A stretch of DNA of 64,000 nt from assembly GCA_963557715.1 (NCBI GenBank), contig CAUWCN010000006.1, positions 3,468 through 67,467 on the forward strand, read 5' to 3'. A program made the translations under genes and the position numbers. This document shows, in pieces, positions 1-64,000 of the stretch. The notes below the pieces were generated by a model. It saw nothing but the letters and a program-made list of their open reading frames with translations. It made no database searches and had not been told where the DNA came from. Origin of the DNA: an uncultured Atopobiaceae bacterium. GTDB lineage: Bacteria; Actinomycetota; Coriobacteriia; Coriobacteriales; Atopobiaceae. Within the stretch, counting starts at the first letter, position 1. Every line of letters begins with the position of its first letter.

Positions 1-779
1 TGCGCTGCGCCGGCTTCGACGCCGTCAACGTCGCCGTGGCCAAGGACCTGGGCATGACCGTCACACGCGTCCCGGCATACTCCCCCGAGGCGATCGCCGA
101 GCACGCCATGGGCCTGGCCCTGGCCGCCAACCGCCGCATCTGCAAGGGCTACAACCGCGTCCGCGAGAACGACTTCTGCCTCGAGGGCCTCGTCGGCGAC
201 ACGCTGCACGGCAAGGTCGCCGGCATCGTGGGCACCGGCCGCATCGGCGCCGCGCTGTGCCGCATCTGCAAGGGCTTCGGCATGACCGTCCTCGGCTCCG
301 ACCTGTACCCCAACCAGTCCCTCGTCGAGCAGGGCATCGTGGACGAGTACGTCGACTACGACGAGCTCTACCGCCGCTCCGACCTCATCTCGCTGCACGC
401 CTTCCTCAACGAGGAGAGCCGCCACATGATCAACGACGAGTCCATCTCCAAGATGAAGGACGGCGTCATCTTCATCAACACCGGCCGCGGCGGCCTCGTG
501 GACACCCAGGCGCTCATCCGCGGCATCCTGTCGGGCAAGATCGGCGCCGCCGGCCTCGACGTCTACGACGAGGAGGGCCCCAACGTCTACCAGGACCGCG
601 CCGGCGAGGTCATCGACTCCGTCACCGCGCGCCTGTGCTCCTTCCCCAACGTTGTCGTCACCAGCCACCAGGCCTTCTTCACCCACGAGGCCCTCGGCGA
701 GATCGCCCGCGTCACCCTGGACAACGCGACCGCCTATGCCAATGGCACGGATTTCGTTGACAGGAGCGTCGTCTGCTAG
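1..779 (+). CDS. ldhA: D-lactate dehydrogenase / D-2-hydroxyacid dehydrogenase (5' end outside window)
   Basis: RVPAYSPEAIAEH, GIVGTGRIG Rossmann motif, INTGRG, GLDVY and SHQAF catalytic His. The frame is open to the window edge (LRCAGFD upstream of the annotated start). Confidence 0.88.
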   Translation, partial: RCAGFDAVNVAVAKDLGMTVTRVPAYSPEAIAEHAMGLALAANRRICKGYNRVRENDFCLEGLVGDTLHGKVAGIVGTGRIGAALCRICKGFGMTVLGSDLYPNQSLVEQGIVDEYVDYDELYRRSDLISLHAFLNEESRHMINDESISKMKDGVIFINTGRGGLVDTQALIRGILSGKIGAAGLDVYDEEGPNVYQDRAGEVIDSVTARLCSFPNVVVTSHQAFFTHEALGEIARVTLDNATAYANGTDFVDRSVVC

Positions 780-863
780 AAGCCGGCGCCGCGACACACT
801 AAACTGTTCCTAGTTTCGAGCGAATCGGTTTCCCAATTCCCTCCGACAGAGAGAAGGTCATTG

Positions 864-2309
864 ATGGCATTCAGAAAGAAGACCAAGATCGTCTGCACCA
901 TGGGCCCGGCCACCGAGGACGAGGAGGTCCTGCGCCAGCTCATCCTGCACGGCATGAACGTCGCCCGCTTCAACTTCTCCCACGGCTCCCACGAGTACCA
1001 CCGCACCATGATCGAGAAGGTCCGCTCCCTGTCCGACGAGCTGGGCATCCCCGTGGCCATCCTGCTCGACACCAAGGGCCCCGAGGTCCGCACCGGCGTC
1101 CTGGCCGACGGCAAGAAGGTCACCCTCGAGACCGGCAAGACCTGCGTCGTCACCACCGACGACGACGTCATCGGCACCGCCGAGCGCTTCTCGCTGGACT
1201 ACAAGAACCTCCCGAGCGAGGTCGAGAAGGGCTCTGTCATCCTGATCGACGACGGCCTCATCGGCCTCGAGGTCGACCACGTCGAGGGCAACGACATGCA
1301 CTGCGTGATCACCAACGGCGGCGAGCTGGGCGAGCACAAGGGCGTCAACGTCCCCAACGTCAACATCGGCTTGCCCTCCGTCACCGCCCAGGACCGCGCC
1401 GACATCATGTTCGGCTGCGAGCTCGGCATCGACGCCATCGCCGCGTCCTTCATCCGCGACGGCGAGGCCGTCGAGGAGATCCGCAAGATCTGCCTGGAGA
1501 TGGGCAGCCCCAACGTCCAGATCTTCCCGAAGATCGAGAGCTACCTGGGCGTCAAGAACTTCGACGAGATCCTGCACGCCGCCGACGGCATCATGGTCGC
1601 CCGTGGCGACCTGGGCGTCGAGGTCCCTGCGGCTCAGGTCCCGCACATCCAGAAGACCATCATCAAGAAGTGCGCCGAGCACTACAAGCCGGTCATCACC
1701 GCCACCCAGATGCTCGACTCCATGCAGCGCAACCCGCGCCCGACCCGTGCCGAGATCACCGACGTCGCCAACGCCGTCTACGACGGCACCGACTGCGTGA
1801 TGCTCTCCGGCGAGACCGCTGCTGGCAAGTACCCCGTCGAGGCCGTGCGCACCATGTCCGAGATTTGCAAGGAGACCGAGAAGTACCTCACCAGCAAGGG
1901 CGAGTACTTCGACCGCGGCGGCGTCCGCAACGTCAACGGCGCCACCGGCTTCGCCGCCGTCGAGATGGCCAACCGCGTCGACGCCAGGTGCATCCTGGTG
2001 CCGACCCACTCCGGCCGCTCCGCGCGCCTGATCTCCAAGTTCCGTCCCTCCATGCCGCTGTACGCCATGTCGCCCAGCGACGAGAGCATCCGTCGCACCT
2101 GCTTCTACTGGGGCGTCTACGCCTTCCGCACCAGCGAGCAGGGCACCCTCTCCAACACCCTCTACAACGCGCTGACCGTCGCCAAGGACGCGGGCGTCGT
2201 CGAGTCCGGCGACTGCGTCGTCATCACCGCCGGCGACCCGCAGACCTCTCCGCGCCTGGGTGACTACACCACCTCCACCAACATGGCCATGATCGCCCAG
2301 GTCCAGTAG
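864..2309 (+). CDS. pyk: pyruvate kinase
   Basis: KTKIVCTMGP, RFNFSHG, DTKGPEVR, MVARGDLG, ATQMLDSM, PRPTRAE and MLSGETA motifs; RBS GAAGG. Confidence 0.98.
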   Translation: MAFRKKTKIVCTMGPATEDEEVLRQLILHGMNVARFNFSHGSHEYHRTMIEKVRSLSDELGIPVAILLDTKGPEVRTGVLADGKKVTLETGKTCVVTTDDDVIGTAERFSLDYKNLPSEVEKGSVILIDDGLIGLEVDHVEGNDMHCVITNGGELGEHKGVNVPNVNIGLPSVTAQDRADIMFGCELGIDAIAASFIRDGEAVEEIRKICLEMGSPNVQIFPKIESYLGVKNFDEILHAADGIMVARGDLGVEVPAAQVPHIQKTIIKKCAEHYKPVITATQMLDSMQRNPRPTRAEITDVANAVYDGTDCVMLSGETAAGKYPVEAVRTMSEICKETEKYLTSKGEYFDRGGVRNVNGATGFAAVEMANRVDARCILVPTHSGRSARLISKFRPSMPLYAMSPSDESIRRTCFYWGVYAFRTSEQGTLSNTLYNALTVAKDAGVVESGDCVVITAGDPQTSPRLGDYTTSTNMAMIAQVQ

Positions 2310-2339
2310 CCTCGGCCCTCTCGCCACGCGCACCACGTC

Positions 2340-2377
2340 GGACGCCCGTCTCCCCCACCGGAGGCGGGCGTCCTTTT
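2340..2377 (+). terminator. intrinsic terminator after pyk
   Basis: Stem ggacgcccgtctcc / ggaggcgggcgtcc followed by TTTT. Confidence 0.8.
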
Positions 2378-2518
2378 GCGTGCGGGGCGTCCTTTTGCGT
2401 GCGGGGCGGGCGTCCCTTCACGTGGCCCAAACCAGCCGCCGGTCCCCCGGTCGGTTGAGGGCGCGGCCGAGAAGGGCCATGATGGGTGTCATCTGGAAGC
2501 AAGCGAGAGGAGACAGAC

Positions 2519-3310
2519 ATGGGCAAGCTCGACGGCAAGGTCGCCATCGTCACGGGGGCCTCGAAGGGCATCGGCAGCGGCATCGCGCGCGTCTTCGCGC
2601 GCCACGGCGCCAAGGTGGTGCTCGCGGCCCGCGGTGAGGCGGTCATGGACCTCGCCGAGCAGATCCGCGCCGAGGGCCACGAGGCCATCGGCGTCACGTG
2701 CGACGTGAGCGACCACGCGGACTGCGAGCGCCTCGCGCAGGCGGCACTCGACGCCTACGGCCGCATCGACGTGCTCGACTGCAACGCGGGCATCTGCGTG
2801 CTGGGCGACTTCCTCGAGGCCGACGACTCCTGGCGCGACTCCCACATCGACGTGAACGTCAAGGGCGTCTGGAACGCCTGCCAGGCCGTGGCGCCCCACA
2901 TCATCGCCCAGGGCGGCGGCTCCATCGTGATCACGAGCTCCGTGACCGGCGACCTCGTCGCCGACCCGGGCGAGGTGGCCTACGCCACCACCAAGGCCGC
3001 GCTCGTCGGCTTCACCAAGGCGCTCGCCCGCGAGTTCGCCGACAGGCACGTGCGCGTCAACTGCATCTGCCCGGGCTACATCCGCACCCCGCTCGTGGAC
3101 GGCATGGCCCAGCAGTCCGACCCGGACGACCCCGAGCGCGCCATCGCAGCCATCGCGTCGGCCGTGCCGCTGGGCCGCCTGGGCACGCCCGAGGAGTGCG
3201 GCGAGCTCTGCGCGTTCCTCGCGTCCGACGAGTCGAGCTACCTCACCGGCACGCAGATCGTGATCGACGGCGGCTCCACGCTGCCCGAGACGTCCTCGAT
3301 GGGCCAGTAG
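2519..3310 (+). CDS. ucpA: SDR oxidoreductase, UcpA-like
   Basis: MGKLDGK..TGASKGIG, NAG, SSVTGDLVADPGEVAYATTK (YxxxK) and IDGGSTLPET, as in UcpA; RBS GAGGAG. Confidence 0.8.
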   Translation: MGKLDGKVAIVTGASKGIGSGIARVFARHGAKVVLAARGEAVMDLAEQIRAEGHEAIGVTCDVSDHADCERLAQAALDAYGRIDVLDCNAGICVLGDFLEADDSWRDSHIDVNVKGVWNACQAVAPHIIAQGGGSIVITSSVTGDLVADPGEVAYATTKAALVGFTKALAREFADRHVRVNCICPGYIRTPLVDGMAQQSDPDDPERAIAAIASAVPLGRLGTPEECGELCAFLASDESSYLTGTQIVIDGGSTLPETSSMGQ

Positions 3311-3339
3311 CGCCCGCGACCGGGGAACAGCGAACAAGA

Positions 3340-3383
3340 AGGAGGGCGCGCTCCCGACACCGTCGTCGGGCGCGCGCCCTCCT
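3340..3383. terminator. GC hairpin between convergent genes
   Basis: aggagggcgcgc...gcgcgccctcct stem, preceded by AACAAGA (U-rich tail on the minus strand). Confidence 0.6.
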
Positions 3384-3521
3384 CGTGTCAGGCGACTGGG
3401 TGCGGGCTGGGTGCACGCTGGCCGCGGGCCGGGCGCGGACGGCGCGCGCGCCATGGGCGCGGGCCGGCGCGCGGGCGGAAGCCGGGGCGCCTCTCGCCGG
3501 CCGGGGCGTCGCGCGCAGGGG

Positions 3522-4184
3522 CTACCGCGACGTCGCGCGGGCCAGCAGGCGCTCGGCCACGGCCTGGTGGGCGCGCTCCCGCGCCTCCGAGAAGAACGCG
3601 TCCGTGAGCAGGGCGTAGCTCGGCTCGCCGTCCACGTGCTCGCGGCGGTTCTCGCGGACGATGCCCCTCTCGACGTCGACGGCGGCGCGGACGTCAGGGG
3701 CCTCGACGCGGTACTGCGGGAAGGCGGCGCACTGGGCGAGAAGCGCCTCGTCGACGCGCGGCTGCATGGAGATGTCGAGCGTGCGGCCGAAGAGGGCGAA
3801 GTCGGCCTGCTTGCGCTCGCGCGCAGTCTCGCCGGGACGCATGCGCACGTTGCGCAGGAAGGCGCGTGTGCAGGCGTTGTAGACGTGGTCGCAGGCGAGG
3901 TGGGCCCAGGCGCCCAGGACGACGTCGGTCACGTCGTCGCGGCCCTCGACGTACAGGCCCCAGAAGAGGTCGTGGTCGGGCAGCGGGATGTGCCCGGGAC
4001 TGGCGAGGTGCGTCTGAGTGTAGTCGATGAGGCGCGTCGTGCCGGGGACCATGTAGCCAACGTAGACGTCGGGCAGCAGGTTGCCGAAGAGGAAGGCGTT
4101 GGGGTCGGCGACGCCGATGGCGTCGGCCCCGAGCTCGCGAAGGAGCCGCTCGGCGTGCGCGGTATGGATGTTCCAGCTAGGCAT
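3522..4184 (-). CDS. zinc-dependent phospholipase C/S1-like fold metal-binding protein
   Basis: N-terminal MP..W..H, GNLLPD, THL and GAWAHLACD (HxxxD) pattern typical of this family. Confidence 0.65.
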   Translation of the reverse strand: MPSWNIHTAHAERLLRELGADAIGVADPNAFLFGNLLPDVYVGYMVPGTTRLIDYTQTHLASPGHIPLPDHDLFWGLYVEGRDDVTDVVLGAWAHLACDHVYNACTRAFLRNVRMRPGETARERKQADFALFGRTLDISMQPRVDEALLAQCAAFPQYRVEAPDVRAAVDVERGIVRENRREHVDGEPSYALLTDAFFSEARERAHQAVAERLLARATSR

Positions 4185-4307
4185 GAGCCAACTCTATCAC
4201 CCGCGGGCCGCCGGGGGGGGACGAGAAGGCCCCGCCGCGCCTGCGACGGGGCCCGGAAGGGATGCGGCGGGAAGCGCGTCCCGCCGCAGGCGCAGCCTGG
4301 CTGAAGG

Positions 4308-5468
4308 CTATCGCTCGTACACGGTTCGGCCACCGACCATGGTGCGGACGACCTCGTACTCGTCGTCGAGGATAACGAGGTCGGCGCAGTTGCCCACGGC
4401 AATGGCGCCCTTGTCGGCCCAGCCGAGGAGCCTGGCCGGATTCTGGGTCATGGGCCTGCAGGCGAGCTCGACCGGAGCGCCGGTGAACCTCATGAGGTTG
4501 CGCAGGGCGCAGGCCTCGGTGAGCGTGGAGCCGGCGCGGACGCCGTTGGACGCGAGCTTGGCGTCGCCGTCCTCGACCACGACGTCGTTGACGCCGAGCT
4601 TGTACTTGCCGTCGGGCAGGCCCGCGGCCATGATCGAGTCCGTGACCGCCAGGATGCGGTCCCAGCCCTTGGCCTTGACGTACAGGCGGACGGTCCCAGG
4701 GTGCAGGTGACGGCCGTCGCAGATCGTCTCGGCGTACACGTCGCTCTCCAGGGCGACGCCGAAGATCGCGGGGTCGTGCTGGTGGAACAGGCGCATGGCG
4801 TTGCCGACGTGCGTGGCGGCCTTGGCGCCGGCGCGCACGCACTCCCAGGACAGGTCGTAACCGGCACCGCTGTGGCCGATGGCGCAGGTGATGCCCATGG
4901 CCTCGAGCTGCGGGATGAGCTCGGGGACGCCGGGGACCTCTGGCGCCAGCGTGGTGTACAGCACGTGGCCGCCGGCGGCCTCCTGGTAGCGACGAAAGAG
5001 CTCGGGGTCCGCCTGGTGCATGAGCAGGTCCTCGGGCATGGCGCCCTTGTACTCGCTGGACAGGCACGGGCCCTCCAGGTGGATGCCGAGAAGCGCCGCA
5101 CCGTCGTACGGGCCGCCCTCGATGACCTTGCGGGCCTCGGCGATGGCGGCAAGCGTCTGCTCCGGGGTGTCGGTCAGGATCGAGCACAGCCAGCCCGTGA
5201 CGCCCTGGCTCGCGAAGAAGCGGCCGATGCGGCGCAGGCCCTCCTCGTCGGCGGCGTTGACGTCGACGCCGGCGGCGCCGTGCGTGTGAACGTCCATGAA
5301 GCCGGGCAGGACGATGCGCCCGGAGGCGTCGAGGACGGGAAGGCCCTCGTGGTTGTCGTACTCGCTCGAGGTCGACGCGATTCGGCCGTCGACGACCTTG
5401 ACGTTGACGCGGGCGAGCTCGCCGTCGACGAGCACGCGCGCGCCGGTGATGTAGCAGGAACGCTCCAT
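4308..5468 (-). CDS. nagA: N-acetylglucosamine-6-phosphate deacetylase-like amidohydrolase (atypical)
   Basis: PGFMDVHTHG, HLEGP, GHS, THVGNAM, ICDGRH, VTD and AGS motifs. HQHDP is present where the canonical motif is HHRxP. Confidence 0.85.
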   Translation of the reverse strand: MERSCYITGARVLVDGELARVNVKVVDGRIASTSSEYDNHEGLPVLDASGRIVLPGFMDVHTHGAAGVDVNAADEEGLRRIGRFFASQGVTGWLCSILTDTPEQTLAAIAEARKVIEGGPYDGAALLGIHLEGPCLSSEYKGAMPEDLLMHQADPELFRRYQEAAGGHVLYTTLAPEVPGVPELIPQLEAMGITCAIGHSGAGYDLSWECVRAGAKAATHVGNAMRLFHQHDPAIFGVALESDVYAETICDGRHLHPGTVRLYVKAKGWDRILAVTDSIMAAGLPDGKYKLGVNDVVVEDGDAKLASNGVRAGSTLTEACALRNLMRFTGAPVELACRPMTQNPARLLGWADKGAIAVGNCADLVILDDEYEVVRTMVGGRTVYER

Positions 5469-5486
5469 GATGCTGTGCCCCCTTGT

Positions 5487-6302
5487 CTAGTAGGCCCTGC
5501 CGGCCGCAACGTCGTTGACGTAGATGCGGGCGTCGGGGTGGCCCTGGACGAGGGTCGCGGGGAAGCCCGCCGTGGGCTCGCCGTACGCGGCACGGCGCAC
5601 GACGGCACGGTGCCAGTCGCGGAAGACGCCGAGACGCACCTTGCGCGCGCCGAGGATCTGGCGCATGCCGATGGTGACGCAGCGGTGCGGCATGTCCTCG
5701 AGGGCGCCGCCGAGGTCGCCGACGCAGTTGGTGGCGCGGGTCTCCGGGTGGATGTCGAGCTTGCGGGTGTCGAGGTCGGCGAACTCCTCGCAGCTCATGG
5801 ACGCGTCGGGCTCGTTGAAGGCGAGGTGGCCGGTGATGCCGATGCCGCCGAAGCAGATGTCGACGCCGCCGAGCTCGTCGATGAGGCGGCCGACGCGCTC
5901 CGGGTCCTTGGGGTCGGGGAAGACGCGCTGCTCGACGGGCATGAGCAGCTCGGGGTCGATCTTGCCGTAGACCTCGCGGTTCATGAAGCCGCGGAAGGAC
6001 AGCGGGTCGGACTCGTCGATCCACTCGTCGTTGTCGTCGAGGTACTCGTCCATGTTGAAGAACCAGCAGTCCTTGAGGGACAGGCGCTCCTCGTTGACCA
6101 GGCGGACGAAGATGGGATACTGGCCGACAGGGCCGACGGGGCAGATGAAGACGGTCTTCTCGCCGCGCTCGTTGTGGGCGCGAATCTCGTCGACCATCTC
6201 GCGGGCCATCTCGTAGAAGACCTCGCCGGAGCTGCCGAGCTTGAGCAGCGGGACCTTGGCGTCGCGTCCGAGGTCCTCGGCGGAGATGTGGTAGTACTCC
6301 AT
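5487..6302 (-). CDS. glucosamine-6-phosphate deaminase/isomerase-like protein (NagB family, atypical)
   Basis: FNMDEY, GGIGITGHLAFNEP and CVTIGMRQIL. The phosphate loop reads CPVGPVG. RBS AGGAAGGGAG. Confidence 0.8.
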   Translation of the reverse strand: MEYYHISAEDLGRDAKVPLLKLGSSGEVFYEMAREMVDEIRAHNERGEKTVFICPVGPVGQYPIFVRLVNEERLSLKDCWFFNMDEYLDDNDEWIDESDPLSFRGFMNREVYGKIDPELLMPVEQRVFPDPKDPERVGRLIDELGGVDICFGGIGITGHLAFNEPDASMSCEEFADLDTRKLDIHPETRATNCVGDLGGALEDMPHRCVTIGMRQILGARKVRLGVFRDWHRAVVRRAAYGEPTAGFPATLVQGHPDARIYVNDVAAGRAY

Positions 6303-6422
6303 GGGTTTGCTCCCTTCCTCATGTGCCACGGCCCCTCCCGCAAGAGGACACTCATCCTGCGAAAGGGGCCATGGCGGCCAGCCTGCTCAGGCTGGGATGC
6401 GATTCAAGCTGTCGTGCGCGTG

Positions 6423-7490
6423 CTACTTGATCTTCTCGTAGAGCTCGGCGCCCTTCTGCATGGCGTCGAAGTCGATGTAGTCGTCCAGCGGGACCTCGCC
6501 CTCGACCTTGCCGCCGTCGACGAAGACCTTCTGCTGGGCCTGGTAGTAGCCGCGGATGGTGTCGATGTCGCCGATGCACTTGGCGGCACCCTCCCAGTCG
6601 CCCTCGCCCACGGACTCGAGCATGGTCTCCTCGGGGAGCTCCAGCTTGCTGGCGAGCATCTTGGCGACCTCGTCGATGTTGGCGGCACGGTAGACCTGGG
6701 CCTTGTCGATGGCCGCGCAGAAGCGCGCGAGGATGTCGGCGTTGGCCTCGGCGTACTCGGGCAGGCAGATGAAGGAGCCGGGGAAGGCGACCTTGTCGGA
6801 GTAGTCGGTGTTGGTGCCGAGAACCAGGTAGTCGTCACCGAGCTGCTTCTTGAGAGCGACGGTGTTGGGCGACCAGGTAGCGGCGGCGTCGATGGCGCCG
6901 GAGGTGAGGGCGGTCGTCATGCCGGCGACGTCCATCTCGACGGCGTTGATGTCGTCCATGGTCAGGCCAGCGCCCTCGAGGACGTACTGGAGGATGATCT
7001 CGGACGAGGTGCCTGCGGCCAGGCCGACCTGCTTGCCCTTGAGGTCGGCGGCGGTGTTGATGCCCCTGGCCTTGTTGGCGACGACGGCGTCGGCCTTGGA
7101 GAGCTGGTCGAACGCGAAGATCGTGGCCTGGCCCTGGATGCACAGGGAGTGGGCGCCGTGGCCGATCTGGGCGATGTCGATCTTGCCGGACTGCATAGCG
7201 GTGATCTCGGCCGGGCCCTTCTGGAACTGCTCGGGCTCGACGGTGATGCCGACCTCGGCGAAGTAGCCCTGCTCCATGGCGGTGAACAGCGAGGAGGCGG
7301 AGCCGAGGTTGGGCATGTAGGCGACGCGGAGGGTGACGGGCTCGTACTCGCTGCTCGCCGGCTTGTCGGCCGGCTTGTCACCGGACTCGCCGCTGCAGCC
7401 CGCCAGGGCCAGGCCGGCGGTGGCGACGGAGGCGGCACCGAAGAGCTTGAGGAACGAGCGGCGGGAAAGCTGGTCCATGATGTTCTCCAA
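6423..7490 (-). CDS. NitT/TauT (SsuA/TauA-like) ABC substrate-binding lipoprotein with Tat signal
   Basis: SRRSFLK twin-Arg motif, LAGC lipobox, and G..EITAMQSGKIDIA, ADLKGKQVG..GTSS and AL.SG.IDAA.TW.P motifs. Confidence 0.85.
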   Translation of the reverse strand: MENIMDQLSRRSFLKLFGAASVATAGLALAGCSGESGDKPADKPASSEYEPVTLRVAYMPNLGSASSLFTAMEQGYFAEVGITVEPEQFQKGPAEITAMQSGKIDIAQIGHGAHSLCIQGQATIFAFDQLSKADAVVANKARGINTAADLKGKQVGLAAGTSSEIILQYVLEGAGLTMDDINAVEMDVAGMTTALTSGAIDAAATWSPNTVALKKQLGDDYLVLGTNTDYSDKVAFPGSFICLPEYAEANADILARFCAAIDKAQVYRAANIDEVAKMLASKLELPEETMLESVGEGDWEGAAKCIGDIDTIRGYYQAQQKVFVDGGKVEGEVPLDDYIDFDAMQKGAELYEKIK

Positions 7491-7550
7491 TCAGATCTGA
7501 CGTGGGGGAGGCCCGCAGGCCTCCCCCTACTGACACGCGCTCTGGGCGCG

Positions 7551-8317
<767 letters not shown>

Positions 8318-8342
<25 letters not shown>

Positions 8343-9094
8343 CCCGTGAACCTCCTCTCGAGGTACCTGACGATCTTCTCGAAGCAGATGCCGATGATGC
8401 CGAGCAGGATGATGCCGAGAAGGACGACGTCCATCTGGTAGAAGCCGGAGGCCTGCTGGATCATCATGCCGATGCCCTTGTCGCCGCCGACGATCTCGGA
8501 GGCCATGAGGGTCGTGAGCGAGGTGGAGAGTCCGAGCCTGGCGGCCACGAGGATGAACGGCGTGGAGGCAGGGATGGTCACCTTGAAGAAGATGTCGGAC
8601 TGCTTGGCGCCCAGGACGCGGGCCGCCTTGATGAGGGTGGTGTCGACCCCTCGGACGCCCTGGTAGATGGTAATGACCATAACCAGGAAGGAAGCGATGA
8701 AGATGACCGTGACCTTGGCGACCTGGCCGATGCCGAGGGCCGCGATGATCAGGAAGACGTACGCCAGGGGCGGGATGTTCCTGATGAACTGGATCCACGG
8801 CTCGACGAGGTGACGGAACGGGTCGTACCAGGCCATGAGGAACGCCACCGGGATCGAGATCACGAAGGCGATGCCGAAGCCCATAAGGACGCGCGACAGC
8901 GACGCCCACACGTGCGGCCACAGGGAACCGGACACTGCACGGGACACGAACGCGTCCCAGACCTGCACCGGAGACGCGAACACCGCAGGCCAGGTCGCGG
9001 AGGCGAGCATCCACAGCCCGACCGCCGCCGCGAAGGAAATCAGCGCCCAGGCCCAGCTGGGCACCTTGCTCCACATAGAACTCTTCTTGTTCAA
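8318..9094 (-). CDS. NitT/TauT ABC transporter permease
   Basis: Hydrophobic; SLSRV..GF, IPPLA and EAA-like KAARVLGA motifs. Confidence 0.9.
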
Positions 9095-9124
9095 CTTTCC
9101 CCCTCCTTGCTTCTACCTAAAGCG

Positions 9125-9440
9125 CTTAAACGATTAAGTACGGTAGATCGAAGGCCGGCGGAATCTCTCATCTCCTGCGCCTGTCGAGTCGAACGATTCG
9201 CGCGGCCTGTGCTACTCAAACGATTAAGTCCCCGCTGCCATGTTTCGGCTTGGGAACGTCAATGCTCGCGGCACCCGTCCGTGCATGCCGCTCGAGGATG
9301 AATCTAGGCCGCTGGCGCCGACTTGGCACGCCCTGCTCGGCCAACGGTAGCTTTTTGCGGGTAGACGCAAAATCCGCAGCCCGCTAAGCAAACGAGCCCG
9401 AACAGTGGTAAATAGATGCTACTAGGCTTAATCGTGTAAG
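9125..9440. promoter_or_regulatory. three LacI-type operators in a divergent promoter region
   Basis: CTTAAACGATTAAG (9125-9138), CTCAAACGATTAAG (9215-9228) and CTTAATCGTGTAAG (9427-9440, inverted). These are CG-centred palindromes next to a LacI gene. Confidence 0.75.
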
Positions 9441-9467
9441 TTAGGCGCGACCCACTGGGAGGGCAGA

Positions 9468-10592
9468 ATGGGACGACGCACGACGCTCAAGGACGTTGCC
9501 CGCGAGGCCGGCGTCACCGCCGCCACCGTGTCGTACGTGATCAACGACACCCCCGGCCAGTCGATCAGCGCCGAGACCCGCAGGCGCGTCATGGACGCCG
9601 TCGGGAAGCTGCACTACGCGCCCAACGCGCACGCGCGCACCCTGCGCAGCAAGAGCTCCCCGTGCGTCGGCGTGGTCATCACCAAGAACCTCGCCGTGCC
9701 ACGCTTCAGCCAGACCGTCTACGGCCTGCAGAGCCGCCTGAGCCGCGACGGCTACAGCGTGCTGCTGCTCGAGGACGCCCCGACGCCGGCGGGCTACGGC
9801 GCCTACGTCAACGCGTACCTCGCCGGCCGCGTCGAGGGCATCGTGTTCCTCGGCAAGGACAACGTCGGCCCCGACGAGCGCAGCGTCCAGGTGCTCGCGG
9901 AGGAGAAGGCCCCGTTCGTGGTCTTCGACTGCCAGTCCAAGGGCAGCACCCACAGCTCGGTCGACCTCGACTACGAAGGCGGCGCACAGCTCGTCGCCGA
10001 GCGCGTCCTCGAGTCGCGCCCGCGCCACGTGCTGTACTTCCGCCCGGACATGGACAACGCCCAGGAGGAGCTGCGCGAGCGCGGCGTGCAAGAGGCCTGC
10101 GAGGCGGCCGGCGTCGAGCTCATCGTCAGGCGCGCCCCCATCACGCAGGGCAACCTCGACACGTGGGACGCGCGCTACTCCGTCGGCGACACCGAGGAGG
10201 GCCTCGAGCTCACCGACCGCTTCCTCGAGTGCGTCTGCGAGGCGCTCGACCCCCTCGAGGACGGCGACGCCGTGATCAGCTCCTGGGCCACCTGGACGCA
10301 CTACTTCCGCAAGGCGACCCCGAACCGCCAGCTCACCTACGCAGAGCTCGCCAACAACGGCGAGAGCTGGATCGCATCCAACTTCTACACGCGCATGCCC
10401 AACTTCGAGGCCGGCGTCACGTGCGCCGAGGAGATCCTCTCGCTCATGCGAGGGGGCGTGGCGTGCGCCCGCAACATCCGCCTGTCGAACATCGTCGAGG
10501 CGACGATGCCCGCAAAGACCAGCAACGCCAGTCAACCCACGCCTTCGGGCATGGACAAGGAGATGATGCACAATGCCGCTCGTTCCGCTTAG
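9468..10592 (+). CDS. LacI-family transcriptional regulator
   Basis: TLKDVAREAGVTAATVSYVIN HTH and Y.PNA.ARTL hinge. Confidence 0.93.
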   Translation: MGRRTTLKDVAREAGVTAATVSYVINDTPGQSISAETRRRVMDAVGKLHYAPNAHARTLRSKSSPCVGVVITKNLAVPRFSQTVYGLQSRLSRDGYSVLLLEDAPTPAGYGAYVNAYLAGRVEGIVFLGKDNVGPDERSVQVLAEEKAPFVVFDCQSKGSTHSSVDLDYEGGAQLVAERVLESRPRHVLYFRPDMDNAQEELRERGVQEACEAAGVELIVRRAPITQGNLDTWDARYSVGDTEEGLELTDRFLECVCEALDPLEDGDAVISSWATWTHYFRKATPNRQLTYAELANNGESWIASNFYTRMPNFEAGVTCAEEILSLMRGGVACARNIRLSNIVEATMPAKTSNASQPTPSGMDKEMMHNAARSA

Positions 10593-11730
10593 GCCCGTGC
10601 TGGACGCCGCCCGCAAGGGCGGGTACGCCCAGGGTGCGTTCAACGTCAACGCCGTCTGCCAGGCGAAGGCCGCCATCGAGGTCCACCAGATGCTGCGCAG
10701 CGCCGCCATCCTGCAGGGCGCCGACCTGGCCAACGCCTTCATGGGAGGCCGCACCGACTTCGCCAACGGCACCGTCGAGGACAAGATCGCCGGCGCCCGC
10801 AACATCGGCGAGGCCGTCAAGAGGTACGCCGAGAAGGCCTCCATCCCCGTGGTCCTGCACCTCGACCACGGCCGCGACATGAGGAGCGTCGAGGCCGCCA
10901 TCGCCGGCGGCTACACCTCCGTCATGATCGACGGCTCCTCGCTCCCCTACGAGGAGAACGTCGAGCTCACGCGCGAGGTCGTCAAGTACGCCCACGCCCG
11001 CGGCGTCTCCGTCGAGGGCGAGCTGGGCGTCCTGGCCGGCGTCGAGGACCACGTCTTCGCCGCCTCCAGCACCTACACCAACCCGCTGACCGCCGTCGAC
11101 TTCGTCCGCAAGACCAAGGTCGACGCCCTGGCCATCAGCTACGGCACCATGCACGGCCCCTCCAAGGGCGCCGGCGTCAAGCTGCGCCGCGAGATTCCCG
11201 TCGCCATCCGCGAGTGCCTGTCGCACGAGGGCCTCGAGTGCGCCCTGGTGAGCCATGGCTCCTCCACCGTCCCCTCCTACATCGTCGAGGAGATCAACGA
11301 GCTGGGCGGCGACATCCGCAACGCCCACGGCATCAGCCTCTCCGAGCTCAAGGCCGCCATCCCCTGCGGCATCAACAAGATCAACGTCGACACCGACATC
11401 CGCCTGGCCGTCACGCGCAACATGCGCGAGCTGTTCGAGCGCCGCCCCGAGCTGCGCGAGAGCACCTCCGTCTCCGGCGTCTGGGACCTGCTCAGGGAGC
11501 ACCCCGAGAACCCCGACCCGCGCGCGTTCCTGCCGCCCGTCTTCGACACCGTCATGCACGGCACCGTGCCCGACGCCGACGTCCAGGCCCTCGTGGACGC
11601 CATCGAGGCCGGCGTGAAGGAGGCCATCGCCACCCTGGTCGTCGAGTTCGGCAGCTACGGCAAGGCCCCCAAGGTCGAGGTCGTCACCCTCGACGAGATG
11701 GCCGAGCGCTACGCGAAGGCCGGGATCTAG
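10573..11730 (+). CDS. class II ketose-bisphosphate aldolase
   Basis: GAFNV, LHLDH, SVMIDGS, VEGELG, GTMHG, HGSS and KINVDTD; carries a long C-terminal insertion. Confidence 0.9.
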   Translation: MPLVPLRPVLDAARKGGYAQGAFNVNAVCQAKAAIEVHQMLRSAAILQGADLANAFMGGRTDFANGTVEDKIAGARNIGEAVKRYAEKASIPVVLHLDHGRDMRSVEAAIAGGYTSVMIDGSSLPYEENVELTREVVKYAHARGVSVEGELGVLAGVEDHVFAASSTYTNPLTAVDFVRKTKVDALAISYGTMHGPSKGAGVKLRREIPVAIRECLSHEGLECALVSHGSSTVPSYIVEEINELGGDIRNAHGISLSELKAAIPCGINKINVDTDIRLAVTRNMRELFERRPELRESTSVSGVWDLLREHPENPDPRAFLPPVFDTVMHGTVPDADVQALVDAIEAGVKEAIATLVVEFGSYGKAPKVEVVTLDEMAERYAKAGI

Positions 11731-11731
11731 C

Positions 11732-12898
11732 ATGGCGGCCGACGGCCTTCTCGTCGTGCACGGGGGCGGGCCCACTGCGGTCATCAACGCCTCCCTGTAC
11801 GGCGCCGTGGACGAGGCGCTGCGCACGCCCGGCGTCGGCCGGGTCCTCGGCGCGCGCGGCGGCATGGGCGGCATCCTGGACGCCGACTTCGTCGACTTCC
11901 GCCAGGTGTCCCCCGAGCGCCTCTCGCTGCTGCCGCACTCGCCCTCCTCGGCGATCGGCACGAGCCGCAAGCCCCTCGAGGACGACGACTACCGCGACCT
12001 CGCCCACGCCCTGCGCGACTCCGGCATCCGGTGGCTGCTGCCCACCGGCGGCAACGGCACCATGGACACGTGCGGCCGCATCTGGCGCGCGTGCCGCGAG
12101 GAGGGCGTGCCCATCGACGTGGTGGGCATTCCCAAGACCATGGACAACGACATCGCCGTGACCGACCACGCCCCCGGCTTCGCAAGCGCAGCGCGCTACA
12201 TGGCGGCGAGCGTCTCGGAGGTCTGCTGCGACGTCCGCGGCCTGCCCATCCACATCGCCGTCGTCGAGGCCATGGGCCGCAACGCCGGCTGGGTCTGCGC
12301 CGCCTCGGCCCTGGCCGACGAGTCCGGCACCGGCGGCCCCGACCTCATCTACCTGCCCGAGCGCGACTTCGACGAGGACGCGTTCCTCGACGACTGCCAG
12401 CGCCTCATCGACGAGAAGGGCTCCGGCGTCGTCGTCGTCAGCGAGGGCCTGCACACCGACGACGGCACCCCCGTGGCCCCGCCCCTCATGACCGTGGGCC
12501 GCGCCACCTACTTCGGTGACGTCTCGGCCCACCTCGCCCGCCTCGTCATCGAGCGCCTGGGCTACAAGGCCCGCTCCGAGAAGCCCGGCCTGCTCGGCCG
12601 CGCCTCGATCGCCTGGCAGAGCGACGTCGACCGCGAGGAGGCGGTGGCCTGCGGCCGCGAGGCCGTGCGCGCCGCCCTCGAGGGCGACTCGGGCAAGATG
12701 GTCGGCATCGAGCGCGTCTCCACCGAGCCGTACGAGGCGCGCCTCGTGCGCATCCCCATCGAGCAGGTCATGCTCGAGGAGCGCACGCTGCCCGACGAGT
12801 ACGTCAACGAGCGCGGCAACGGCGTCACCGACGCCTACCGCGACTGGCTCAGGCCGCTGCTGGGCGCCCCGCTCAGGCGGTTCGCCAGCTTCTGCTGA
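11732..12898 (+). CDS. PfkA-family 6-phosphofructokinase-like kinase
   Basis: GGGPTAVIN, GGNGT, PKTMDND, EAMGR.AGW, LPE and VSEG motifs. Confidence 0.88.
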   Translation: MAADGLLVVHGGGPTAVINASLYGAVDEALRTPGVGRVLGARGGMGGILDADFVDFRQVSPERLSLLPHSPSSAIGTSRKPLEDDDYRDLAHALRDSGIRWLLPTGGNGTMDTCGRIWRACREEGVPIDVVGIPKTMDNDIAVTDHAPGFASAARYMAASVSEVCCDVRGLPIHIAVVEAMGRNAGWVCAASALADESGTGGPDLIYLPERDFDEDAFLDDCQRLIDEKGSGVVVVSEGLHTDDGTPVAPPLMTVGRATYFGDVSAHLARLVIERLGYKARSEKPGLLGRASIAWQSDVDREEAVACGREAVRAALEGDSGKMVGIERVSTEPYEARLVRIPIEQVMLEERTLPDEYVNERGNGVTDAYRDWLRPLLGAPLRRFASFC

Positions 12899-12936
12899 GC
12901 TCGCGCGCCACGACCGCATTCGACAACGGAGGGAAC

Positions 12937-13773
12937 ATGAAGCACATCTTCCTCAACCTCAAGAGATTCGACATCGTCCCGGAGCTCGGCGGCGTCAACC
13001 GCCTGGCCGCCCCCGCGCAGTGGGGCGAGGCCGTGACCTCCTCCATCAGGCAGGTCGCCGAGGCCCACGAGGACGTCGAGTTCGCTGCCTTCCTGCCCGA
13101 GGCGCACCTCGTCGGTGCCGTCCGCGGCGCCGAGGGCTCGCCCCTGGGCGTCGGCTGCCAGGGCGTCCACACCGCCGACACCGCCGTCGGCGGCGGCTTC
13201 GGCGCCTTCACCACCCTGCGCACCGGCAACTCCGTGGCCCAGCTCGGCTGCGGCTGGGCGCTCGTCGGCCACTGCGAGGAGCGCATGAACCTGCGCGCCG
13301 TCATGGGCGAGGCCGGCGCCGAAGGCCCGGAGGTGGAGGCAGCCGTCAGCCGCATCCTCTCCCGCGAGGTCGTCGCGGCGCAGGCCGCGGGCCTCAAGGT
13401 CCTCTTCTGCATGGGCGAGCGCACCGAGGAGCAGCCCGAGTGGGAGCGCGTCATCTCCGACCAGGTCCAGCAGGGCCTCGACGGCGCCGACCCCGACCGC
13501 GTGCGCATCGCCTACGAGCCCGTCTGGAGCATCGGCCCGGGCAAGGTGCCCGCCGACGCGCCCTACATCCAGAAGGTCGCCCGTCTCGTCAAGTCCTGCG
13601 CCCCCGGCGTCGACGTCGTCTACGGCGGCGGGCTGAAGGCCGACAACGCCGAGATGCTCGCGGGCATCCCCGAGGTCGACGGCGGGCTCATCGCCCTCAC
13701 GCGCTTCTCGGGCCAGATCGGCTTCTACCCCGACGAGTACGCGCAGATCGTCGAGCTCTACCTCAACGCCTAG
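12937..13773 (+). CDS. triosephosphate isomerase-like protein (divergent)
   Basis: NLK, GAFT, GHCEER, YEPVWSIG and YGGG; lacks the GGAS phosphate loop. Confidence 0.82.
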   Translation: MKHIFLNLKRFDIVPELGGVNRLAAPAQWGEAVTSSIRQVAEAHEDVEFAAFLPEAHLVGAVRGAEGSPLGVGCQGVHTADTAVGGGFGAFTTLRTGNSVAQLGCGWALVGHCEERMNLRAVMGEAGAEGPEVEAAVSRILSREVVAAQAAGLKVLFCMGERTEEQPEWERVISDQVQQGLDGADPDRVRIAYEPVWSIGPGKVPADAPYIQKVARLVKSCAPGVDVVYGGGLKADNAEMLAGIPEVDGGLIALTRFSGQIGFYPDEYAQIVELYLNA

Positions 13774-13834
13774 TCACCGGCCGCGGGCCCGCGCACCCTG
13801 GTGCGGGCCCGCGCCACATGGAAAGGAACACCAC

Positions 13835-15331
13835 ATGAGACTTGAGTTCGAGTACGGCACCGGCAAGATGGCGGCGGACCTCCCCGACTCCACCGACGTC
13901 TTCGTCACCGGAGAGACCGTCAAGGACCCGCAGTGCCTGCCCCAGGACTGGGACAGCCTCTACGCCGCCACGCTCGACTCCATCCGCCACCCCATCGGCA
14001 TGGAGCCCCTCGCCGACCTGGCCCACCCCGGCGCCACGGCCGTCATCGTGATCCCGGACATCATCAAGGGCGGCACGCAGCCCACCGCGCACCGCAAGGT
14101 CGCCATCCGCGCCTGCCTCGACGAGCTGTTCGCCAACGGCGTGCGCCACGACGACGTGCTGCTGCTCTTCTCCAACGGCCTGCACCCGCGCACCACGACG
14201 CAGGAGGCCAGGGAGATCCTGGGCCAGGAGCTCTTCGACGAGTTCTACTACACCAACCAGATCACCAGCCACGACTCCGAGGACTACGACCACCTCGTCG
14301 ACCTCGGCTGCACCGCGCAGGGCGACCACGTCATCATGAACAAGTACGTCTACGACGCGGACATCGCCATCCTCATCGGCCACACCCAGGGCAACCCCTA
14401 CGGCGGCTACTCCGGCGGCTACAAGCACTGCGCCACCGGCATCACGCACTGGCGCTCCATCAGCGCGCACCACGTGCCCAAGGTCATGAACCGCCCCGAC
14501 TTCGTCCCCGTCTCCACGCACAGCCTCATGCGCGACAAGTTCGACCAGCAGGGCATGTTCATGGAAGAGAAGATGGGCAAGAAGTTCTTCTGCTGCGACG
14601 CCGTCCTGGACACCTGGAGCCGCCAGATCGAGATCAACTCCGGCTGGGCCGCCGAGATGCAGCCCGTCGCCTGGAAGACCGCCGACAAGCGCACCTACGT
14701 CCACTGGGCCGAGAAGAAGTACGACATCGTCGTCATGGGCATGCCCACCAAGTTCCACTACGGCGACGGCATGGGCACCAACCCCATCCAGATGATGCAG
14801 GGCATCTCCGCCCAGGTCATCCGCCACAAGCGCATCCTGTCCGACCACTGCGTCTTCGTCATCGCCAGCTACTGCGACGGCTGGTTCCACGACGAGCGCT
14901 GGCCGTACCTGCGCGAGGAGTGGGAGCTCTGGCAGTCCGACAAGATGAACACCCTCGACGACATGATCAAGTACGGCGAGTACTTCGCCACCAACGAGGA
15001 GTACATCCGCAAGTACCGCTACGCCCACGCCTTCCACCCGTTCCACGGCTTCAGCATGATGACCTGCGGCAACCTCGCCGAGAAGTACCTGAGCGCCACC
15101 TACATCGTCGGCGCCCAGAAGCCCGGCATCGCCCGCACCATGGGCCTCAAGACCCGCGCCACCTTCGAGGAGGCCATCGCCGACGCCACCGCGAAGTACA
15201 CCGACGGCCACCCCAACATCCTGGCCCTCCCCGGCGCGTACACCTCCGCCGTCCCGCACCTGTGCATGAAGGACCCGTCGCTCAACAGCCACTACCGCGA
15301 CGACGCCCCCGCGCACCCCTGCGGCTGCTAG
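13835..15331 (+). CDS. LarA (lactate racemase)-family nickel-pincer protein, divergent
   Basis: YG N-terminus, PIG..PL.DL, IVIPD, NGLH, HD, G.T..G..V..N, GYSGGYK and later His. Confidence 0.8.
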   Translation: MRLEFEYGTGKMAADLPDSTDVFVTGETVKDPQCLPQDWDSLYAATLDSIRHPIGMEPLADLAHPGATAVIVIPDIIKGGTQPTAHRKVAIRACLDELFANGVRHDDVLLLFSNGLHPRTTTQEAREILGQELFDEFYYTNQITSHDSEDYDHLVDLGCTAQGDHVIMNKYVYDADIAILIGHTQGNPYGGYSGGYKHCATGITHWRSISAHHVPKVMNRPDFVPVSTHSLMRDKFDQQGMFMEEKMGKKFFCCDAVLDTWSRQIEINSGWAAEMQPVAWKTADKRTYVHWAEKKYDIVVMGMPTKFHYGDGMGTNPIQMMQGISAQVIRHKRILSDHCVFVIASYCDGWFHDERWPYLREEWELWQSDKMNTLDDMIKYGEYFATNEEYIRKYRYAHAFHPFHGFSMMTCGNLAEKYLSATYIVGAQKPGIARTMGLKTRATFEEAIADATAKYTDGHPNILALPGAYTSAVPHLCMKDPSLNSHYRDDAPAHPCGC

Positions 15332-15340
15332 GGACGCGAC

Positions 15341-16630
15341 GTGATCCGGCTTGACCTGAGCCACCTCGGCGCGCGCGTGGGCCTCGACGACCTCGCGCGC
15401 GCCGGAGCCGGACGCGAGGCCCTTCTCGCCGCCTGCCAGGCCGGCGAGAGGGGCGACCGCGCGTCCCTGGGATGGCTCCGCACCTCCGAGTGGGCCGACG
15501 ACGCCCACCTCGACCAGATCGAGGCCCTGGCGGCCCGCCTGCGTGGCCTGGCGGACACCTTCGTCCTCATCGGCGTGGGAGGCTCCAACAACGCCGCACG
15601 CGCCATCCTGGGCGCCCTGGGGGCCCGCGACGGCTCGCTCGACGGCGGGGCGCACCGCGTCGTGTGGGCGGGCAACACGCTCTCGGCATTCCAGCTCAAC
15701 CGCGTCCTCGAGGACCTCGAGGGCCACGAGGTGGCCATCGACTGCGTGGCCAAGAACTTCCAGACCCTCGAGCCCGGCTCGTCGTTCCGGCTCCTGCGCC
15801 AGCGCCTCGTCGCCCGGCACGGCGAGCGCGAGGCCGCGCGGCGCATCGTCTGCTGCGGCACGCCCGGCTCGTCGCTCGAGGACCTGAGCCGCGAGCAGGG
15901 CTACGCGTTCCTCCCCTTCCCGCCCGACGTCGGCGGCCGCTACACCGCCCTGACCGGCGTGCACCTGCTGGCGCTCGCCTTCGCCGGCGCCGACGTCCGC
16001 GCGCTCGTGGCGGGCGCGCGCGACGAGGAGCGCGAGCTGCTCTCGGCGCCCGCGGGCTCCAACATGGCGTGGGACTACGCCTGCGCCCGGAAGGCCGCCT
16101 GGGACGCCGGCCTGCGCATCGAGCTCCTCGGCCTCTTCGAGCCGCGCCTCGCCGGCTTCGGCAAGTGGTTCGAGCAGCTCTTCGCCGAGAGCGAGGGCAA
16201 GGACGGGCTGGGGCTTCTGCCCTGCTCGGCCGAGTACTCCGAGGAGCTCCACAGCCTGGGGCAGTACGTCCAGGACGGCACGCCCCAACTCATGGAGACG
16301 TTCGTCGAGGTCCTCGGGCGCGGCGAGGGCGACTCGCTGCCCTGCGGCCCCACCGACGTCGACGACGGCTTCGGCTACCTCGACGACCTGGACTTCTGGG
16401 ACGTCAACCGCGCGAGCTTCGAGGCCACGCGCGACGCCCACGCGCAGCGGCTGCCCGTCCTGTGCGTGCAGCTCGACCGGCTGTGCGAGGAGGACCTGGG
16501 CCGGCTGCTCTACTTCGAGATGCTCTCGTGCTACCTCTCGGCCGAGCTGCTGGGGGTCGACCCCTTCGACCAGCCCGGCGTCGAGGCCTACAAGCGGCGC
16601 ATGTTCGCCGCGCTCGGGGCCGCGCGCTGA
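15341..16630 (+). CDS. glucose-6-phosphate isomerase-like protein (divergent)
   Basis: LGW, IGVGGS, GGRY, QLFAESEGK, LHSLGQ and PFDQPGVEAYK; AKNFQT replaces SKSGxT. Confidence 0.85.
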   Translation: MIRLDLSHLGARVGLDDLARAGAGREALLAACQAGERGDRASLGWLRTSEWADDAHLDQIEALAARLRGLADTFVLIGVGGSNNAARAILGALGARDGSLDGGAHRVVWAGNTLSAFQLNRVLEDLEGHEVAIDCVAKNFQTLEPGSSFRLLRQRLVARHGEREAARRIVCCGTPGSSLEDLSREQGYAFLPFPPDVGGRYTALTGVHLLALAFAGADVRALVAGARDEERELLSAPAGSNMAWDYACARKAAWDAGLRIELLGLFEPRLAGFGKWFEQLFAESEGKDGLGLLPCSAEYSEELHSLGQYVQDGTPQLMETFVEVLGRGEGDSLPCGPTDVDDGFGYLDDLDFWDVNRASFEATRDAHAQRLPVLCVQLDRLCEEDLGRLLYFEMLSCYLSAELLGVDPFDQPGVEAYKRRMFAALGAAR

Positions 16631-16882
16631 CGTCGGCGAGAGGCGCGTGACCGCCGGGGGCACAGCGGCCACGCGGCCCCGGCCCCGCCGGGTGCGGGGC
16701 GCCCGTCGCACGGCACCCGCACCGCACGCCGCACCCGGTGACGGCCCCGCGCCGCACCGCACGACGCCCGCACCGGCCCAGACGGCGCCCCGCCCCCCCG
16801 CGAGGAGGGCGGGGCGCCGCGTTCCTCTCGCCGGGCAACGGGTACAACCCCCCCACGGAAGCACACGTGGAGGGGAGCGGTC

Positions 16883-17293
16883 ATGGCACAGGAGTACGCG
16901 GCGACGGGCAAGTACACGACGCTGGACCCGACGCAGCTGGCGGAGTCGATGGAGCGCCTCGAGGGGGTCTGCGTCGTGGCCACCGTCAACGAGGACGCGA
17001 CGCCCAACGCGGCGATCTTCGTCCCCACCATGCCCGACGAGTCGCACGTGGCCCTGGTCCTGGGCCCCAACCGCACGCGCGAGAACATCGAGCGCACCGG
17101 CACCTGCACGATGGTCTACGACGTGATGGACCCCACGGCCACGACCAAGGCCGAATCCCACCGCGGTGCGCGCCTGGCCCTCTCGCTGGTGCGCCCGGAC
17201 GAGGAGGAGCACGCCCGCGTCGAGGCCGCCTGGCCGCACTTCAACGAGTACACGCTGCTGCTGCGCGTCGAGCGCCTCGAGCTCGTCGGCTAG
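16883..17293 (+). CDS. pyridoxamine 5'-phosphate oxidase-like (split-barrel) protein
   Basis: VVATVNEDATPNAA and NRTRENI motifs; RBS GGAGGGGAG; -10-like TACAAC at 16843. Confidence 0.7.
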   Translation: MAQEYAATGKYTTLDPTQLAESMERLEGVCVVATVNEDATPNAAIFVPTMPDESHVALVLGPNRTRENIERTGTCTMVYDVMDPTATTKAESHRGARLALSLVRPDEEEHARVEAAWPHFNEYTLLLRVERLELVG

Positions 17294-17316
17294 CGCGGCG
17301 CGGGGACGGGGGCGAG

Positions 17317-18099
17317 ATGCGCGCACACTCCACGCTCGTCGTGATGCGACACGGCGAGAGCACCTGGACGGACCCGAGCGTCAACCGCTTCGCCGGATGG
17401 GTGGACGTCCCGCTCACCGAGCGCGGCCGGGCGCAGGCGGCCCACGCAGGCGACCTGCTCAAGGGCGCCGGCCTGCGGCCCGAGGCGTGCTTCACGTCGC
17501 TGCTGCGGCGCTCGATCGTCACGGCCGACATCGTGCTGGACGCCGCCGAGCGCCTCTGGGTGCCCGTCGAACGCACCTGGCGCCTCAACGAGCGCCACTA
17601 CGGCGCGTTCCAGGGCCAGACGCGCCCCGCCATGCGCGAGCGCTACGGCGAGGAGCTCTTCTCGGCGTGCCGGCGCGGCCACGACGTGCGCCCGCCGCTC
17701 ATCTCGCTGGACTCGCCGTACTACCAGGGCTCCGACGAGCGCTACCGGCCCGACGGGCTCGACGGGACCGACCCGTCGCAGGTCCGCGGCGAGTCGCTGG
17801 CCGACGTGGAGACACGCGTGCGCCCCTGGTGGGAGCGCTGCCTGCTGCCGAGGCTGTCGGGCAGCACGACGCTGCTCGTGGTGACCCACGGCTCCGTGGC
17901 CCGGGCGCTGCGCGGGATGCTCGAGGGCCTGGACGCCCAGAGCGCGGCGCGCCTGGACGTGCCCACCGGCGTGCCGCTCACCTACGAGCTGGAGTGCGAC
18001 GGCGAGGGCGGCTGGCGCCTCATCGGCCCGGGCACCTACTTGGACCCGGACGCCGCCAAGGAGGGCATCCGCGCCGCGCGCGACCTGGGCCGGATCTAG
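17317..18099 (+). CDS. gpmA: 2,3-bisphosphoglycerate-dependent phosphoglycerate mutase family
   Basis: MRHGES, FAGWVDVPL, LNERHYG, GESL, HGS and PTG.P motifs. Confidence 0.82.
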   Translation: MRAHSTLVVMRHGESTWTDPSVNRFAGWVDVPLTERGRAQAAHAGDLLKGAGLRPEACFTSLLRRSIVTADIVLDAAERLWVPVERTWRLNERHYGAFQGQTRPAMRERYGEELFSACRRGHDVRPPLISLDSPYYQGSDERYRPDGLDGTDPSQVRGESLADVETRVRPWWERCLLPRLSGSTTLLVVTHGSVARALRGMLEGLDAQSAARLDVPTGVPLTYELECDGEGGWRLIGPGTYLDPDAAKEGIRAARDLGRI

Positions 18100-18211
18100 G
18101 CGACGACGCCTGCGCCGGCGGCAGGGCACACGTGACCAAGACGGGACGCGACCGCGCAGCCCGGCCCGGGCGCGTGCCGGGCCCGGGCTGCGACCGCAGG
18201 CCCGACGGCCG

Positions 18212-20671
18212 CTAGCTGCGGACCTCGCCGCCGGTGGCCTTGCAGACCTTCTTCACCAGGCGCTCGTGGGCCTTCTCGACCTCCTCGGAGGTCAGGGTGC
18301 GGTCGGCCGCGCGGTACGTCAGCGAGAAGGCCATGGACTTCTTGCCCTCGCCCACGCGCTCGGCGTCGCGGTAGACGTCGAAGAGCCTCACGTCGGCCAG
18401 GAGCTTGCCACCGGCCGAGCCGATGCGCTGGAGCAGCATCTCGTACGTCACGGACTCGTCGACGACGATGGCCAGGTCGTGGGTCACGCCCGGGAACGTC
18501 GGGACGTCGCGGTAGGGCAGCTCGTCGTGGGCCAGGCGCAGCAGCGCGGCGACCGACAGCTCGAAGGCCACGACGTCGCGCTCAACGCCCATGCGGGCGA
18601 GGGAGGCGGGGTGCACGTTGCCCACCCAGCCGAGGAGCTCGCCGCCGGCCAGGACCTCCGCGGAGCGGCCCGGCTGCAGCCACGGGTAGGTCTGCGGATC
18701 GGCCGCGCGGAACCTCACCTTGGCGACGCGCAGGGACTCGAGCAGGCGCTCCACGACGCCCTTGGCGTCGAAGAAGTCGTACTCGTCGTAGCGCAGGTTC
18801 CAGGCGTCGTCGGCCCTGCGGCCCGCGAGGACGCCGGCAACGTACATGGGCTCGTCCGGCTGGCTGCGCCTCTCGTGGCCGAAGAACACGCGGCCGAGCT
18901 CGTAGAGGGCGACGTTCTCGACGCCGTGGTCGAGGTTGTACGCCACGGAGCGCACGAGGCCCGGCAGCAGCGAGCGGCGCATCTCGGACTGGTCGGCCAC
19001 GAGCGGGTTGATCACCTTGACGGGCACGCCGCGGCCGGCCTCGGTGATGCCGAGGCGCTCGAGGTCGGCGGGGTCGGCGAAGCAGTACGTGGTGGTCTCG
19101 GACAGGCCGCAGGCGCGCAGCGTGGAGCCCACGAGGCGCAGGCGGCGCTGCTCGAGGGTGAGCCCGCCGGCGTGGTTGCGGGCGGCCGGCAGCGTGGGTT
19201 CGATGTCGCCCTCGCCCCACAGGCGCACGACCTCCTCGACGAGGTCGACCTCGCGGGTGAGGTCGGGGCGGTTGCTCGGCACGCCCACGCGGAAGTGCGC
19301 GACGTCGTCGCGCTCGACGGTGCAGCCCAGGCGCTCGAGGCGGCTCGTGACGAACGAGTTGGTGATGTCGGCGCCGGCCAGCTGGCGGACGCGCGCCGGG
19401 CGCAGCGTGACGACGACCGGCTCGGCCGGGGCCGGGCACACGTCGACGGTGCCGGGGCAGACCTCGGCGCCGCAGCACTGCTCGAGCAGGGCGGCGGCCA
19501 CGTCGGCGGCCTCGGCGCAGCCGCAGGGGTCGACCTGGCGCTCGAAGCGGATGGACGCCTCGCTCATGAGGTCGAGGTTGCGGCTCGTGCGAGAGGTGTG
19601 GCCCGCCGAGAAGCACGCGCTCTCGATGAGGACCTCAGTCGTGGCGTCGGTGACCTCGGAGTCCTGACCGCCCATGACGCCGGCGAGGGCCACGGGGGTA
19701 GCGCCGTCGTCGGCGATGACGCACATGTCGGGCGTGAGCTCGCGCCTCTCGCCGTCCAGGGTCACGATGGACTCGCCGTCGCGGGCGGCGCGCACCACGA
19801 CGTGGCGACGGCCGTCGCGCTCGGAGAGCGTGGCCAGGTCGAAGGCGTGCAGGGGCTGGCCGGTGAGGTACATGACGTAGTTGGTCACGTCCACGACGTT
19901 GTTGACGGAGCGGCCGCCGGCGGCGGCGACGCGGCGGGCGAGCCACTCGGGCGAGGGGCCCACCTTGACGTTGCGCACGACGCGCGCGGCGTAGCGCGAG
20001 CACAGCTCGGGGTCCTCGACGCTGACCTCGACGAGGTCGTGGGCGTCGGGGCCCTTCTCGGCGCAGACGGCGGGCAGCTCGACGTGGGCGTCGACGTCCA
20101 GAGCGGCCGAGACCTCGACGGCCATGCCGCGCATGGACAGGCAGTCCGGGCGGTTGGGCGTGATCTCGCAGTCGATGACGGTGTCGGACAGGCCCAGGTA
20201 GTCGGTGTAGTCCATGCCGACGGGGGCGTCGGGCGGCAGGATGATGATGCCGTCGTGCTCCGAGCCCATGCCCAGCTCGCGGGCCGAGCAGTTCATGCCG
20301 CACGACTCGACGCCGCGCAGCTTGCTCTTCTTGATGCGGAAGTCGCCCGGCAGGACGGCGCCGATCATCGCGGTGACGATGTGGTCGCCCTCCTCGAAGT
20401 TCTGGGCACCGCAGACGATCTGCAGCGGGACGGGGTTGCCGTCGGCGTCGACGTTGCGGTCGCCGACGCTGACCTGGCAGAGCCACATGTGGTCGGAGTC
20501 GGGGTGCGGGCGCTTGCTGACCACCTGGGCGGTCACGACGTTGGCGAGGTCGGCGCCGACCTTCTCGACGGCCTCGACCTCGGTGCCGGTGCGGACCAGC
20601 TGCGCCACGAGGTCCTGGGGGTCCTCGGGCAGGTCGACCATGGTGTTGAGCCACTCGTACGAGATGCGCAT
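18212..20671 (-). CDS. pheT: phenylalanine--tRNA ligase beta subunit
   Basis: IVCGA, ITPNRPDCLS, NNVVDVTNY, GQPLHAFD and FDX-ACB C-terminus (FDVY..GKKS..RTLT). Confidence 0.98.
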   Translation of the reverse strand: MRISYEWLNTMVDLPEDPQDLVAQLVRTGTEVEAVEKVGADLANVVTAQVVSKRPHPDSDHMWLCQVSVGDRNVDADGNPVPLQIVCGAQNFEEGDHIVTAMIGAVLPGDFRIKKSKLRGVESCGMNCSARELGMGSEHDGIIILPPDAPVGMDYTDYLGLSDTVIDCEITPNRPDCLSMRGMAVEVSAALDVDAHVELPAVCAEKGPDAHDLVEVSVEDPELCSRYAARVVRNVKVGPSPEWLARRVAAAGGRSVNNVVDVTNYVMYLTGQPLHAFDLATLSERDGRRHVVVRAARDGESIVTLDGERRELTPDMCVIADDGATPVALAGVMGGQDSEVTDATTEVLIESACFSAGHTSRTSRNLDLMSEASIRFERQVDPCGCAEAADVAAALLEQCCGAEVCPGTVDVCPAPAEPVVVTLRPARVRQLAGADITNSFVTSRLERLGCTVERDDVAHFRVGVPSNRPDLTREVDLVEEVVRLWGEGDIEPTLPAARNHAGGLTLEQRRLRLVGSTLRACGLSETTTYCFADPADLERLGITEAGRGVPVKVINPLVADQSEMRRSLLPGLVRSVAYNLDHGVENVALYELGRVFFGHERRSQPDEPMYVAGVLAGRRADDAWNLRYDEYDFFDAKGVVERLLESLRVAKVRFRAADPQTYPWLQPGRSAEVLAGGELLGWVGNVHPASLARMGVERDVVAFELSVAALLRLAHDELPYRDVPTFPGVTHDLAIVVDESVTYEMLLQRIGSAGGKLLADVRLFDVYRDAERVGEGKKSMAFSLTYRAADRTLTSEEVEKAHERLVKKVCKATGGEVRS

Positions 20672-20753
20672 GATTCGTGCCTTTCTGTTGCGCGGGAGTT
20701 GTTCGTGGGGTCGCGCGGGCGCGGGCCTGGTCGGCGCGCCCGGGCGCCGCAGG

Positions 20754-21821
20754 CTAGAACTGGCTGAGGAAGCGCATGTCGCCGGTCATGAGCATGCGCA
20801 GGTCGGGCAGGTCGTAGCGCAGGGCGGCCACGCGCTCGACGCCGATGCCGAAGGCGAAGCCGGTGTACCTCTCGGGATCGATGCCGCAGTTGCGGAAGAC
20901 GTTGGGGTCGACCATACCGCAGCCCAAGATCTCGAGCCAGCCGGTGTTCTTGCAGAAGCGGCAGCCCTTGCCGTGGCACACGCCGCACGAGACGTCGACC
21001 TCGCAGCTGGGCTCGGTGAACGGGAAGAAGTGCGGGCGGTAGCGGGTGGCGCGGTCCTTTCCGAAGATCTCGCGGCAGAAGTAGTCGAGCGTGCCCTTGA
21101 GGTCGCCGAAGGTGATGCCCTCGTCCACGACGAGGCCCTCGACCTGCGTGAACTGCGGCAGGTGGTTGGCGTCGGCGGTGTCGGGGCGGAAGACCGTGCC
21201 CGGGCAGATCATGTAGATGGGCGGCTCGCTGGCCTCCATGACGTGCGCCTGCACGCCGGAGGTCTGGGTGCGCAGGAGCACGTCGGACTCGCCCTGGACG
21301 TGGGCCTGCTTGCCCTCGGGGGCGTTGTCGACCACGTAGAACGTGTCCTTGGCCGAGCGGCTGGGGTGGTCCTCAGGCGCGTTGAGCGCGGTGAAGTTGT
21401 AGTAGGTCGTCTCGACGTAGGGGCCGTCCTCGACCGTGTAGCCCAGGCCGCAGAAGATGTCCTCGATCTCCTCGCGGATCTGGCTGACGAGGTGCTGGGT
21501 GCCCAGGGAGAGCCTGCGGCCGGGCAGCGTGACGTCGCAGGCGTCGGCGGCCATCTTGCGCTCCATGAGCTCCTGGCCGAGCTCCTCCCTGCGCGCCTTA
21601 AGGGCCGCCTCGACGTTGCCGCGGACGGTGTTGGCGAGCTGGCCCATCACGGGACGCTCCTCCGGGGCGAGCTTGCCCATCGAGCGCATGATCTGGGTGA
21701 GCGAGCCCTTCTTGCCCAGCACGCTCACGCGCAGGGCCTCGAGGGCCTCCATGCTCTGTGCGGCGGCAAGGCCCTCCGCCACCTGTGCCTCAATCGACTT
21801 GAGGTCGTCGGACATCGACAT
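20754..21821 (-). CDS. pheS: phenylalanine--tRNA ligase alpha subunit
   Basis: LGKKG, NF.ALN.P.DHP.R, LRTQTS, FPFTEPS, EILGCG and GFAFG.G.ER; RBS GAAAGGAG before 21821. Confidence 0.98.
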   Translation of the reverse strand: MSMSDDLKSIEAQVAEGLAAAQSMEALEALRVSVLGKKGSLTQIMRSMGKLAPEERPVMGQLANTVRGNVEAALKARREELGQELMERKMAADACDVTLPGRRLSLGTQHLVSQIREEIEDIFCGLGYTVEDGPYVETTYYNFTALNAPEDHPSRSAKDTFYVVDNAPEGKQAHVQGESDVLLRTQTSGVQAHVMEASEPPIYMICPGTVFRPDTADANHLPQFTQVEGLVVDEGITFGDLKGTLDYFCREIFGKDRATRYRPHFFPFTEPSCEVDVSCGVCHGKGCRFCKNTGWLEILGCGMVDPNVFRNCGIDPERYTGFAFGIGVERVAALRYDLPDLRMLMTGDMRFLSQF

Positions 21822-21841
21822 GCGGCTTCTCCTTTCGCAAA

Positions 21842-22187
21842 CAAAAACCGTCCCCGGGCGCGCACGTGCCCAAGGACGGAATGACTTCCGCGGTACCACC
21901 TCGGTTGGCGCGAGGGTTGTCTCTCCCGCGCGCCCACTCTTTGCGCCCCGTTCCGTGGGGCCGACGGCTTCCCTACTGAGCGTGCAATGGGGACAGGCAC
22001 TTTCGCACGCTGCGAACGTCGCCCCCTCGCGCGCGTGCGAAAGTGCCTGTCCCCTTTGCACGCTGTGCCGTTCAGGTCGCGGCTGGTGGAGTGAACTCCG
22101 GGCCTCTGCCTTGGAGGGGGCTCTCAGCCGGTGACCCCCATCTCTTGTCCGCTGGCAACGCGACGCCCAAACCTCTCCGTCATAGCC
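21842..22187 (-). ncRNA. T-box riboswitch (tRNA-Phe), transcription-termination type
   Basis: Minus strand: AGAGA...GCTGAGAG stem I motifs; TTC (Phe) specifier at 22093-22095; GAA/AGTA stem II; AGGTGGTACCGCGG T-box (21888-21901) pairing with CCGTCCT; terminator CCGTCCTTGGGC...GCCCGGGGACGG-TTTTT. Confidence 0.9.
21979..22064. repeat. 32-bp inverted repeat (1 mismatch) inside the T-box
   Basis: agcgtgcaatggggacaggcactttcgcacgc / gcgtgcgaaagtgcctgtcccctttgcacgct. Confidence 0.9.
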
Positions 22188-22252
22188 TAGCGTGACATGG
22201 TAGCACAGTCGGGGCCAAGAGGAGCAGGCGAGGCGAGGGAGAACAGGGGCGC

Positions 22253-23575
22253 CTACGCCAGGTGGACTCCAGACCTCGCCGCCGCCTCGAGCCACGCGAT
22301 GTAGGTGTTGGGATAGTGGCTCGCGAGCAGGCGGCCCAGGTCGATCTGGGCGCACGCCGCGGCGAGCTGCACGATGCCCGCCGGGGACACCAGCTCGGAG
22401 AAGCTCGACGCCCGCTGAGCGATGCCGCAGACGAAGCTCTCGACGACCTCGCGGTCGGCGGGGTCCGCAGCGCACTCGGCGCCCATCGTCTCCGCGTACG
22501 ACGCCCGCATGGTGTCGAGCAGCTCGGCGAAGTCGGCGTCCCCCTGCTCGGGCAGGCTCACGTCACGTCCGTAGCGCGCGTACCCCCACGCCTCCAGGGG
22601 GAGCTGCGGCACGAGGTCGGAGGGGTTGATCACGTTGAAGATGTTGTCATAGGCGCAGGAGCGCGCCTCCGGCGACGGCGTGCAGTTGGGTGCGGCAAAG
22701 GTGTAGGCGCGCACGTCGCCGGCCGTCGCCAGCGCGCGGCTGCCGTCGGCGACGTCGTCGGCGTAGCTCGCCAGCAGGTTGGCGACCGCGCCGCCGCGAC
22801 TGTGCCCGCAGAAGAGGTAGGAGCGCTCCACCCCGGGCTCGAGGTCACTGGCGCGCGCCTCGAGGTCCGCCACGATCTCGCTCGCCGCGATGGTGAAGCC
22901 GAGGTGGTCCTCGTCCTCCCCCGCGCCCGCGGCGCCCGTCGCGCCCTCGATCTTGATGTTCGAGAGCCACTCGGACCCGTACGACCCACGGACGACCACG
23001 ACGACGAGCTCCTTCTCGGCCCCCGTCCGCGAGGACACGATCCGCTTGGTCGCCAGCGTGTAGGCGACCACGTCCGTTCCGTCCACGACCCCGATGACCT
23101 CGTCGAGGATCTCGCTGCGATAGCGGTACGACGCGGTGCACACCTCATCGAATCCGAGCGCGGCGAAGGCGTGCTCCGCATACGCCGGGGAGGTCGACCC
23201 CTGCTGGTAGTAGGCGCTCTCGGCGTTGGCCACGGCCGAGAGAACGGCGCAGGTATGGGCAAGCTCGGCGCTGTACGCGCTTGCGTCCTCGAAGAACCAG
23301 TCATCGTTCCAGCTGACCCGTGACTCCACGCGATGTCCCTCGCCCGAGAAGAGCGCGGCGTACTCGATGTCCGTCTCGAAGGCGCCCGTTCGCTCGGCAG
23401 CGTCGACCTCGGGGGCGCTCACCGCGTTGACGCCGGCGACGCGCTCGAGCCTGCGCGCGTGCAGAACCGCCGCACCCGCGAGCGTGGCGCTGTCGAGCAG
23501 CGTCACGGCCACGAGCGCGGCGAGCAGCAGGCTGAGACGCCTCGGGAGTCCGCGATGTCTGCCAAGCCTTCGCAT
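22253..23575 (-). CDS. secreted/anchored lipase class 3-like alpha/beta hydrolase
   Basis: N-terminal signal/TM; RGS oxyanion region, H.GF, GHSRGG nucleophile elbow, YTFAAP, N..DLVP.LP and terminal His. Confidence 0.8.
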   Translation of the reverse strand: MRRLGRHRGLPRRLSLLLAALVAVTLLDSATLAGAAVLHARRLERVAGVNAVSAPEVDAAERTGAFETDIEYAALFSGEGHRVESRVSWNDDWFFEDASAYSAELAHTCAVLSAVANAESAYYQQGSTSPAYAEHAFAALGFDEVCTASYRYRSEILDEVIGVVDGTDVVAYTLATKRIVSSRTGAEKELVVVVVRGSYGSEWLSNIKIEGATGAAGAGEDEDHLGFTIAASEIVADLEARASDLEPGVERSYLFCGHSRGGAVANLLASYADDVADGSRALATAGDVRAYTFAAPNCTPSPEARSCAYDNIFNVINPSDLVPQLPLEAWGYARYGRDVSLPEQGDADFAELLDTMRASYAETMGAECAADPADREVVESFVCGIAQRASSFSELVSPAGIVQLAAACAQIDLGRLLASHYPNTYIAWLEAAARSGVHLA

Positions 23576-23745
23576 GCAACCTCCGTCCGGGCCCTTTTGA
23601 CCATGATACCCGGCGGTTTGCCCTTCGCGGGGCAGGAGGCGCAACATGACGAAAGCGTTAGGTGGGAAGGCGAGGGGCCGGGTGAAACGGCTCGCGGCGG
23701 GGCGCCCCGCCGCGCTCGGGGGGACGGTCCGCTCCGCGCGCCCGT

Positions 23746-25284
23746 CTAGGCGCGCGAGATCCAGATCGGCGACGCCCAGGCGGTCTGGCCGTCTGCCTGG
23801 ACGACCTTCACGAACCAGCTCTGCTCGCGCTCCTCGGGACGGACCGCGAAGGAGTCCTCGACCTCGTAGAGGTCGGACGCAAAGCCCTGGTATACCTTGA
23901 TCTTGTACGCGTTGTGGTACCACGCGTCACTGCGGTAGTACTCCTCGATGCCCGCGGTCCTGCGCACGAGCTCCTTGGCCTCGTCCTCGAAGACCTCGAG
24001 GAAGCTGCCCCCGAGGATCTTCTCAACCGGCCACTCGAAGCGCTCGCCGCAGACCTCCATGGTCACGGTGCCGTCGAGCGGCGCCTGGATCTCGAAGACG
24101 TAGCCCTCGGTGCGCATGGAGCTGTCGCGCACCCAGTGCGTTCCGCCGACCTTCTGCGACTTGGCAACAAAGCTGACGCTCTTCTCGTCCACGATCTCGT
24201 GACGGTTGTCGAAGCTGCTGAAGACCGGCTCCACGGAGACCACCGAGCCCGTCGTGGAGAGCGTGCCCTCCCAGGTCCTCTCGGTCGCCTCGGGGAAGTA
24301 CTTGACGTTGGGTCCCCAGCCGAACTCCACGCGGAACTTGAAGCGCACGGTGCCGTCCTCGGACGGCTCGGGCGCGCGCCAGCGGACCACGTGCACGCCA
24401 TCGAGGTCGCCGTCGCGGTAGAGCTCGATGCGCTCGACCTTGGAGTTGGCGTGCGCGCGAACCTTGAGCTCGACCTCCTCGGCGTCGGTCGTGAAGACCG
24501 ACCCGAGCGGGTGGCCCTCCGCCTCCGTCCACACGTCGATGCGCGAGCCCGTGAAGCCGAACGTGCGGCGCGAGGCCAGCGCGTCCCAGATGGCGTCCTT
24601 GCTGTAGTCGTCCGCCCAGACGCCCGCACGGCCGTACTTGACCATGGCGGGGACCTCGTGGTTGTCACCGGAGCAGATGAGGCCGAAGTGCTTGCCGCGC
24701 TTGAGCCCGGCAACGACGCTCGTCCCGTCCACGCGCGGGCCCATGTGGATGTGACGCTCCATCGGGATCGAGGTGGCGTCGCGCTCCGAGCTGCCGTGGT
24801 GGGAGAAGATCTCGGCAACGGGCGAGAAGGACTCGTCGTGGGTGTCCCAGTTCTTGCCGCGGTTGCCCAGCGAGTACGCGAGGTGGTGCGGAATCCCGAT
24901 CACATCCTGGCCGCGGTAGGTCTCGACGAGCTCCTGGTAGCGAGCCGGAAGCTCGATCTCCCCCGACGTCTTGAAGTAGACGTTGTGGTCGCCGTCCTCG
25001 CCGGTCCCCTGCCACTCGAAGCCCGGGAAGCAGACGAACCCGTCCTCGCGCTCGCGACGCTCCAGGAACGCGAGGATGCGCTGCCACTGCTCGCGCATGA
25101 GGTCGCGGTCCATCTCGCGCTCGGTGCCGAAGCCCCCGGGCAGCTCGACCATCTGGTAGGGGTAGTAGGCCAGCGTGAAGAAGTCGCTCACGCGCTCGCA
25201 GTGCTCGAACCACGCCTCGAGCTCGTCGATCTGGCCGGGGTGGAGGTTGAGGTGGAGGTCGGTGATGTAGCTCTTGTAGTTCAT
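23746..25284 (-). CDS. PHP-like metallohydrolase (DUF3604/CehA-McbA-like)
   Basis: DLHLN, PGFEW..GDHNV, IPHH, EIFSHHG, GDNH and C-terminal Ig-like AWASPIW. Confidence 0.72.
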   Translation of the reverse strand: MNYKSYITDLHLNLHPGQIDELEAWFEHCERVSDFFTLAYYPYQMVELPGGFGTEREMDRDLMREQWQRILAFLERREREDGFVCFPGFEWQGTGEDGDHNVYFKTSGEIELPARYQELVETYRGQDVIGIPHHLAYSLGNRGKNWDTHDESFSPVAEIFSHHGSSERDATSIPMERHIHMGPRVDGTSVVAGLKRGKHFGLICSGDNHEVPAMVKYGRAGVWADDYSKDAIWDALASRRTFGFTGSRIDVWTEAEGHPLGSVFTTDAEEVELKVRAHANSKVERIELYRDGDLDGVHVVRWRAPEPSEDGTVRFKFRVEFGWGPNVKYFPEATERTWEGTLSTTGSVVSVEPVFSSFDNRHEIVDEKSVSFVAKSQKVGGTHWVRDSSMRTEGYVFEIQAPLDGTVTMEVCGERFEWPVEKILGGSFLEVFEDEAKELVRRTAGIEEYYRSDAWYHNAYKIKVYQGFASDLYEVEDSFAVRPEEREQSWFVKVVQADGQTAWASPIWISRA

Positions 25285-25292
25285 CGCGTTCC

Positions 25293-26144
25293 TTACATGA
25301 TTCCGGTGACGACCATGACCGCGGCGAAGATCAGGATGGCCACGATGAGCTTGTTGGCGGACCAGCCCTTCTTGGAGACGAGCAGGTAGCTCACGAGCGC
25401 GATCACCAGCGGCACGAGGTTGGGCATGATCTTGTCCAAGATCTCCTGGAGGTTGATGACCATGTCGCCGGACGTGTAGGTGAAGGCGATGGGGGCGCTG
25501 ATGGTGGTCGCCGCCACGCCGCCGATGACGATCAGGCCAACGATGGTGAGGGCGGTGGTGATCTTGTCCTTGAGCTCGACGTTGGTGAGCAGCTTCACCG
25601 CGTCGGCGCCGAGGTCGTAGCCCTTGACGAAGAGGAAGTACTTGAGCGGGATGACGATGCCGCACCACAGGGCGAGGAACACGATCGGGCCGAGCGGGTT
25701 GCCGCCGGCGGAGAGGCCGATGCCGATGGAGAGCAGGATCGGGTTGATCGTGCCCACCAGGATGGAGTCGCCGATGCCTGCGAAGGGCCCCATGAGGGCG
25801 TTCTTGGTGCTCTGGATGATCTCGTCGTCGAAGGACGGGTCGTTGGCCTTCTCCTCCTCGAGGGCCAGGCAGATGCCCGGGATGATGGCGCCGAGCTGCG
25901 GCTCGGTGTTGAAGAAGGTCATGTTGCGCTGCAGCGCGCGGGACAGGCCCTCCTTGTCGCCCTCGTAGAGCTTCTCGAGCGAGCCGGAGAGGCTGTGGCA
26001 GAAGGGCGTGCCCATCATGCGCTCGTAGTTCTGGGAGGCCAGGCAGAAGAACGCCCAGCGCCATGCGGCCGTGGAGACGTCGCGCTTGCTGAGGTGGACC
26101 TCGTACTTGGCGCCCGTAGCACCGGAATGAGTCTGCTCGGTCAT
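25293..26144 (-). CDS. mannose-family PTS EIID
   Basis: NYERM, FFNTEP and LMGPFAGIGDS. Confidence 0.93.
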   Translation of the reverse strand: MTEQTHSGATGAKYEVHLSKRDVSTAAWRWAFFCLASQNYERMMGTPFCHSLSGSLEKLYEGDKEGLSRALQRNMTFFNTEPQLGAIIPGICLALEEEKANDPSFDDEIIQSTKNALMGPFAGIGDSILVGTINPILLSIGIGLSAGGNPLGPIVFLALWCGIVIPLKYFLFVKGYDLGADAVKLLTNVELKDKITTALTIVGLIVIGGVAATTISAPIAFTYTSGDMVINLQEILDKIMPNLVPLVIALVSYLLVSKKGWSANKLIVAILIFAAVMVVTGIM

Positions 26145-26145
26145 G

Positions 26146-26970
26146 TTATCGCTCCTCGTAGTTTCCGTCTTCGTCCTCGTAGATCGCGGCCGCCTCGAGC
26201 GCGGACGCAGCCTGGGTGCCGTTGCCGTTGTAGCGAGCCATCACGTAGATGAGGGCGAACGCCAGGGCAATGAACACCAGCGAGGTCGTGGTGAGGGAGA
26301 AGGACGAGACGAGCACCCAGCCCAGGACGAACAGGGCGATCATCCACTTCTCCTGGACGATCTGGTTGAGCAGGATGGCGAAGCCCAGCGCGGGCAGCAT
26401 CTTGCCGCCGATGGCGAGCCAGTCGATGACCACCTGCGGCAGGGCCGCGAAGAGGCCCTCGGCGAAGCCCGAGCCGAGGTAGCAGGCCAGGGTCACGATG
26501 AAGAAGCGCTCGGCGAACTCGATGAGCTGGCCGCAGAGGTTGGCCACGCGGATGCCGCGGGCGTCGCCGGCGGCGGCGCACTTGTCGGCGCGGTGGGGCC
26601 AGATGGCGTTGAAGGTCATCGTGAAGTTGTGAAGCGCAACGCCGAGGGCGCCCACGGGAATGGCCAGCGCGACAGCCATCTCGGAGCTGCCGCCAGCGAC
26701 GATGGCGAGCGGGATGCCGATGTAGGCCGCGAGGTTGAGGTCAGAGGGGACCGCGCCGCCCGGGGTGATCTGACCGATGAAGATGGCCTGCACGGCAACG
26801 CCGCACAGCACGCCCGCCGTGACGTCGCCCAGAATGACGCCGCAGATGAGACCGGCCACGAGGGGGCGTCCGATGCCGTACCAGCCGCCGGTGGTGCCGC
26901 AGAGCCAGGGCACCTGGTTTCTGCCCAGGTACGCGAAGAGGCCGATGAGGGCCGCCTGCCAAAGTTCCAT
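26146..26970 (-). CDS. mannose-family PTS EIIC
   Basis: RPLVAG..G.ILGD, PGGAVP.D and GKMLPALGFA. Confidence 0.92.
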   Translation of the reverse strand: MELWQAALIGLFAYLGRNQVPWLCGTTGGWYGIGRPLVAGLICGVILGDVTAGVLCGVAVQAIFIGQITPGGAVPSDLNLAAYIGIPLAIVAGGSSEMAVALAIPVGALGVALHNFTMTFNAIWPHRADKCAAAGDARGIRVANLCGQLIEFAERFFIVTLACYLGSGFAEGLFAALPQVVIDWLAIGGKMLPALGFAILLNQIVQEKWMIALFVLGWVLVSSFSLTTTSLVFIALAFALIYVMARYNGNGTQAASALEAAAIYEDEDGNYEER

Positions 26971-26983
26971 GCTTCCTCCTTGC

Positions 26984-27910
26984 TTACTTGCTGACTATCT
27001 CGACGAAGTCGATCTGCGGGTCTGCAGGGACCTGACGCGCCGTGAAGGCGGTGCCCTTCTTGGCGAGGTCGCGCACGACCTGCGCCTCGCGCTCGGTGAG
27101 GTTCACGCACTTGACGTAGGTCGTCGTGTCCGGGCGGTTGGGAACGTTGCCCAGGTCGACGAGGTCGAAGTGCCAGCCGAGCTCGTCGAGGGCAGCCAGG
27201 GTCTCAACGCGCGTCATCACCACGAGCACGCGGTCCCCCGGGTAGGAGCGCTCGTCGGACAGGCGCTCCACTGCCTTCTTGGTCGAGAGGATCGAGAGCT
27301 TGACCGAGGCGGGCTTGGCCATCTTGAGGGCCATCTTCTGCGTCTCGTCGCGCACGGCCACGTCGTCGATCACCACGATGCGGGTGGCACCCGTGCGCGG
27401 CACCCATGCCGTCGCCACCTGGCCGTGGATGCCGCGCGCGTCGACGCGCACGCCCACAATCTGCTGGGGCTCGTCCGAGGAGACCGAGGGCGCGGCGACC
27501 CTGCGGGCGGGCGCATAGGGCTTCTCGGTCCCCGCGGCGAGCGCCTTGACGTCGTGGATGGCCTCGTGGCCGGTCGCGACGATGCCCGCCGCGTCGGCCT
27601 CCTCCATGGCGGCGGAGATCACCATGGCGAGGTTCATGCCCGACACCACGCTCACGCGCTCGTCGCTCGCGTAGTGCTCGAGCGCGGCGTTGCAGGGCGA
27701 GCCGCCCATGAGGTCGGCGATCACGCGGACCGACTCGCAGCCCGAGAGCTCCTCGTCGAGCGCCGCGAGCTTGCGCTCGAGGTCCTCCTTGCCGTCATCC
27801 GGGGAGAGGCACACCGTGCGTATGTCCTCACGCTCCCCCACGATCATCTCCACGGAGCCCCTCATTGCCTCGGGCAGCGCTCCGTGGCCCACCAAAACGA
27901 TTGCGTTCAA
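26984..27910 (-). CDS. mannose-family PTS EIIAB fusion
   Basis: VGHG (IIA His), DL.GGSP.N, GMNL; then RVDARGIHGQV (IIB His). Confidence 0.92.
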   Translation of the reverse strand: MNAIVLVGHGALPEAMRGSVEMIVGEREDIRTVCLSPDDGKEDLERKLAALDEELSGCESVRVIADLMGGSPCNAALEHYASDERVSVVSGMNLAMVISAAMEEADAAGIVATGHEAIHDVKALAAGTEKPYAPARRVAAPSVSSDEPQQIVGVRVDARGIHGQVATAWVPRTGATRIVVIDDVAVRDETQKMALKMAKPASVKLSILSTKKAVERLSDERSYPGDRVLVVMTRVETLAALDELGWHFDLVDLGNVPNRPDTTTYVKCVNLTEREAQVVRDLAKKGTAFTARQVPADPQIDFVEIVSK

Positions 27911-27964
27911 GCGGTCCTCCCTCTCTCGTATCCAACACGGCCGCCACGCGGCAGCCGATGGCCC

Positions 27965-29353
27965 CTAGGCCATGCCCCGCTCGCGCACCGAGAAGTGCTC
28001 GCCGAGGCTCTCGTAGTCCGCGGGGTCCTTGGACCCCGCCGCCACGCATTCGCGGCGGTTCACCTTCCACTCAGGGCGCACCCGAATGGGGCCCTCGAGC
28101 AGCGGGTCGTTGGTGCGGCGCATGAAGTCGTCGAGCCGCGCGCGCATCTCGTCGAGCACGTCCGCGTAGCGCGGGTCCGTCGCAACGTTGTTGGTCTCGA
28201 ACGTGTCGTAGGCCAGGTCGTAGAGGCACTCGGCGTCCTTGGTGACGTCGGCGAGGCCGAGGTTCTCCTCGTAGTAGTTCTTCACGATCGACCCGTCGAT
28301 GTTCGACTGGTTGAGGCGCAGCCAGTCCGTGTCAAAGAAGCGCAGGTACTTGTATCGGGCGGTGCGAACGGAGCGCACCGGCTCATAGGAGGTGTGGAAG
28401 TTGATCTCCGCGTAGACCGCGTCGTCGCCCGGGTCCTGCTCGCCGCGGAAGATGCCCGCGTGGCTGGTACCCTCGAGATAGTCGGGCGGCTCGATGCCGA
28501 GCAGGTCGAGGAGGGTCGGCACCACGTCGATGTGCGAGACGAGCCCGTCGAAGCTGCGACCCTGCGCGCGGGAGCCCGGCACGCGCATGGCGAGCAGCAC
28601 CCCCGTGCCCGCGTCGAGCAGCGTGCACTTCTCGAACGGGTAGGCCAGCCCGTGGTCCGTGGTGAGCACGACGATGGTGTCCTCGTAGCGGCCGCTCTCG
28701 CGCAGCGCGTCGAGCACGAGACCGTAGTTGGCGTCGGCCATGGAGACGCTCTTCTTGAAGCACGCGTAGTCGGCGCGCGTCACCTCGTTGTTGGGGATGT
28801 TCACCGGCGGCTGGGCGTAGTCGGCGACGCCGGGGTCGGCATCGGGCCACGCCCGGTGCGTCGCGTGCTGGCCAAACGAGACGAAGAACGGGCGCTCCCC
28901 GTCATAGGACCTGAGCCACTCCGCCAGGCGCTCGGCGTTCCTGCGGTCCCACACCACAAGGTCCTTCTCGGCGTACCCCGCGGCGTCGGCCGTGAGGTCC
29001 TCCTCGTAGCCGAGGGTCTCCGGGGCGAGCTGGTGGTCGGTGTAGTAGCCGACCTCGTGCTGGACGCCGCAGAGCACGCTGTGGAAGCCCTCGTGCGCGA
29101 GCAGGCGCGCGAGGTGGCGCGACCCGTCGATGTGAAACCCGCGCTGCGCGAGGCCGAGCATGCCGTTCTGGTGCGGGTAGGTGCCCGTGAGCAGGCCCGC
29201 GCGACTCGGGGAGCACGTGGGCGCCACGCAGAACGCCTGCTGGAAGAGCATCGCATCCTCACAGAACTCCTGGATGCGGGGAGTCTCGACGGCGTAGCCG
29301 TAGGGGGAGATCACGCGTCCCGTGTCATGGGTGTGCAGGTAGAGAACGTTCAC
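27965..29353 (-). CDS. Cys-type sulfatase (sulfamidase-like), cytoplasmic
   Basis: HTHD, CSPSRAGLLTG (CxPxR), TDHG...K.TL and RSVRT.RYKY; no signal peptide. Confidence 0.9.
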   Translation of the reverse strand: MNVLYLHTHDTGRVISPYGYAVETPRIQEFCEDAMLFQQAFCVAPTCSPSRAGLLTGTYPHQNGMLGLAQRGFHIDGSRHLARLLAHEGFHSVLCGVQHEVGYYTDHQLAPETLGYEEDLTADAAGYAEKDLVVWDRRNAERLAEWLRSYDGERPFFVSFGQHATHRAWPDADPGVADYAQPPVNIPNNEVTRADYACFKKSVSMADANYGLVLDALRESGRYEDTIVVLTTDHGLAYPFEKCTLLDAGTGVLLAMRVPGSRAQGRSFDGLVSHIDVVPTLLDLLGIEPPDYLEGTSHAGIFRGEQDPGDDAVYAEINFHTSYEPVRSVRTARYKYLRFFDTDWLRLNQSNIDGSIVKNYYEENLGLADVTKDAECLYDLAYDTFETNNVATDPRYADVLDEMRARLDDFMRRTNDPLLEGPIRVRPEWKVNRRECVAAGSKDPADYESLGEHFSVRERGMA

Positions 29354-29413
29354 GCTGGCTCCTTCGGTCGCGCGGGACGAGATGGTGCACGTTACTCGTC
29401 CATGCTAGAGGCC

Positions 29414-29504
29414 TTGGAACAAATTCCAACACATGAGTGGAACGTGTTCCGCTCAATGGTAGAATAAATTCCGTGAACGTTATGTGAATGCGGAATTAAT
29501 TTCA
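29414..29504. promoter_or_regulatory. four GGAA-N4-TTCC-like palindromes (probable RpiR operators)
   Basis: ttggaacaaattccaa 29414, tggaacgtgttccg 29438, tagaataaattccg 29460 and cggaattaatttca 29491, in an AT-rich patch upstream of the sulfatase-PTS operon. Confidence 0.65.
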
Positions 29505-29523
29505 GATTAGGGCGCCCACGACC

Positions 29524-30330
29524 CTACGACCGACCCTCTCCCCCATCGAGCAGGTGCGCGATCTCGTTGAGCAGGCACTCCACGTACATGAACACGACGA
29601 TCTGGTCCTCGAGGAGACCGGCAGCGTAGTCGCTGCTGATCCAAGGGAGAACCACGGCCTCGGAGGCGCTCTTGATGAAGGGGAGCTTGGGGTTCATCGT
29701 CACGAGCAGCACGTCGCAGCCGCGCTCCACGAGCGACGACATGAGCGTTCCGTACGACTTGCTCCCGCGCCCGTTCATGGACATGACGATGCAGAGGTCC
29801 CCCGGCCCGAGGATGGTCGAGATGTCGTCCATGACCTGCTCGTCCGAGGTGGTCTGGTTGAAGATGCCAATACGGAAGAGCCTCAGCGAGAGCTGCTTGA
29901 CGCTCTCGTAGGTGCGGTTGGCGCCCCAGATGCTGATGCGCCGCGCGTTCAAGATGAGACGCGCGAACCGCGCGAGCTGCGCCTTGTCCAGCCCGTCCGT
30001 CGTCTTCCTGAGATAGGCGGAGTAGGCGTTGGCGAGGTTGTCGTGGGACGAGAGCTCCCCGCCCACGTCCGCACCCTCGTCCGCGTCAGCGCCGTGCGAG
30101 AGGAGCTGGCGGTTCATGCAGAAGCGGAATTCCGCGTAGCCGCTGTAACCTATCCGCTGGCACATGCGCATGATGGCGGTCGAGCTGAGGCCCGCCTCGC
30201 GGGCCACCGCGGCGATGGTCTTGTTGGCCACCGAGGTCGGGTGCTCGATGAAGTAGTGCGCGGCTGCCTCCTCCGAGGGGGTGAAGTCCCCAAGGTGCGC
30301 CCTGAGCCGCTCGATCGGTCCGTCTGCCAT
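29524..30330 (-). CDS. RpiR/MurR-family regulator
   Basis: T.SE..A.Y..P...TI..VA...S...I.R.C..IGY.GY.EF HTH plus SIS domain. Confidence 0.9.
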   Translation of the reverse strand: MADGPIERLRAHLGDFTPSEEAAAHYFIEHPTSVANKTIAAVAREAGLSSTAIMRMCQRIGYSGYAEFRFCMNRQLLSHGADADEGADVGGELSSHDNLANAYSAYLRKTTDGLDKAQLARFARLILNARRISIWGANRTYESVKQLSLRLFRIGIFNQTTSDEQVMDDISTILGPGDLCIVMSMNGRGSKSYGTLMSSLVERGCDVLLVTMNPKLPFIKSASEAVVLPWISSDYAAGLLEDQIVVFMYVECLLNEIAHLLDGGEGRS

Positions 30331-30471
30331 GTGTCTCCCGCCTCGCTCGATACTGAAACGTATCGTCGCACGGCGGGCCGCGGGTCGCAAACGTCGAGAA
30401 GGACCTTCCGTCGAAAATCGACCGAGAAGTGGGAGGCCGAGCGCCCGGGCGACGGGACGCGCTCCGAGCCG

Positions 30472-30939
30472 CTAATGCGAGCGGCGCATCTCGCGCACGA
30501 ACTCGCGTACCTCGTCCGGGTTCGCCCCGGGCAGGTCGAGGTCGCGCGACGAGCTGCGGGCGCCCCAGGTCACGCGCGCGCCGACCCCTCCCTCGAGCGC
30601 GGTGACGCTCACCTCGTCGATGCGCGCCCACGCGCGGCGAACGCCGTCCGCGTAGATCCCGGCACGACCGACCCCCGTGCGCGCGACGAGCATGAGCGCG
30701 GCAAACGCGAGCAGCACCGCCCCCACGCCCAGCTGCTCGGGGCCCCGGCCCCCCGCAAGGTAGTTGACGACCGCCGCCCCAACGAAGGTCGCGGGCGCAA
30801 CGAAGCGCGTCGCCGTGCGCGGGACCTCGTACACGATGCTGCCGTTCTGGTCGACGAGCAGGTAGGCGGCGTACGCGAGCACGGCGGCCGCGAGCACGCC
30901 CATCACGAGCGGAAGACCCCCGGGAATCGAGTCAAGCAC
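30472..30939 (-). CDS. membrane protein (3 TM + PH-like C-terminus; PTS-associated type)
   Basis: GTG start with GGAGG RBS; hydrophobic helices then GIYADG..W..I. Confidence 0.55.
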   Translation of the reverse strand: MLDSIPGGLPLVMGVLAAAVLAYAAYLLVDQNGSIVYEVPRTATRFVAPATFVGAAVVNYLAGGRGPEQLGVGAVLLAFAALMLVARTGVGRAGIYADGVRRAWARIDEVSVTALEGGVGARVTWGARSSSRDLDLPGANPDEVREFVREMRRSH

Positions 30940-31001
30940 GGTGCCTCCAATCCGGCACGCGGCGACGCGCCGAGCTCCCCTGCGCCACGTCGCACGACGC
31001 G

Positions 31002-31790
31002 CTACGCAAGGGCGAACTTGTAGATGTTGTACGCGTTGATGAGGATGATGAGCACCATGAGGCCCATGAAGAGCTTGTCCACGGTCCTGTCGTCGATCTT
31101 GGCGTTGACCTTGCGGCCCACGACGCCGCCCAGGATGCCGCAGACCACCATGGCCGCCAGCAGCACCAGGTCGACGCCCTCCGAGCCCCCGGAGAGAAGC
31201 AAGCTCGCCGTGCTCGTCGCCTGAGAGAACAGGATGATGTAGAGCGAGCTCGACGCGGCGCGCTTGGTGGCCATCGTGAAGAAGTAGAAGAGCACCACGA
31301 GGTTGATGGGGCCGCCGCCGATGCCCAAAAACGAGGAGCACACGCCCAGGGCGAAGCCGATGACCAGGCACGCCACCGCGGACTCGATCTTGAGCGTGGG
31401 GATCTTCTCCTTGTAGATCGTGTAGACTAGGGTCCCCAGCGTGATCGCCAGGAGCAGGCCCGCCTGCACCGCGCCGGCTGTGTTGGGGTCGGGGAAGAGC
31501 CCCGCCACCAGCGAGAAGAGCTCCTTTCCGGCAAGGCCGCCCACCGCGGCGCCGATGGCGAGCGGGGTGTCGGTCTTGGGGTCGATCGTCGAGGTGCCGG
31601 AGAGCTTGGCCTTGAGGACCGAGTAGAGCGTCATCGAGAGGACCGTGCACCCCGAGAGGAAGTTGATCGTGGCCACGTCGGCCACGCCCGTGGCATCGAG
31701 AACTGGCTTGATGATGATGCCCCCGCCGATGCCGCAGATGGCCCCGACGGTGCAGGCGAAGAAGCTGACGAGAAGCACGAGCACTTGCAT
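31002..31790 (-). CDS. TauE/SafE-family sulfite/anion exporter
   Basis: Duplicated GIGGG motifs (GAICGIGGG, SFLGIGGG); about 8 TM helices. Confidence 0.85.
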   Translation of the reverse strand: MQVLVLLVSFFACTVGAICGIGGGIIIKPVLDATGVADVATINFLSGCTVLSMTLYSVLKAKLSGTSTIDPKTDTPLAIGAAVGGLAGKELFSLVAGLFPDPNTAGAVQAGLLLAITLGTLVYTIYKEKIPTLKIESAVACLVIGFALGVCSSFLGIGGGPINLVVLFYFFTMATKRAASSSLYIILFSQATSTASLLLSGGSEGVDLVLLAAMVVCGILGGVVGRKVNAKIDDRTVDKLFMGLMVLIILINAYNIYKFALA

Positions 31791-31843
31791 GGGTGACGGC
31801 CTTCCTCTTGTGGGCTAACGCGCGGCGTGCGGGAGCGGGCCCG

Positions 31844-32482
31844 TCACGAGTCCGCGGGCTCCTCGCGGTCGGCAGGGACGGCGGACTCGAAGGCGCTCCT
31901 CACCTGCTCGAGGTACTCGTTGGCGCGTCGCGTGTCACCCCGGTTCTCGTACTGCACCGAGAGCAGGTAGAGCAGGGTGTTGCGCTCGCCCCCCTTCGCC
32001 GATCCCAGCCTCGCCTCCATCTGCTTGATGTAGGCGGAGCTCTTCTCGGCAAAGATCCGGTAGGTTCGCTCGCACTCCTCGAGCTGCTCGGCAGGGAGGC
32101 CCTCCATGCCGCGAAGCTCGTCGAGCAGCTCCTTGGCGCGTCCGTAGTCCTCCTGCTCCACGAAGAAGTTGAACGCGCGCAGCAGCAGGACCTGACGCTG
32201 CTCCGCGGTAGTCCTGAGGGCGAGCATCTCCTCGATGATGCGGCGGGTCTCCTGCTCGTTCTCGAGGCACATCTGCGCGTTGAGACGCATGTAGAGCTGG
32301 TTGTACTTGGGGTAGATGAGCTTGATCACGGGGCGGTCGAGCAGGCGCACGCACCCCTCGAAGTCGCCCTGCGAGAAGAGCGTCTGGTACCTCGAGAACA
32401 CCAGGCGCTTCTGCACCTCGGTATACACGAGGGAGATGACGCAGATCGCCACCAGGATGATGCCAACCAGCTGCAGGTCCAT
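31844..32482 (-). CDS. N-terminally anchored helical (TPR-like) protein
   Basis: One TM followed by helical repeats (DY..AKE.L, YLL..QY...GD..RANEY). Confidence 0.6.
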   Translation of the reverse strand: MDLQLVGIILVAICVISLVYTEVQKRLVFSRYQTLFSQGDFEGCVRLLDRPVIKLIYPKYNQLYMRLNAQMCLENEQETRRIIEEMLALRTTAEQRQVLLLRAFNFFVEQEDYGRAKELLDELRGMEGLPAEQLEECERTYRIFAEKSSAYIKQMEARLGSAKGGERNTLLYLLSVQYENRGDTRRANEYLEQVRSAFESAVPADREEPADS

Positions 32483-32533
32483 ACGTTCCTCCTCATGGGG
32501 GCGCCTCGTCCCCGGGGCGCCCGTCCTAGCGCT

Positions 32534-33860
32534 CTAGCACTGCTCGAGCACGACCCGAGGCTTCCTTCCCACGACGAGCCCTCCGTCCTGGACGTAGCCC
32601 TCCTCACGGTCGCGCAGCTCCTCTATGAGTATCGCACGGAGCTCGGCCACGCGCTCGGCATACGCCGGGTCCCCGGAGAGGTCGCGCTCCTCGCGCGGGT
32701 CCGCGTCGAGGTCGAAGTGGCGCTCGACCCCGCTCTGCGTGAACCAGACGTACTTGTCGTGACTCGTGACGATGTACTGGTTGGACTGCTCGTAGTCGCG
32801 CGAGTGCTCGCCGTGGACGTACGCACGCCCGAGGTCCTTCTCGCCCGTGATCTCCCCCCCTGAGCGAGGAGCCGTCCACCCCCTCGGGCACCTCGACGCC
32901 CGCGAGGTCGAGCAGGGTGGGCATGACGTCCATGAGGTCGACGACGGCATCGGACGTGCGCGGGCGGGGCCGCCCGCCCGGCAGCACCTTGGACCCGACG
33001 CGAACGATGAAGGGCACGTGGGCGCTGCCCTCGTACGGGAGGACCTTGCGGAACGTGCAGTGATCGAAGAGCATCTCCCCGTGGTCCGCCGTGAAGAGCT
33101 CGGTGGCGTCCTCGTCGTCCCAGTCGCCGCGCGTCGGCTCGCGCAGCTCGCGGTCGAGGTAGGGCTGGTAGTAGACAGCGGGCGCGTCGAAGGGCGGGTG
33201 CGGGCGCACGAAGCTCGCCATGAGGAAGAACGGGCGGGTGCGGTCGCGCGTCTCGAGGAAGCGGATCGACTCGTCGACGACCCAGTTGGTGGGGTGCAGG
33301 CGCTCCTCGTAGACCCACGGGCGCGCGATCCAGGAGTTGTTCTCGACGCCCGTGCCGTTGACGTCGGAGGCGGGTCCGAGCTCAGCGCGCAGGAAGCGCA
33401 GGTAGTCGTCGGAGACGTCCTGGTGCATCCAGTGCGGGAGGTTGGCCTTGCGATAGTGGCCGATGTAGCCGTCGTGCAGGCGCAGGGTCTGGAAGCCGCA
33501 GGCCAGGCGGGGCGGGTGCACGTGCATCTTGCCCACGCAGGCGGTCTGGTACCCCGCCTCGGAGAACTCCTCCGCCATCATGTGGTCGTAGCGCCAGGCG
33601 ATGCCGTCCTGGTAGCCCACGCGGCCGGTGTGGCGCGGGGTCTTGCCGGTGAGCAGCGAGGCGCGGGCCGGGATGCAGCTCGGGCACGCCGAGTAGCCGT
33701 TCTCGAAGAACGTTCCCTGCGCCGCGAGGGTGTCGAGATAGGGGGTCTTCACGTCGGGGTGCCCCGCGTACCCAAGGCAGTCCCCGCGGAACTGGTCGCA
33801 CACGATCAGGACCACGTTGGGACGACGGCTCTCGAGGCAGTCGTCGGTGTCGGTTGCCAT
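32534..33860 (-). pseudogene. arylsulfatase/choline-sulfatase-like, internally deleted and frameshifted
   Basis: CIPAR, GKMH and PHPP are present. The sequence jumps from EDATE straight to LFTADHG near 33100. The C-terminus (YVHGEH, KYVW, FDL..DP.E) is in another frame after a G7 run at 32854-32860. Confidence 0.85.
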
Positions 33861-33914
33861 GTGTCTCCTTTCCTCGGCGGGCGGGCACCCCCCCTCGCGG
33901 GGCCCGTCCCGGTC

Positions 33915-35009
33915 CTATCGACTCACGAGCATGCGGGCCACGCGCGCAAGGGGCTCGTACGCGTGCTCGAGAAACGCTCGGTAGCCGCAGTAGTCGTCAT
34001 CGTAGTAGGACGCGTTCAGGCGCTTGCAGTTGCGGTGGCAGATGCCCTCGAAGGGGCAGTCGGAGCATGCGGAGCAGGGCCTCCTCGGCTCGGCGAGAAA
34101 CGCGCGCATGGGCTCGCAGGTCGCCATGGCCTCGAGGGAGTCCTCGCGCACGTTCCCGCAGCGGTACTCGTCGAGCGCGTAGAAGTCGCAGGGGTAGACG
34201 TCGCCGTTGCTCTCGACCACGAACTGCGGGGCGCATCGGCCGAGCATGCCGCAGGCCTGGGGATACTGGCCCAGCGACATCTGCATGATGTTGTCGAAGA
34301 GCCCGACCGACATCACGTGCCCCGCGCGGACCTCACGAAGCCACAGGTCGAAGAACGTCCTATAGAACGAGAAGAACGCGCGCGGCGTAAGGGCGTACTC
34401 CGCGCCCTCGCCGTCGAAGCCGGCGAGGCACGGGATGAGCTGGACGTAGTCGATCCCCTCGCGCTGATAGAACTTGAACACGCGCTGCGGGTGACGGGCG
34501 AGCTGGGCGGAGAGCACCGTGAGGACGTTGAAGTCGACGCCGGCGTCGCGCAGCATCCCCACCGACTCCATGACGCGCGCGTGCGTGCCGCCGAGCGACA
34601 CGTCGCGGCGCAGGGAGTCGTGCAGCTCGCGGTACGCGTCCACGGAGACGCCCACGAGGAAGCCGTGCTCGCGGAAGAGGGCCGCCCACTCGGGCGTGAG
34701 CGTGTGGGCGTTGGTCTGGAGGGCGTAGCTCACGTGCTGGTTGGTGCGCCGCTCGTCGACGTAGTCCGTGAAGGCGCGGAAGAACTCGATTCCCGCGAGC
34801 GTGGGCTCGCCGCCCTGGAACGCAAAGGTCACCTGGGCTTCGTCGCCAAGGGCGAGCGCCCGGTCGATGAGCACGCGCATGGTCCGCTCGCTCATCCGCT
34901 CCCTCACCGCGTGCACGCGATGGTCCGCGACGTCACGGTAGAAGCAGTACGAGCACCGCATGTCGCAGGCGCTCGACGCCGGCTTTATGAGGAAGCTGAT
35001 GTACTTCAT
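33915..35009 (-). CDS. anaerobic sulfatase-maturating enzyme (radical SAM/SPASM)
   Basis: KP.S..CDMRCSYCFY, QGGEP, LQTN and SPASM cysteines (C..GRC, G.VYPCD, C..C.....C...C). Confidence 0.92.
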   Translation of the reverse strand: MKYISFLIKPASSACDMRCSYCFYRDVADHRVHAVRERMSERTMRVLIDRALALGDEAQVTFAFQGGEPTLAGIEFFRAFTDYVDERRTNQHVSYALQTNAHTLTPEWAALFREHGFLVGVSVDAYRELHDSLRRDVSLGGTHARVMESVGMLRDAGVDFNVLTVLSAQLARHPQRVFKFYQREGIDYVQLIPCLAGFDGEGAEYALTPRAFFSFYRTFFDLWLREVRAGHVMSVGLFDNIMQMSLGQYPQACGMLGRCAPQFVVESNGDVYPCDFYALDEYRCGNVREDSLEAMATCEPMRAFLAEPRRPCSACSDCPFEGICHRNCKRLNASYYDDDYCGYRAFLEHAYEPLARVARMLVSR

Positions 35010-35084
35010 GCGAACCCCCGCGCGAGGGCCCCACCGATGCGGGGCCCTCGCCCATCGTGATCAAGCTGACACAACAAGTTGACA

Positions 35085-36599
35085 CTACAACCTGACGTCC
35101 ATGTCAAGCCCGAGGCGGACGAGCTGCTCCGCGGGGGCGTCGTGCTCGGCGAGGCCGCGCCTCAGCAGCCCTATCATGCGCTCCTCGGCCGCGGCGTCGA
35201 CCCCGACGAGGTCGTGCTCCTGCACGTAGTCCGCCTGGAGGTCGAAGAGCTTGGTCTCGTGGACCTCCTCGAGGCAGTCCTCGCGCTGGTCGATGTTCGC
35301 CGGCTTGGCGCACGGGAAGCGATACACCGGGTAGTCGGTCCACGTGAGAAAGCGGCCCATCTCGATCTTGTCGACGCAGTCGGTGCCCATCTTCTTGCGA
35401 ATGGTGTGAGGGATCGCCGCGTACTCGTAGCAGGGCTGGTTGCCCGGGACGGGGGCGCGGAAGTAGGTGTAGCGGCCGTCGGTCACGTTGACGGTCATGG
35501 CGTGCACGCCATAGAGGCCGTACTCGCGCGTGGACGCCTCGGGGTTGCTCATGAGCGGCATGAGCGAGGTGCCCGTGACCGTGTTGGGGACGGGGCACCC
35601 GTGCGCCTCGAGCACCGTCGGCATGAGGTCGATGGCCTGGGTGAGCTGGTGGGCGCGCTCGCCGGCGCGCTCGCCGTTCGGGAACTTCACGATGAGGGGC
35701 AGGTGCGCCATCTCGTTGTAGAGGTGCATGTAGTTCTTGCCGAGGTAGTCACGGCTGCCGAGGAAGTAGCCATGGTCCGTGGTCACGATGACCATGGTCC
35801 CCTCGTACATGTCCCGCTCCTTGAGCTTGTCGATCAGCGTGCCGAACCAGTGGTCGGTCATCGTGACGAGCGCCTTGTAGCGACGCTGCACGTAGTCGAC
35901 GGCCCCCTCCGGGATGTCGGTGTCCGAGACGCGCCGGTAGGGCGGAATCTCGAAGTAGTCGCGGTCGAGCTCCCCGGCGCCGCCGTACTCGTCCATGTAG
36001 CTGTCGGGCACGTCGAAGGGCTCGTGCGGGTCGAACGCCTCCACCATGAGGAAGAAGTCGTCGTCGCCGGCGTTCTGGTCGATGAAGTCGCACGCGGCGC
36101 GGAAGGTCCTCGGAGAGGGCACGTCCTCCTTGTTGGGCCACTTCTCGCGGTTCTTCTGATACTGCTCGCGCACGCGCCCGTAGAACGTCTCGGGCATGTT
36201 GTCCGGCTCGTCGATGCGACTCACCCACGGGTCGCCCTCCTGCCCGCGGAAGAGCTCCCAGGTGTTGAAGAGCTGCAGGTAGCCCTCTCCACCGGTGCGG
36301 GCATAGTGGCAGTGGTCCGTCTTGATGCAGGTGTAGACGCCCCCGGCGCGCAGGCGGTCGACGAGCATCACGTCGAAGGGCTCGATGGGTCCCCAGGGGC
36401 GCTCGAGGAAGTTGTAGCGACCGCACATGATGTCGCGACGGGCGGGCATGCACGGCGCAGAGCCGATCCAGTGGTTGTCAAAGACGACGGAGTCCTGCGA
36501 GAACGCCTCGAGGTTAGGAGTGCGGGCGCTGCGCTCCGGGCAGTAGCACGAGAGCGCGTCGCGGCGCAGGGTGTCCATCAGAACGAGAATGGTCCTCAT
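35085..36599 (-). CDS. Cys-type sulfatase, cytoplasmic
   Basis: MDTLRRD, PCMPARR, FDPHEP, TTDHG and HLPL; no signal peptide. Confidence 0.9.
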   Translation of the reverse strand: MRTILVLMDTLRRDALSCYCPERSARTPNLEAFSQDSVVFDNHWIGSAPCMPARRDIMCGRYNFLERPWGPIEPFDVMLVDRLRAGGVYTCIKTDHCHYARTGGEGYLQLFNTWELFRGQEGDPWVSRIDEPDNMPETFYGRVREQYQKNREKWPNKEDVPSPRTFRAACDFIDQNAGDDDFFLMVEAFDPHEPFDVPDSYMDEYGGAGELDRDYFEIPPYRRVSDTDIPEGAVDYVQRRYKALVTMTDHWFGTLIDKLKERDMYEGTMVIVTTDHGYFLGSRDYLGKNYMHLYNEMAHLPLIVKFPNGERAGERAHQLTQAIDLMPTVLEAHGCPVPNTVTGTSLMPLMSNPEASTREYGLYGVHAMTVNVTDGRYTYFRAPVPGNQPCYEYAAIPHTIRKKMGTDCVDKIEMGRFLTWTDYPVYRFPCAKPANIDQREDCLEEVHETKLFDLQADYVQEHDLVGVDAAAEERMIGLLRRGLAEHDAPAEQLVRLGLDMDVRL

Positions 36600-36671
36600 A
36601 GCTCCTCCATGCTCTAGAGCGAAGCGCCCCGCCCAGAGGGGTGGACGGGGCGCCGAGAAAGGGTCCGCTTC

Positions 36672-37360
36672 CTACGCGAAGATCTTGGGGAAGCCGGGGA
36701 TGTAGTAGTTCAGGGCGAAGAGCACCAGGCACACGGCGATGATGCCGAGGATGATCTGGGCGGAGCTCTTGCCCTGCCCCTTCTTGAGCAGGCGGTAGCA
36801 GATGAAGGCGACGATGATCGGCAGCAGGCACGGCAAGACGGAGTCGAGCTGGGTCTGGAGCACGAGCGGGTAGCCCTCGTCGAAGGCAAACTGGACGGCC
36901 GTGGAGAGCTTGACCGTGGTGGCGATCAGGCCGCCGGTGACCATGACGCCAAACTTGTCGACGAGCGCCATGCCGGACTCGTAGCCCTTGTGCAGGCCGA
37001 AGTACTTGAGCGGCCAGTACAGCAGGTTGATGAGCAGGAACATGACGATGGGGCCGATGATGGAGCCGTTGCTCACGCACAGGGAGGCGCCGATGGAGCC
37101 GGCGATCGGGAACCACGTGAGGTTGAGCAGCGAGTCGCCGATGCCGGCGAAGGGGCCCATGAGCGAGGTCTTGATCGCGGTGACGGTGTCCTTGTGCTCC
37201 TCGTCGGTGTTCTCCTCGACCGCAGTGGCGATGCCGAGGATGAACGGGATGGCGATGGGGTGCGTGTTGAAGTATTCGAGGTAGCGATTCATCGCGTTGA
37301 CGCGGTCCTCCTTGGGGGCGTCCTTGTAGAGCTCCTCGAGGACCGGAGAGATGCAGTAGG
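36672..37360 (-). pseudogene. mannose-family PTS EIID, 5'-truncated with a probable internal deletion
   Basis: [11 protein letters not shown]...YFNTHP and LMGPFAGIGDS. The N-terminus is missing at about 37360. KGY to GxxVxGG spacing is 10 aa here versus 26 aa in the EIID at 25293. Confidence 0.8.
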
Positions 37361-37828
37361 TCCGACCACCTCAAGGCGTGCGGCCACACCGTCATCGACT
37401 GCGGCACCTACGACCATGCCCGCACCCACTACCCCATCTACGGCAAGGCGGTGGGCGAGAAGGTCGCCTCGGGCGAGGCGGACGCCGGCGTCGTCATGTG
37501 CGGCAAGGGGGTCGGCATCACCAACTCGGTGAACAAGGTCCCGGGCGCCCGCTGCGCGCTCGTCCGCGACATGTCCACCGCGGTGCACGCACGTGAGTGC
37601 CTGAACGCTAACGTCATCGGCTTCGGCGGAAAGATCACCGGCAAGTTCCTCATCGCCGACATCGTCGACGCGTTCCTCGCCGCAAGCTACCAGCCCACGC
37701 CCGAGCGCGACGCGCTCGTCGCGAAGATCGACGCCGTCGAGGCCGGATGCGACGCTGCTGCCCAGGCCGACCCGCACTTCTTCGACGAGTTCCTCGAGAA
37801 GTGGGACCGCGGCGAGTATCACGACTAG
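37361..37828 (+). pseudogene. lacB: galactose-6-phosphate isomerase LacB subunit, 5'-truncated
   Basis: [38 protein letters not shown] and [16 protein letters not shown]. The N-terminal ...GCDH segment and start codon are absent. Confidence 0.88.
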
Positions 37829-38002
37829 CGAGCCGAGGTTCTTCTCCACGCGCGATTTGGCGCCCGGTGGCCGCACGCCGCCGGGCGCCCTTCTGTAGCG
37901 ACGCCGCTGTCAGGACGTCGCGTCCGTTCGGAATCGCATCCTGAAGCGGGTGGCACGTTGAGCCGGATTGCGCGTCAGCCGGCAGCTTCTTCGGGCCCGG
38001 GT

Positions 38003-38134
38003 CGCACAATCTCGGAATTGTGTGGGAATCAGGGAGCGTCGCCGGGCAAAGGGCCTGTTGAGGGCGCTTCCTCGGATAAGAAATGCTCCCAATGTACGCC
38101 GCCGCCCGCACAATTTAGGAATTGTGCGGGCGGC
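38003..38134. repeat. two related CACAAT-N6-ATTGTG palindromes
   Basis: cgcacaatctcggaattgtgtg (38003-38024) and a perfect 15-bp IR gccgcccgcacaatt-tagg-aattgtgcgggcggc (38101-38134). Confidence 0.75.
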
Positions 38135-38220
38135 AGGCGGGGGTGCGGGCGGCAGGCGACGGGCGGTGCCGGGCCGTGACCCGGGCGGGGTAGCGACGCC
38201 CGGGCACGGCCACACGTGAG

Positions 38221-38934
38221 CTAGTACTCCGCCAGGCGGTCCTTGAACCTGTCGAGGAGGCGCTGGTTGAACTCAGGGCCGCCGTCGACGTTGGCGCTCA
38301 TGAACAGCGGCGGCTGGACGCCGCGCTCGACCAGGATGTCGAGCGACTCCATGACGGCGCAGTCGAGGAGGAGGCAGCCGGTGTAGAGCGAGGTGCCGCC
38401 CACGCGCGTGGGAATCCCCTCGACCTCGAGCGCCGCGTCGCCGAACGAGGACTTGTTGTCGAGCACCACGTCGGCGCACTCGAAGAGGCGCTTTCCGGTC
38501 TTGGAGCGCGAGGTGCCCGCGGCGGAGACCTCGCGCGCCGTCACCGCGATGACCTTCACGCCGGCCTCGCGGGCGTGAAGGGCCAGCTCGACCGGCAGCG
38601 GATTACGGCCGGAGTTCGAGATCACGACGAGGCAGTCCTCGGGGCGCAGGTCGAGCTTGAGCCAGAACTGGTCCCCCACGCCGTCAATCATCTCGTAGAT
38701 GCCCCATGCGGGCTCGCGCACCACCTTGGTCTGGATGTAGCCGCCCGCGCGCCCGCAGATCTCGAGCGCGTTGGCGTGGCTGTGACCGGAGCCAAAGGCG
38801 CGGATGATGCCTCCCCGCTCGATGGTGTCGGCAAAGATGGTCGCGGCCTCGTGGAGCGCGTCCTCCTGGCCGTCGATGACCGTGTCGAGCCTGCGCAGCA
38901 CCTCCGCCTTGAAACGCTCAGCCGTGCTCGTCAT
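38221..38934 (-). CDS. SIS-domain sugar isomerase-like protein
   Basis: FGSGHS....E...RAGG, ISNSGRN, VIAVT, GKRL..ADVVLDN....GDA and PP...SAN. Confidence 0.8.
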   Translation of the reverse strand: MTSTAERFKAEVLRRLDTVIDGQEDALHEAATIFADTIERGGIIRAFGSGHSHANALEICGRAGGYIQTKVVREPAWGIYEMIDGVGDQFWLKLDLRPEDCLVVISNSGRNPLPVELALHAREAGVKVIAVTAREVSAAGTSRSKTGKRLFECADVVLDNKSSFGDAALEVEGIPTRVGGTSLYTGCLLLDCAVMESLDILVERGVQPPLFMSANVDGGPEFNQRLLDRFKDRLAEY

Positions 38935-38942
38935 GGTCCCCC

Positions 38943-40109
38943 CTACTTGACCTCGACGCCGCCGACGAAGGTGGTCGCGAGCGTCATGTCCGCGTTGAAG
39001 ACCGTCATGTCGGCGAGCCTGCCCGGCTTGATGAAGCCGAAACGGTCGTCGATGCGCGCGGAGCGGGCCGCGACCTCGGTGGCCATGCGAATGGCCTGGT
39101 CCGCCGTCACGATCTGCCAGTCCACCATGTTCTTGACGCCCTCGGCCAGCGTGAGGACCGAGCCCGCGATGGAGCCGGTGGTGCCGTCCTCGTTCCTGAG
39201 GTAGCACAGCCCGCCCTTCATGACCACGGGCAGGCCGCCGGACATGTAGTCGCCCTCCGGCATGCCGCCGCAGCCCAGGCAGTCCGTGATCAGCACCGTG
39301 TGCTCCCAGCCCTTGGCGTCCACGAGCGCCTTGATGGCGGCGGGCACGACGTGGCGACCGTCACAGATGATCTCGGCGTAGGTGTTCTTGGTGGTCATGG
39401 CCGCGCCGGTCACGCCGGGGTCGCGGTGGTGAAGCCCGCGCTGCCCGTTGTAGGTGTGCACGAAGCAGCTCGCGCCGGCGTTCACGGCGGCGAGGGTCTG
39501 GTCGTATGTGGCGTCGGAGTGGCCGATGGAGGTCACCACGCCCATCGCGTCGAGCGCCGCGCAGTACGGGCAGGCGCCGTCGCGCTCCGCGGCGAGCGCG
39601 CTCTTGACGATGCGACCGCCCGCCGCCTCCTGCCAGCCCTCGAACACCTCGACGGAGGGGTCGATGAGGTAGGCGGGGTTCTGGGCGCCCACGTGCTTCA
39701 TCGTGAAGAAGGGGCCCTCGAGGTAGATGCCGCCGATGCGCGCGCCGAGGAAGTCGTCGCCGCGGCTCTCGTCGGCCTTGGCGATCGCGGCGCAGGAGCC
39801 CGCGATCTGATCGATCGACTCGGTGAAGGTGGTCGGAAGCCAGCAGGTGGTGCCGCGACGGGCGAGCTCGAGGCTCGAGGCGTTGATGCCCTCCGCCTCG
39901 CGGTCGGTGGTGGCGTGGTTGAAGAAGCCGTGGATGTGCGTGTCCACGAGGCCGGGGGCCACGGTGCAGCCCGTGAGGTCGCGAATCTCGCAGTCGGGCT
40001 CCTCCGCCGACCAGCTTCCGAAGACGCCGTCGGTCACGGTGAGGTAGCCTCCCTGCATGGTGGCGCCCGGAAGAACGAATCGGTCGGCCCTGATGGCAAA
40101 GGTGCTCAT
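38943..40109 (-). CDS. nagA: N-acetylhexosamine-6-phosphate deacetylase (canonical; probably GalNAc-6P/GlcNAc-6P)
   Basis: PGLVDTHIHG, LEGPF..KH.GAQ, GHSDA, HTYN, HHRDPG, ICDG.HV, ITD and IAGS. Confidence 0.92.
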   Translation of the reverse strand: MSTFAIRADRFVLPGATMQGGYLTVTDGVFGSWSAEEPDCEIRDLTGCTVAPGLVDTHIHGFFNHATTDREAEGINASSLELARRGTTCWLPTTFTESIDQIAGSCAAIAKADESRGDDFLGARIGGIYLEGPFFTMKHVGAQNPAYLIDPSVEVFEGWQEAAGGRIVKSALAAERDGACPYCAALDAMGVVTSIGHSDATYDQTLAAVNAGASCFVHTYNGQRGLHHRDPGVTGAAMTTKNTYAEIICDGRHVVPAAIKALVDAKGWEHTVLITDCLGCGGMPEGDYMSGGLPVVMKGGLCYLRNEDGTTGSIAGSVLTLAEGVKNMVDWQIVTADQAIRMATEVAARSARIDDRFGFIKPGRLADMTVFNADMTLATTFVGGVEVK

Positions 40110-40256
40110 GATGAATCTCCTCTGGTCTCGAGCGGTGCGGTGTCTGGTCACACCCAGCGTGTCACATGCACGGACGCCCGCCCGAGCAAACCGTGCGGGC
40201 GGGCGTCAAATCTCGGCGACTGAGCGCGGGGTTGACACTATGACCTGACGTCAGCG

Positions 40257-41423
40257 TCAAGCCTCGAAGGGGTGGATGGTGACGCCCTTGACGACGCGGT
40301 TCACGGTGCCGGTGGGGCTCGGCGTGTCGGGCGTGTTGCCCACGCGCACGGAGTTGAGCAGGGAGATGGCCTGGGCGAACATCACGAACGGGAGGGCGAG
40401 GTAAGCCTCGGGCAGGGCCTCGAAGTCCTCGAAGCAGAAGGAGTCGCCCTCGAAGTTGGCGTCAGCGGACTGCTGGACGGCCACGACGCGCTCGGCGATC
40501 TTGTCGCCGGCGATCTCGTCGAGGATGTCGATGTCGTACTGGCGGGTGTACGCGTCGTTGTTGACGAAGACGAAGACGAGGGTCTTGTCGTCGACGAAGG
40601 ACTTGGGCCCGTGGCGGTAGCCCATGCAGGAGTCCCAGGAGGTGGCGACCAGGCCGTGGGCGAGCTCGAGGATCTTGAGCTGGGCCTCCTGGGCCAGGCC
40701 GACGAAGGAGCCGGAGCCCAGGTAGGTCACGCGGTTGAAGTCGCCGGAGAGGTACTCGGCGACCTGGTCCTCACGGGCGACGACCTGCTCGCCCATCTTG
40801 GCGGCGCACTCGACCCAGGCGGTCTTCTCCTCGAGGGAGGCGGCGTCGAAGATGAGGGTGGAGAGCAGGGTCATGCAGCTGTAGGAGCCGGTCATGGCGA
40901 AGCCCTTGTCGTTGGCGCGCGGGATGAGCAGCGTCAGGGCGTTGGGGTCGTCGGCGGACTCGACGGCGAGCTTGCCCTCGGGGGCGCAGGTGATGTTGAG
41001 GAACTTCACGTTGCGGACGAAGGTCTTGGCGACCTGGACGGCGGCCAGGGACTCGGGGCTGTTGCCGGAACGGGCGAAGGAGACGACGACGGTGGGCTCG
41101 TCGGGGTTCAGGAAGTCGCGCGGGGCGGACACGATGTCCGTGGTGGCGATGGGCTTGAAGTCGTAGAGCTTGGTGTCGCCGGCGTGGCGCAGGTAGGGGG
41201 CCACGGTGTCGCCGACGTAGTCGGAGGTGCCGGCGCCGGTGAAGACGACGCTCAGGCGGCCGTCACCCATGGCGCGGGCCTCGGCGAGGAACTTCTCGAT
41301 GGCCTCGAGGTTCTCCTTGTAGATGTCGAGGGTGTCGAGCCACAGCTCGGGCTGCTGCTTGATCTCCGCGGTGGTGATCTGGGCGCCCATCGAGGTGAGC
41401 TTGTCGGTGTCGAACTCGAACAT
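40257..41423 (-). CDS. agaS: galactosamine-6-phosphate deaminase/isomerase (AgaS-type double SIS)
   Basis: EI.QQP, TGAGTS, SFARSGNSPES, GFAMTGS, LKILEL, RHGPKS and PDTPSPTGTVNRVV.GV. Confidence 0.9.
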   Translation of the reverse strand: MFEFDTDKLTSMGAQITTAEIKQQPELWLDTLDIYKENLEAIEKFLAEARAMGDGRLSVVFTGAGTSDYVGDTVAPYLRHAGDTKLYDFKPIATTDIVSAPRDFLNPDEPTVVVSFARSGNSPESLAAVQVAKTFVRNVKFLNITCAPEGKLAVESADDPNALTLLIPRANDKGFAMTGSYSCMTLLSTLIFDAASLEEKTAWVECAAKMGEQVVAREDQVAEYLSGDFNRVTYLGSGSFVGLAQEAQLKILELAHGLVATSWDSCMGYRHGPKSFVDDKTLVFVFVNNDAYTRQYDIDILDEIAGDKIAERVVAVQQSADANFEGDSFCFEDFEALPEAYLALPFVMFAQAISLLNSVRVGNTPDTPSPTGTVNRVVKGVTIHPFEA

Positions 41424-41453
41424 TCTTGCTCCTTTCCTGCCAGGCCGCGGGGC

Positions 41454-42182
41454 CTAGCTCCGGACGTGAGTGACCTTGTACTTGAACTGGTCCGCGCGGG
41501 CGACGCTGTGCGTGTACTCGAGCACGACGTTCTTGTCGCTGTACGTGGTGCGCACGAGCTTGAGGACGGGTGCGCCCTCCGCGATGCCGAGCGCGGACGC
41601 GTCGCCGCTGCGGGCGATGCTGGCGTAGAACTCCTCCTCCGCCACGCGAATCTTCTCGTGGTAGTCCTGCTCCATGATGTCGTAGAGCGGCTTGCGCGAG
41701 AGGTCCTGCGCGCTGAGCGAGACGAACCGGCCGACCGGCAGGTACGTGAGCTCGACCATCATGGGCACGCCGTCGGCCAGGCGCAGGCGGCGCAGGCGGA
41801 AGACCTTCTCGCCCAGGCGCACGCCGAGGTGGTCGGCGACGGACTTGCTGGCGTCGTTGGCCCCGAACTCGAGAATCACCGTCTTGGGCTCGCGGCCCAT
41901 CTGGCGCATCTGCTCGGTGAAGCTGTAGCCGCCCATGAGGTTGGCGGTCTCGTGGGACAGGTCCGAGACGAACGTGCCCTTGCCGTGGCAGCGGTTGATG
42001 AGGCCGAGGGTCTCGAGCTCCTGAAGCGCGAGGCGGACCGTGGTGCGCGAGAGGCCGTAGCGCTCGGAGAGCTCGCGCTCGGACGGCAGCAGGTCGCCGG
42101 GCTCGAGCTCGTTCTCGATCTTCTCGCGCAGGACGTCCCCGAGCTGGTCGTAGAGCGGCTGCTTGCGTGATGCCTTGCCCAT
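41454..42182 (-). CDS. GntR/HutC-family regulator (UTRA)
   Basis: LPSEREL...SR.TVR.AL..L...G...GKGTFV plus UTRA domain. Confidence 0.92.
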   Translation of the reverse strand: MGKASRKQPLYDQLGDVLREKIENELEPGDLLPSERELSERYGLSRTTVRLALQELETLGLINRCHGKGTFVSDLSHETANLMGGYSFTEQMRQMGREPKTVILEFGANDASKSVADHLGVRLGEKVFRLRRLRLADGVPMMVELTYLPVGRFVSLSAQDLSRKPLYDIMEQDYHEKIRVAEEEFYASIARSGDASALGIAEGAPVLKLVRTTYSDKNVVLEYTHSVARADQFKYKVTHVRS

Positions 42183-42258
42183 GGGACCTCCTCCCGGTAC
42201 TTCGGAGCCGCCCGCACGGCGCGGGGTCGTGCGGGCGGCGTGGCGATGCGGTGTGGGG

Positions 42259-42681
42259 CTACTCGTCCTCGTCGTCGAACGCGGCGACCTCGAGCTTCTT
42301 GCTGTCGATGCCCATGCGGCCGATCTCGAGGGCCGTGGCGACGACCTCGTCGGCGGTGGTGGACTCGGTGCGGGAGGTGACGCACTCGAGCAGCATCGGC
42401 AGGTTGGTGCCGGTGACGACCTGGACGCCCGGGGTCTGCTGGGTGGCGATCATCGACTGGTTGAACGGGGTGCCGCCGAACAGGTCGCAGAAGACGACGA
42501 CCTCGCCGCACTTCTCGGCCATCTGGGCGATGGCCTCGTGGAGCTTCTGGGGGTAGGTGCCGGCCTCGTCCTCGCGGAAGGAGACGGGCTGGAAGTCGTC
42601 CTGCTGGCCGCCGACCATCTGCAGGGCGCCCGCAAGGCCCTCGGCGAAGGTTCCGTGCCCAGTGAGAATGCATCCGACCAT
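42259..42681 (-). CDS. mannose-family PTS EIIA
   Basis: TGHG.FA, DLFGGTPFN and G.NLPMLLE. Confidence 0.9.
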   Translation of the reverse strand: MVGCILTGHGTFAEGLAGALQMVGGQQDDFQPVSFREDEAGTYPQKLHEAIAQMAEKCGEVVVFCDLFGGTPFNQSMIATQQTPGVQVVTGTNLPMLLECVTSRTESTTADEVVATALEIGRMGIDSKKLEVAAFDDEDE

Positions 42682-42744
42682 GGCGATTTCCTCTCTTTCG
42701 AAGGCGGCCCGCAGACCGCCCGCGCCCGGTCCCGGGCGCTGCCT

Positions 42745-42760
42745 ACTGGTTGTAACCAGG
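42745..42760. promoter_or_regulatory. NagR/DasR-like (dre-type) operator
   Basis: aCTGGTTgtAACCAGg palindrome upstream of the EIIA-gntR-agaS-nagA operon; resembles the HutC-family TGGT-N4-ACCA consensus. Confidence 0.7.
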
Positions 42761-43132
42761 TTACTTCTCCTCCCACTCTATCCCATGGGGAGGGGTCTCG
42801 CGGCCCGGATCCCCATGACTTGGAAGCTCCTCGGCAAACCGGTCACGAATCGTTCAATTAGCGGCTAATGCGCTGGTCGGACGCAGATCGAAACGAACAC
42901 GCAGCCGCGCCCGGGGCGCCGGCGGGACCCTTCTCGCGGCCCCTACCTGCGGCTTGTTCGCTGGTTACGCAATCTAATACCAGTTGCGGCACGAACGCGG
43001 CCGCCTGGGCCGCGGCGGCAAGAGGGGCCGCGCACGTGCCCGCAGCGACGCCCGGGGGCGCCCCAGGGGCGTCCGGGGCGGGCACGAGGCGCTAAGATGG
43101 GGCGGACAGAAGGCAACGGCAAAGGAGCACCC

Positions 43133-44068
43133 ATGATCTCTACCGTCACGCTCAACACCTCCATCGACAAGGCGTACCAGCTCGCCTGCCCCCTCGTCGA
43201 CGGCACGGTGATGCGTGTCTCGACCTGCATCGACAACGCCGGCGGCAAGGGCCTCAACGCCGCCCGCGCGGTGGCGACCTGCGGCGAGGAGGTCCTGGCC
43301 ACGGGCTTCGCCGGTGGCAACAACGGCCGCCTGCTGCGCGAGCTTCTCGACGCCGACGGCGTGAGCCACGACTTCGTCGAGGTGGCCTGCGAGACCCGCT
43401 GCTGCATCAACGTGCTCGAGCCCGACGGGCGCTCCACCGAGTTCCTGGAGCCCGGCCGCGCCGTGAGCGGCTCCGAGGTCGCCGCCGTGCGCGCCAAGGT
43501 CGCCGAGGTGGCCGCCCGCGCCGACGTCGTCACCTTCGACGGCTCCGCCCCCACCGGCGCCGGCGACGACATCTACCGCGAGCTGGTCGCCATCGTCCGC
43601 GAGGGCGGCAAGCCCTGCATCCTGGACACCTCCGGCAAGCTGCTCGTGGGCAGCCTCGCCGCCAGGCCCACGATGATCAAGCCCAACACCGACGAGATCG
43701 AGGCCATCCTGGGCCGCAAGCCCGAGTCCATCGACGAGATCGTGGCCGCCGCGCGCGAGGTCCACGAGGCCCACGGCATCGAGAAGGTCGTCGTGTCGCT
43801 GGGCGGCGACGGCTCCGTCATGGCCTGCGACGAGGGCGTCTTCCGCGGCCGCGCCCCCAGGATCGAGGTCGTCAACCCAGTCGGCTCCGGCGACACCATG
43901 GTCGGCGCCTTCGCCGTGGCCATGGCCCGCGGCCTGAGCTCGGCCGACCAGCTGGCCTTCGCCATGAGCTGCGCCACGGCCAACTGCCTGACGCCCTCCA
44001 CCGGCCACTTCGACATGGCCTGCGCCGAGGAGCTGCGCGCCCAGACCACCGTGGAGCGCGTGGCCTAG
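43133..44068 (+). CDS. 1-phosphofructokinase/tagatose-6-phosphate kinase (PfkB, LacC-like)
   Basis: TVTLN.SID, GGKGLN, KPN..E, SLG.DG and VGSGD; RBS AAAGGAG. Confidence 0.88.
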   Translation: MISTVTLNTSIDKAYQLACPLVDGTVMRVSTCIDNAGGKGLNAARAVATCGEEVLATGFAGGNNGRLLRELLDADGVSHDFVEVACETRCCINVLEPDGRSTEFLEPGRAVSGSEVAAVRAKVAEVAARADVVTFDGSAPTGAGDDIYRELVAIVREGGKPCILDTSGKLLVGSLAARPTMIKPNTDEIEAILGRKPESIDEIVAAAREVHEAHGIEKVVVSLGGDGSVMACDEGVFRGRAPRIEVVNPVGSGDTMVGAFAVAMARGLSSADQLAFAMSCATANCLTPSTGHFDMACAEELRAQTTVERVA

Positions 44069-44315
44069 CCGCCGGCGCACCGCGCGGACGAGAGGGGCCA
44101 GGGGGTCGCGACGAGGGTCGCGGCCCCCTTTCTCGTTCGCAGGCGCGCAGACGGACGCGGCGGCCCGGCTGTGCCACAGGCGGCCGTGGCGCCACGCGGA
44201 CCCGGCGCCCCTTCCCGCCCCGGCGCCGCGAACGCGAGGAGCCCGCCGCACGGGATGTGCGACGGGCTCCGGGGCCGGCGGGCGCCGGCGTCGTGCAGCC
44301 TGGGGCGCGGGGGCG

Positions 44316-45194
44316 CTACGCCAGGATCTGGCGGATTTGCTCGACCTGCTCGGGCGTGGTCTGGACGGCCGGCTCGGCGACCCTGGTCGAGATGGGCAGG
44401 CCCTTGACGCTGACGGCGCACTTGATCGACGAGATGAAGAGGTCGCAGACGTCGTAGACGGCCATGAGGCGGGAGATGCGCTCGGCGCACGCGATGGCGT
44501 CGGCGAAGTCGCCGGCCTGGTAGGCGCGGTGCATGCGGACGAAGAGCTCGGGCTCGACGTTGGTCAGGCCGCAGAGGACGCCGTTGCCGCCGGACACGCG
44601 GTTGACCAGGTAGTACTCGTCGAAGCCGGACAGCACGCTGAACTCGGGGCTGACGGAGCGGGCGGCGCGCAGCACCTTGCGGGTGTGGCTGATGGTGTCG
44701 ACGGTGTCCTTGATGCCGACGATGTTGGCGTGCTGGGAAGCCAGGCGCGCGACGAGCTCGGGCGAAAGGTCCGAGCCGGTGCGGTCGGGGAAGTTGTAGA
44801 GGACCACGGGCAGCTCGGTTGCCTCGGCGATGCCGCCGAAGTAGCTCTCGGCGCAGGGGTCGGAGGGCCCGAAGTAGTACGGGGAGACGGCGACGACGGC
44901 GTCGGCACCGGCCTTCTCGGCGTAGCGGACGAACTCGAGGACCTTGCGGTAGTCGGTGTCGCCAACGCCGGCGAGGACTTTGGCGCGGCCCGCGACGCGC
45001 TCGACGGCGAAGCTCAGCGCGCGCTCCTTGTCCTCGAGGGACACGGCGTAGAACTCGCCGATGCTGCCGAAGAGCAGGATGCCGTCGATGCCCGCCTCGC
45101 AGAGGTGGTCGAGGTGGCGACCCCACAGGTCGAGGTCGAGGTTGCCCTCGTCGTCGGTGATGGTGATGGAGGGGCAGAAGACTCCCTCGAGCAT
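44316..45194 (-). CDS. DapA-family aldolase (2-keto-3-deoxy sugar acid aldolase)
   Basis: GS.GEF, PYY, LYNFP.RTG, GIKDT (Schiff-base Lys) and SGFDE. Confidence 0.85.
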   Translation of the reverse strand: MLEGVFCPSITITDDEGNLDLDLWGRHLDHLCEAGIDGILLFGSIGEFYAVSLEDKERALSFAVERVAGRAKVLAGVGDTDYRKVLEFVRYAEKAGADAVVAVSPYYFGPSDPCAESYFGGIAEATELPVVLYNFPDRTGSDLSPELVARLASQHANIVGIKDTVDTISHTRKVLRAARSVSPEFSVLSGFDEYYLVNRVSGGNGVLCGLTNVEPELFVRMHRAYQAGDFADAIACAERISRLMAVYDVCDLFISSIKCAVSVKGLPISTRVAEPAVQTTPEQVEQIRQILA

Positions 45195-45285
45195 GTTCTC
45201 TCTCCCTTTCTGGGGGCCGGGCCCCCGATGACGTGAGCCGGCCCCGCGAGGGGGCCGGCGTCGCATGCCCTGCGCAGGCCCTAGC

Positions 45286-46080
45286 CTACAGGCTCAGGCC
45301 GTAGGCGCGCACGGCGTTGTTCATGAAGAAGTCCTCGTCGTCGCCGAAGGCCTCGCGCAGCGTGCGGAAGTGCTCGTCGAAGGACGAGTACATGTCCACG
45401 ACGGGCCAGTTGGAGGCGTACAGCAGGCGGTCGGGCCTGAACGTCTCGCGCACGAAGCCGAGGAGCTCGTCGACGAAGGCGCGGTCGGCCGTGGGGAAGC
45501 CGGAGACCTTGACGTAGAGGTTGGGCAGCTCGGCGAACCTGCGCATGACGTCGCGGTAGGCGTCGGTGAGGGCCTCGACGTTGCCGAGGTGGTTGAGGAC
45601 GACGGTCTCCTCGGGGGCCTGCGAGAAGGACTCGTAGGCGTCCTCGAGCTCGCCGACGCGGTTGCAGGACTCGAAGGGCAGGCCCCTCTCGGCCATGGCG
45701 TGCAGACCGGCGACGAAGTCGGGCTCGAGGCAGCGGCCGCGCGGCTCGGAGTCGATGTGGAGCGGCTCGCGGATTCCCGTGGCGATGAGCGGGACGCGCA
45801 TCTGCGGGGACACGTCGGAGCGCAGCATGCAGGCGAGCATCTTGGGGTGGGCGGCCATCAGGTCGCGCACGATGCCGTCCTCGGCCTCGTGGTCGGCGCA
45901 GTCGACCTCGACGTAGACGCCGCCGACGAACTCGACGCCCTCCTGGCGCGCGTACTGTGCCTCGAGGTCCTCGAAGGTGTAGGTGCGCGTGATGGATCCG
46001 TCGGTGCCGTCGAGCCATGGAAGGCTCTGGCGCTGCAGGTCCCACACGTGGAAGTGCGAATCGATGACGCGAAGTGCCAT
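45286..46080 (-). CDS. amidohydrolase (sugar lactonase, L-fuconolactonase-like)
   Basis: IDSHFHVWD, LNHLG, KVSG and ASNWPV; fucose-locus context. Confidence 0.8.
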   Translation of the reverse strand: MALRVIDSHFHVWDLQRQSLPWLDGTDGSITRTYTFEDLEAQYARQEGVEFVGGVYVEVDCADHEAEDGIVRDLMAAHPKMLACMLRSDVSPQMRVPLIATGIREPLHIDSEPRGRCLEPDFVAGLHAMAERGLPFESCNRVGELEDAYESFSQAPEETVVLNHLGNVEALTDAYRDVMRRFAELPNLYVKVSGFPTADRAFVDELLGFVRETFRPDRLLYASNWPVVDMYSSFDEHFRTLREAFGDDEDFFMNNAVRAYGLSL

Positions 46081-46084
46081 GTCG

Positions 46085-47350
46085 TTACCTCTCTTCCAGG
46101 CCGATCTTGGAGCCGACCAGGCCGTACCAGGCCACGTAGACGAAGCCGGGGACCGCGACGAGCAGGGCGAAGTTGACGCCCAGGCCGTCGGCGACCGCGC
46201 TGAGCAGCAGCGGGATGAGGGCCGCGCCCACGATGGACATGACGAGCGCGGAGGAGCCCGTCTTGACCGCAGAGCCGCGCAGGCCCGCCAGGGTCAGCGA
46301 GAAGACCGTCGGGTAGCCGATGGAGACGAACAGGTAGGCCAGCATCAGGGCGATGACGGAGACCTTGCCCAGGCCCAGGAACGCGACGAAGAACAGGACC
46401 GCAGAGGCCCCCATGTACGCGCCCAGGATCTTGCCCGGCTCGACCTTGGCCATGAGCGGGGTCGAGGCGAAGCGGCCGATGGTGAACAGCAGCGAGAGGA
46501 CCGAGAGGAACAGCGCGGCGTCGCCGGCGCTCAGGCCCTCCCACTGGCCCATGGCGAAGTCGGAGAACAGGGACATGCCCGCGACCTGCAGGCCGATGAA
46601 GACGAACTCGGCCAGGACGCCCAGGGCGACGTAGGGCTTCCTGAGCAGCTGGAGGAAGCCGACCTTCTCGGCGCCCCCCTGCTCCTCCTCGTCGCCGGGA
46701 GGGGTCGGGAGCTTGACGAAGACGAACACCGCCAGGACGATGGCGAGCACGATCGCGATGACCACGTACATGCCGCGCATGCTGGCGAGGAACGACACCT
46801 TGGCCTCTGCGAAGCCCGGGTCGCCCGCGGCGACGGTCTGGCCCAGGATCTGCGAGAGGATCAGCGGGCCGACGACGTTGCCCACGCCATTGAAGGACTG
46901 GGCGAGGTTGAGGCGCATGGACTCGTGCCTCTCGTCGCCGAGCTTGGTGATGTACGGGTTGCAGTTGGTCTCCAGGGTGGAGGCGCCGGCCGCGATCACG
47001 AACATGGCCACGAGGAACAGCGCGAAGGACGCGGCGTTGGTGGCCGGGACCGTGATGAGCGAGCCGAGCACGAACAGCGCCAGGCCCATGACGACGCCGC
47101 CCTTGTAGCCGAAGCGGCGGGCGACCATGGAGGCCGGGATCGCCATCACGAAGTAGGCGCCGTAGTAGGCCACCTGCAGCAGCGAGGCGGAGGTGCTGGA
47201 CAGCTCCAGGTAGTTGGCCATGGGGCTGTTGAGGGCGTTGACCAGGTTCATGGTCAGGCCCCAGACGAAGAACAGCGAGGTCACGAGGACGATCGCGACG
47301 GTTGCCGCGCGGCCCTTGGACATCGGCTTGGAAGCCGGCTTGTCAGACAT
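46085..47350 (-). CDS. fucP: L-fucose:H+ symporter-family MFS transporter
   Basis: SLFF.WG, Q.AYYGAYF, GYK.G, LET..NPY, RLNLAQSFNG.G and SI.YPT.F. Confidence 0.82.
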   Translation of the reverse strand: MSDKPASKPMSKGRAATVAIVLVTSLFFVWGLTMNLVNALNSPMANYLELSSTSASLLQVAYYGAYFVMAIPASMVARRFGYKGGVVMGLALFVLGSLITVPATNAASFALFLVAMFVIAAGASTLETNCNPYITKLGDERHESMRLNLAQSFNGVGNVVGPLILSQILGQTVAAGDPGFAEAKVSFLASMRGMYVVIAIVLAIVLAVFVFVKLPTPPGDEEEQGGAEKVGFLQLLRKPYVALGVLAEFVFIGLQVAGMSLFSDFAMGQWEGLSAGDAALFLSVLSLLFTIGRFASTPLMAKVEPGKILGAYMGASAVLFFVAFLGLGKVSVIALMLAYLFVSIGYPTVFSLTLAGLRGSAVKTGSSALVMSIVGAALIPLLLSAVADGLGVNFALLVAVPGFVYVAWYGLVGSKIGLEER

Positions 47351-47368
47351 CGTGTGCCTCCCGGTGCG

Positions 47369-48160
47369 CTAGTCGAGCGCGCGGTCGAGGTTGACGTAGC
47401 CGCCGTCCACGTTGCACCACTGGCCGGTGGTGTGGGAGGAGCGGTCGGAGAGCAGGAAGCAGGTGGTGTCGGCGATCTCCTCGACGGAGGTCATGCGGTG
47501 GCCCAGGGGGATCCTATCGGTGATGAGGGAGAGGCGCTCCTGCTGGGCCTTCTCGTCGCCGAAGGTCTTGATCCAGTTGGCGTACAGCGGCGTCCAGGCC
47601 TCGGCCACGACGATGGCGTTGACGCGGACCTCGTCCTTGACGAGGGCGGCGGCCCACTCACGGGTGAGGCCGAGGATGGCGCCCTTGGCGGCGGCGTAGG
47701 CGGTCGTCTTGCCCTGGCCGGTGAGGGCGACCTTGGAGGCGATGTTCACGATGGAGCCCTTGGACTGCTTGAGGTAGGGCACGCACTGGTGGACGAGCTC
47801 GAAGTAGTGGGTCAGGTTGCCGTGCAGGGACCTCTCGAACTCCTCCCACGTGGTGGTCTCGAGCTCGAGGTTGTCGTTACGGCCGGCGTTGTTCACGACG
47901 CCGTCGATGTGGCCGTACTTGGCGTAGACGTCCTCGACGATCGGCTTGATGGCGTCGGTGTCGTTGAGGTCGATGAAGTAGGTCTCGAAGGTGTCGGTGA
48001 TCTGGGAGATCTCGACGCGGAACTCGTCCTCGACGCCGTCCTTGCGGTTGAGCACCACGGGGATCGCGCCCTCGCGGGCGAGCTCGAGGGCGATGCCCTT
48101 GCCGATGCCCTTGAAGCCGCCGGTGACGAAGATGACCTTGTCCTGGAGGTGCAGATCCAT
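47369..48160 (-). CDS. SDR L-fucose dehydrogenase-like (FucX type)
   Basis: MDL.L.DKV, TGG.KGIG, NNAG.ND, SK.ALTGQG.T..YAAAKG, LTREWA and AE.WTPLY. Confidence 0.82.
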   Translation of the reverse strand: MDLHLQDKVIFVTGGFKGIGKGIALELAREGAIPVVLNRKDGVEDEFRVEISQITDTFETYFIDLNDTDAIKPIVEDVYAKYGHIDGVVNNAGRNDNLELETTTWEEFERSLHGNLTHYFELVHQCVPYLKQSKGSIVNIASKVALTGQGKTTAYAAAKGAILGLTREWAAALVKDEVRVNAIVVAEAWTPLYANWIKTFGDEKAQQERLSLITDRIPLGHRMTSVEEIADTTCFLLSDRSSHTTGQWCNVDGGYVNLDRALD

Positions 48161-48312
48161 GATGAACCCTTCTCTCTCTCCCGCGGCCGCGCCGCGGGGT
48201 CGTGGGGCGAAAGCCCCGTGCGTTGTCTCGCGGCAGGCTCGCCGCGCTGGTACCTGTGGTCGGGGCCGGGCCCCGGGGGTGCGTGCGGACGGGGCGCGTG
48301 GCCCCGCCGGCG

Positions 48313-49845
48313 CTACATGTAGTTGCAGATGTGCGGCAGGGCCGTCTCGGTGTAGCCGAGGGCCTCGGCACAGGTGGGCTCGCCGTTGCAGACGCGCACG
48401 ACCTGGTCGATGAGCTGGTCGCGCAACTCCTCCATGGTCTGGGGGCCGTAGATCGTGGCCGAGGCGTCCATGTCGATGTTGTCGGCCATGGTGCGGGCGG
48501 TGCGCGCGTTGGCGGTCAGGCGCAGGACCGGGGCGATGGCGTTGCCGGTGGGCGTGCCCAGGCCGGTCGAGAAGACCACGAGCTGGCAGCCGCCGGCGAT
48601 GATGCCGCCCACGGACGACGGGTCGTTGCCCGGCGTGTCCATGACGACGAGGCCCTCGTGGGCGCCGATCGGGGCGGCGTAGGGGTAGACGGCGTTGACG
48701 GTGCTGTGGCCGGCCTTGTGGATGCAGCCAAGGGACTTCTCCTCGAGGGTGGTCAGGCCGCCCGCCATGTTGCCGGGGCTCGGGTTGCCCTCGCGCATCT
48801 CGGCACCGAACATCTGCACGTACCTCTCGTAGTCGCGCACGATGCCGAGGACCTGCTCGCCGACCTCCGGGGTGCGGGCGCGGCGGGCCAGGATGTGCTC
48901 GCCGCCGAAGAGCTCGGGGGTCTCGCACAGGACGGTCGTGGCGCCCTGGGCGACGAGCCAGTCGGAGACCTCGCCGATGAGCGGGTTGGAACCCAGGCCG
49001 CTGGAGGTGTCGGAGCCGCCGCAGTTGGTGCCGAAGACGAGCTCGTCGATGCCGCACTCCTCGCGCACGCAGGCAGAGGCCTCGGCGACGAGCTCGCGGG
49101 CGATGCGGGTGCCCTCCTCGACCGCGCGGATGGAGCCGCCGACCTCCTGGATGATCAGGGTGCGCACGGGCTTGTCGGTGCGCTCGCGGATGGCGTCGAC
49201 GACGATGTCGTTCTGGCAGCCCTCGCAGCCGAGGGAGACGGCCAGCACGGAGCAGACGTTGGGGTTGGCGGCCAGGCCGGCCATGGTGTCGATGGTGACC
49301 CTCTGGTCCACGTCCACCTGGGAGCAGCCGTTCTGGTTGTGGAAGGTGACGCAGCCGTCGACGGCGTGCGCGATGCGCTCGCAGGTGTCGGAGGCGCAGA
49401 TGCTGGTGGGGAGCACGAGCACGTGGTTCCTGATGCCCACGCGGCCGTCGGAGCGGCGGTAGCCCATGAAGGTGCGGGTGCAGCGGGTGGGCTGGGCGGA
49501 GGCGGCCCGTGCGGTGCTGTCCTGCTGCGCGAGGTCGGCGTCCTTGAGCTCGTCGCTGCTCTCGCAGTTGTGGGTGTGGACGTGCTCGCCGGCCCTGATG
49601 TCGCAGGTGGCGACGCCGATGTACTCGCCGTACTTGACGACCTTCTCGCCGCGGGCGATGTCGGTGCGCGCGACCTTGTGGAACAGCGGGACGTCCTGGG
49701 CGGCGACGAGCGTCGCCATGCCGTCGGGCATCGGGTAGCGGACCTCGTCGCCGGCCCTCAGCGGGTAGATGGCGATGACGACGTTGTCCATGGGATCGAT
49801 GACGACCGCGTTCCTCTGGCCCTGCGGGGCGCTCTCGGCCTCCAT
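48313..49845 (-). CDS. UxaA/GarD-family sugar-acid dehydratase (SAF + catalytic domains fused)
   Basis: DNV.IA, HKVA, KYG..IG, HVHTHN, GY.R.DGRVG.RN, LGCE, CGGSD..SG, GN.AGGLTT.EEKSLG and F.TG.G. Confidence 0.9.
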   Translation of the reverse strand: MEAESAPQGQRNAVVIDPMDNVVIAIYPLRAGDEVRYPMPDGMATLVAAQDVPLFHKVARTDIARGEKVVKYGEYIGVATCDIRAGEHVHTHNCESSDELKDADLAQQDSTARAASAQPTRCTRTFMGYRRSDGRVGIRNHVLVLPTSICASDTCERIAHAVDGCVTFHNQNGCSQVDVDQRVTIDTMAGLAANPNVCSVLAVSLGCEGCQNDIVVDAIRERTDKPVRTLIIQEVGGSIRAVEEGTRIARELVAEASACVREECGIDELVFGTNCGGSDTSSGLGSNPLIGEVSDWLVAQGATTVLCETPELFGGEHILARRARTPEVGEQVLGIVRDYERYVQMFGAEMREGNPSPGNMAGGLTTLEEKSLGCIHKAGHSTVNAVYPYAAPIGAHEGLVVMDTPGNDPSSVGGIIAGGCQLVVFSTGLGTPTGNAIAPVLRLTANARTARTMADNIDMDASATIYGPQTMEELRDQLIDQVVRVCNGEPTCAEALGYTETALPHICNYM

Positions 49846-49864
49846 GCTGCCTCCTCTGCGGCTG

Positions 49865-49991
49865 GCGTTCGTATTTGCGAACGCTATTCGTAATTCCAAC
49901 CGTTTGCGAGGATACTCCTGTCTGCCTGACTTATATGAACTCTGGACGAACGGTTGGTTTTTGGTTGTGAACGGCGTTCCTAATGCGGAAC
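49865..49991. promoter_or_regulatory. two GTTC-N8-GAAC palindromes (probable IclR operators)
   Basis: gcGTTCgtatttgcGAACgc (49865-49884) and GTTCctaatgcgGAAC (49976-49991) between the divergent uxaA-like and iclR genes. Confidence 0.65.
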
Positions 49992-50044
49992 CGGCATGCA
50001 GCGGTCTACAGTAGGCGGGACCACATGCGAAGGGAGCCCCACCC

Positions 50045-50806
50045 ATGGAAAACAAACCGTCCCAGGCGCCGCACCGCTCCACGATGCGCACGCTCGCCGT
50101 TCTCGACGCGCTGGCGCACAGCCCGCACGGCATGACCATGGCCGAGCTGGCGCGCGTGCTCGACGTGCCCAAGAGCAGCCTCTTCCCCATCCTGCACACC
50201 ATGGCCGACCTCGACTACGTCGCCCACGACGAGGGGACGGGTCGCTACGCGATCGACTTCAGGACGTACCTGCTGGGACGCGCCTTCGACTCCGAGCAGG
50301 TCGGCCTGCCCGTCATCGAGGCCGAGATGCGCCGCGTGGTGGCCGAGTGCGACGAGACCTGCCAGCTGGGCGTGCTCGACCACGGGCGCGTGCTCTACGT
50401 GGCCAAGGTGGAGTCCACGCAGCAGGTGCGCCTCTCGTCCGAGATCGGCAAGACCCTGCCGGCGCACTGCACGGCCATCGGCAAGGCGATCCTCAGCCAG
50501 ATGTCCGACGACGAGGTGCGCGCGCTGCTGCCGGAGCGCCTGGAGCAGCCCACGCCGCGCGCCGTCTCGGACGTGGAGCAGCTCGTCGCGGAGCTGCGCG
50601 AGGTGCGCGAGACGGGCTTCGCGCACGACCGCCAGGAGGTGCTCGAGGGCGTGGAGTGCATGGCCGTGCCCGTGCGCTGGGGGCAGTCGACCCAGTACGG
50701 GCTGAGCGTCTCCGTGCCGGCGTACCGCCTGAGCGACGCGTGCCGCAAGCGCGTCGAGCTGTGCCTGTCCGAGGCGCGCGACCGCATCGAGCACGCCCTG
50801 GGCTAG
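50045..50806 (+). CDS. IclR-family regulator
   Basis: RTL.VL..L, ELA..L..PKSS HTH, ET..LGV and LPAHCTAIGKA. Confidence 0.93.
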   Translation: MENKPSQAPHRSTMRTLAVLDALAHSPHGMTMAELARVLDVPKSSLFPILHTMADLDYVAHDEGTGRYAIDFRTYLLGRAFDSEQVGLPVIEAEMRRVVAECDETCQLGVLDHGRVLYVAKVESTQQVRLSSEIGKTLPAHCTAIGKAILSQMSDDEVRALLPERLEQPTPRAVSDVEQLVAELREVRETGFAHDRQEVLEGVECMAVPVRWGQSTQYGLSVSVPAYRLSDACRKRVELCLSEARDRIEHALG

Positions 50807-51070
50807 GGTCCACGGCGGCGGGAGGGGCGACGGTCGGGCCGCGGGCGAGAGGGGCGACGCGGGGCTCGCGACGTCCGCGGCCGCGCGGGGCGCGCCTCTC
50901 GCCGGACGGGCCGCGCCCGACGAGCGCGCACACGAGAAGGGGGCCGCGCGCCGCGGGCACACGGCCCGGGGCACGGCCCCCTCGGCTGTCGGAGCCGGAG
51001 CCGTCGCGATCGCCGGGGACGAACCCGGCGCAGGCGCGGCGGCTCGGCGGCTCGCCAGTGCGGCGGCTCG

Positions 51071-51958
51071 CTAGAGCAGCGTCACCTGGAACTCGTACGA
51101 GCGGGACGCGCCGGGCGCGAGACGCTGCACGTTGCGCTTCTCCTCCAGGACGTCGCCCTCGTCGAGGCAGGTCGACAGGCCCGTCCACGGCTCGAGCGCC
51201 ACGAACGGCGCGTCGTTGCTGGCAGACCAGATCACCAGGTACGGGAAGTCGGCGAAGGAGACCTCGAGGCCGCCGGCGGAGCGGTGCGACAGCAGGCGGA
51301 CGCGGCGCGACTCGAGCTGGTCGCAGAGCTGGGCGTCGACGTGGAACAGGTCGTGGCGCAGCGCGAGCTCGCGGGTGCCGTCGAACAGCTCGTGGCGCTC
51401 GTTGACGTCGGCGAGGCCGGAGTCGGGCAGCGAGGTCGCGACGGTGCAGGACTCGGGGCGCTCGAACTCGAGGTAGCAGTCCTCGAACGCGTCGCCCTCG
51501 GCGAAGGGGCACCTGAAGGCGGGGTGGCCGCCGACGAAGAACGGCAGCTCCTCGTCGCCGGAGTTGGCGACGTCGTAGGAGACGCTCAGCGTGCGGCCGG
51601 CGACCGCGTAGCGAGCGCGCAGCTCGAAGTCGAACGGAAACTGGGCGCGCGTCTCGTCGTCGCTGGCGATCAGCATCGTGGCGTGCGACTCGTCGCAGGA
51701 CTCGAGCTGCCACTCGCGCTTGCGCACGATGCCGTGGCGCGCCATGGACACCTCGCGACCGTCGGCCGTGGTGGCACGCCCCTCTCGCAGTCCGCCGCAG
51801 ATGGGGAAGCAGATCGGGGCCTGGCCGGCCCAGTACTCGGGATCGCCGCCCCACAGGTACTCGGTGCCGGACGCGAGGTCGCGCACGGAGGCCAGCGTGC
51901 CGCCGGCGGTGGTGAGGTCGACCGCGATCTGGGACGTGGAAATGCAGCAGGTGCTCAT
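51071..51958 (-). CDS. aldose 1-epimerase family (LacX-like)
   Basis: EYLW.GD..YW...AP..FPI.G, HG..R, FPF.F, GGHPAF and FVALEPW.G. Confidence 0.85.
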   Translation of the reverse strand: MSTCCISTSQIAVDLTTAGGTLASVRDLASGTEYLWGGDPEYWAGQAPICFPICGGLREGRATTADGREVSMARHGIVRKREWQLESCDESHATMLIASDDETRAQFPFDFELRARYAVAGRTLSVSYDVANSGDEELPFFVGGHPAFRCPFAEGDAFEDCYLEFERPESCTVATSLPDSGLADVNERHELFDGTRELALRHDLFHVDAQLCDQLESRRVRLLSHRSAGGLEVSFADFPYLVIWSASNDAPFVALEPWTGLSTCLDEGDVLEEKRNVQRLAPGASRSYEFQVTLL

Positions 51959-52036
51959 GGCTCCTCCTCTGGCCCGGCGCACCTCGAGGCGCCGCTGTCA
52001 CCCATGGTAGCGCCTGTGCCGAGAAGGGCCGCGCGG

Positions 52037-52100
52037 CAGCCAGCCGCCAGACCGCCGTCAGCCAGCCAGCCGCCAGACCGCCGTCAGCCAGCCAGCCGCC
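52037..52100. repeat. 26-bp tandem repeat, about 2.5 copies
   Basis: cagccagccgccagaccgccgtcagc at 52037 and 52063, with a partial copy at 52089. Confidence 0.8.
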
Positions 52101-52120
52101 GGACAGCCCACACGCGCCGC

Positions 52121-52939
52121 CTACGCCGAGAAGGGCCACTCGCCGCGGGCCAGGGCCTCGATCGCCTGCGCCACCGCGTCGTCCTCGCAGCGCCCGACGT
52201 GCCAGCGGGCGGCGTCGCGCGCCTCGGGCGTCGCGCCCGCCACCGCCACCGAGTGCGTCGCCCGCTCGAAGAGCGCCACGTCGTTGCCCGCGTCGCCGAA
52301 CACCACGGCCTCGTCGAGCGGCACCGAGAGGTAGTCGCACAGCCACGCGAGCGCGCTGCCCTTGTTCCACCCATGCGCCATCATGTTGCAGAACATGGGC
52401 TGCGGCAGGTCGAAGTCCAGCTCGGGCACGCTGCGGGCGAGAAGGTCGACCATCGCGCGCGTCTCGTCGAGCGTGCCCCGCACGAACGCGTTGGCCTTGA
52501 CCACGGGGGCGTCCGGCACGCCGGGCGCGTCCTCGCATTCGCGCGCGTAGCGGGGGAACGCCACGGCGAGGTCCTCGCGCGAGCCCTGGACCAGCAGCGG
52601 CCGGTCGCCCGCGAACAGCACCATGCCCGAGCGCGGGACCTCGCGCAGCACGCGGCACGCCTCGCGCAGCGCCGACGGGTCCATCGTGCGCTCGCACACG
52701 AGCTCGCCGCAGTGCCAGACCTGGGCGCCGTTGGCCGCGATTGCGGTGGAGCAGCACGCCTCGTCGTCGCGGAAGAACCGCGGGATCCACCCGTAGAAGC
52801 GCCCCGAGACGGGACCGCACTCGATGCCGGCGGCCTGCGCCGCGTGGATCGCGTCGACGGTCCGGCGAGAGACGCGGTCGCGCCCGTACGGCATGACGGT
52901 GCCGTCGATGTCCGTCATCACGAGCCGGCACGCGCTCAT
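52121..52939 (-). CDS. Cof-type HAD phosphatase
   Basis: DIDGT, SGR, NGA, KG.AL and FGDAGND. Confidence 0.9.
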   Translation of the reverse strand: MSACRLVMTDIDGTVMPYGRDRVSRRTVDAIHAAQAAGIECGPVSGRFYGWIPRFFRDDEACCSTAIAANGAQVWHCGELVCERTMDPSALREACRVLREVPRSGMVLFAGDRPLLVQGSREDLAVAFPRYARECEDAPGVPDAPVVKANAFVRGTLDETRAMVDLLARSVPELDFDLPQPMFCNMMAHGWNKGSALAWLCDYLSVPLDEAVVFGDAGNDVALFERATHSVAVAGATPEARDAARWHVGRCEDDAVAQAIEALARGEWPFSA

Positions 52940-53937
52940 GCGACCACCTCCCCGTCAGCGTCGCAGCCCGGGGCCGCATCGTCGCAGCCCGGGGCCGCAT
53001 CGTCGCCGCCCGGGCCCGCGTCGCCGCCCGGGCCCGCGTCGCCGCCCGGGGCCGCGTCGCCGCCCGAACCCACGTCGCCGACCGAACCCACGTCGCCGAC
53101 CGGGGCCGCATCGCCGCCCGCGGCCGCGTCGCCACCAGTGCCCGCCTCGCGGCGCCCCTCTCGCCCGCAGCAGATGAGCTCGCAGCCGGCCTCGGCGGCG
53201 TCCTGGGCCACCGCGCCCGTGGGGTCGTCGTCCATCACCAAGGCGTCGACGCCCGAGAGCGTCCCGAACCACATGAGCCCCGACGCGCCCACCTTGGTGG
53301 CGTCCATGAGGACGAAGGTCCTCTCGGCGCTGGCCAGAAACGCGGCCTTGAGCTCGGCCATGGCCTGGTAGTTGGTCATGAGCCCGCGGCCCGGCACGTA
53401 GGCCGTGGGGGTGACGAAGGCCTTGTCGGGGTGGAGCAGCTCCATCGAGCGCAGCGCGAGCGGGCCGGCGGCGTAGCGATGGCCCTTGCGCAGGGTCCCG
53501 CCGAGCATGACGACGTCGAGCGCCGGCGCGGAGCGGTCAACGTAGTCGGCGATGGTGAAGTCGGCCGTGACCACGGTGACGCCGCGGCGGTCGGCCAGGG
53601 CGCGGACGAGCTCGAGCGCGGTGGTGCCCGAGTCGACGAGCACCGCGTCGCCGTCCTCGACGAAGCGCGCGGCGCGGCGCGCGATGGCGCGCTTGGCCTC
53701 GACGTTGACGTTGACGCGGCGGTCCTGGACCGACACGGTGAGCGTGCGCGACAGCGACACCGCGCCCCCGTGCGTGCGGCGCAGCTTACCGTCGCGCGCG
53801 AGGGCGTCGAGGTCGCCGCGGACCGTGACGCGCGAGACCCCGAAGGCCTGCGCAAGTTGCGTGACCTGCACCGACGGCGCGGACTCGAGCATGGACAGCA
53901 CCGCCGACCTGCGCTCCTCGGCCGACATCTCAGCCAT
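52936..53937 (-). CDS. DeoR/GlpR-family regulator with low-complexity C-terminal tail
   Basis: ERR..., F.VS..TVR.DL..L, RTHGGA, K.AIA and DSGTT; tail of (G)GDAAP-like repeats. Confidence 0.9.
   Translation of the reverse strand: MAEMSAEERRSAVLSMLESAPSVQVTQLAQAFGVSRVTVRGDLDALARDGKLRRTHGGAVSLSRTLTVSVQDRRVNVNVEAKRAIARRAARFVEDGDAVLVDSGTTALELVRALADRRGVTVVTADFTIADYVDRSAPALDVVMLGGTLRKGHRYAAGPLALRSMELLHPDKAFVTPTAYVPGRGLMTNYQAMAELKAAFLASAERTFVLMDATKVGASGLMWFGTLSGVDALVMDDDPTGAVAQDAAEAGCELICCGREGRREAGTGGDAAAGGDAAPVGDVGSVGDVGSGGDAAPGGDAGPGGDAGPGGDDAAPGCDDAAPGCDADGEVVA
52957..53135 (-). repeat. 18/21-bp coding tandem repeat (GGDAAP/GDVGS/GCDDAAP)
   Basis: About 9-10 degenerate units in the DeoR 3' end. 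Confidence 0.8.
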
Positions 53938-53964
53938 GGCCCCTCCCTTGTGTGTAGGAATTGT

Positions 53965-54014
53965 GTTTCCCTTTTCTTTCCTTTCGAGAAGGTATCACAT
54001 TTCGTTCTCTTTCG
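53965..54014. promoter_or_regulatory. TTTC direct-repeat array (DeoR/AgaR-like operator)
   Basis: gtttcccttttctttcctttcg...catttcgttctctttcg in an AT-rich patch between divergent deoR and aldolase; resembles CTTTC-N5-CTTTC AgaR sites. Confidence 0.55.
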
Positions 54015-54215
54015 CCTTGCAGCCCGCGAGCTGCCGCCGACGCCCGGCGAACGGCGCTTCTCGCCAGCTCGACGTGGCCCGCAACCGGGGCGGCCTGCCT
54101 TTGCTTTCGCATTCGCGCGGCCCGGGCGCACCGGGGCAGGGCGCAATGCGCGCGGGGCCCGTACAATGGGGGCAGACGCGCCGGGCACGGGGCCCGGCCG
54201 AGGAGAGGAGCCAAC

Positions 54216-55064
54216 ATGCTCGTTACCACCAAGGAGATGCTGCTCGACGCGCAGAGGAACCACTACGCCGTGGGCGCCTTCAACGTCGAGAACCTCGAGT
54301 TCGTCATGGCCGTCCTGGCTGCCGCCGAGGAGACCAAGTCCCCCGTCATCATGCAGACCACCTCGGGCACGATCAAGAAGACCGGCCTCGACTACTTCTA
54401 CGGCATGGTCAAGGCCGCTGCCGAGCGCGCCTCCGTGCCCGTGGCCCTTCACCTCGACCACGGCGACGGCTACGACCGCTGCATGAAGGCCCTGCGCACC
54501 GGCTACACCTCCGTCATGATCGACGGCTCCCACGAGTCCTTCGAGGACAACATCGCCCTGACTAAGTCCGTTGCCGACGCCGGCGCCTGCATGGGCGTGC
54601 CAGTCGAGGCTGAGCTCGGCAAGGTTGGCGGCAAGGAGGACGACGTCGAGGTCGAGGGCGAGTCCCCCTACACCGACCCGGCCGAGGCCAAGGAGTTCGT
54701 CGAGCGCACCGGCTGCACCTCCCTCGCCATCGGCGTCGGCACCTCTCACGGTGTCTACACCGAGGAGCCCCACATCAACCAGGACGTTGTGAAGGCCATT
54801 CGTGCCGCCGTCGACGTGCCGCTGGTCCTGCACGGCACCTCCGGTGTGCCCGATGAGCAGGTTGCCGAGGCTGTGAAGAACGGCATCTGCAAGGTCAACT
54901 ACGCCACCGAGCTGCGTCAGGCCTACACCAAGGGCTACATGGCGTACATGGCCGAGAACCCCAACAACTTCGACCCGAAGAACCCGGGCAAGGCCGGCGC
55001 CGAGGAGATCACCAAGATCGTCAAGATCCGCATGGAGAACCTCGGCTCCTGCAACCGCGCCTAG
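54216..55064 (+). CDS. class II tagatose/fructose-1,6-bisphosphate aldolase
   Basis: YAVGAFNV.N.E, LHLDHG, SVMIDGS, EAELG.VGG.ED, GTSHG, VLHG.SG and KVNYATEL; RBS GAGGAG; -10 TACAAT. Confidence 0.92.
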   Translation: MLVTTKEMLLDAQRNHYAVGAFNVENLEFVMAVLAAAEETKSPVIMQTTSGTIKKTGLDYFYGMVKAAAERASVPVALHLDHGDGYDRCMKALRTGYTSVMIDGSHESFEDNIALTKSVADAGACMGVPVEAELGKVGGKEDDVEVEGESPYTDPAEAKEFVERTGCTSLAIGVGTSHGVYTEEPHINQDVVKAIRAAVDVPLVLHGTSGVPDEQVAEAVKNGICKVNYATELRQAYTKGYMAYMAENPNNFDPKNPGKAGAEEITKIVKIRMENLGSCNRA

Positions 55065-55123
55065 CGACGCGGACGCGCGCGGCCGGGACAGGCTTCCGGA
55101 GCGCTGCGACGAACGAGCTCACA

Positions 55124-55156
55124 GGGGGCGCACCCACACGGGTGCGCCCCCTTTTT
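55124..55156 (+). terminator. intrinsic terminator
   Basis: gggggcgcaccc-acac-gggtgcgccccc-TTTTT. Confidence 0.9.
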
Positions 55157-55271
55157 GCGTCCCGCGGCGGAACGCGGCGAGAGGGGCCATGCAGCGCGAC
55201 GGGCACCGGCGAAGAGTCCCAGGCCGAGAAGGACACAGATCGGTCGCTGCGAGGGCCCTCGGGTCGGGATC

Positions 55272-55446
55272 GAGGGGGTACTGTGACCAAAAACGCGCGA
55301 TTTGCGTGTCCAAAGCGGCCCTCTCCCGGGGAGGGAGGCGGCGGCCAGGCGAACAACTGGGCAAACGCAACGTGACAAGCGAACTCGGAGGGCTCGGCAC
55401 GCCGCCACATGCGCAAACCGCGCGTTTTTGGTCACAGCACCCCCTC
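55272..55446. mobile_element. MITE-like 175-bp element with 35-bp terminal inverted repeats
   Basis: gagggggtactgtgaccaaaaacgcgcgatttgcg / cgcaaaccgcgcgtttttggtcacagcaccccctc (2 mismatches); non-coding. Confidence 0.5.
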
Positions 55447-55627
55447 ACACGCAGCCTCGCCCCCGAAACCAGCGCAAGTGAGTCCCGCGCGCGCCTGCGC
55501 CAGAGCCCCCGCACGGCGAGAAGCGCCACGCGCGGCGACACGAAAGAGGCCCGGGCGCGCAGCTATGCGCACCCGGGCCGGGCAGTACGCTATGGCGCCG
55601 TCCGCCGCGGCGGACGGGCGAGGGACG

Positions 55628-56077
55628 CTAGAGGCCCTCGGAGACCAGGGCCGCGATGGCGGCGGGGTCGTCGGACTCGAGCAGCTTGGAACGCAGGGAC
55701 TCGTCCATGAGCTTGGCGGCGATCTGCGAGAGCAGCTGCAGGTGCGTGGTGCCGGCCTCGGCGGCGGGGACCAGCAGGGCGATGGCGCAGCGGACGGGCT
55801 GGCCGTCGGCGGAGCGCCACTCGACGCCGCCGTCGAGCTTGACGACCATGACGGCCGCGGAGCTGATGGCGTCGGACTTGCAGTGCGGGATGGCGAAGCC
55901 GCCGGTCATGCCCGTGGTGCCCTCGGACTCGCGGGCCTTGAGGGCGCCGGAGACGGCATCGGCGTCGCTGGCGACGCCGAGCGCGACCGCATTGGAGCCG
56001 AGGAAGTCCATGACCTCGTCGACCGTGGTGGCCTTGCAGCCAAGAAAGACGTGAGACGCAGAGACGAGATCGCTCAT
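55628..56077 (-). CDS. fructose/mannitol-family PTS EIIA
   Basis: RE...TTG...GFAIPH, V.W...D and HL..LS.IA..L. Confidence 0.88.
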   Translation of the reverse strand: MSDLVSASHVFLGCKATTVDEVMDFLGSNAVALGVASDADAVSGALKARESEGTTGMTGGFAIPHCKSDAISSAAVMVVKLDGGVEWRSADGQPVRCAIALLVPAAEAGTTHLQLLSQIAAKLMDESLRSKLLESDDPAAIAALVSEGL

Positions 56078-56287
56078 GAAGACTCCTCACCCGGCGGCAC
56101 GCGGCCGCACGTCGAACGCTGGCACTTCTCAACTTCCCCATATTAGCACTACACATGCCGCCCGCACGCAAATATGGCACGGTCGCCGAGAAGTGCTGAT
56201 CCCTCGCCGCCGCTTGTGTTAGGGAACGCGTACCACCCGCGCCGCCAGGACCCGCACCCGCCCCGGACGCGCCCGCACGCCACGTCG

Positions 56288-57241
56288 CTACGCCGTGCGC
56301 TCGCCGCGAAGGCGCAGCGCCTCGTACGCACAGCCGTACATTGCCGCCTGGTTGCCCAGGCTCGCCGCCTCGATGCGCGCCCCGGCGCTCGTCGGCAGCG
56401 CGTGCGCCGCGAACCGGCGCCGCAGCTCCGACGCGAACGCCGCGAACGACCCCGCCACTCCCCCGCCGATGAGGAACATCGACGGGTCCACCACGCACGA
56501 GACCTGCGCCATCGCGCTCGCCAGGTACTCGCACATCTGCTCGACCGCGCGCCGCGCGCAGTCGTCGCCCTCCGACAGCGCCCGGAAGACCGAGACGGTG
56601 TCCGTGGCGTGCTCCACCTCGACCGGCCTGACCCCGCGCCTCTCGCACTCCGCGAGGTACAGGCGCACGACGCCCTTGGCCGAGGCGTACTGCTCCAAGC
56701 AGCCGCGCCGTCCGCAGCCGCAGGTCAGCCGCTCGTGCGGGTTGACCGTCATGTGGCCGATCTCGCCGCCCGCGCCGAACGCGCCCGCCACCAGGCGCCC
56801 GTTGGCCACGACGCCGGCCCCCACGCCAGTTCCCAGCGCGATGAGGACGAAGCTGCGGACGCCGCGCGCCACGCCGGCCCACATCTCGCCGAGCGCCGCC
56901 GCGTTGGCGTCGTTGACGAAGGCCAGCGACGCGCGCGGGAACTCGGCGCTCAGCGCGCCGACGAGGCCCTCGGGGTCCAAGTCGATGTTGGCGAGAAGCC
57001 CCACGGTGCCGTCGTCGGCCACGGGCGCCGGGATGTCCAGCCCGCAGGCGACGACGTCGTCGGGGGTCGCATCGTGCGCGGCGAGCGCGCGGCCCACGCC
57101 CTCGGTCACCACGCGGTACGCGGCCTCGTCGACGAGCGCCGGAGTGGGCACGCGCCGCTCCTCGAGGAGCTCCCCGTCCGTGGTGAAGAGGCCGACCTTG
57201 ATGCTGGTGCCGCCCACGTCGATGCCGACGACCATGTCCAT
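56288..57241 (-). CDS. ROK-family sugar kinase (glucokinase-like)
   Basis: GIDVGGT, NDANAAALGE, LGTGVG and GEIGH...CGCG..GCLE. Confidence 0.9.
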   Translation of the reverse strand: MDMVVGIDVGGTSIKVGLFTTDGELLEERRVPTPALVDEAAYRVVTEGVGRALAAHDATPDDVVACGLDIPAPVADDGTVGLLANIDLDPEGLVGALSAEFPRASLAFVNDANAAALGEMWAGVARGVRSFVLIALGTGVGAGVVANGRLVAGAFGAGGEIGHMTVNPHERLTCGCGRRGCLEQYASAKGVVRLYLAECERRGVRPVEVEHATDTVSVFRALSEGDDCARRAVEQMCEYLASAMAQVSCVVDPSMFLIGGGVAGSFAAFASELRRRFAAHALPTSAGARIEAASLGNQAAMYGCAYEALRLRGERTA

Positions 57242-57711
57242 GAGAGCTCCTCTCGCCAGGGCCGCCCCTCCCGTCGGGCGCGGCCGCCTGTGCCCCCATC
57301 ATAGGGTGGCGAGGGGGACCCGGCGACGGCCCGGCGCCAGACGGCGCGAGCGGGGCGCGACCGGTCGCCCGCGCGGCCGGACGGGGTGGCGAGAGGCGCG
57401 GTGACACGGGGACGACGGGGTGACGAGGAGCGCGGCAATGCCGAGAGGTGACTCGACGCGGCGGCGCGGGGGCGACTCGGCGCGCGGCGGCCCGCGGAGA
57501 TGCCTCGACGCGCGGCCTGCCCCGGCGCCCGCACGGCCCGCCGCCGGCGACGGTGAACGGCCGGTGACGAGCGGTCCCGCGGCGCGCGGCGAGCGGGCGC
57601 CGGGGGCGCTAGACTGGCAGGAGGGCCGACCCCCGCGGCCGGCCCGCGACCACGTCCCACGCCCGGCGGGCCACGCCGCCCGCCGGCACCCAAGCGACCC
57701 AGGAGGCCCAG

Positions 57712-59328
57712 ATGCCCGACGACACCAACCTCACGGGGACCGTCCCCCAGGCCGACGGCGCGAGCGCCGTCCCCGTCCCCGGCCCCGACCCCGCCGTCAC
57801 CCCCGCCGCAACCCCCGCCGACGCCTGCGCCGACCTCGAGGCCCTCGACCGCCTCGAGCGCACGCTCTTCTCGCTGCGCTACGCCGCCGGCGAGGTCTCC
57901 TCGCTCGGCTCGGTCATCGACCCGCCCGCCGCGTGCGCCGACCGCGGCGAGGCGCTCGCCACGCTCATGCAGGCCTGGTGCGAGGCCCTCTGCGCGCCCG
58001 AGGTGGGCCCGCTGCTCGACCGGCTCGCGGCCCGCGACGACCTCGCCGGCGGCTACCGCGCCGACCAGGTGCGCATCCTGCGCCGCGACCGCGCGTCCAT
58101 GCTCGACGTGCCGCCCGAGCTCCAGGCCGAGCTCAGCCGCCTCACGTGCGAGGCCGACGAGGTCTGGCACCGCACCAAGGCGGCCTCGGACTGGTCGTCC
58201 TTCTCGCCGTACCTCGACCGCATCGTGGACGTCCAGCGCCGCTGCGCCCAGGCCAAGGACCCCTCGCGCGACCCCTACGACGTGCTGCTCAACGAGTACG
58301 AGTGGGGCGCCGACCGCTCGCTGTACGACCCGTTCTTCGACCGCGTGCGCGAGTGCGTGGTGCCGCTGCTGGCCGACTGCATGGCGAGCCGCCACCAGCC
58401 CGACCGCTCCGTGGTCGAGGGCACCTTCGACGCCGAGCGCCAGTGGCGCCTGGCCGAGGACCTCGTCGACCTCGAGGGCATCGACCGCGACGCGCTGTGG
58501 CTCGGCCGCACCGAGCACCCGTTCACCGGCGGCCCGTCCGGCAGCTTCGTCATCCTGGCGAGCCACGTCTACGAGGACGACCTGCTCTCCAACGTCTTCT
58601 CGATGCTGCACGAGGGCGGCCACGCGCTCGTCGAGCAGGGCGTGGCGCGCGAGCTGCGCCAGACCTCGCTGGCCGGCGTGAGCAACATGGCGCTGCACGA
58701 GTCGCAGTCGCGCTTCTTCGAGAACGTCGTCGGCCGCAGCGAGGCCTTCGCGGGCCCGCTGCTCGAGGCCCTGCGCCGCAGCTTCCCCGGGCAGTTCGCG
58801 CGCGTGACGCCTCACCAGCTCTACCTCGCCGAGAACGTCGTCGCCCCCAGCCTCATCCGCACGGAGGCAGACGAGCTCACCTACCCGCTCCACGTCCTGG
58901 TGCGCTACGAGATCGAGCAGCTGCTGCTGTCCGGCGAGGCCCGCGCGGACGACGTGCCGCGCCTGTGGGCCGAGAAGTACCGCGCCTACCTGGGCGTCGA
59001 GGTCCCCGACGACGCGCACGGCGCGCTGCAGGACGTCCACTGGTCCGGCGGCAGCCTGGGCTACTTCCCCACCTACGCGCTGGGCACCGCCTTCGCCGCG
59101 CAGTTCCGCGACGCCATGGTGGCCGGTGGCATGGACTTCGACGGGACGCTCGCCTCGGGCGACCTCGCGCCCGTACGCGACTGGCTGCGCGAGCGCGTCT
59201 GGAAGTGGGGCCGCTCCAAGGACTCGCTCGAGATCGTCGAGCTGGCGTGCGGCGAGCCCTTCTCGCCGGAGCACTACACCGACTACCTGACGCGCAAGTA
59301 CTCCGCCCTCTACCGCCTGGGGGCCTAG
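57712..59328 (+). CDS. M32 carboxypeptidase (Taq)
   Basis: HPF, HEGGH, HESQ, IRTEAD, YPLH, QDVHW and GYFPTY.LG. Confidence 0.95.
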   Translation: MPDDTNLTGTVPQADGASAVPVPGPDPAVTPAATPADACADLEALDRLERTLFSLRYAAGEVSSLGSVIDPPAACADRGEALATLMQAWCEALCAPEVGPLLDRLAARDDLAGGYRADQVRILRRDRASMLDVPPELQAELSRLTCEADEVWHRTKAASDWSSFSPYLDRIVDVQRRCAQAKDPSRDPYDVLLNEYEWGADRSLYDPFFDRVRECVVPLLADCMASRHQPDRSVVEGTFDAERQWRLAEDLVDLEGIDRDALWLGRTEHPFTGGPSGSFVILASHVYEDDLLSNVFSMLHEGGHALVEQGVARELRQTSLAGVSNMALHESQSRFFENVVGRSEAFAGPLLEALRRSFPGQFARVTPHQLYLAENVVAPSLIRTEADELTYPLHVLVRYEIEQLLLSGEARADDVPRLWAEKYRAYLGVEVPDDAHGALQDVHWSGGSLGYFPTYALGTAFAAQFRDAMVAGGMDFDGTLASGDLAPVRDWLRERVWKWGRSKDSLEIVELACGEPFSPEHYTDYLTRKYSALYRLGA

Positions 59329-59329
59329 C

Positions 59330-59794
59330 GTGCGGGCGCTCGTGCAGCGCGTCGAGCGCGCGCAGGTCGAGGTGGCAGGCGACGTCGTGGGACGCTGCGG
59401 CGCCGGCTACCTGGTGCTGCTCGGCGTGGCCCCGACCGACGACGAGGCGCTGGCCCGCAGGCTGTGGCACAAGGTGGCCACGATGAGCGTCTGCGCCGAC
59501 GACGCCGGCAAGACCAACCTCTCGATGCTCGACACGGGCGGGGAGGTGCTCGTGGTGAGCCAGTTCACGCTCTACGCCGACTGCCGGCGCGGCAACCGCC
59601 CCTCCTTCACGGGGGCGGCCTGCCCCGAGCTGGCGCGCGGCGTCTACGAGGCGTTCTGCAACGCGGCGCGCGAGGAGCTGGGCGAGGCGCGCGTGGGCTG
59701 CGGCGTCTTCGGCGCGGACATGCGCGTGGGCCTGGTCAACGACGGCCCGTTCACCGTGATGCTCGACACGGACGAGATGGGCTGGCGCGCCTGA
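59330..59794 (+). CDS. dtd: D-aminoacyl-tRNA deacylase
   Basis: MRALVQRV, SQFTL, GNRPSF, FGADM and NDGPFT. Confidence 0.95.
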   Translation: MRALVQRVERAQVEVAGDVVGRCGAGYLVLLGVAPTDDEALARRLWHKVATMSVCADDAGKTNLSMLDTGGEVLVVSQFTLYADCRRGNRPSFTGAACPELARGVYEAFCNAAREELGEARVGCGVFGADMRVGLVNDGPFTVMLDTDEMGWRA

Positions 59795-59891
59795 CGCGCG
59801 GCGAGGGGCGCCCCGCATGGTGCCCGGCATCGCGTCGGCATCGCGGCGAGAGGCGCCCGGCATGGTGCCCGGCATCGCGGCCAGCGCACAC

Positions 59892-59930
59892 GAGAAGGGG
59901 GACGGCGCCCGCAGGCGTCGTCCCCCTCTT
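59892..59930. terminator. bidirectional hairpin between dtd and the lipoprotein gene
   Basis: gggggacggcgcc-cgca-ggcgtcgtccccc. Confidence 0.65.
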
Positions 59931-60028
59931 GCGTCAGAGCGCGGTCGCCGCCCGGACGTCTGGGCCCGAAGGCGTCCCGAGCCGCGCGGCACCTCTCGCC
60001 GGGAGCACGCGGCACCTCTCGCCGAAGG

Positions 60029-60961
60029 CTAGTTGATCGAGAAGTTCAGGACGTCGAACGGCTCGGCCTTGGCGTCGAGCACGCCGATCTCGCCGGTGAA
60101 GTGGGTGGTCTCGTCGACGACGAAGCTCTCGTGCTCGAAGTAGAAGAAGCCCTTGGCCGTGCCGTTGGGAGTCACGTGCAGGGTGAAGAAGGCCGGGTCG
60201 TAGGCGTCCTCGCCGTCGATGCTGGCCTCGAGGACCGTGAGCACGAGGTCCTCGTCGGTCTTGTTGGTGACCTCGAGGAGGTAGCCGGTGTCTCCCTCGA
60301 AGTCCTCGCCCACGCCCACGCACCTGATGTCGAAGTGGCCGTTGGAGAGGACGGGCTGGTCCATGGGGCTCGTGACCGTGACGCCCGCGACGTAGGCGGC
60401 GTTGGCGGCGTCGGCCTCGGGGGACATGATCGTGTCGACCATGGACTGCAGGTCGGTCGCGTCGGAGTCGTCGCCCTTGCCCTCGGCGTCGTCGGCCTTG
60501 CCCTCCTCCTGCTCCTCGGCACCCAGCAGGCCGGCGTTCTCGGACGGGTCGCGGTCGCAGTCGGGGTCGTCGTCGACCTTGACGAACGTCATGTGCTCGT
60601 CGCCGTCGGTCAAGGTGAGGCGGTCGTCCTCGTAGGCCACGTCGACGGAGTCGGAGCCGTCGTCGAGCTCGATGGTGGTCTCGTCCTTGATCTTCCACGT
60701 GCCCTTGGTCTGGTCGCCGCCGGCGTCGAGGAGCATGTCGCCGTTGGAGTCGAGGTCGATGGTGACGTTGACCCCAAGCGCACGGAGCTGGTCGCGTTCC
60801 TCCTCGCCGTAGGTCCTGCCGCCGAAGGTGCCGGACTCGAACTCCCAGGTTCCGACGAGTTCCCCGGTGAGCTTCTCGACGTCGACCGCCGACCCGCAGC
60901 CGACGAGCGCGATCGAGAGGACGAGCGCCCCCAGGATGGAGAAGAGCCTGCGTGCCCTCAT
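60029..60961 (-). CDS. acidic lipoprotein (lipocalin-like N-domain + Ig-like C-domain), function unknown
   Basis: MRARR signal with LVGC lipobox; LVGTW...GTW beta motifs; RBS AAAGGGG. Confidence 0.7.
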   Translation of the reverse strand: MRARRLFSILGALVLSIALVGCGSAVDVEKLTGELVGTWEFESGTFGGRTYGEEERDQLRALGVNVTIDLDSNGDMLLDAGGDQTKGTWKIKDETTIELDDGSDSVDVAYEDDRLTLTDGDEHMTFVKVDDDPDCDRDPSENAGLLGAEEQEEGKADDAEGKGDDSDATDLQSMVDTIMSPEADAANAAYVAGVTVTSPMDQPVLSNGHFDIRCVGVGEDFEGDTGYLLEVTNKTDEDLVLTVLEASIDGEDAYDPAFFTLHVTPNGTAKGFFYFEHESFVVDETTHFTGEIGVLDAKAEPFDVLNFSIN

Positions 60962-61217
60962 GGTGGTTCCCCTTTCGTCTTTGACGCCCCTTGCGGGACG
61001 GGTCTCGTTGGGGGACATCCTACCAAAGCGAAGGGACTTCCACGACGTCGGTGTGTAAGCACTTCGTTTCGCCCGGCAAGCGGCTGCGGGGGGGGGCGGC
61101 GAACGGCGCAGGACGCGATAGCGGGCACGGGACGGAGCGGGGCGGAGGGCAGCGGGCGGCGAGCGGCGGGGCGGCGAGCAGCCGACAGCGGGGCCGAGCC
61201 GGCGCTCCCCCCGGCGG

Positions 61218-61478
61218 CTAGCCGCGCGGCTGGGCGGAGCCCGACGCGTCACGCGGCGAGAAGCGCTCGCACACGCAGCTCTTGCGCAGGTACTCCTTGC
61301 CAAAGGGGTCGCACACCGGGACGAGGTCGCGCGGCTGGGCGGCGAAGCGCCTGCCGGGCCCCTCCCCGGACCTGGGGTCGGCCAGCGTGAAGCCGCGGCT
61401 GCAGGCTCCCTGGAAGAGCCCGGAGCCCTCGTTGGCCGAGAAGGACGAGTACACGCAGTCGGTGCAGTGGAGTCCCAT
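61218..61478 (-). CDS. small Cys-rich hypothetical protein (86 aa)
   Basis: RBS GAGGAGGG; -10 TACCAT upstream; CxxC..C..C..CxC. Confidence 0.6.
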   Translation of the reverse strand: MGLHCTDCVYSSFSANEGSGLFQGACSRGFTLADPRSGEGPGRRFAAQPRDLVPVCDPFGKEYLRKSCVCERFSPRDASGSAQPRG

Positions 61479-61643
61479 GTGAGTCCCTCCTCGATCGGGT
61501 CGCATGGGCCGATGGTACCCCCGCGCGGGCCGCGCGCGCAAAGCGCCCCGGGAGCGGCGGCTCGCGTATCACCGGCGACGGGACCGGGCCGCGGGGCCGG
61601 CGGCGAGAAGGGCGGGACCGAGCTTCTCGGCAGGCGCAAAAAC

Positions 61644-61703
61644 GGAACGGGTGTTTGTATCCGGGGGGCGTCGCATGCTATCCTGTGAACGAACACCCGT
61701 TTG
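61644..61703 (+). promoter_or_regulatory. SOS promoter with two LexA (Cheo-type) boxes
   Basis: gGAACgggtGTTTg (61644-61657) and cGAACacccGTTTg (61690-61703) flank -35 TTGTAT (61655) and extended -10 TGcTATCCT (61676-61684). Confidence 0.75.
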
Positions 61704-61714
61704 CTTGGAGCGCC

Positions 61715-63040
61715 ATGGAACCCGCCTATCTCTGCATCGACCTCAAGTCCTTCTACGCGTCCGTCGAGTGCGTCGACCACGGCTACGACCCGTTCGAGGA
61801 GTGCCTCGTCGTCGCGGACACCTCGCGCGGCCGTGGCACCATCTGCCTGGCCATCACCCCCGCCATGAAGGCGCTCGGGGTGCGCAACCGCTGCCGCCTG
61901 TTCGAGATCCCGCCCGACGTGCGCTACCGGGCGGTGCGCCCGCGCATGCGCCGCTACATGGAGGTCTCGGCCCAGATCTACGGCCTCTATCTGCGGTACT
62001 TCTCGCCGCAGGACGTCCACGTCTACTCGGTGGACGAGTGCTTCATCGACCTCGCGCCCTACGTCGTCCTCTACGGGCGCACGCCGCGACAGATGGCGCG
62101 CGACCTCATGGACCTCGTGATGCGCGAGACGGGCATCTGCGCCACGGCCGGGCTGGGCCCCAACCTGTTCCTGGCCAAGGTCGCCCTGGACGTCACCGCC
62201 AAGCACGCGCCGGACAACATCGGGGAGCTCGACGAGGAGCTCTACAAGGTCAGGATCTGGCCGCACCGCCCCATCACGGACATCTGGGGCATCGGTCCGG
62301 GCATCGCGCGGCGCCTCGCGCGCATGGGCGCGGACCGCATGGGGCAGGTGGCGATGCTCGACCCGGCCATGCTCCGGCGGGAGTTCGGCGTCAACGCGGA
62401 GATCCTCTACGACCACGCCTGGGGCCGCGAGGAGTGCACCATGGCGCAGATCAAGGCGTACCGGCCCAAGGCGCACTCGTGCTGCAGCGGCCAGGTGCTC
62501 CCGCGCGACTACGCCACGGCCGAGGCCCGCACCGTGGTGCGCGAGATGGCCGACGGCCTGGTGCTCGACCTCGTCGAGAAGGGCGTTGCCTGCTCGCAGG
62601 TCTCGCTGTCGCTGGGGTACGCGTTCGACCGCGCCGAGCTCATGGCCCAGCAGGAGGCGCGCCTCTTCGAGGCGGGCCACGGCACCCAGATGGTGGGGGC
62701 GCGCGTCCCCACCTCGGGCGCGTCGCACAAGCTCGCCGGCCCCACCAACTCGCGAGAGGAGCTCATGGCCCAGTTCCTGGGGATCTTCGACCAGGTGGCG
62801 GTTCCGGGCCTCAAGGTGCGCCGCATCAACCTGGGCGCCGGCGGCCTCGTGCCCGAGGAGCTTGCGCCCCTCTCGCTGCTCGACGACGTGGAGCGCCAGG
62901 CGCAGGAGCGCAGCCTGAGCAGGACGACCACCGCCATCAAGCGCCGCTTCGGCCGCAACGCCCTCGTCCGGGGCGCCAGCCTGCGCGACGAGGCCACGGG
63001 GCGCGAGCGCAACCAGCAGGTGGGAGGCCACCATGAGTAG
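61715..63040 (+). CDS. Y-family translesion DNA polymerase (UmuC/UvrX-YqjW-like)
   Basis: CIDLKSFYASVEC, YSVDECFID catalytic motif, LAK.ALD, DIWGIG, IK.RFG.NA and N.Q.GGH. Confidence 0.9.
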   Translation: MEPAYLCIDLKSFYASVECVDHGYDPFEECLVVADTSRGRGTICLAITPAMKALGVRNRCRLFEIPPDVRYRAVRPRMRRYMEVSAQIYGLYLRYFSPQDVHVYSVDECFIDLAPYVVLYGRTPRQMARDLMDLVMRETGICATAGLGPNLFLAKVALDVTAKHAPDNIGELDEELYKVRIWPHRPITDIWGIGPGIARRLARMGADRMGQVAMLDPAMLRREFGVNAEILYDHAWGREECTMAQIKAYRPKAHSCCSGQVLPRDYATAEARTVVREMADGLVLDLVEKGVACSQVSLSLGYAFDRAELMAQQEARLFEAGHGTQMVGARVPTSGASHKLAGPTNSREELMAQFLGIFDQVAVPGLKVRRINLGAGGLVPEELAPLSLLDDVERQAQERSLSRTTTAIKRRFGRNALVRGASLRDEATGRERNQQVGGHHE

Positions 63041-63383
63041 GCCGCAGTGGGGCGAGCCCGCCCTCAGGCACCCGGACCGGGCGGCCCAGTTCGTGCCCTT
63101 CGCCGCGCTGAGCGGCTACTACGACCTGGTGCGGCAGCAGGAGCGCGTCCCGGAGGATCGTCACGAGTGCTCGCCGGAGGAGGTGATGGCCATCTCGCGG
63201 ACCCTCGCGTCGCTCAGGACGCGCGACCTCGTCCGCGTGACGTACTACCTCGACGACGAGCGGCGCTACCAGACGGTCGAGGGGGCCGTGGCCTGCGTGG
63301 AGCCCGACGCGCGCGTCCTGCAGGTGGTGCGCACGCGCATCCCGTTCGAGGAGATCTTGCGCATCAGGCGCCTGCCGGGCTAG
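63033..63383 (+). CDS. YolD-like accessory protein
   Basis: RAAQF.PFAAL.G N-terminus and V.VTYY...G.V...I.F.EI; overlaps the polymerase stop. Confidence 0.8.
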   Translation: MSRPQWGEPALRHPDRAAQFVPFAALSGYYDLVRQQERVPEDRHECSPEEVMAISRTLASLRTRDLVRVTYYLDDERRYQTVEGAVACVEPDARVLQVVRTRIPFEEILRIRRLPG

Positions 63384-63480
63384 GCACGCCCTCGGACGGC
63401 GCGGCCGCATCGGGGTCACGTCGGGGCAGCGCGACGGGACCTCGCGCGCCGCAGCGCGCCCCTCTCGCCGGCCCCGCGCA

Positions 63481-63513
63481 CGAGAAAGGGGCCCCGGACG
63501 AGTCCGGGGCCCC
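63481..63513 (-). terminator. terminator hairpin
   Basis: ggggccccggac / gtccggggcccc with TTTCTCG tail on the minus strand. Confidence 0.7.
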
Positions 63514-63538
63514 AGGGGTCGCTCAGAGCGCAGAGGTC

Positions 63539-64000
63539 CTAGTAGCGGCCGCCACGGTCGTTGCCGTAGCCACCACGGCTGCCACGGTCGTTGCCGCCGC
63601 GATAGCCGCCACGACCGCCGCGGTCGTCACGGTAGCCGCCGCGGTCGTTGCCGCGGTCGTTGCCACGGTCGTTGCCGTAGCCCCCACGGCCGCCGCGATT
63701 GCCGCCACGGAAGTCGCCGCCACGGCCCGGACGCGGGCCGCGGTCGTCGCGATTGCCGCCACGGTAGCCGCCGCGGTCGTTGCCGTAGCCGCCACGGCCG
63801 CCGCGGTCGCCGCCACGGAAGCCGCCACGGTCGCCGCCGCGGTCATAGCCGCCGCGGCCGCCACGGAAGCCGCCACGGTCGCCACGGTCGCCGCCACGGC
63901 CGCCGAAGCCGCCGCGCGGGCCGCGGTCCTCCTCCAGGCCAAGGGTGGTGAGGGGCGCGATGACCTTGTCGAGCAGGTCGCAGATCTGCTCCATGTCCTC
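63539..64000 (-). CDS. 3' end of a protein with a long RGG/RG-rich low-complexity tail (5' part outside window)
   Basis: Amphipathic helix [17 protein letters not shown], then about 125 aa of GG(F/Y)RGG / (N)DRG repeats; GC3-consistent codons; terminator follows. Confidence 0.75.

Follow-up and report, generated by a model that had tools for sequence, protein, structure and literature searches.

A conserved eleven-gene cluster of an animal-gut bacterium and a possible sulfatase-free glycolysis of a 6-O-sulfated amino sugar

The window, a 64,000-nucleotide stretch of DNA of an animal-gut bacterium, contained a cluster of eleven genes at 4308-16630, all with intact open reading frames (Table 1). 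The importer arm and the regulator were assigned to the NagA, NagB-like, NMT1/SsuA-type binding protein, ABC ATPase, permease and LacI families, the other arm to class II aldolases, the PfkA family, the TIM family, Lar_N and PGI. The start codons of two genes were refined (ATPase at 8342, NagB at 6302). A preliminary description had joined a NitT/TauT importer, NagA- and NagB-like proteins, an aldolase, a PFK and TPI-, LarA- and PGI-like proteins in one LacI locus with shared operators and without hexokinase or PTS. All eleven reading frames were confirmed, neither a PTS nor a sugar kinase besides PFK was found at 4308-16630, and the operators were recovered as three palindromes with a weak, overlapping fourth at 9117. 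These four matches compare with 0.19 expected, a count reached in 0 of 100 shuffles, and at least two like sites were present in the corresponding intergenic region of all 30 loci with a divergent layout. The PTS genes of the window (25-28 kb and about 36.7-38 kb) are part of another cluster. Ordinary NagA, NagB, PFK, aldolase, TPI and PGI are encoded elsewhere in the same genome. Two metatranscriptome runs had a flat, DNA-like depth over the cluster, its flanks, intergenic DNA and 22.5-42.4 kb, indicating presence, not transcription.

Table 1. Genes and operators of the cluster, with an exporter gene located outside it
Feature	Position	Strand	Basis
NagA-like N-acetylhexosamine deacetylase (predicted)	4308..5468	-	TIGR00221, 268 bits, above cut-off
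NagB-like deaminase/isomerase (predicted)	5487..6302	-	catalytic residues kept, phosphate loop changed
NitT/TauT (SsuA/TauA-like) binding protein	6423..7490	-	SsuA_fam, 147 bits against a cut-off of 163.5; SsuA and TauA among PDB matches
ABC ATPase, NitT/TauT type	7551..8342	-	profile matches
ABC permease, TauC/SsuC-like	8318..9094	-	profile matches
LacI-type operator 1	9125..9138	.	upstream of importer arm; 0 mismatches
LacI-type operator 2	9215..9228	.	like sites kept in relatives
LacI-type operator 3	9427..9440	.	27 bases before lacI; like sites in relatives
LacI-family repressor	9468..10592	+	profile matches
Class II aldolase	10573..11730	+	zinc histidines kept, Ala50
PfkA-family kinase, PRK14072 subfamily	11732..12898	+	profile and residue comparison
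TPI-like protein	12937..13773	+	TIM fold, altered phosphate clamp
Single-histidine LarA homolog	13835..15331	+	PDB 9q2u/9q3k/9q3j, E about 1e-227
PGI-like isomerase	15341..16630	+	catalytic residues kept, phosphate loop changed
TauE/SafE exporter, adjoining sulfatase cluster, outside the eleven-gene cluster	31002..31790	-	candidate sulfate exit (inferred)

Close relatives of the LarA-like gene occurred at 507 places in a species-level genome collection, and 80 loci were examined. The cluster was co-conserved among these in Coriobacteriia, Clostridia, Chloroflexi and spirochaetes, in several gene orders: TPI-like genes were present in 75 loci, aldolase in 64, NagB in 56, NagA in 55, PFK in 54, the binding protein in 48 and PGI in 37. 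A close homolog of the NagB-like protein was encoded in 48 of 50 cluster-bearing genomes. The genes 3' of pgi (PNPOx-like, 16883-17293, and gpm) were rejected as cluster members, being present in none of the 80 loci. In three loci a transaldolase replaced PFK and aldolase; the C3 aldehyde formed by either route is thus the likely substrate of the TPI/LarA pair. Two loci had a variant with a SIS-domain (AgaS-like) protein, a FucI-like protein and a second aldolase, which fits GalNAc-6-sulfate (GalNAc-6S) or Gal-6S as substrate. FucI-like genes were found in 4 of 80 loci and not in the window cluster. A DUF4838 protein, encoded in 12 loci, matched nothing in the PDB; its Atlas matches named the same family only.

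The sugar enzymes had been described as keeping catalytic residues while changing the motifs for the terminal phosphate, which stood for NagA, NagB, TPI and PGI. The NagA-like protein retains metal and catalytic residues, yet Gln230 and His231 occupied in 53 of 53 cluster copies positions with His/Arg in 22 of 22 ordinary NagA; the replaced Arg is presumably the phosphate-binding one. In the NagB-like protein (77 bits to TIGR00502, cut-off 236.9) the catalytic Asp, His and Glu are kept, the phosphate loop is altered, and Val/Ile and His replace the residues equivalent to Arg172 and Lys208 of the E. coli enzyme, which serve there as phosphate ligands. The PGI-like protein keeps Glu283, His304 and Lys418, while its loop is changed in 37 of 37 cluster copies (Ala137, Asn139, Phe140; Asn83); all 19 housekeeping PGIs compared have an unaltered Ser/Thr-rich phosphate loop, and the genome has a separate housekeeping PGI. 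The PGI-like protein is likely a glucose-6-sulfate isomerase. The TPI-like protein has a TIM fold (Z 29, rmsd 1.9, 233 aligned) and the catalytic Asn7, Lys9, His112 and Glu194, but scored 68 bits to TIGR00419 (cut-off 130.6). The phosphate clamp of loops 6, 7 and 8 (Ala176 amide, Ser211, Gly232, Gly233) is converted to Pro, Gly, Ala and Leu in 71 of 71 copies, with Pro201, Pro205, Gly232, Ala253, Leu254 and Thr255 invariant; 30 of 30 housekeeping TPIs had the ordinary residues at these positions. The change of Ser211 to Gly was rejected as stand-alone evidence, since it was almost harmless in yeast TIM (PMC12874384). The aldolase changes are in line with these, as are those of NagB: Ala50 replaces in 60 of 60 cluster copies the 6-phosphate serine of Giardia and H. 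pylori FBA, with the Arg259 equivalent and the zinc histidines kept. One aldolase paralog of the same genome likewise has Ala at the serine position.

For PFK the description is weakened: the changed motif is present in the sequence, but both counterparts of Arg243 and Arg252 of the E. coli enzyme are still arginines, and the motif argument is weak for this enzyme. Its missing histidine was rejected as stand-alone evidence, the loss being shared with the genome's own PRK14072-type PFK and PDB 3hno. Gly109, which 36 of 52 relatives share while the other 16 have Asp, predicts the use of ATP, if the Gly/Asp rule for the phosphoryl donor is assumed. That the cluster encodes redundant copies of ordinary phospho-sugar enzymes is hardly credible: NagA and PFK exceeded their family cut-offs and the PFK arginines are kept, but housekeeping copies exist elsewhere in the genome, the cluster lacks a 6-kinase or PTS, and the altered residues, invariant in cluster NagA, TPI-like and PGI-like proteins, were absent from all 71 ordinary copies (22, 30 and 19), so the variants are not common housekeeping forms. 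Cationic residues able to hold a monoanion were retained (PFK Arg281/Arg290, aldolase Arg277, TPI Lys9 and, in 68 of 71, Arg256). A neutral 6-deoxy HexNAc, yielding lactaldehyde, or a uronate would explain the lost phosphate ligands, and either lactaldehyde or lactate would be a plausible substrate of a LarA-family enzyme. Such substrates are highly unlikely in view of these distal cationic residues, the co-occurring anion-type importer and anion exporters and the lack of a recurring lactaldehyde oxidoreductase in the loci; moreover, LarA_Sp does not racemise lactate (PMC12611868). A substituted, monoanionic phosphate at C6 (phosphoethanolamine, phosphocholine or glycerophosphate on GlcNAc of cell wall polymers) or a phosphonate is just as improbable. 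It would allow both fewer dianion contacts and elimination, and the binding protein had a weak phosphonate-binding match; the pockets, however, gained bulk rather than room (Gly to Phe in PGI, Gly to Ala/Leu in TPI), and the links to TauE, ChrA and sulfatases would be left unexplained.

The surroundings in related genomes speak for a sulfur anion. Of the 80 loci, 29 had a TauE exporter gene at most 10 kb away from the LarA-like gene, often as the next gene, and five had a ChrA pair; no locus had both. The TauE subfamily was present in 43 of 50 cluster genomes, and five of the seven without it carry ChrA in the cluster. Within the own family, 15 of 16 cluster carriers had this TauE versus 18 of 134 other genomes, a comparison among kin that are not independent. 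A sulfatase or maturase adjoined this TauE in 9 of 16 regions, chosen by hand; four of the 80 loci contained sulfatases, and two other regions had them near PGI-like/GH3 genes. Sulfatase-family proteins in 45 of 50 cluster genomes count against a sulfatase-free route, and the occurrence of TauE in sulfonate clusters as well counts against a sulfate, as does the low number of loci (4 of 80) with a sulfatase. A GH31 sulfoquinovosidase was absent from the recurring and 104 scanned neighbours, and the own genome (88 % complete) had no PF01055 match. No aldehyde dehydrogenase/reductase recurred in the loci; the Aldedh matches of five genomes were all weak, to frames of AdhE and ProA size. TauE/ChrA, the sulfatases and the lack of both enzyme types favour an O-sulfate over a sulfonate, a uronate or a 6-deoxy sugar. 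The anionic HexNAc proposed before, with all four as options, is hereby narrowed to the O-sulfate; the other groups are disfavoured.

A C6 sulfonate (sulfoquinovose or N-acetyl-sulfoquinovosamine), degraded by a sulfo-EMP variant in which the TPI/LarA pair would free sulfite from sulfolactaldehyde, is decidedly unlikely. The PfkA-family kinase and class II aldolase are families of sulfo-EMP2, the transaldolase and transketolase variants resemble sulfo-TAL and sulfo-TK, the FucI-like proteins belong to the SqvD family, the binding protein is SsuA-like and TauE carries a sulfite-exporter annotation. Against this stand the missing GH31, the distance of the aldolase from SqiA structures (E 4e-28 versus 2e-50 for Giardia FBA), the near universal NagA/NagB-like genes and the sulfatases as recurring sulfur neighbours. 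N-acetylated sulfonate sugars are also rare.

The LarA homolog matched PDB 9q3j, 9q2u and 9q3k over its full length. His117 is kept, Asn187 stands at the second catalytic His, and the cofactor anchors Lys197 and His213 as well as Asp75 and Lys78 are invariant (80 of 80 loci). Structures of this single-histidine subfamily (LarA_Bw, LarA_Sp) were published; its members bind the nickel pincer cofactor, keep the D-specific His and lack lactate racemase activity, and the accessible part of the report assigns no reaction to them (PMC12611868). The authors saw glycolytic neighbours, speculated on carbohydrate metabolism and modelled a phosphorylated aldose as ligand; sulfated sugars and changes at the phosphate sites of neighbouring enzymes do not come up in the same part of the text (PMC12611868). 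In NphT, the same cofactor transfers hydride between aldoses in a dismutation, and hydride transfer was suggested for single-His LarA homologs (PMC13524815). The published subfamily and a genus seemingly without the known cofactor pathway are two points beyond the preliminary description. The LarA-like gene was strongly conserved in 8 of 18 other genomes of the genus, as judged on dN, dN/dS being distorted by the extreme third-position GC; larC was found in none of the 18, and larB and larE remained below cut-off in the own genome and three relatives. Among own-family carriers, 5 of 16 had larC, versus 30 of 33 genomes whose LarA homologs are all distant; overall it was present in 29 of 50 cluster genomes, once as a weak fragment, and adjoined the cluster in 10 of 80 loci (larB in 5). 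Since the genus appears to lack larB, larC and larE, the cofactor would have to be salvaged here, unless the enzyme works otherwise; strong conservation in such a genus raises the question of cofactor sharing. The ABC system was set aside as a nickel-cofactor importer, for it accompanies nagA/nagB and is also present in genomes that carry larC. Glyoxalase I family proteins were present in three of five genomes, and not found in the own genome and one relative (G156).

We consider a sulfatase-free glycolysis of a 6-O-sulfated amino sugar, most likely GlcNAc-6-sulfate (GlcNAc-6S) of host glycans, to have a slightly better than even chance of being the function of the cluster. The NitT/TauT system would import GlcNAc-6S, its binding protein likely holding the anionic sugar; with O6 blocked, a PTS could not phosphorylate it. 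The NagA-like enzyme would free acetate and the NagB-like enzyme ammonia, giving fructose-6-sulfate, into which the PGI-like isomerase may feed glucose-6-sulfate. Phosphorylation at C1 by PFK and aldol cleavage would yield DHAP, passing to normal glycolysis, and glyceraldehyde-3-sulfate. The LacI protein may sense the sulfated sugar or an intermediate. The fate of the C3 fragment is the least certain part, somewhat short of an even chance even for the right substrate. The TPI-like protein, whose predicted substrate is the C3 aldehyde and whose likely role is that of a sulfate-eliminating lyase, would form the enediolate and, without phosphate clamp, eliminate sulfate to methylglyoxal. The LarA homolog would move a hydride from methylglyoxal hydrate to the cofactor and back onto pyruvate, forming D-lactate, and TauE or ChrA would export the sulfate. 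Disruption of TIM loop 6 indeed favours elimination to methylglyoxal (PMC12874384). A complex prediction for the TPI-like and LarA-like proteins (score 0.00) counts neither for nor against, and a plasmid search with the TPI-like protein gave no match.

The same substrate and upper pathway with the sulfate retained is unlikely, and takes its share from the confidence in GlcNAc-6S rather than adding to it. The TPI-like protein would interconvert glyceraldehyde-3-sulfate and dihydroxyacetone sulfate, and their dismutation by the LarA homolog would give glycerate-3-sulfate and glycerol sulfate, both leaving the cell through TauE. The dismutation by NphT and the hydride transfer suggested for single-His homologs agree with this (PMC13524815). 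It would also account for the missing aldehyde dehydrogenase/reductase and parallel the export of sulfolactate or DHPS; glyceraldehyde-3-sulfate, however, should eliminate readily, given that phosphate is a far poorer leaving group than sulfate, and ChrA instead of TauE in 5 loci and TauE flanking sulfatase operons speak for inorganic sulfate. Several points weigh against the glycolysis of GlcNAc-6S itself: the genus seemingly lacks larB, larC and larE, PFK keeps both 6-phosphate arginines, the change of Ser211 to Gly is by itself nearly neutral, the binding protein stayed below the SsuA cut-off, three loci lack the TPI-like gene although the flank is long enough, and half of the sugar would be wasted, as in sulfoglycolysis, while a sulfatase route yields more ATP. 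Rather doubtful as a whole is the wider proposal of a sulfatase-free desulfation in hundreds of gut species, with entry enzymes for GlcNAc-, GalNAc-, Gal- or Glc-6-sulfate, the TIM paralog as glyceraldehyde-3-sulfate lyase, the single-histidine LarA as a nickel-pincer, glutathione-free glyoxalase (methylglyoxal to D-lactate) and, in genera like this one, a cofactor salvaged from neighbours.

Use of mucins and glycosaminoglycans with 6-O-sulfate caps is assumed to require the prior action of sulfatases. If true, direct fermentation of the sulfated monomer would open a cross-feeding niche and a new source of inorganic sulfate for sulfate reducers, and offer substrates for a structurally solved LarA subfamily without known reaction and for a family of misannotated TPI paralogs. 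According to the accessible part of the study, B. bifidum releases free GlcNAc-6S from mucin but leaves it unused (PMC11186840). The literature covered, with subscription papers largely outside it, gave no description of the pathway, of fructose-6-sulfate or of glyceraldehyde-3-sulfate. The sulfoglycolysis-like layout is supported, and the earlier view of an amino-sugar analogue of that pathway in part. Two results that would have refuted that view, variants widespread among housekeeping copies and a lack of co-conservation, were not obtained. With sulfo-EMP2 (SqvD, SqiK, SqiA) of Bacillus urumqiensis the cluster shares the entry of a C6-anionic hexose without 6-kinase, a PfkA-family kinase and a class II aldolase forming DHAP and an anionic C3 aldehyde, and the possible substitution by a transaldolase (PMC9594981). 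However, entry is by NagA/NagB/PGI paralogs here and by sulfoquinovosidase, SqvB and SqvD there; a TPI-like/LarA-like pair stands in place of a recurring aldehyde dehydrogenase/reductase, and an O-sulfate is likely instead of a C-sulfonate. The published single-histidine LarA subfamily has the same active-site residues and glycolytic neighbours, but the genus here seemingly lacks larB, larC and larE. NphT has in common the nickel-pincer hydride transfer on aldoses, with an aldo-keto reductase fold and transfer between two molecules. Folds and catalytic residues are those of the canonical Nag pathway (PTS/kinase, NagA, NagB) and upper glycolysis, whereas phosphate sites are altered and a phosphorylating entry is missing. 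Sulfatase-dependent use of sulfated HexNAc (S1 sulfatase and anSME, then Nag enzymes), for which a cluster exists at 25-42 kb of the window, likely serves the same substrate class; the eleven-gene cluster has neither sulfatase nor maturase, and its substrate would lose the sulfate only as a C3 fragment, by elimination. In the methylglyoxal synthase/glyoxalase bypass a triose ester is likewise eliminated to methylglyoxal, which is then converted to lactate; the cluster would instead employ a paralog with TIM-barrel fold and a glutathione-independent LarA fold.

The eleven-gene sugar cluster encodes a real, widespread and uncharacterised pathway. All eleven genes were intact and belong to the families that the preliminary description had assigned to them: permease, ATPase, binding protein, nagB and nagA in the importer arm, and lacI, aldolase, pfk, tpi-like, larA-like and pgi-like in the glycolytic arm. 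Three LacI-type palindromes were located in the divergent region between both arms (four matches, 0.19 expected), a genome scan revealed only two weak sites elsewhere in the source genome, and at least two like operator sites were present in each of the 30 loci sharing the divergent layout. Since the source genome encodes ordinary copies of NagA, NagB, PFK, aldolase, TPI and PGI elsewhere, the cluster has to be seen as a parallel enzyme set. The genome comprises 1.48 Mb at a completeness of 88 %, and Thermophilibacter and Olsenella (family Atopobiaceae) are its closest named relatives among the matches listed. DNA nearly identical to the window is present in animal gut metagenomes, cat and dog among them; RNA runs provided no evidence of cluster expression.

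Coordinates of the cluster, its neighbours and variant loci (L, locus fetched around a LarA-like homologue)
Feature	Position	Strand	Content
Eleven-gene sugar cluster	window 4308-16630		
Divergent intergenic region between importer and glycolytic arms	window 9095-9467		
TPI-like gene	window 12937-13773	+	
LarA-like gene	window 13835-15331	+	
D-2-hydroxyacid dehydrogenase and pyruvate kinase	window 36-2309		Near the cluster; absent from recurring neighbours in relatives
Stretch inside the PNPOx-like gene	window 16956-17275		318 bases missing from the contig of one run; strain-variable
Separate sulfated-HexNAc cluster	window 25293-42182		Mannose-family PTS, radical-SAM maturase, TauE, three sulfatases (intact cysteine signatures), ordinary NagA, two SIS proteins, RpiR and GntR regulators
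Second PTS set, apparently decayed	window 36672-38111		206-aa EIID matching its model only in part; ORFs beside it without Pfam match
Further sugar clusters	window 44316-55064		DHDPS-family aldolase, amidohydrolase, MFS, SDR, altronate-type dehydratase, aldose epimerase, HAD, DeoR, another class II aldolase
Second LacI gene sets adjoining the cluster	L007:13261-21494; L016:16508-20254; L018:15602-20093		LacI and similar palindromes upstream of GH3, MFS and sulfatase genes
DUF4838 protein	L072:14343-16220		Weak NAGLU N-terminal match
Variant locus	L052:10001-14218		larA-like and tpi-like, then split transketolase; nucleoside hydrolase upstream

With the LarA-like protein as query, the genome collection gave 507 related stretches; all locus counts refer to the best 80 of these, many of which stop at contig edges. 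The cluster genes were conserved over several phyla and in several gene orders: TPI-like in 75 loci, aldolase in 64 (two of a distant type), NagB in 56, NagA in 55, PFK in 54, binding protein in 48, permease in 47, PGI in 37 and LacI in 31. In all 75 loci having it, the tpi-like gene lies at most 300 bases from larA-like; two of the other five loci stop at a contig edge, three are truly without the gene. NagB-like proteins were encoded somewhere in 48 of 50 cluster-bearing genomes. Thermophilibacter provencensis, Collinsella stercoris and Blautia wexlerae are carriers available in culture. A DUF4838 protein, often placed between the binding protein and nagB-like, was found in L072 and 11 other of the 80 loci and is, judged from its sequence, a candidate glycosidase for freeing the sulfated sugar.

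The preliminary description had proposed that five sugar enzymes keep their catalytic residues and have a changed motif where the terminal phosphate is gripped. Cluster NagA carries Gln230/His231 in 53 of 53 copies from the 80 loci, whereas 22 of 22 other NagA genes of the class have His/Arg at these positions. In NagB-like the catalytic residues are retained, and Arg172 and Lys208, presumably the phosphate ligands, have no counterpart. An alanine replaces the 6-phosphate serine in all 60 aldolase copies, and also in one unrelated aldolase paralog of the source genome. The phosphate loop of PGI-like was altered with catalytic residues kept (37/37); cluster genomes gave 30 PGI matches, 19 with the ordinary loop and 11 with the variant, each of the latter 45-50 % identical to the window protein. 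For PFK the histidine is indeed lost, but this is weak evidence, as both arginines are kept and ordinary subfamily members also lack the histidine. The phosphoryl-donor position of PFK was Gly in 36 and Asp in 16 copies from the 80 loci, with distal-site changes common to both, which suggests that a single enzyme may occur in an ATP-dependent and a PPi-dependent version.

The TPI-like protein keeps Asn7, Lys9, His112 and Glu194. The claimed Ser211-to-Gly change carries little weight alone, costing only 0.4 kcal/mol in yeast TIM according to PMC12874384, but the deviation from housekeeping TPIs holds family-wide: Pro201, Pro205, Gly232, Ala253, Leu254 and Thr255 were present in 71 of 71 copies from the 80 loci, and where these have Pro201, Pro205 and Gly232, 30 of 30 housekeeping TPIs show Thr/Ser, Ala and Ser. 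In pairwise alignment, Ala253 and Leu254 stand for two phosphate-binding glycines. The structure was modelled with high confidence as a TIM barrel (pLDDT 93.9), which L-erythrulose-1-phosphate isomerase (Z 29.0) and TPI (Z 28.9) match equally well. In TIM, loop 6 contacts suppress elimination, and their loss increases methylglyoxal formation (PMC12874384).

As the group on C6 we favour, from the genomic context, a 6-O-sulfate. A TauE exporter was present in 29 and a ChrA (chromate/sulfate-type) pair in 5 of the 80 loci, never together. The TauE subfamily occurred in 43 of 50 cluster genomes, and five of the seven without it have ChrA inside the cluster. Among 150 Atopobiaceae genomes, which are kin and not independent, it was encoded in 15 of 16 carriers versus 18 of 134 others. 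A sulfatase or its maturase adjoins TauE in 9 of 16 hand-picked regions, three of the nine in genomes without the cluster. The window copy of TauE has three sulfatases around it, each with an intact cysteine signature; sulfatases lie inside 4 of the 80 loci, and in two further regions they are grouped around PGI-like and GH3 genes. Among recurring neighbours (104 of 186 candidates scanned), neither a sulfoquinovosidase nor an aldehyde dehydrogenase or reductase was detected. A transaldolase takes the place of PFK and aldolase in three loci (L049, L059, L073), L052 has a transketolase downstream of the TPI/LarA-like pair, and L033 and L069 have a SIS-domain protein, a second aldolase type and a FucI-like isomerase upstream of it. 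Bifidobacterium bifidum frees N-acetylglucosamine-6-sulfate (GlcNAc-6S) from mucin without assimilating it, as reported in PMC11186840. Exporter exchange, sulfatase links, missing sulfoquinovosidase, locus variants and GlcNAc-6S release taken together favour the 6-O-sulfate, and glycolysis of GlcNAc-6S is the somewhat probable substrate route. On this route NagA-like, NagB-like, PFK and aldolase would give GlcN-6S, Fru-6S, Fru-1P-6S and DHAP in turn, with low activity predicted on the 6-phosphates, and Glc-6S is the predicted substrate of PGI-like. Against a route free of sulfatase stands that the sulfatase route would yield more ATP; sulfatase-family proteins were encoded in 45 of 50 cluster genomes. 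The separate PTS cluster of the window would fit sugars that carry their sulfate elsewhere than on O6 and would complement the ABC route; L052 possibly serves a different substrate.

The LarA-like protein matches the published LarA_Sp and LarA_Bw over the full length. Both lack one catalytic histidine and have no reported reaction, and in LarA_Sp, which does not racemise lactate, the nickel pincer cofactor is bound by Lys and His (PMC12611868). Their active-site and cofactor residues were invariant in all 80 LarA-like copies. The pair is kept both where an aldolase and where a transaldolase cleaves the hexose, so its likely substrate is the product common to both, glyceraldehyde-3-sulfate. As sulfate leaves far more readily than phosphate and loss of the loop 6 contacts promotes elimination, we propose that TPI-like would eliminate sulfate to give methylglyoxal. 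LarA-like would oxidise methylglyoxal hydrate at C1 to pyruvate and reduced cofactor, a state already known as the intermediate of LarA. For irreversible hydride return to one pyruvate face, forming D-lactate, a single histidine would be enough. This would explain the absent racemase activity of single-histidine LarA. The complete lyase-plus-glyoxalase mechanism is nevertheless a tentative proposal, rather unlikely to be right in every step. The main alternative is that LarA-like may dismutate intact C3 sulfates, by analogy to the nickel-pincer enzyme NphT, which does likewise with aldoses (PMC13524815).

The distribution of the cofactor genes speaks against the proposed reading. Overall, 29 of 50 cluster genomes have larC. 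Within the family it was found in 5 of 16 carriers versus 30 of 33 genomes holding only distant LarA homologs, and within the genus in none of 18 other genomes, though eight of these carry the LarA-like gene. larB and larE scored below the cut-off in the source genome and three relatives, and both were present in G170. Yet among the 80 loci, larC adjoins the cluster in ten and larB in five. Of eight compared cluster genes, larA-like had the lowest dN in 10 of 10 relatives (0.07-0.09). Cofactor loading failed for LarA_Bw, too (PMC12611868). In the own genus, the cofactor has to come from salvage unless the LarA-like protein works in another mode; nickel-pincer cofactor auxotrophy or salvage is possible. 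Two genomes of this genus in which larC was not found (G141, G149) encode a second, distant LarA homolog besides the single-histidine one.

A description of the pathway was not found in the literature covered, which left most subscription papers outside its scope, and a 2025 paper terms glucose-6-sulfate catabolism unknown. The present analysis contributes controls with housekeeping copies, the conservation of the operators, the exchange of TauE and ChrA, the finding that cofactor genes are missing in the own genus and, for the final two steps, a mechanism to which it commits itself. In the way it works, the cluster resembles sulfo-EMP2 and sulfo-TAL (PMC9594981), yet it falls outside both by their membership tests. 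The LarA-like gene of the window belongs to the single-histidine LarA subfamily, which is already published (PMC12611868).
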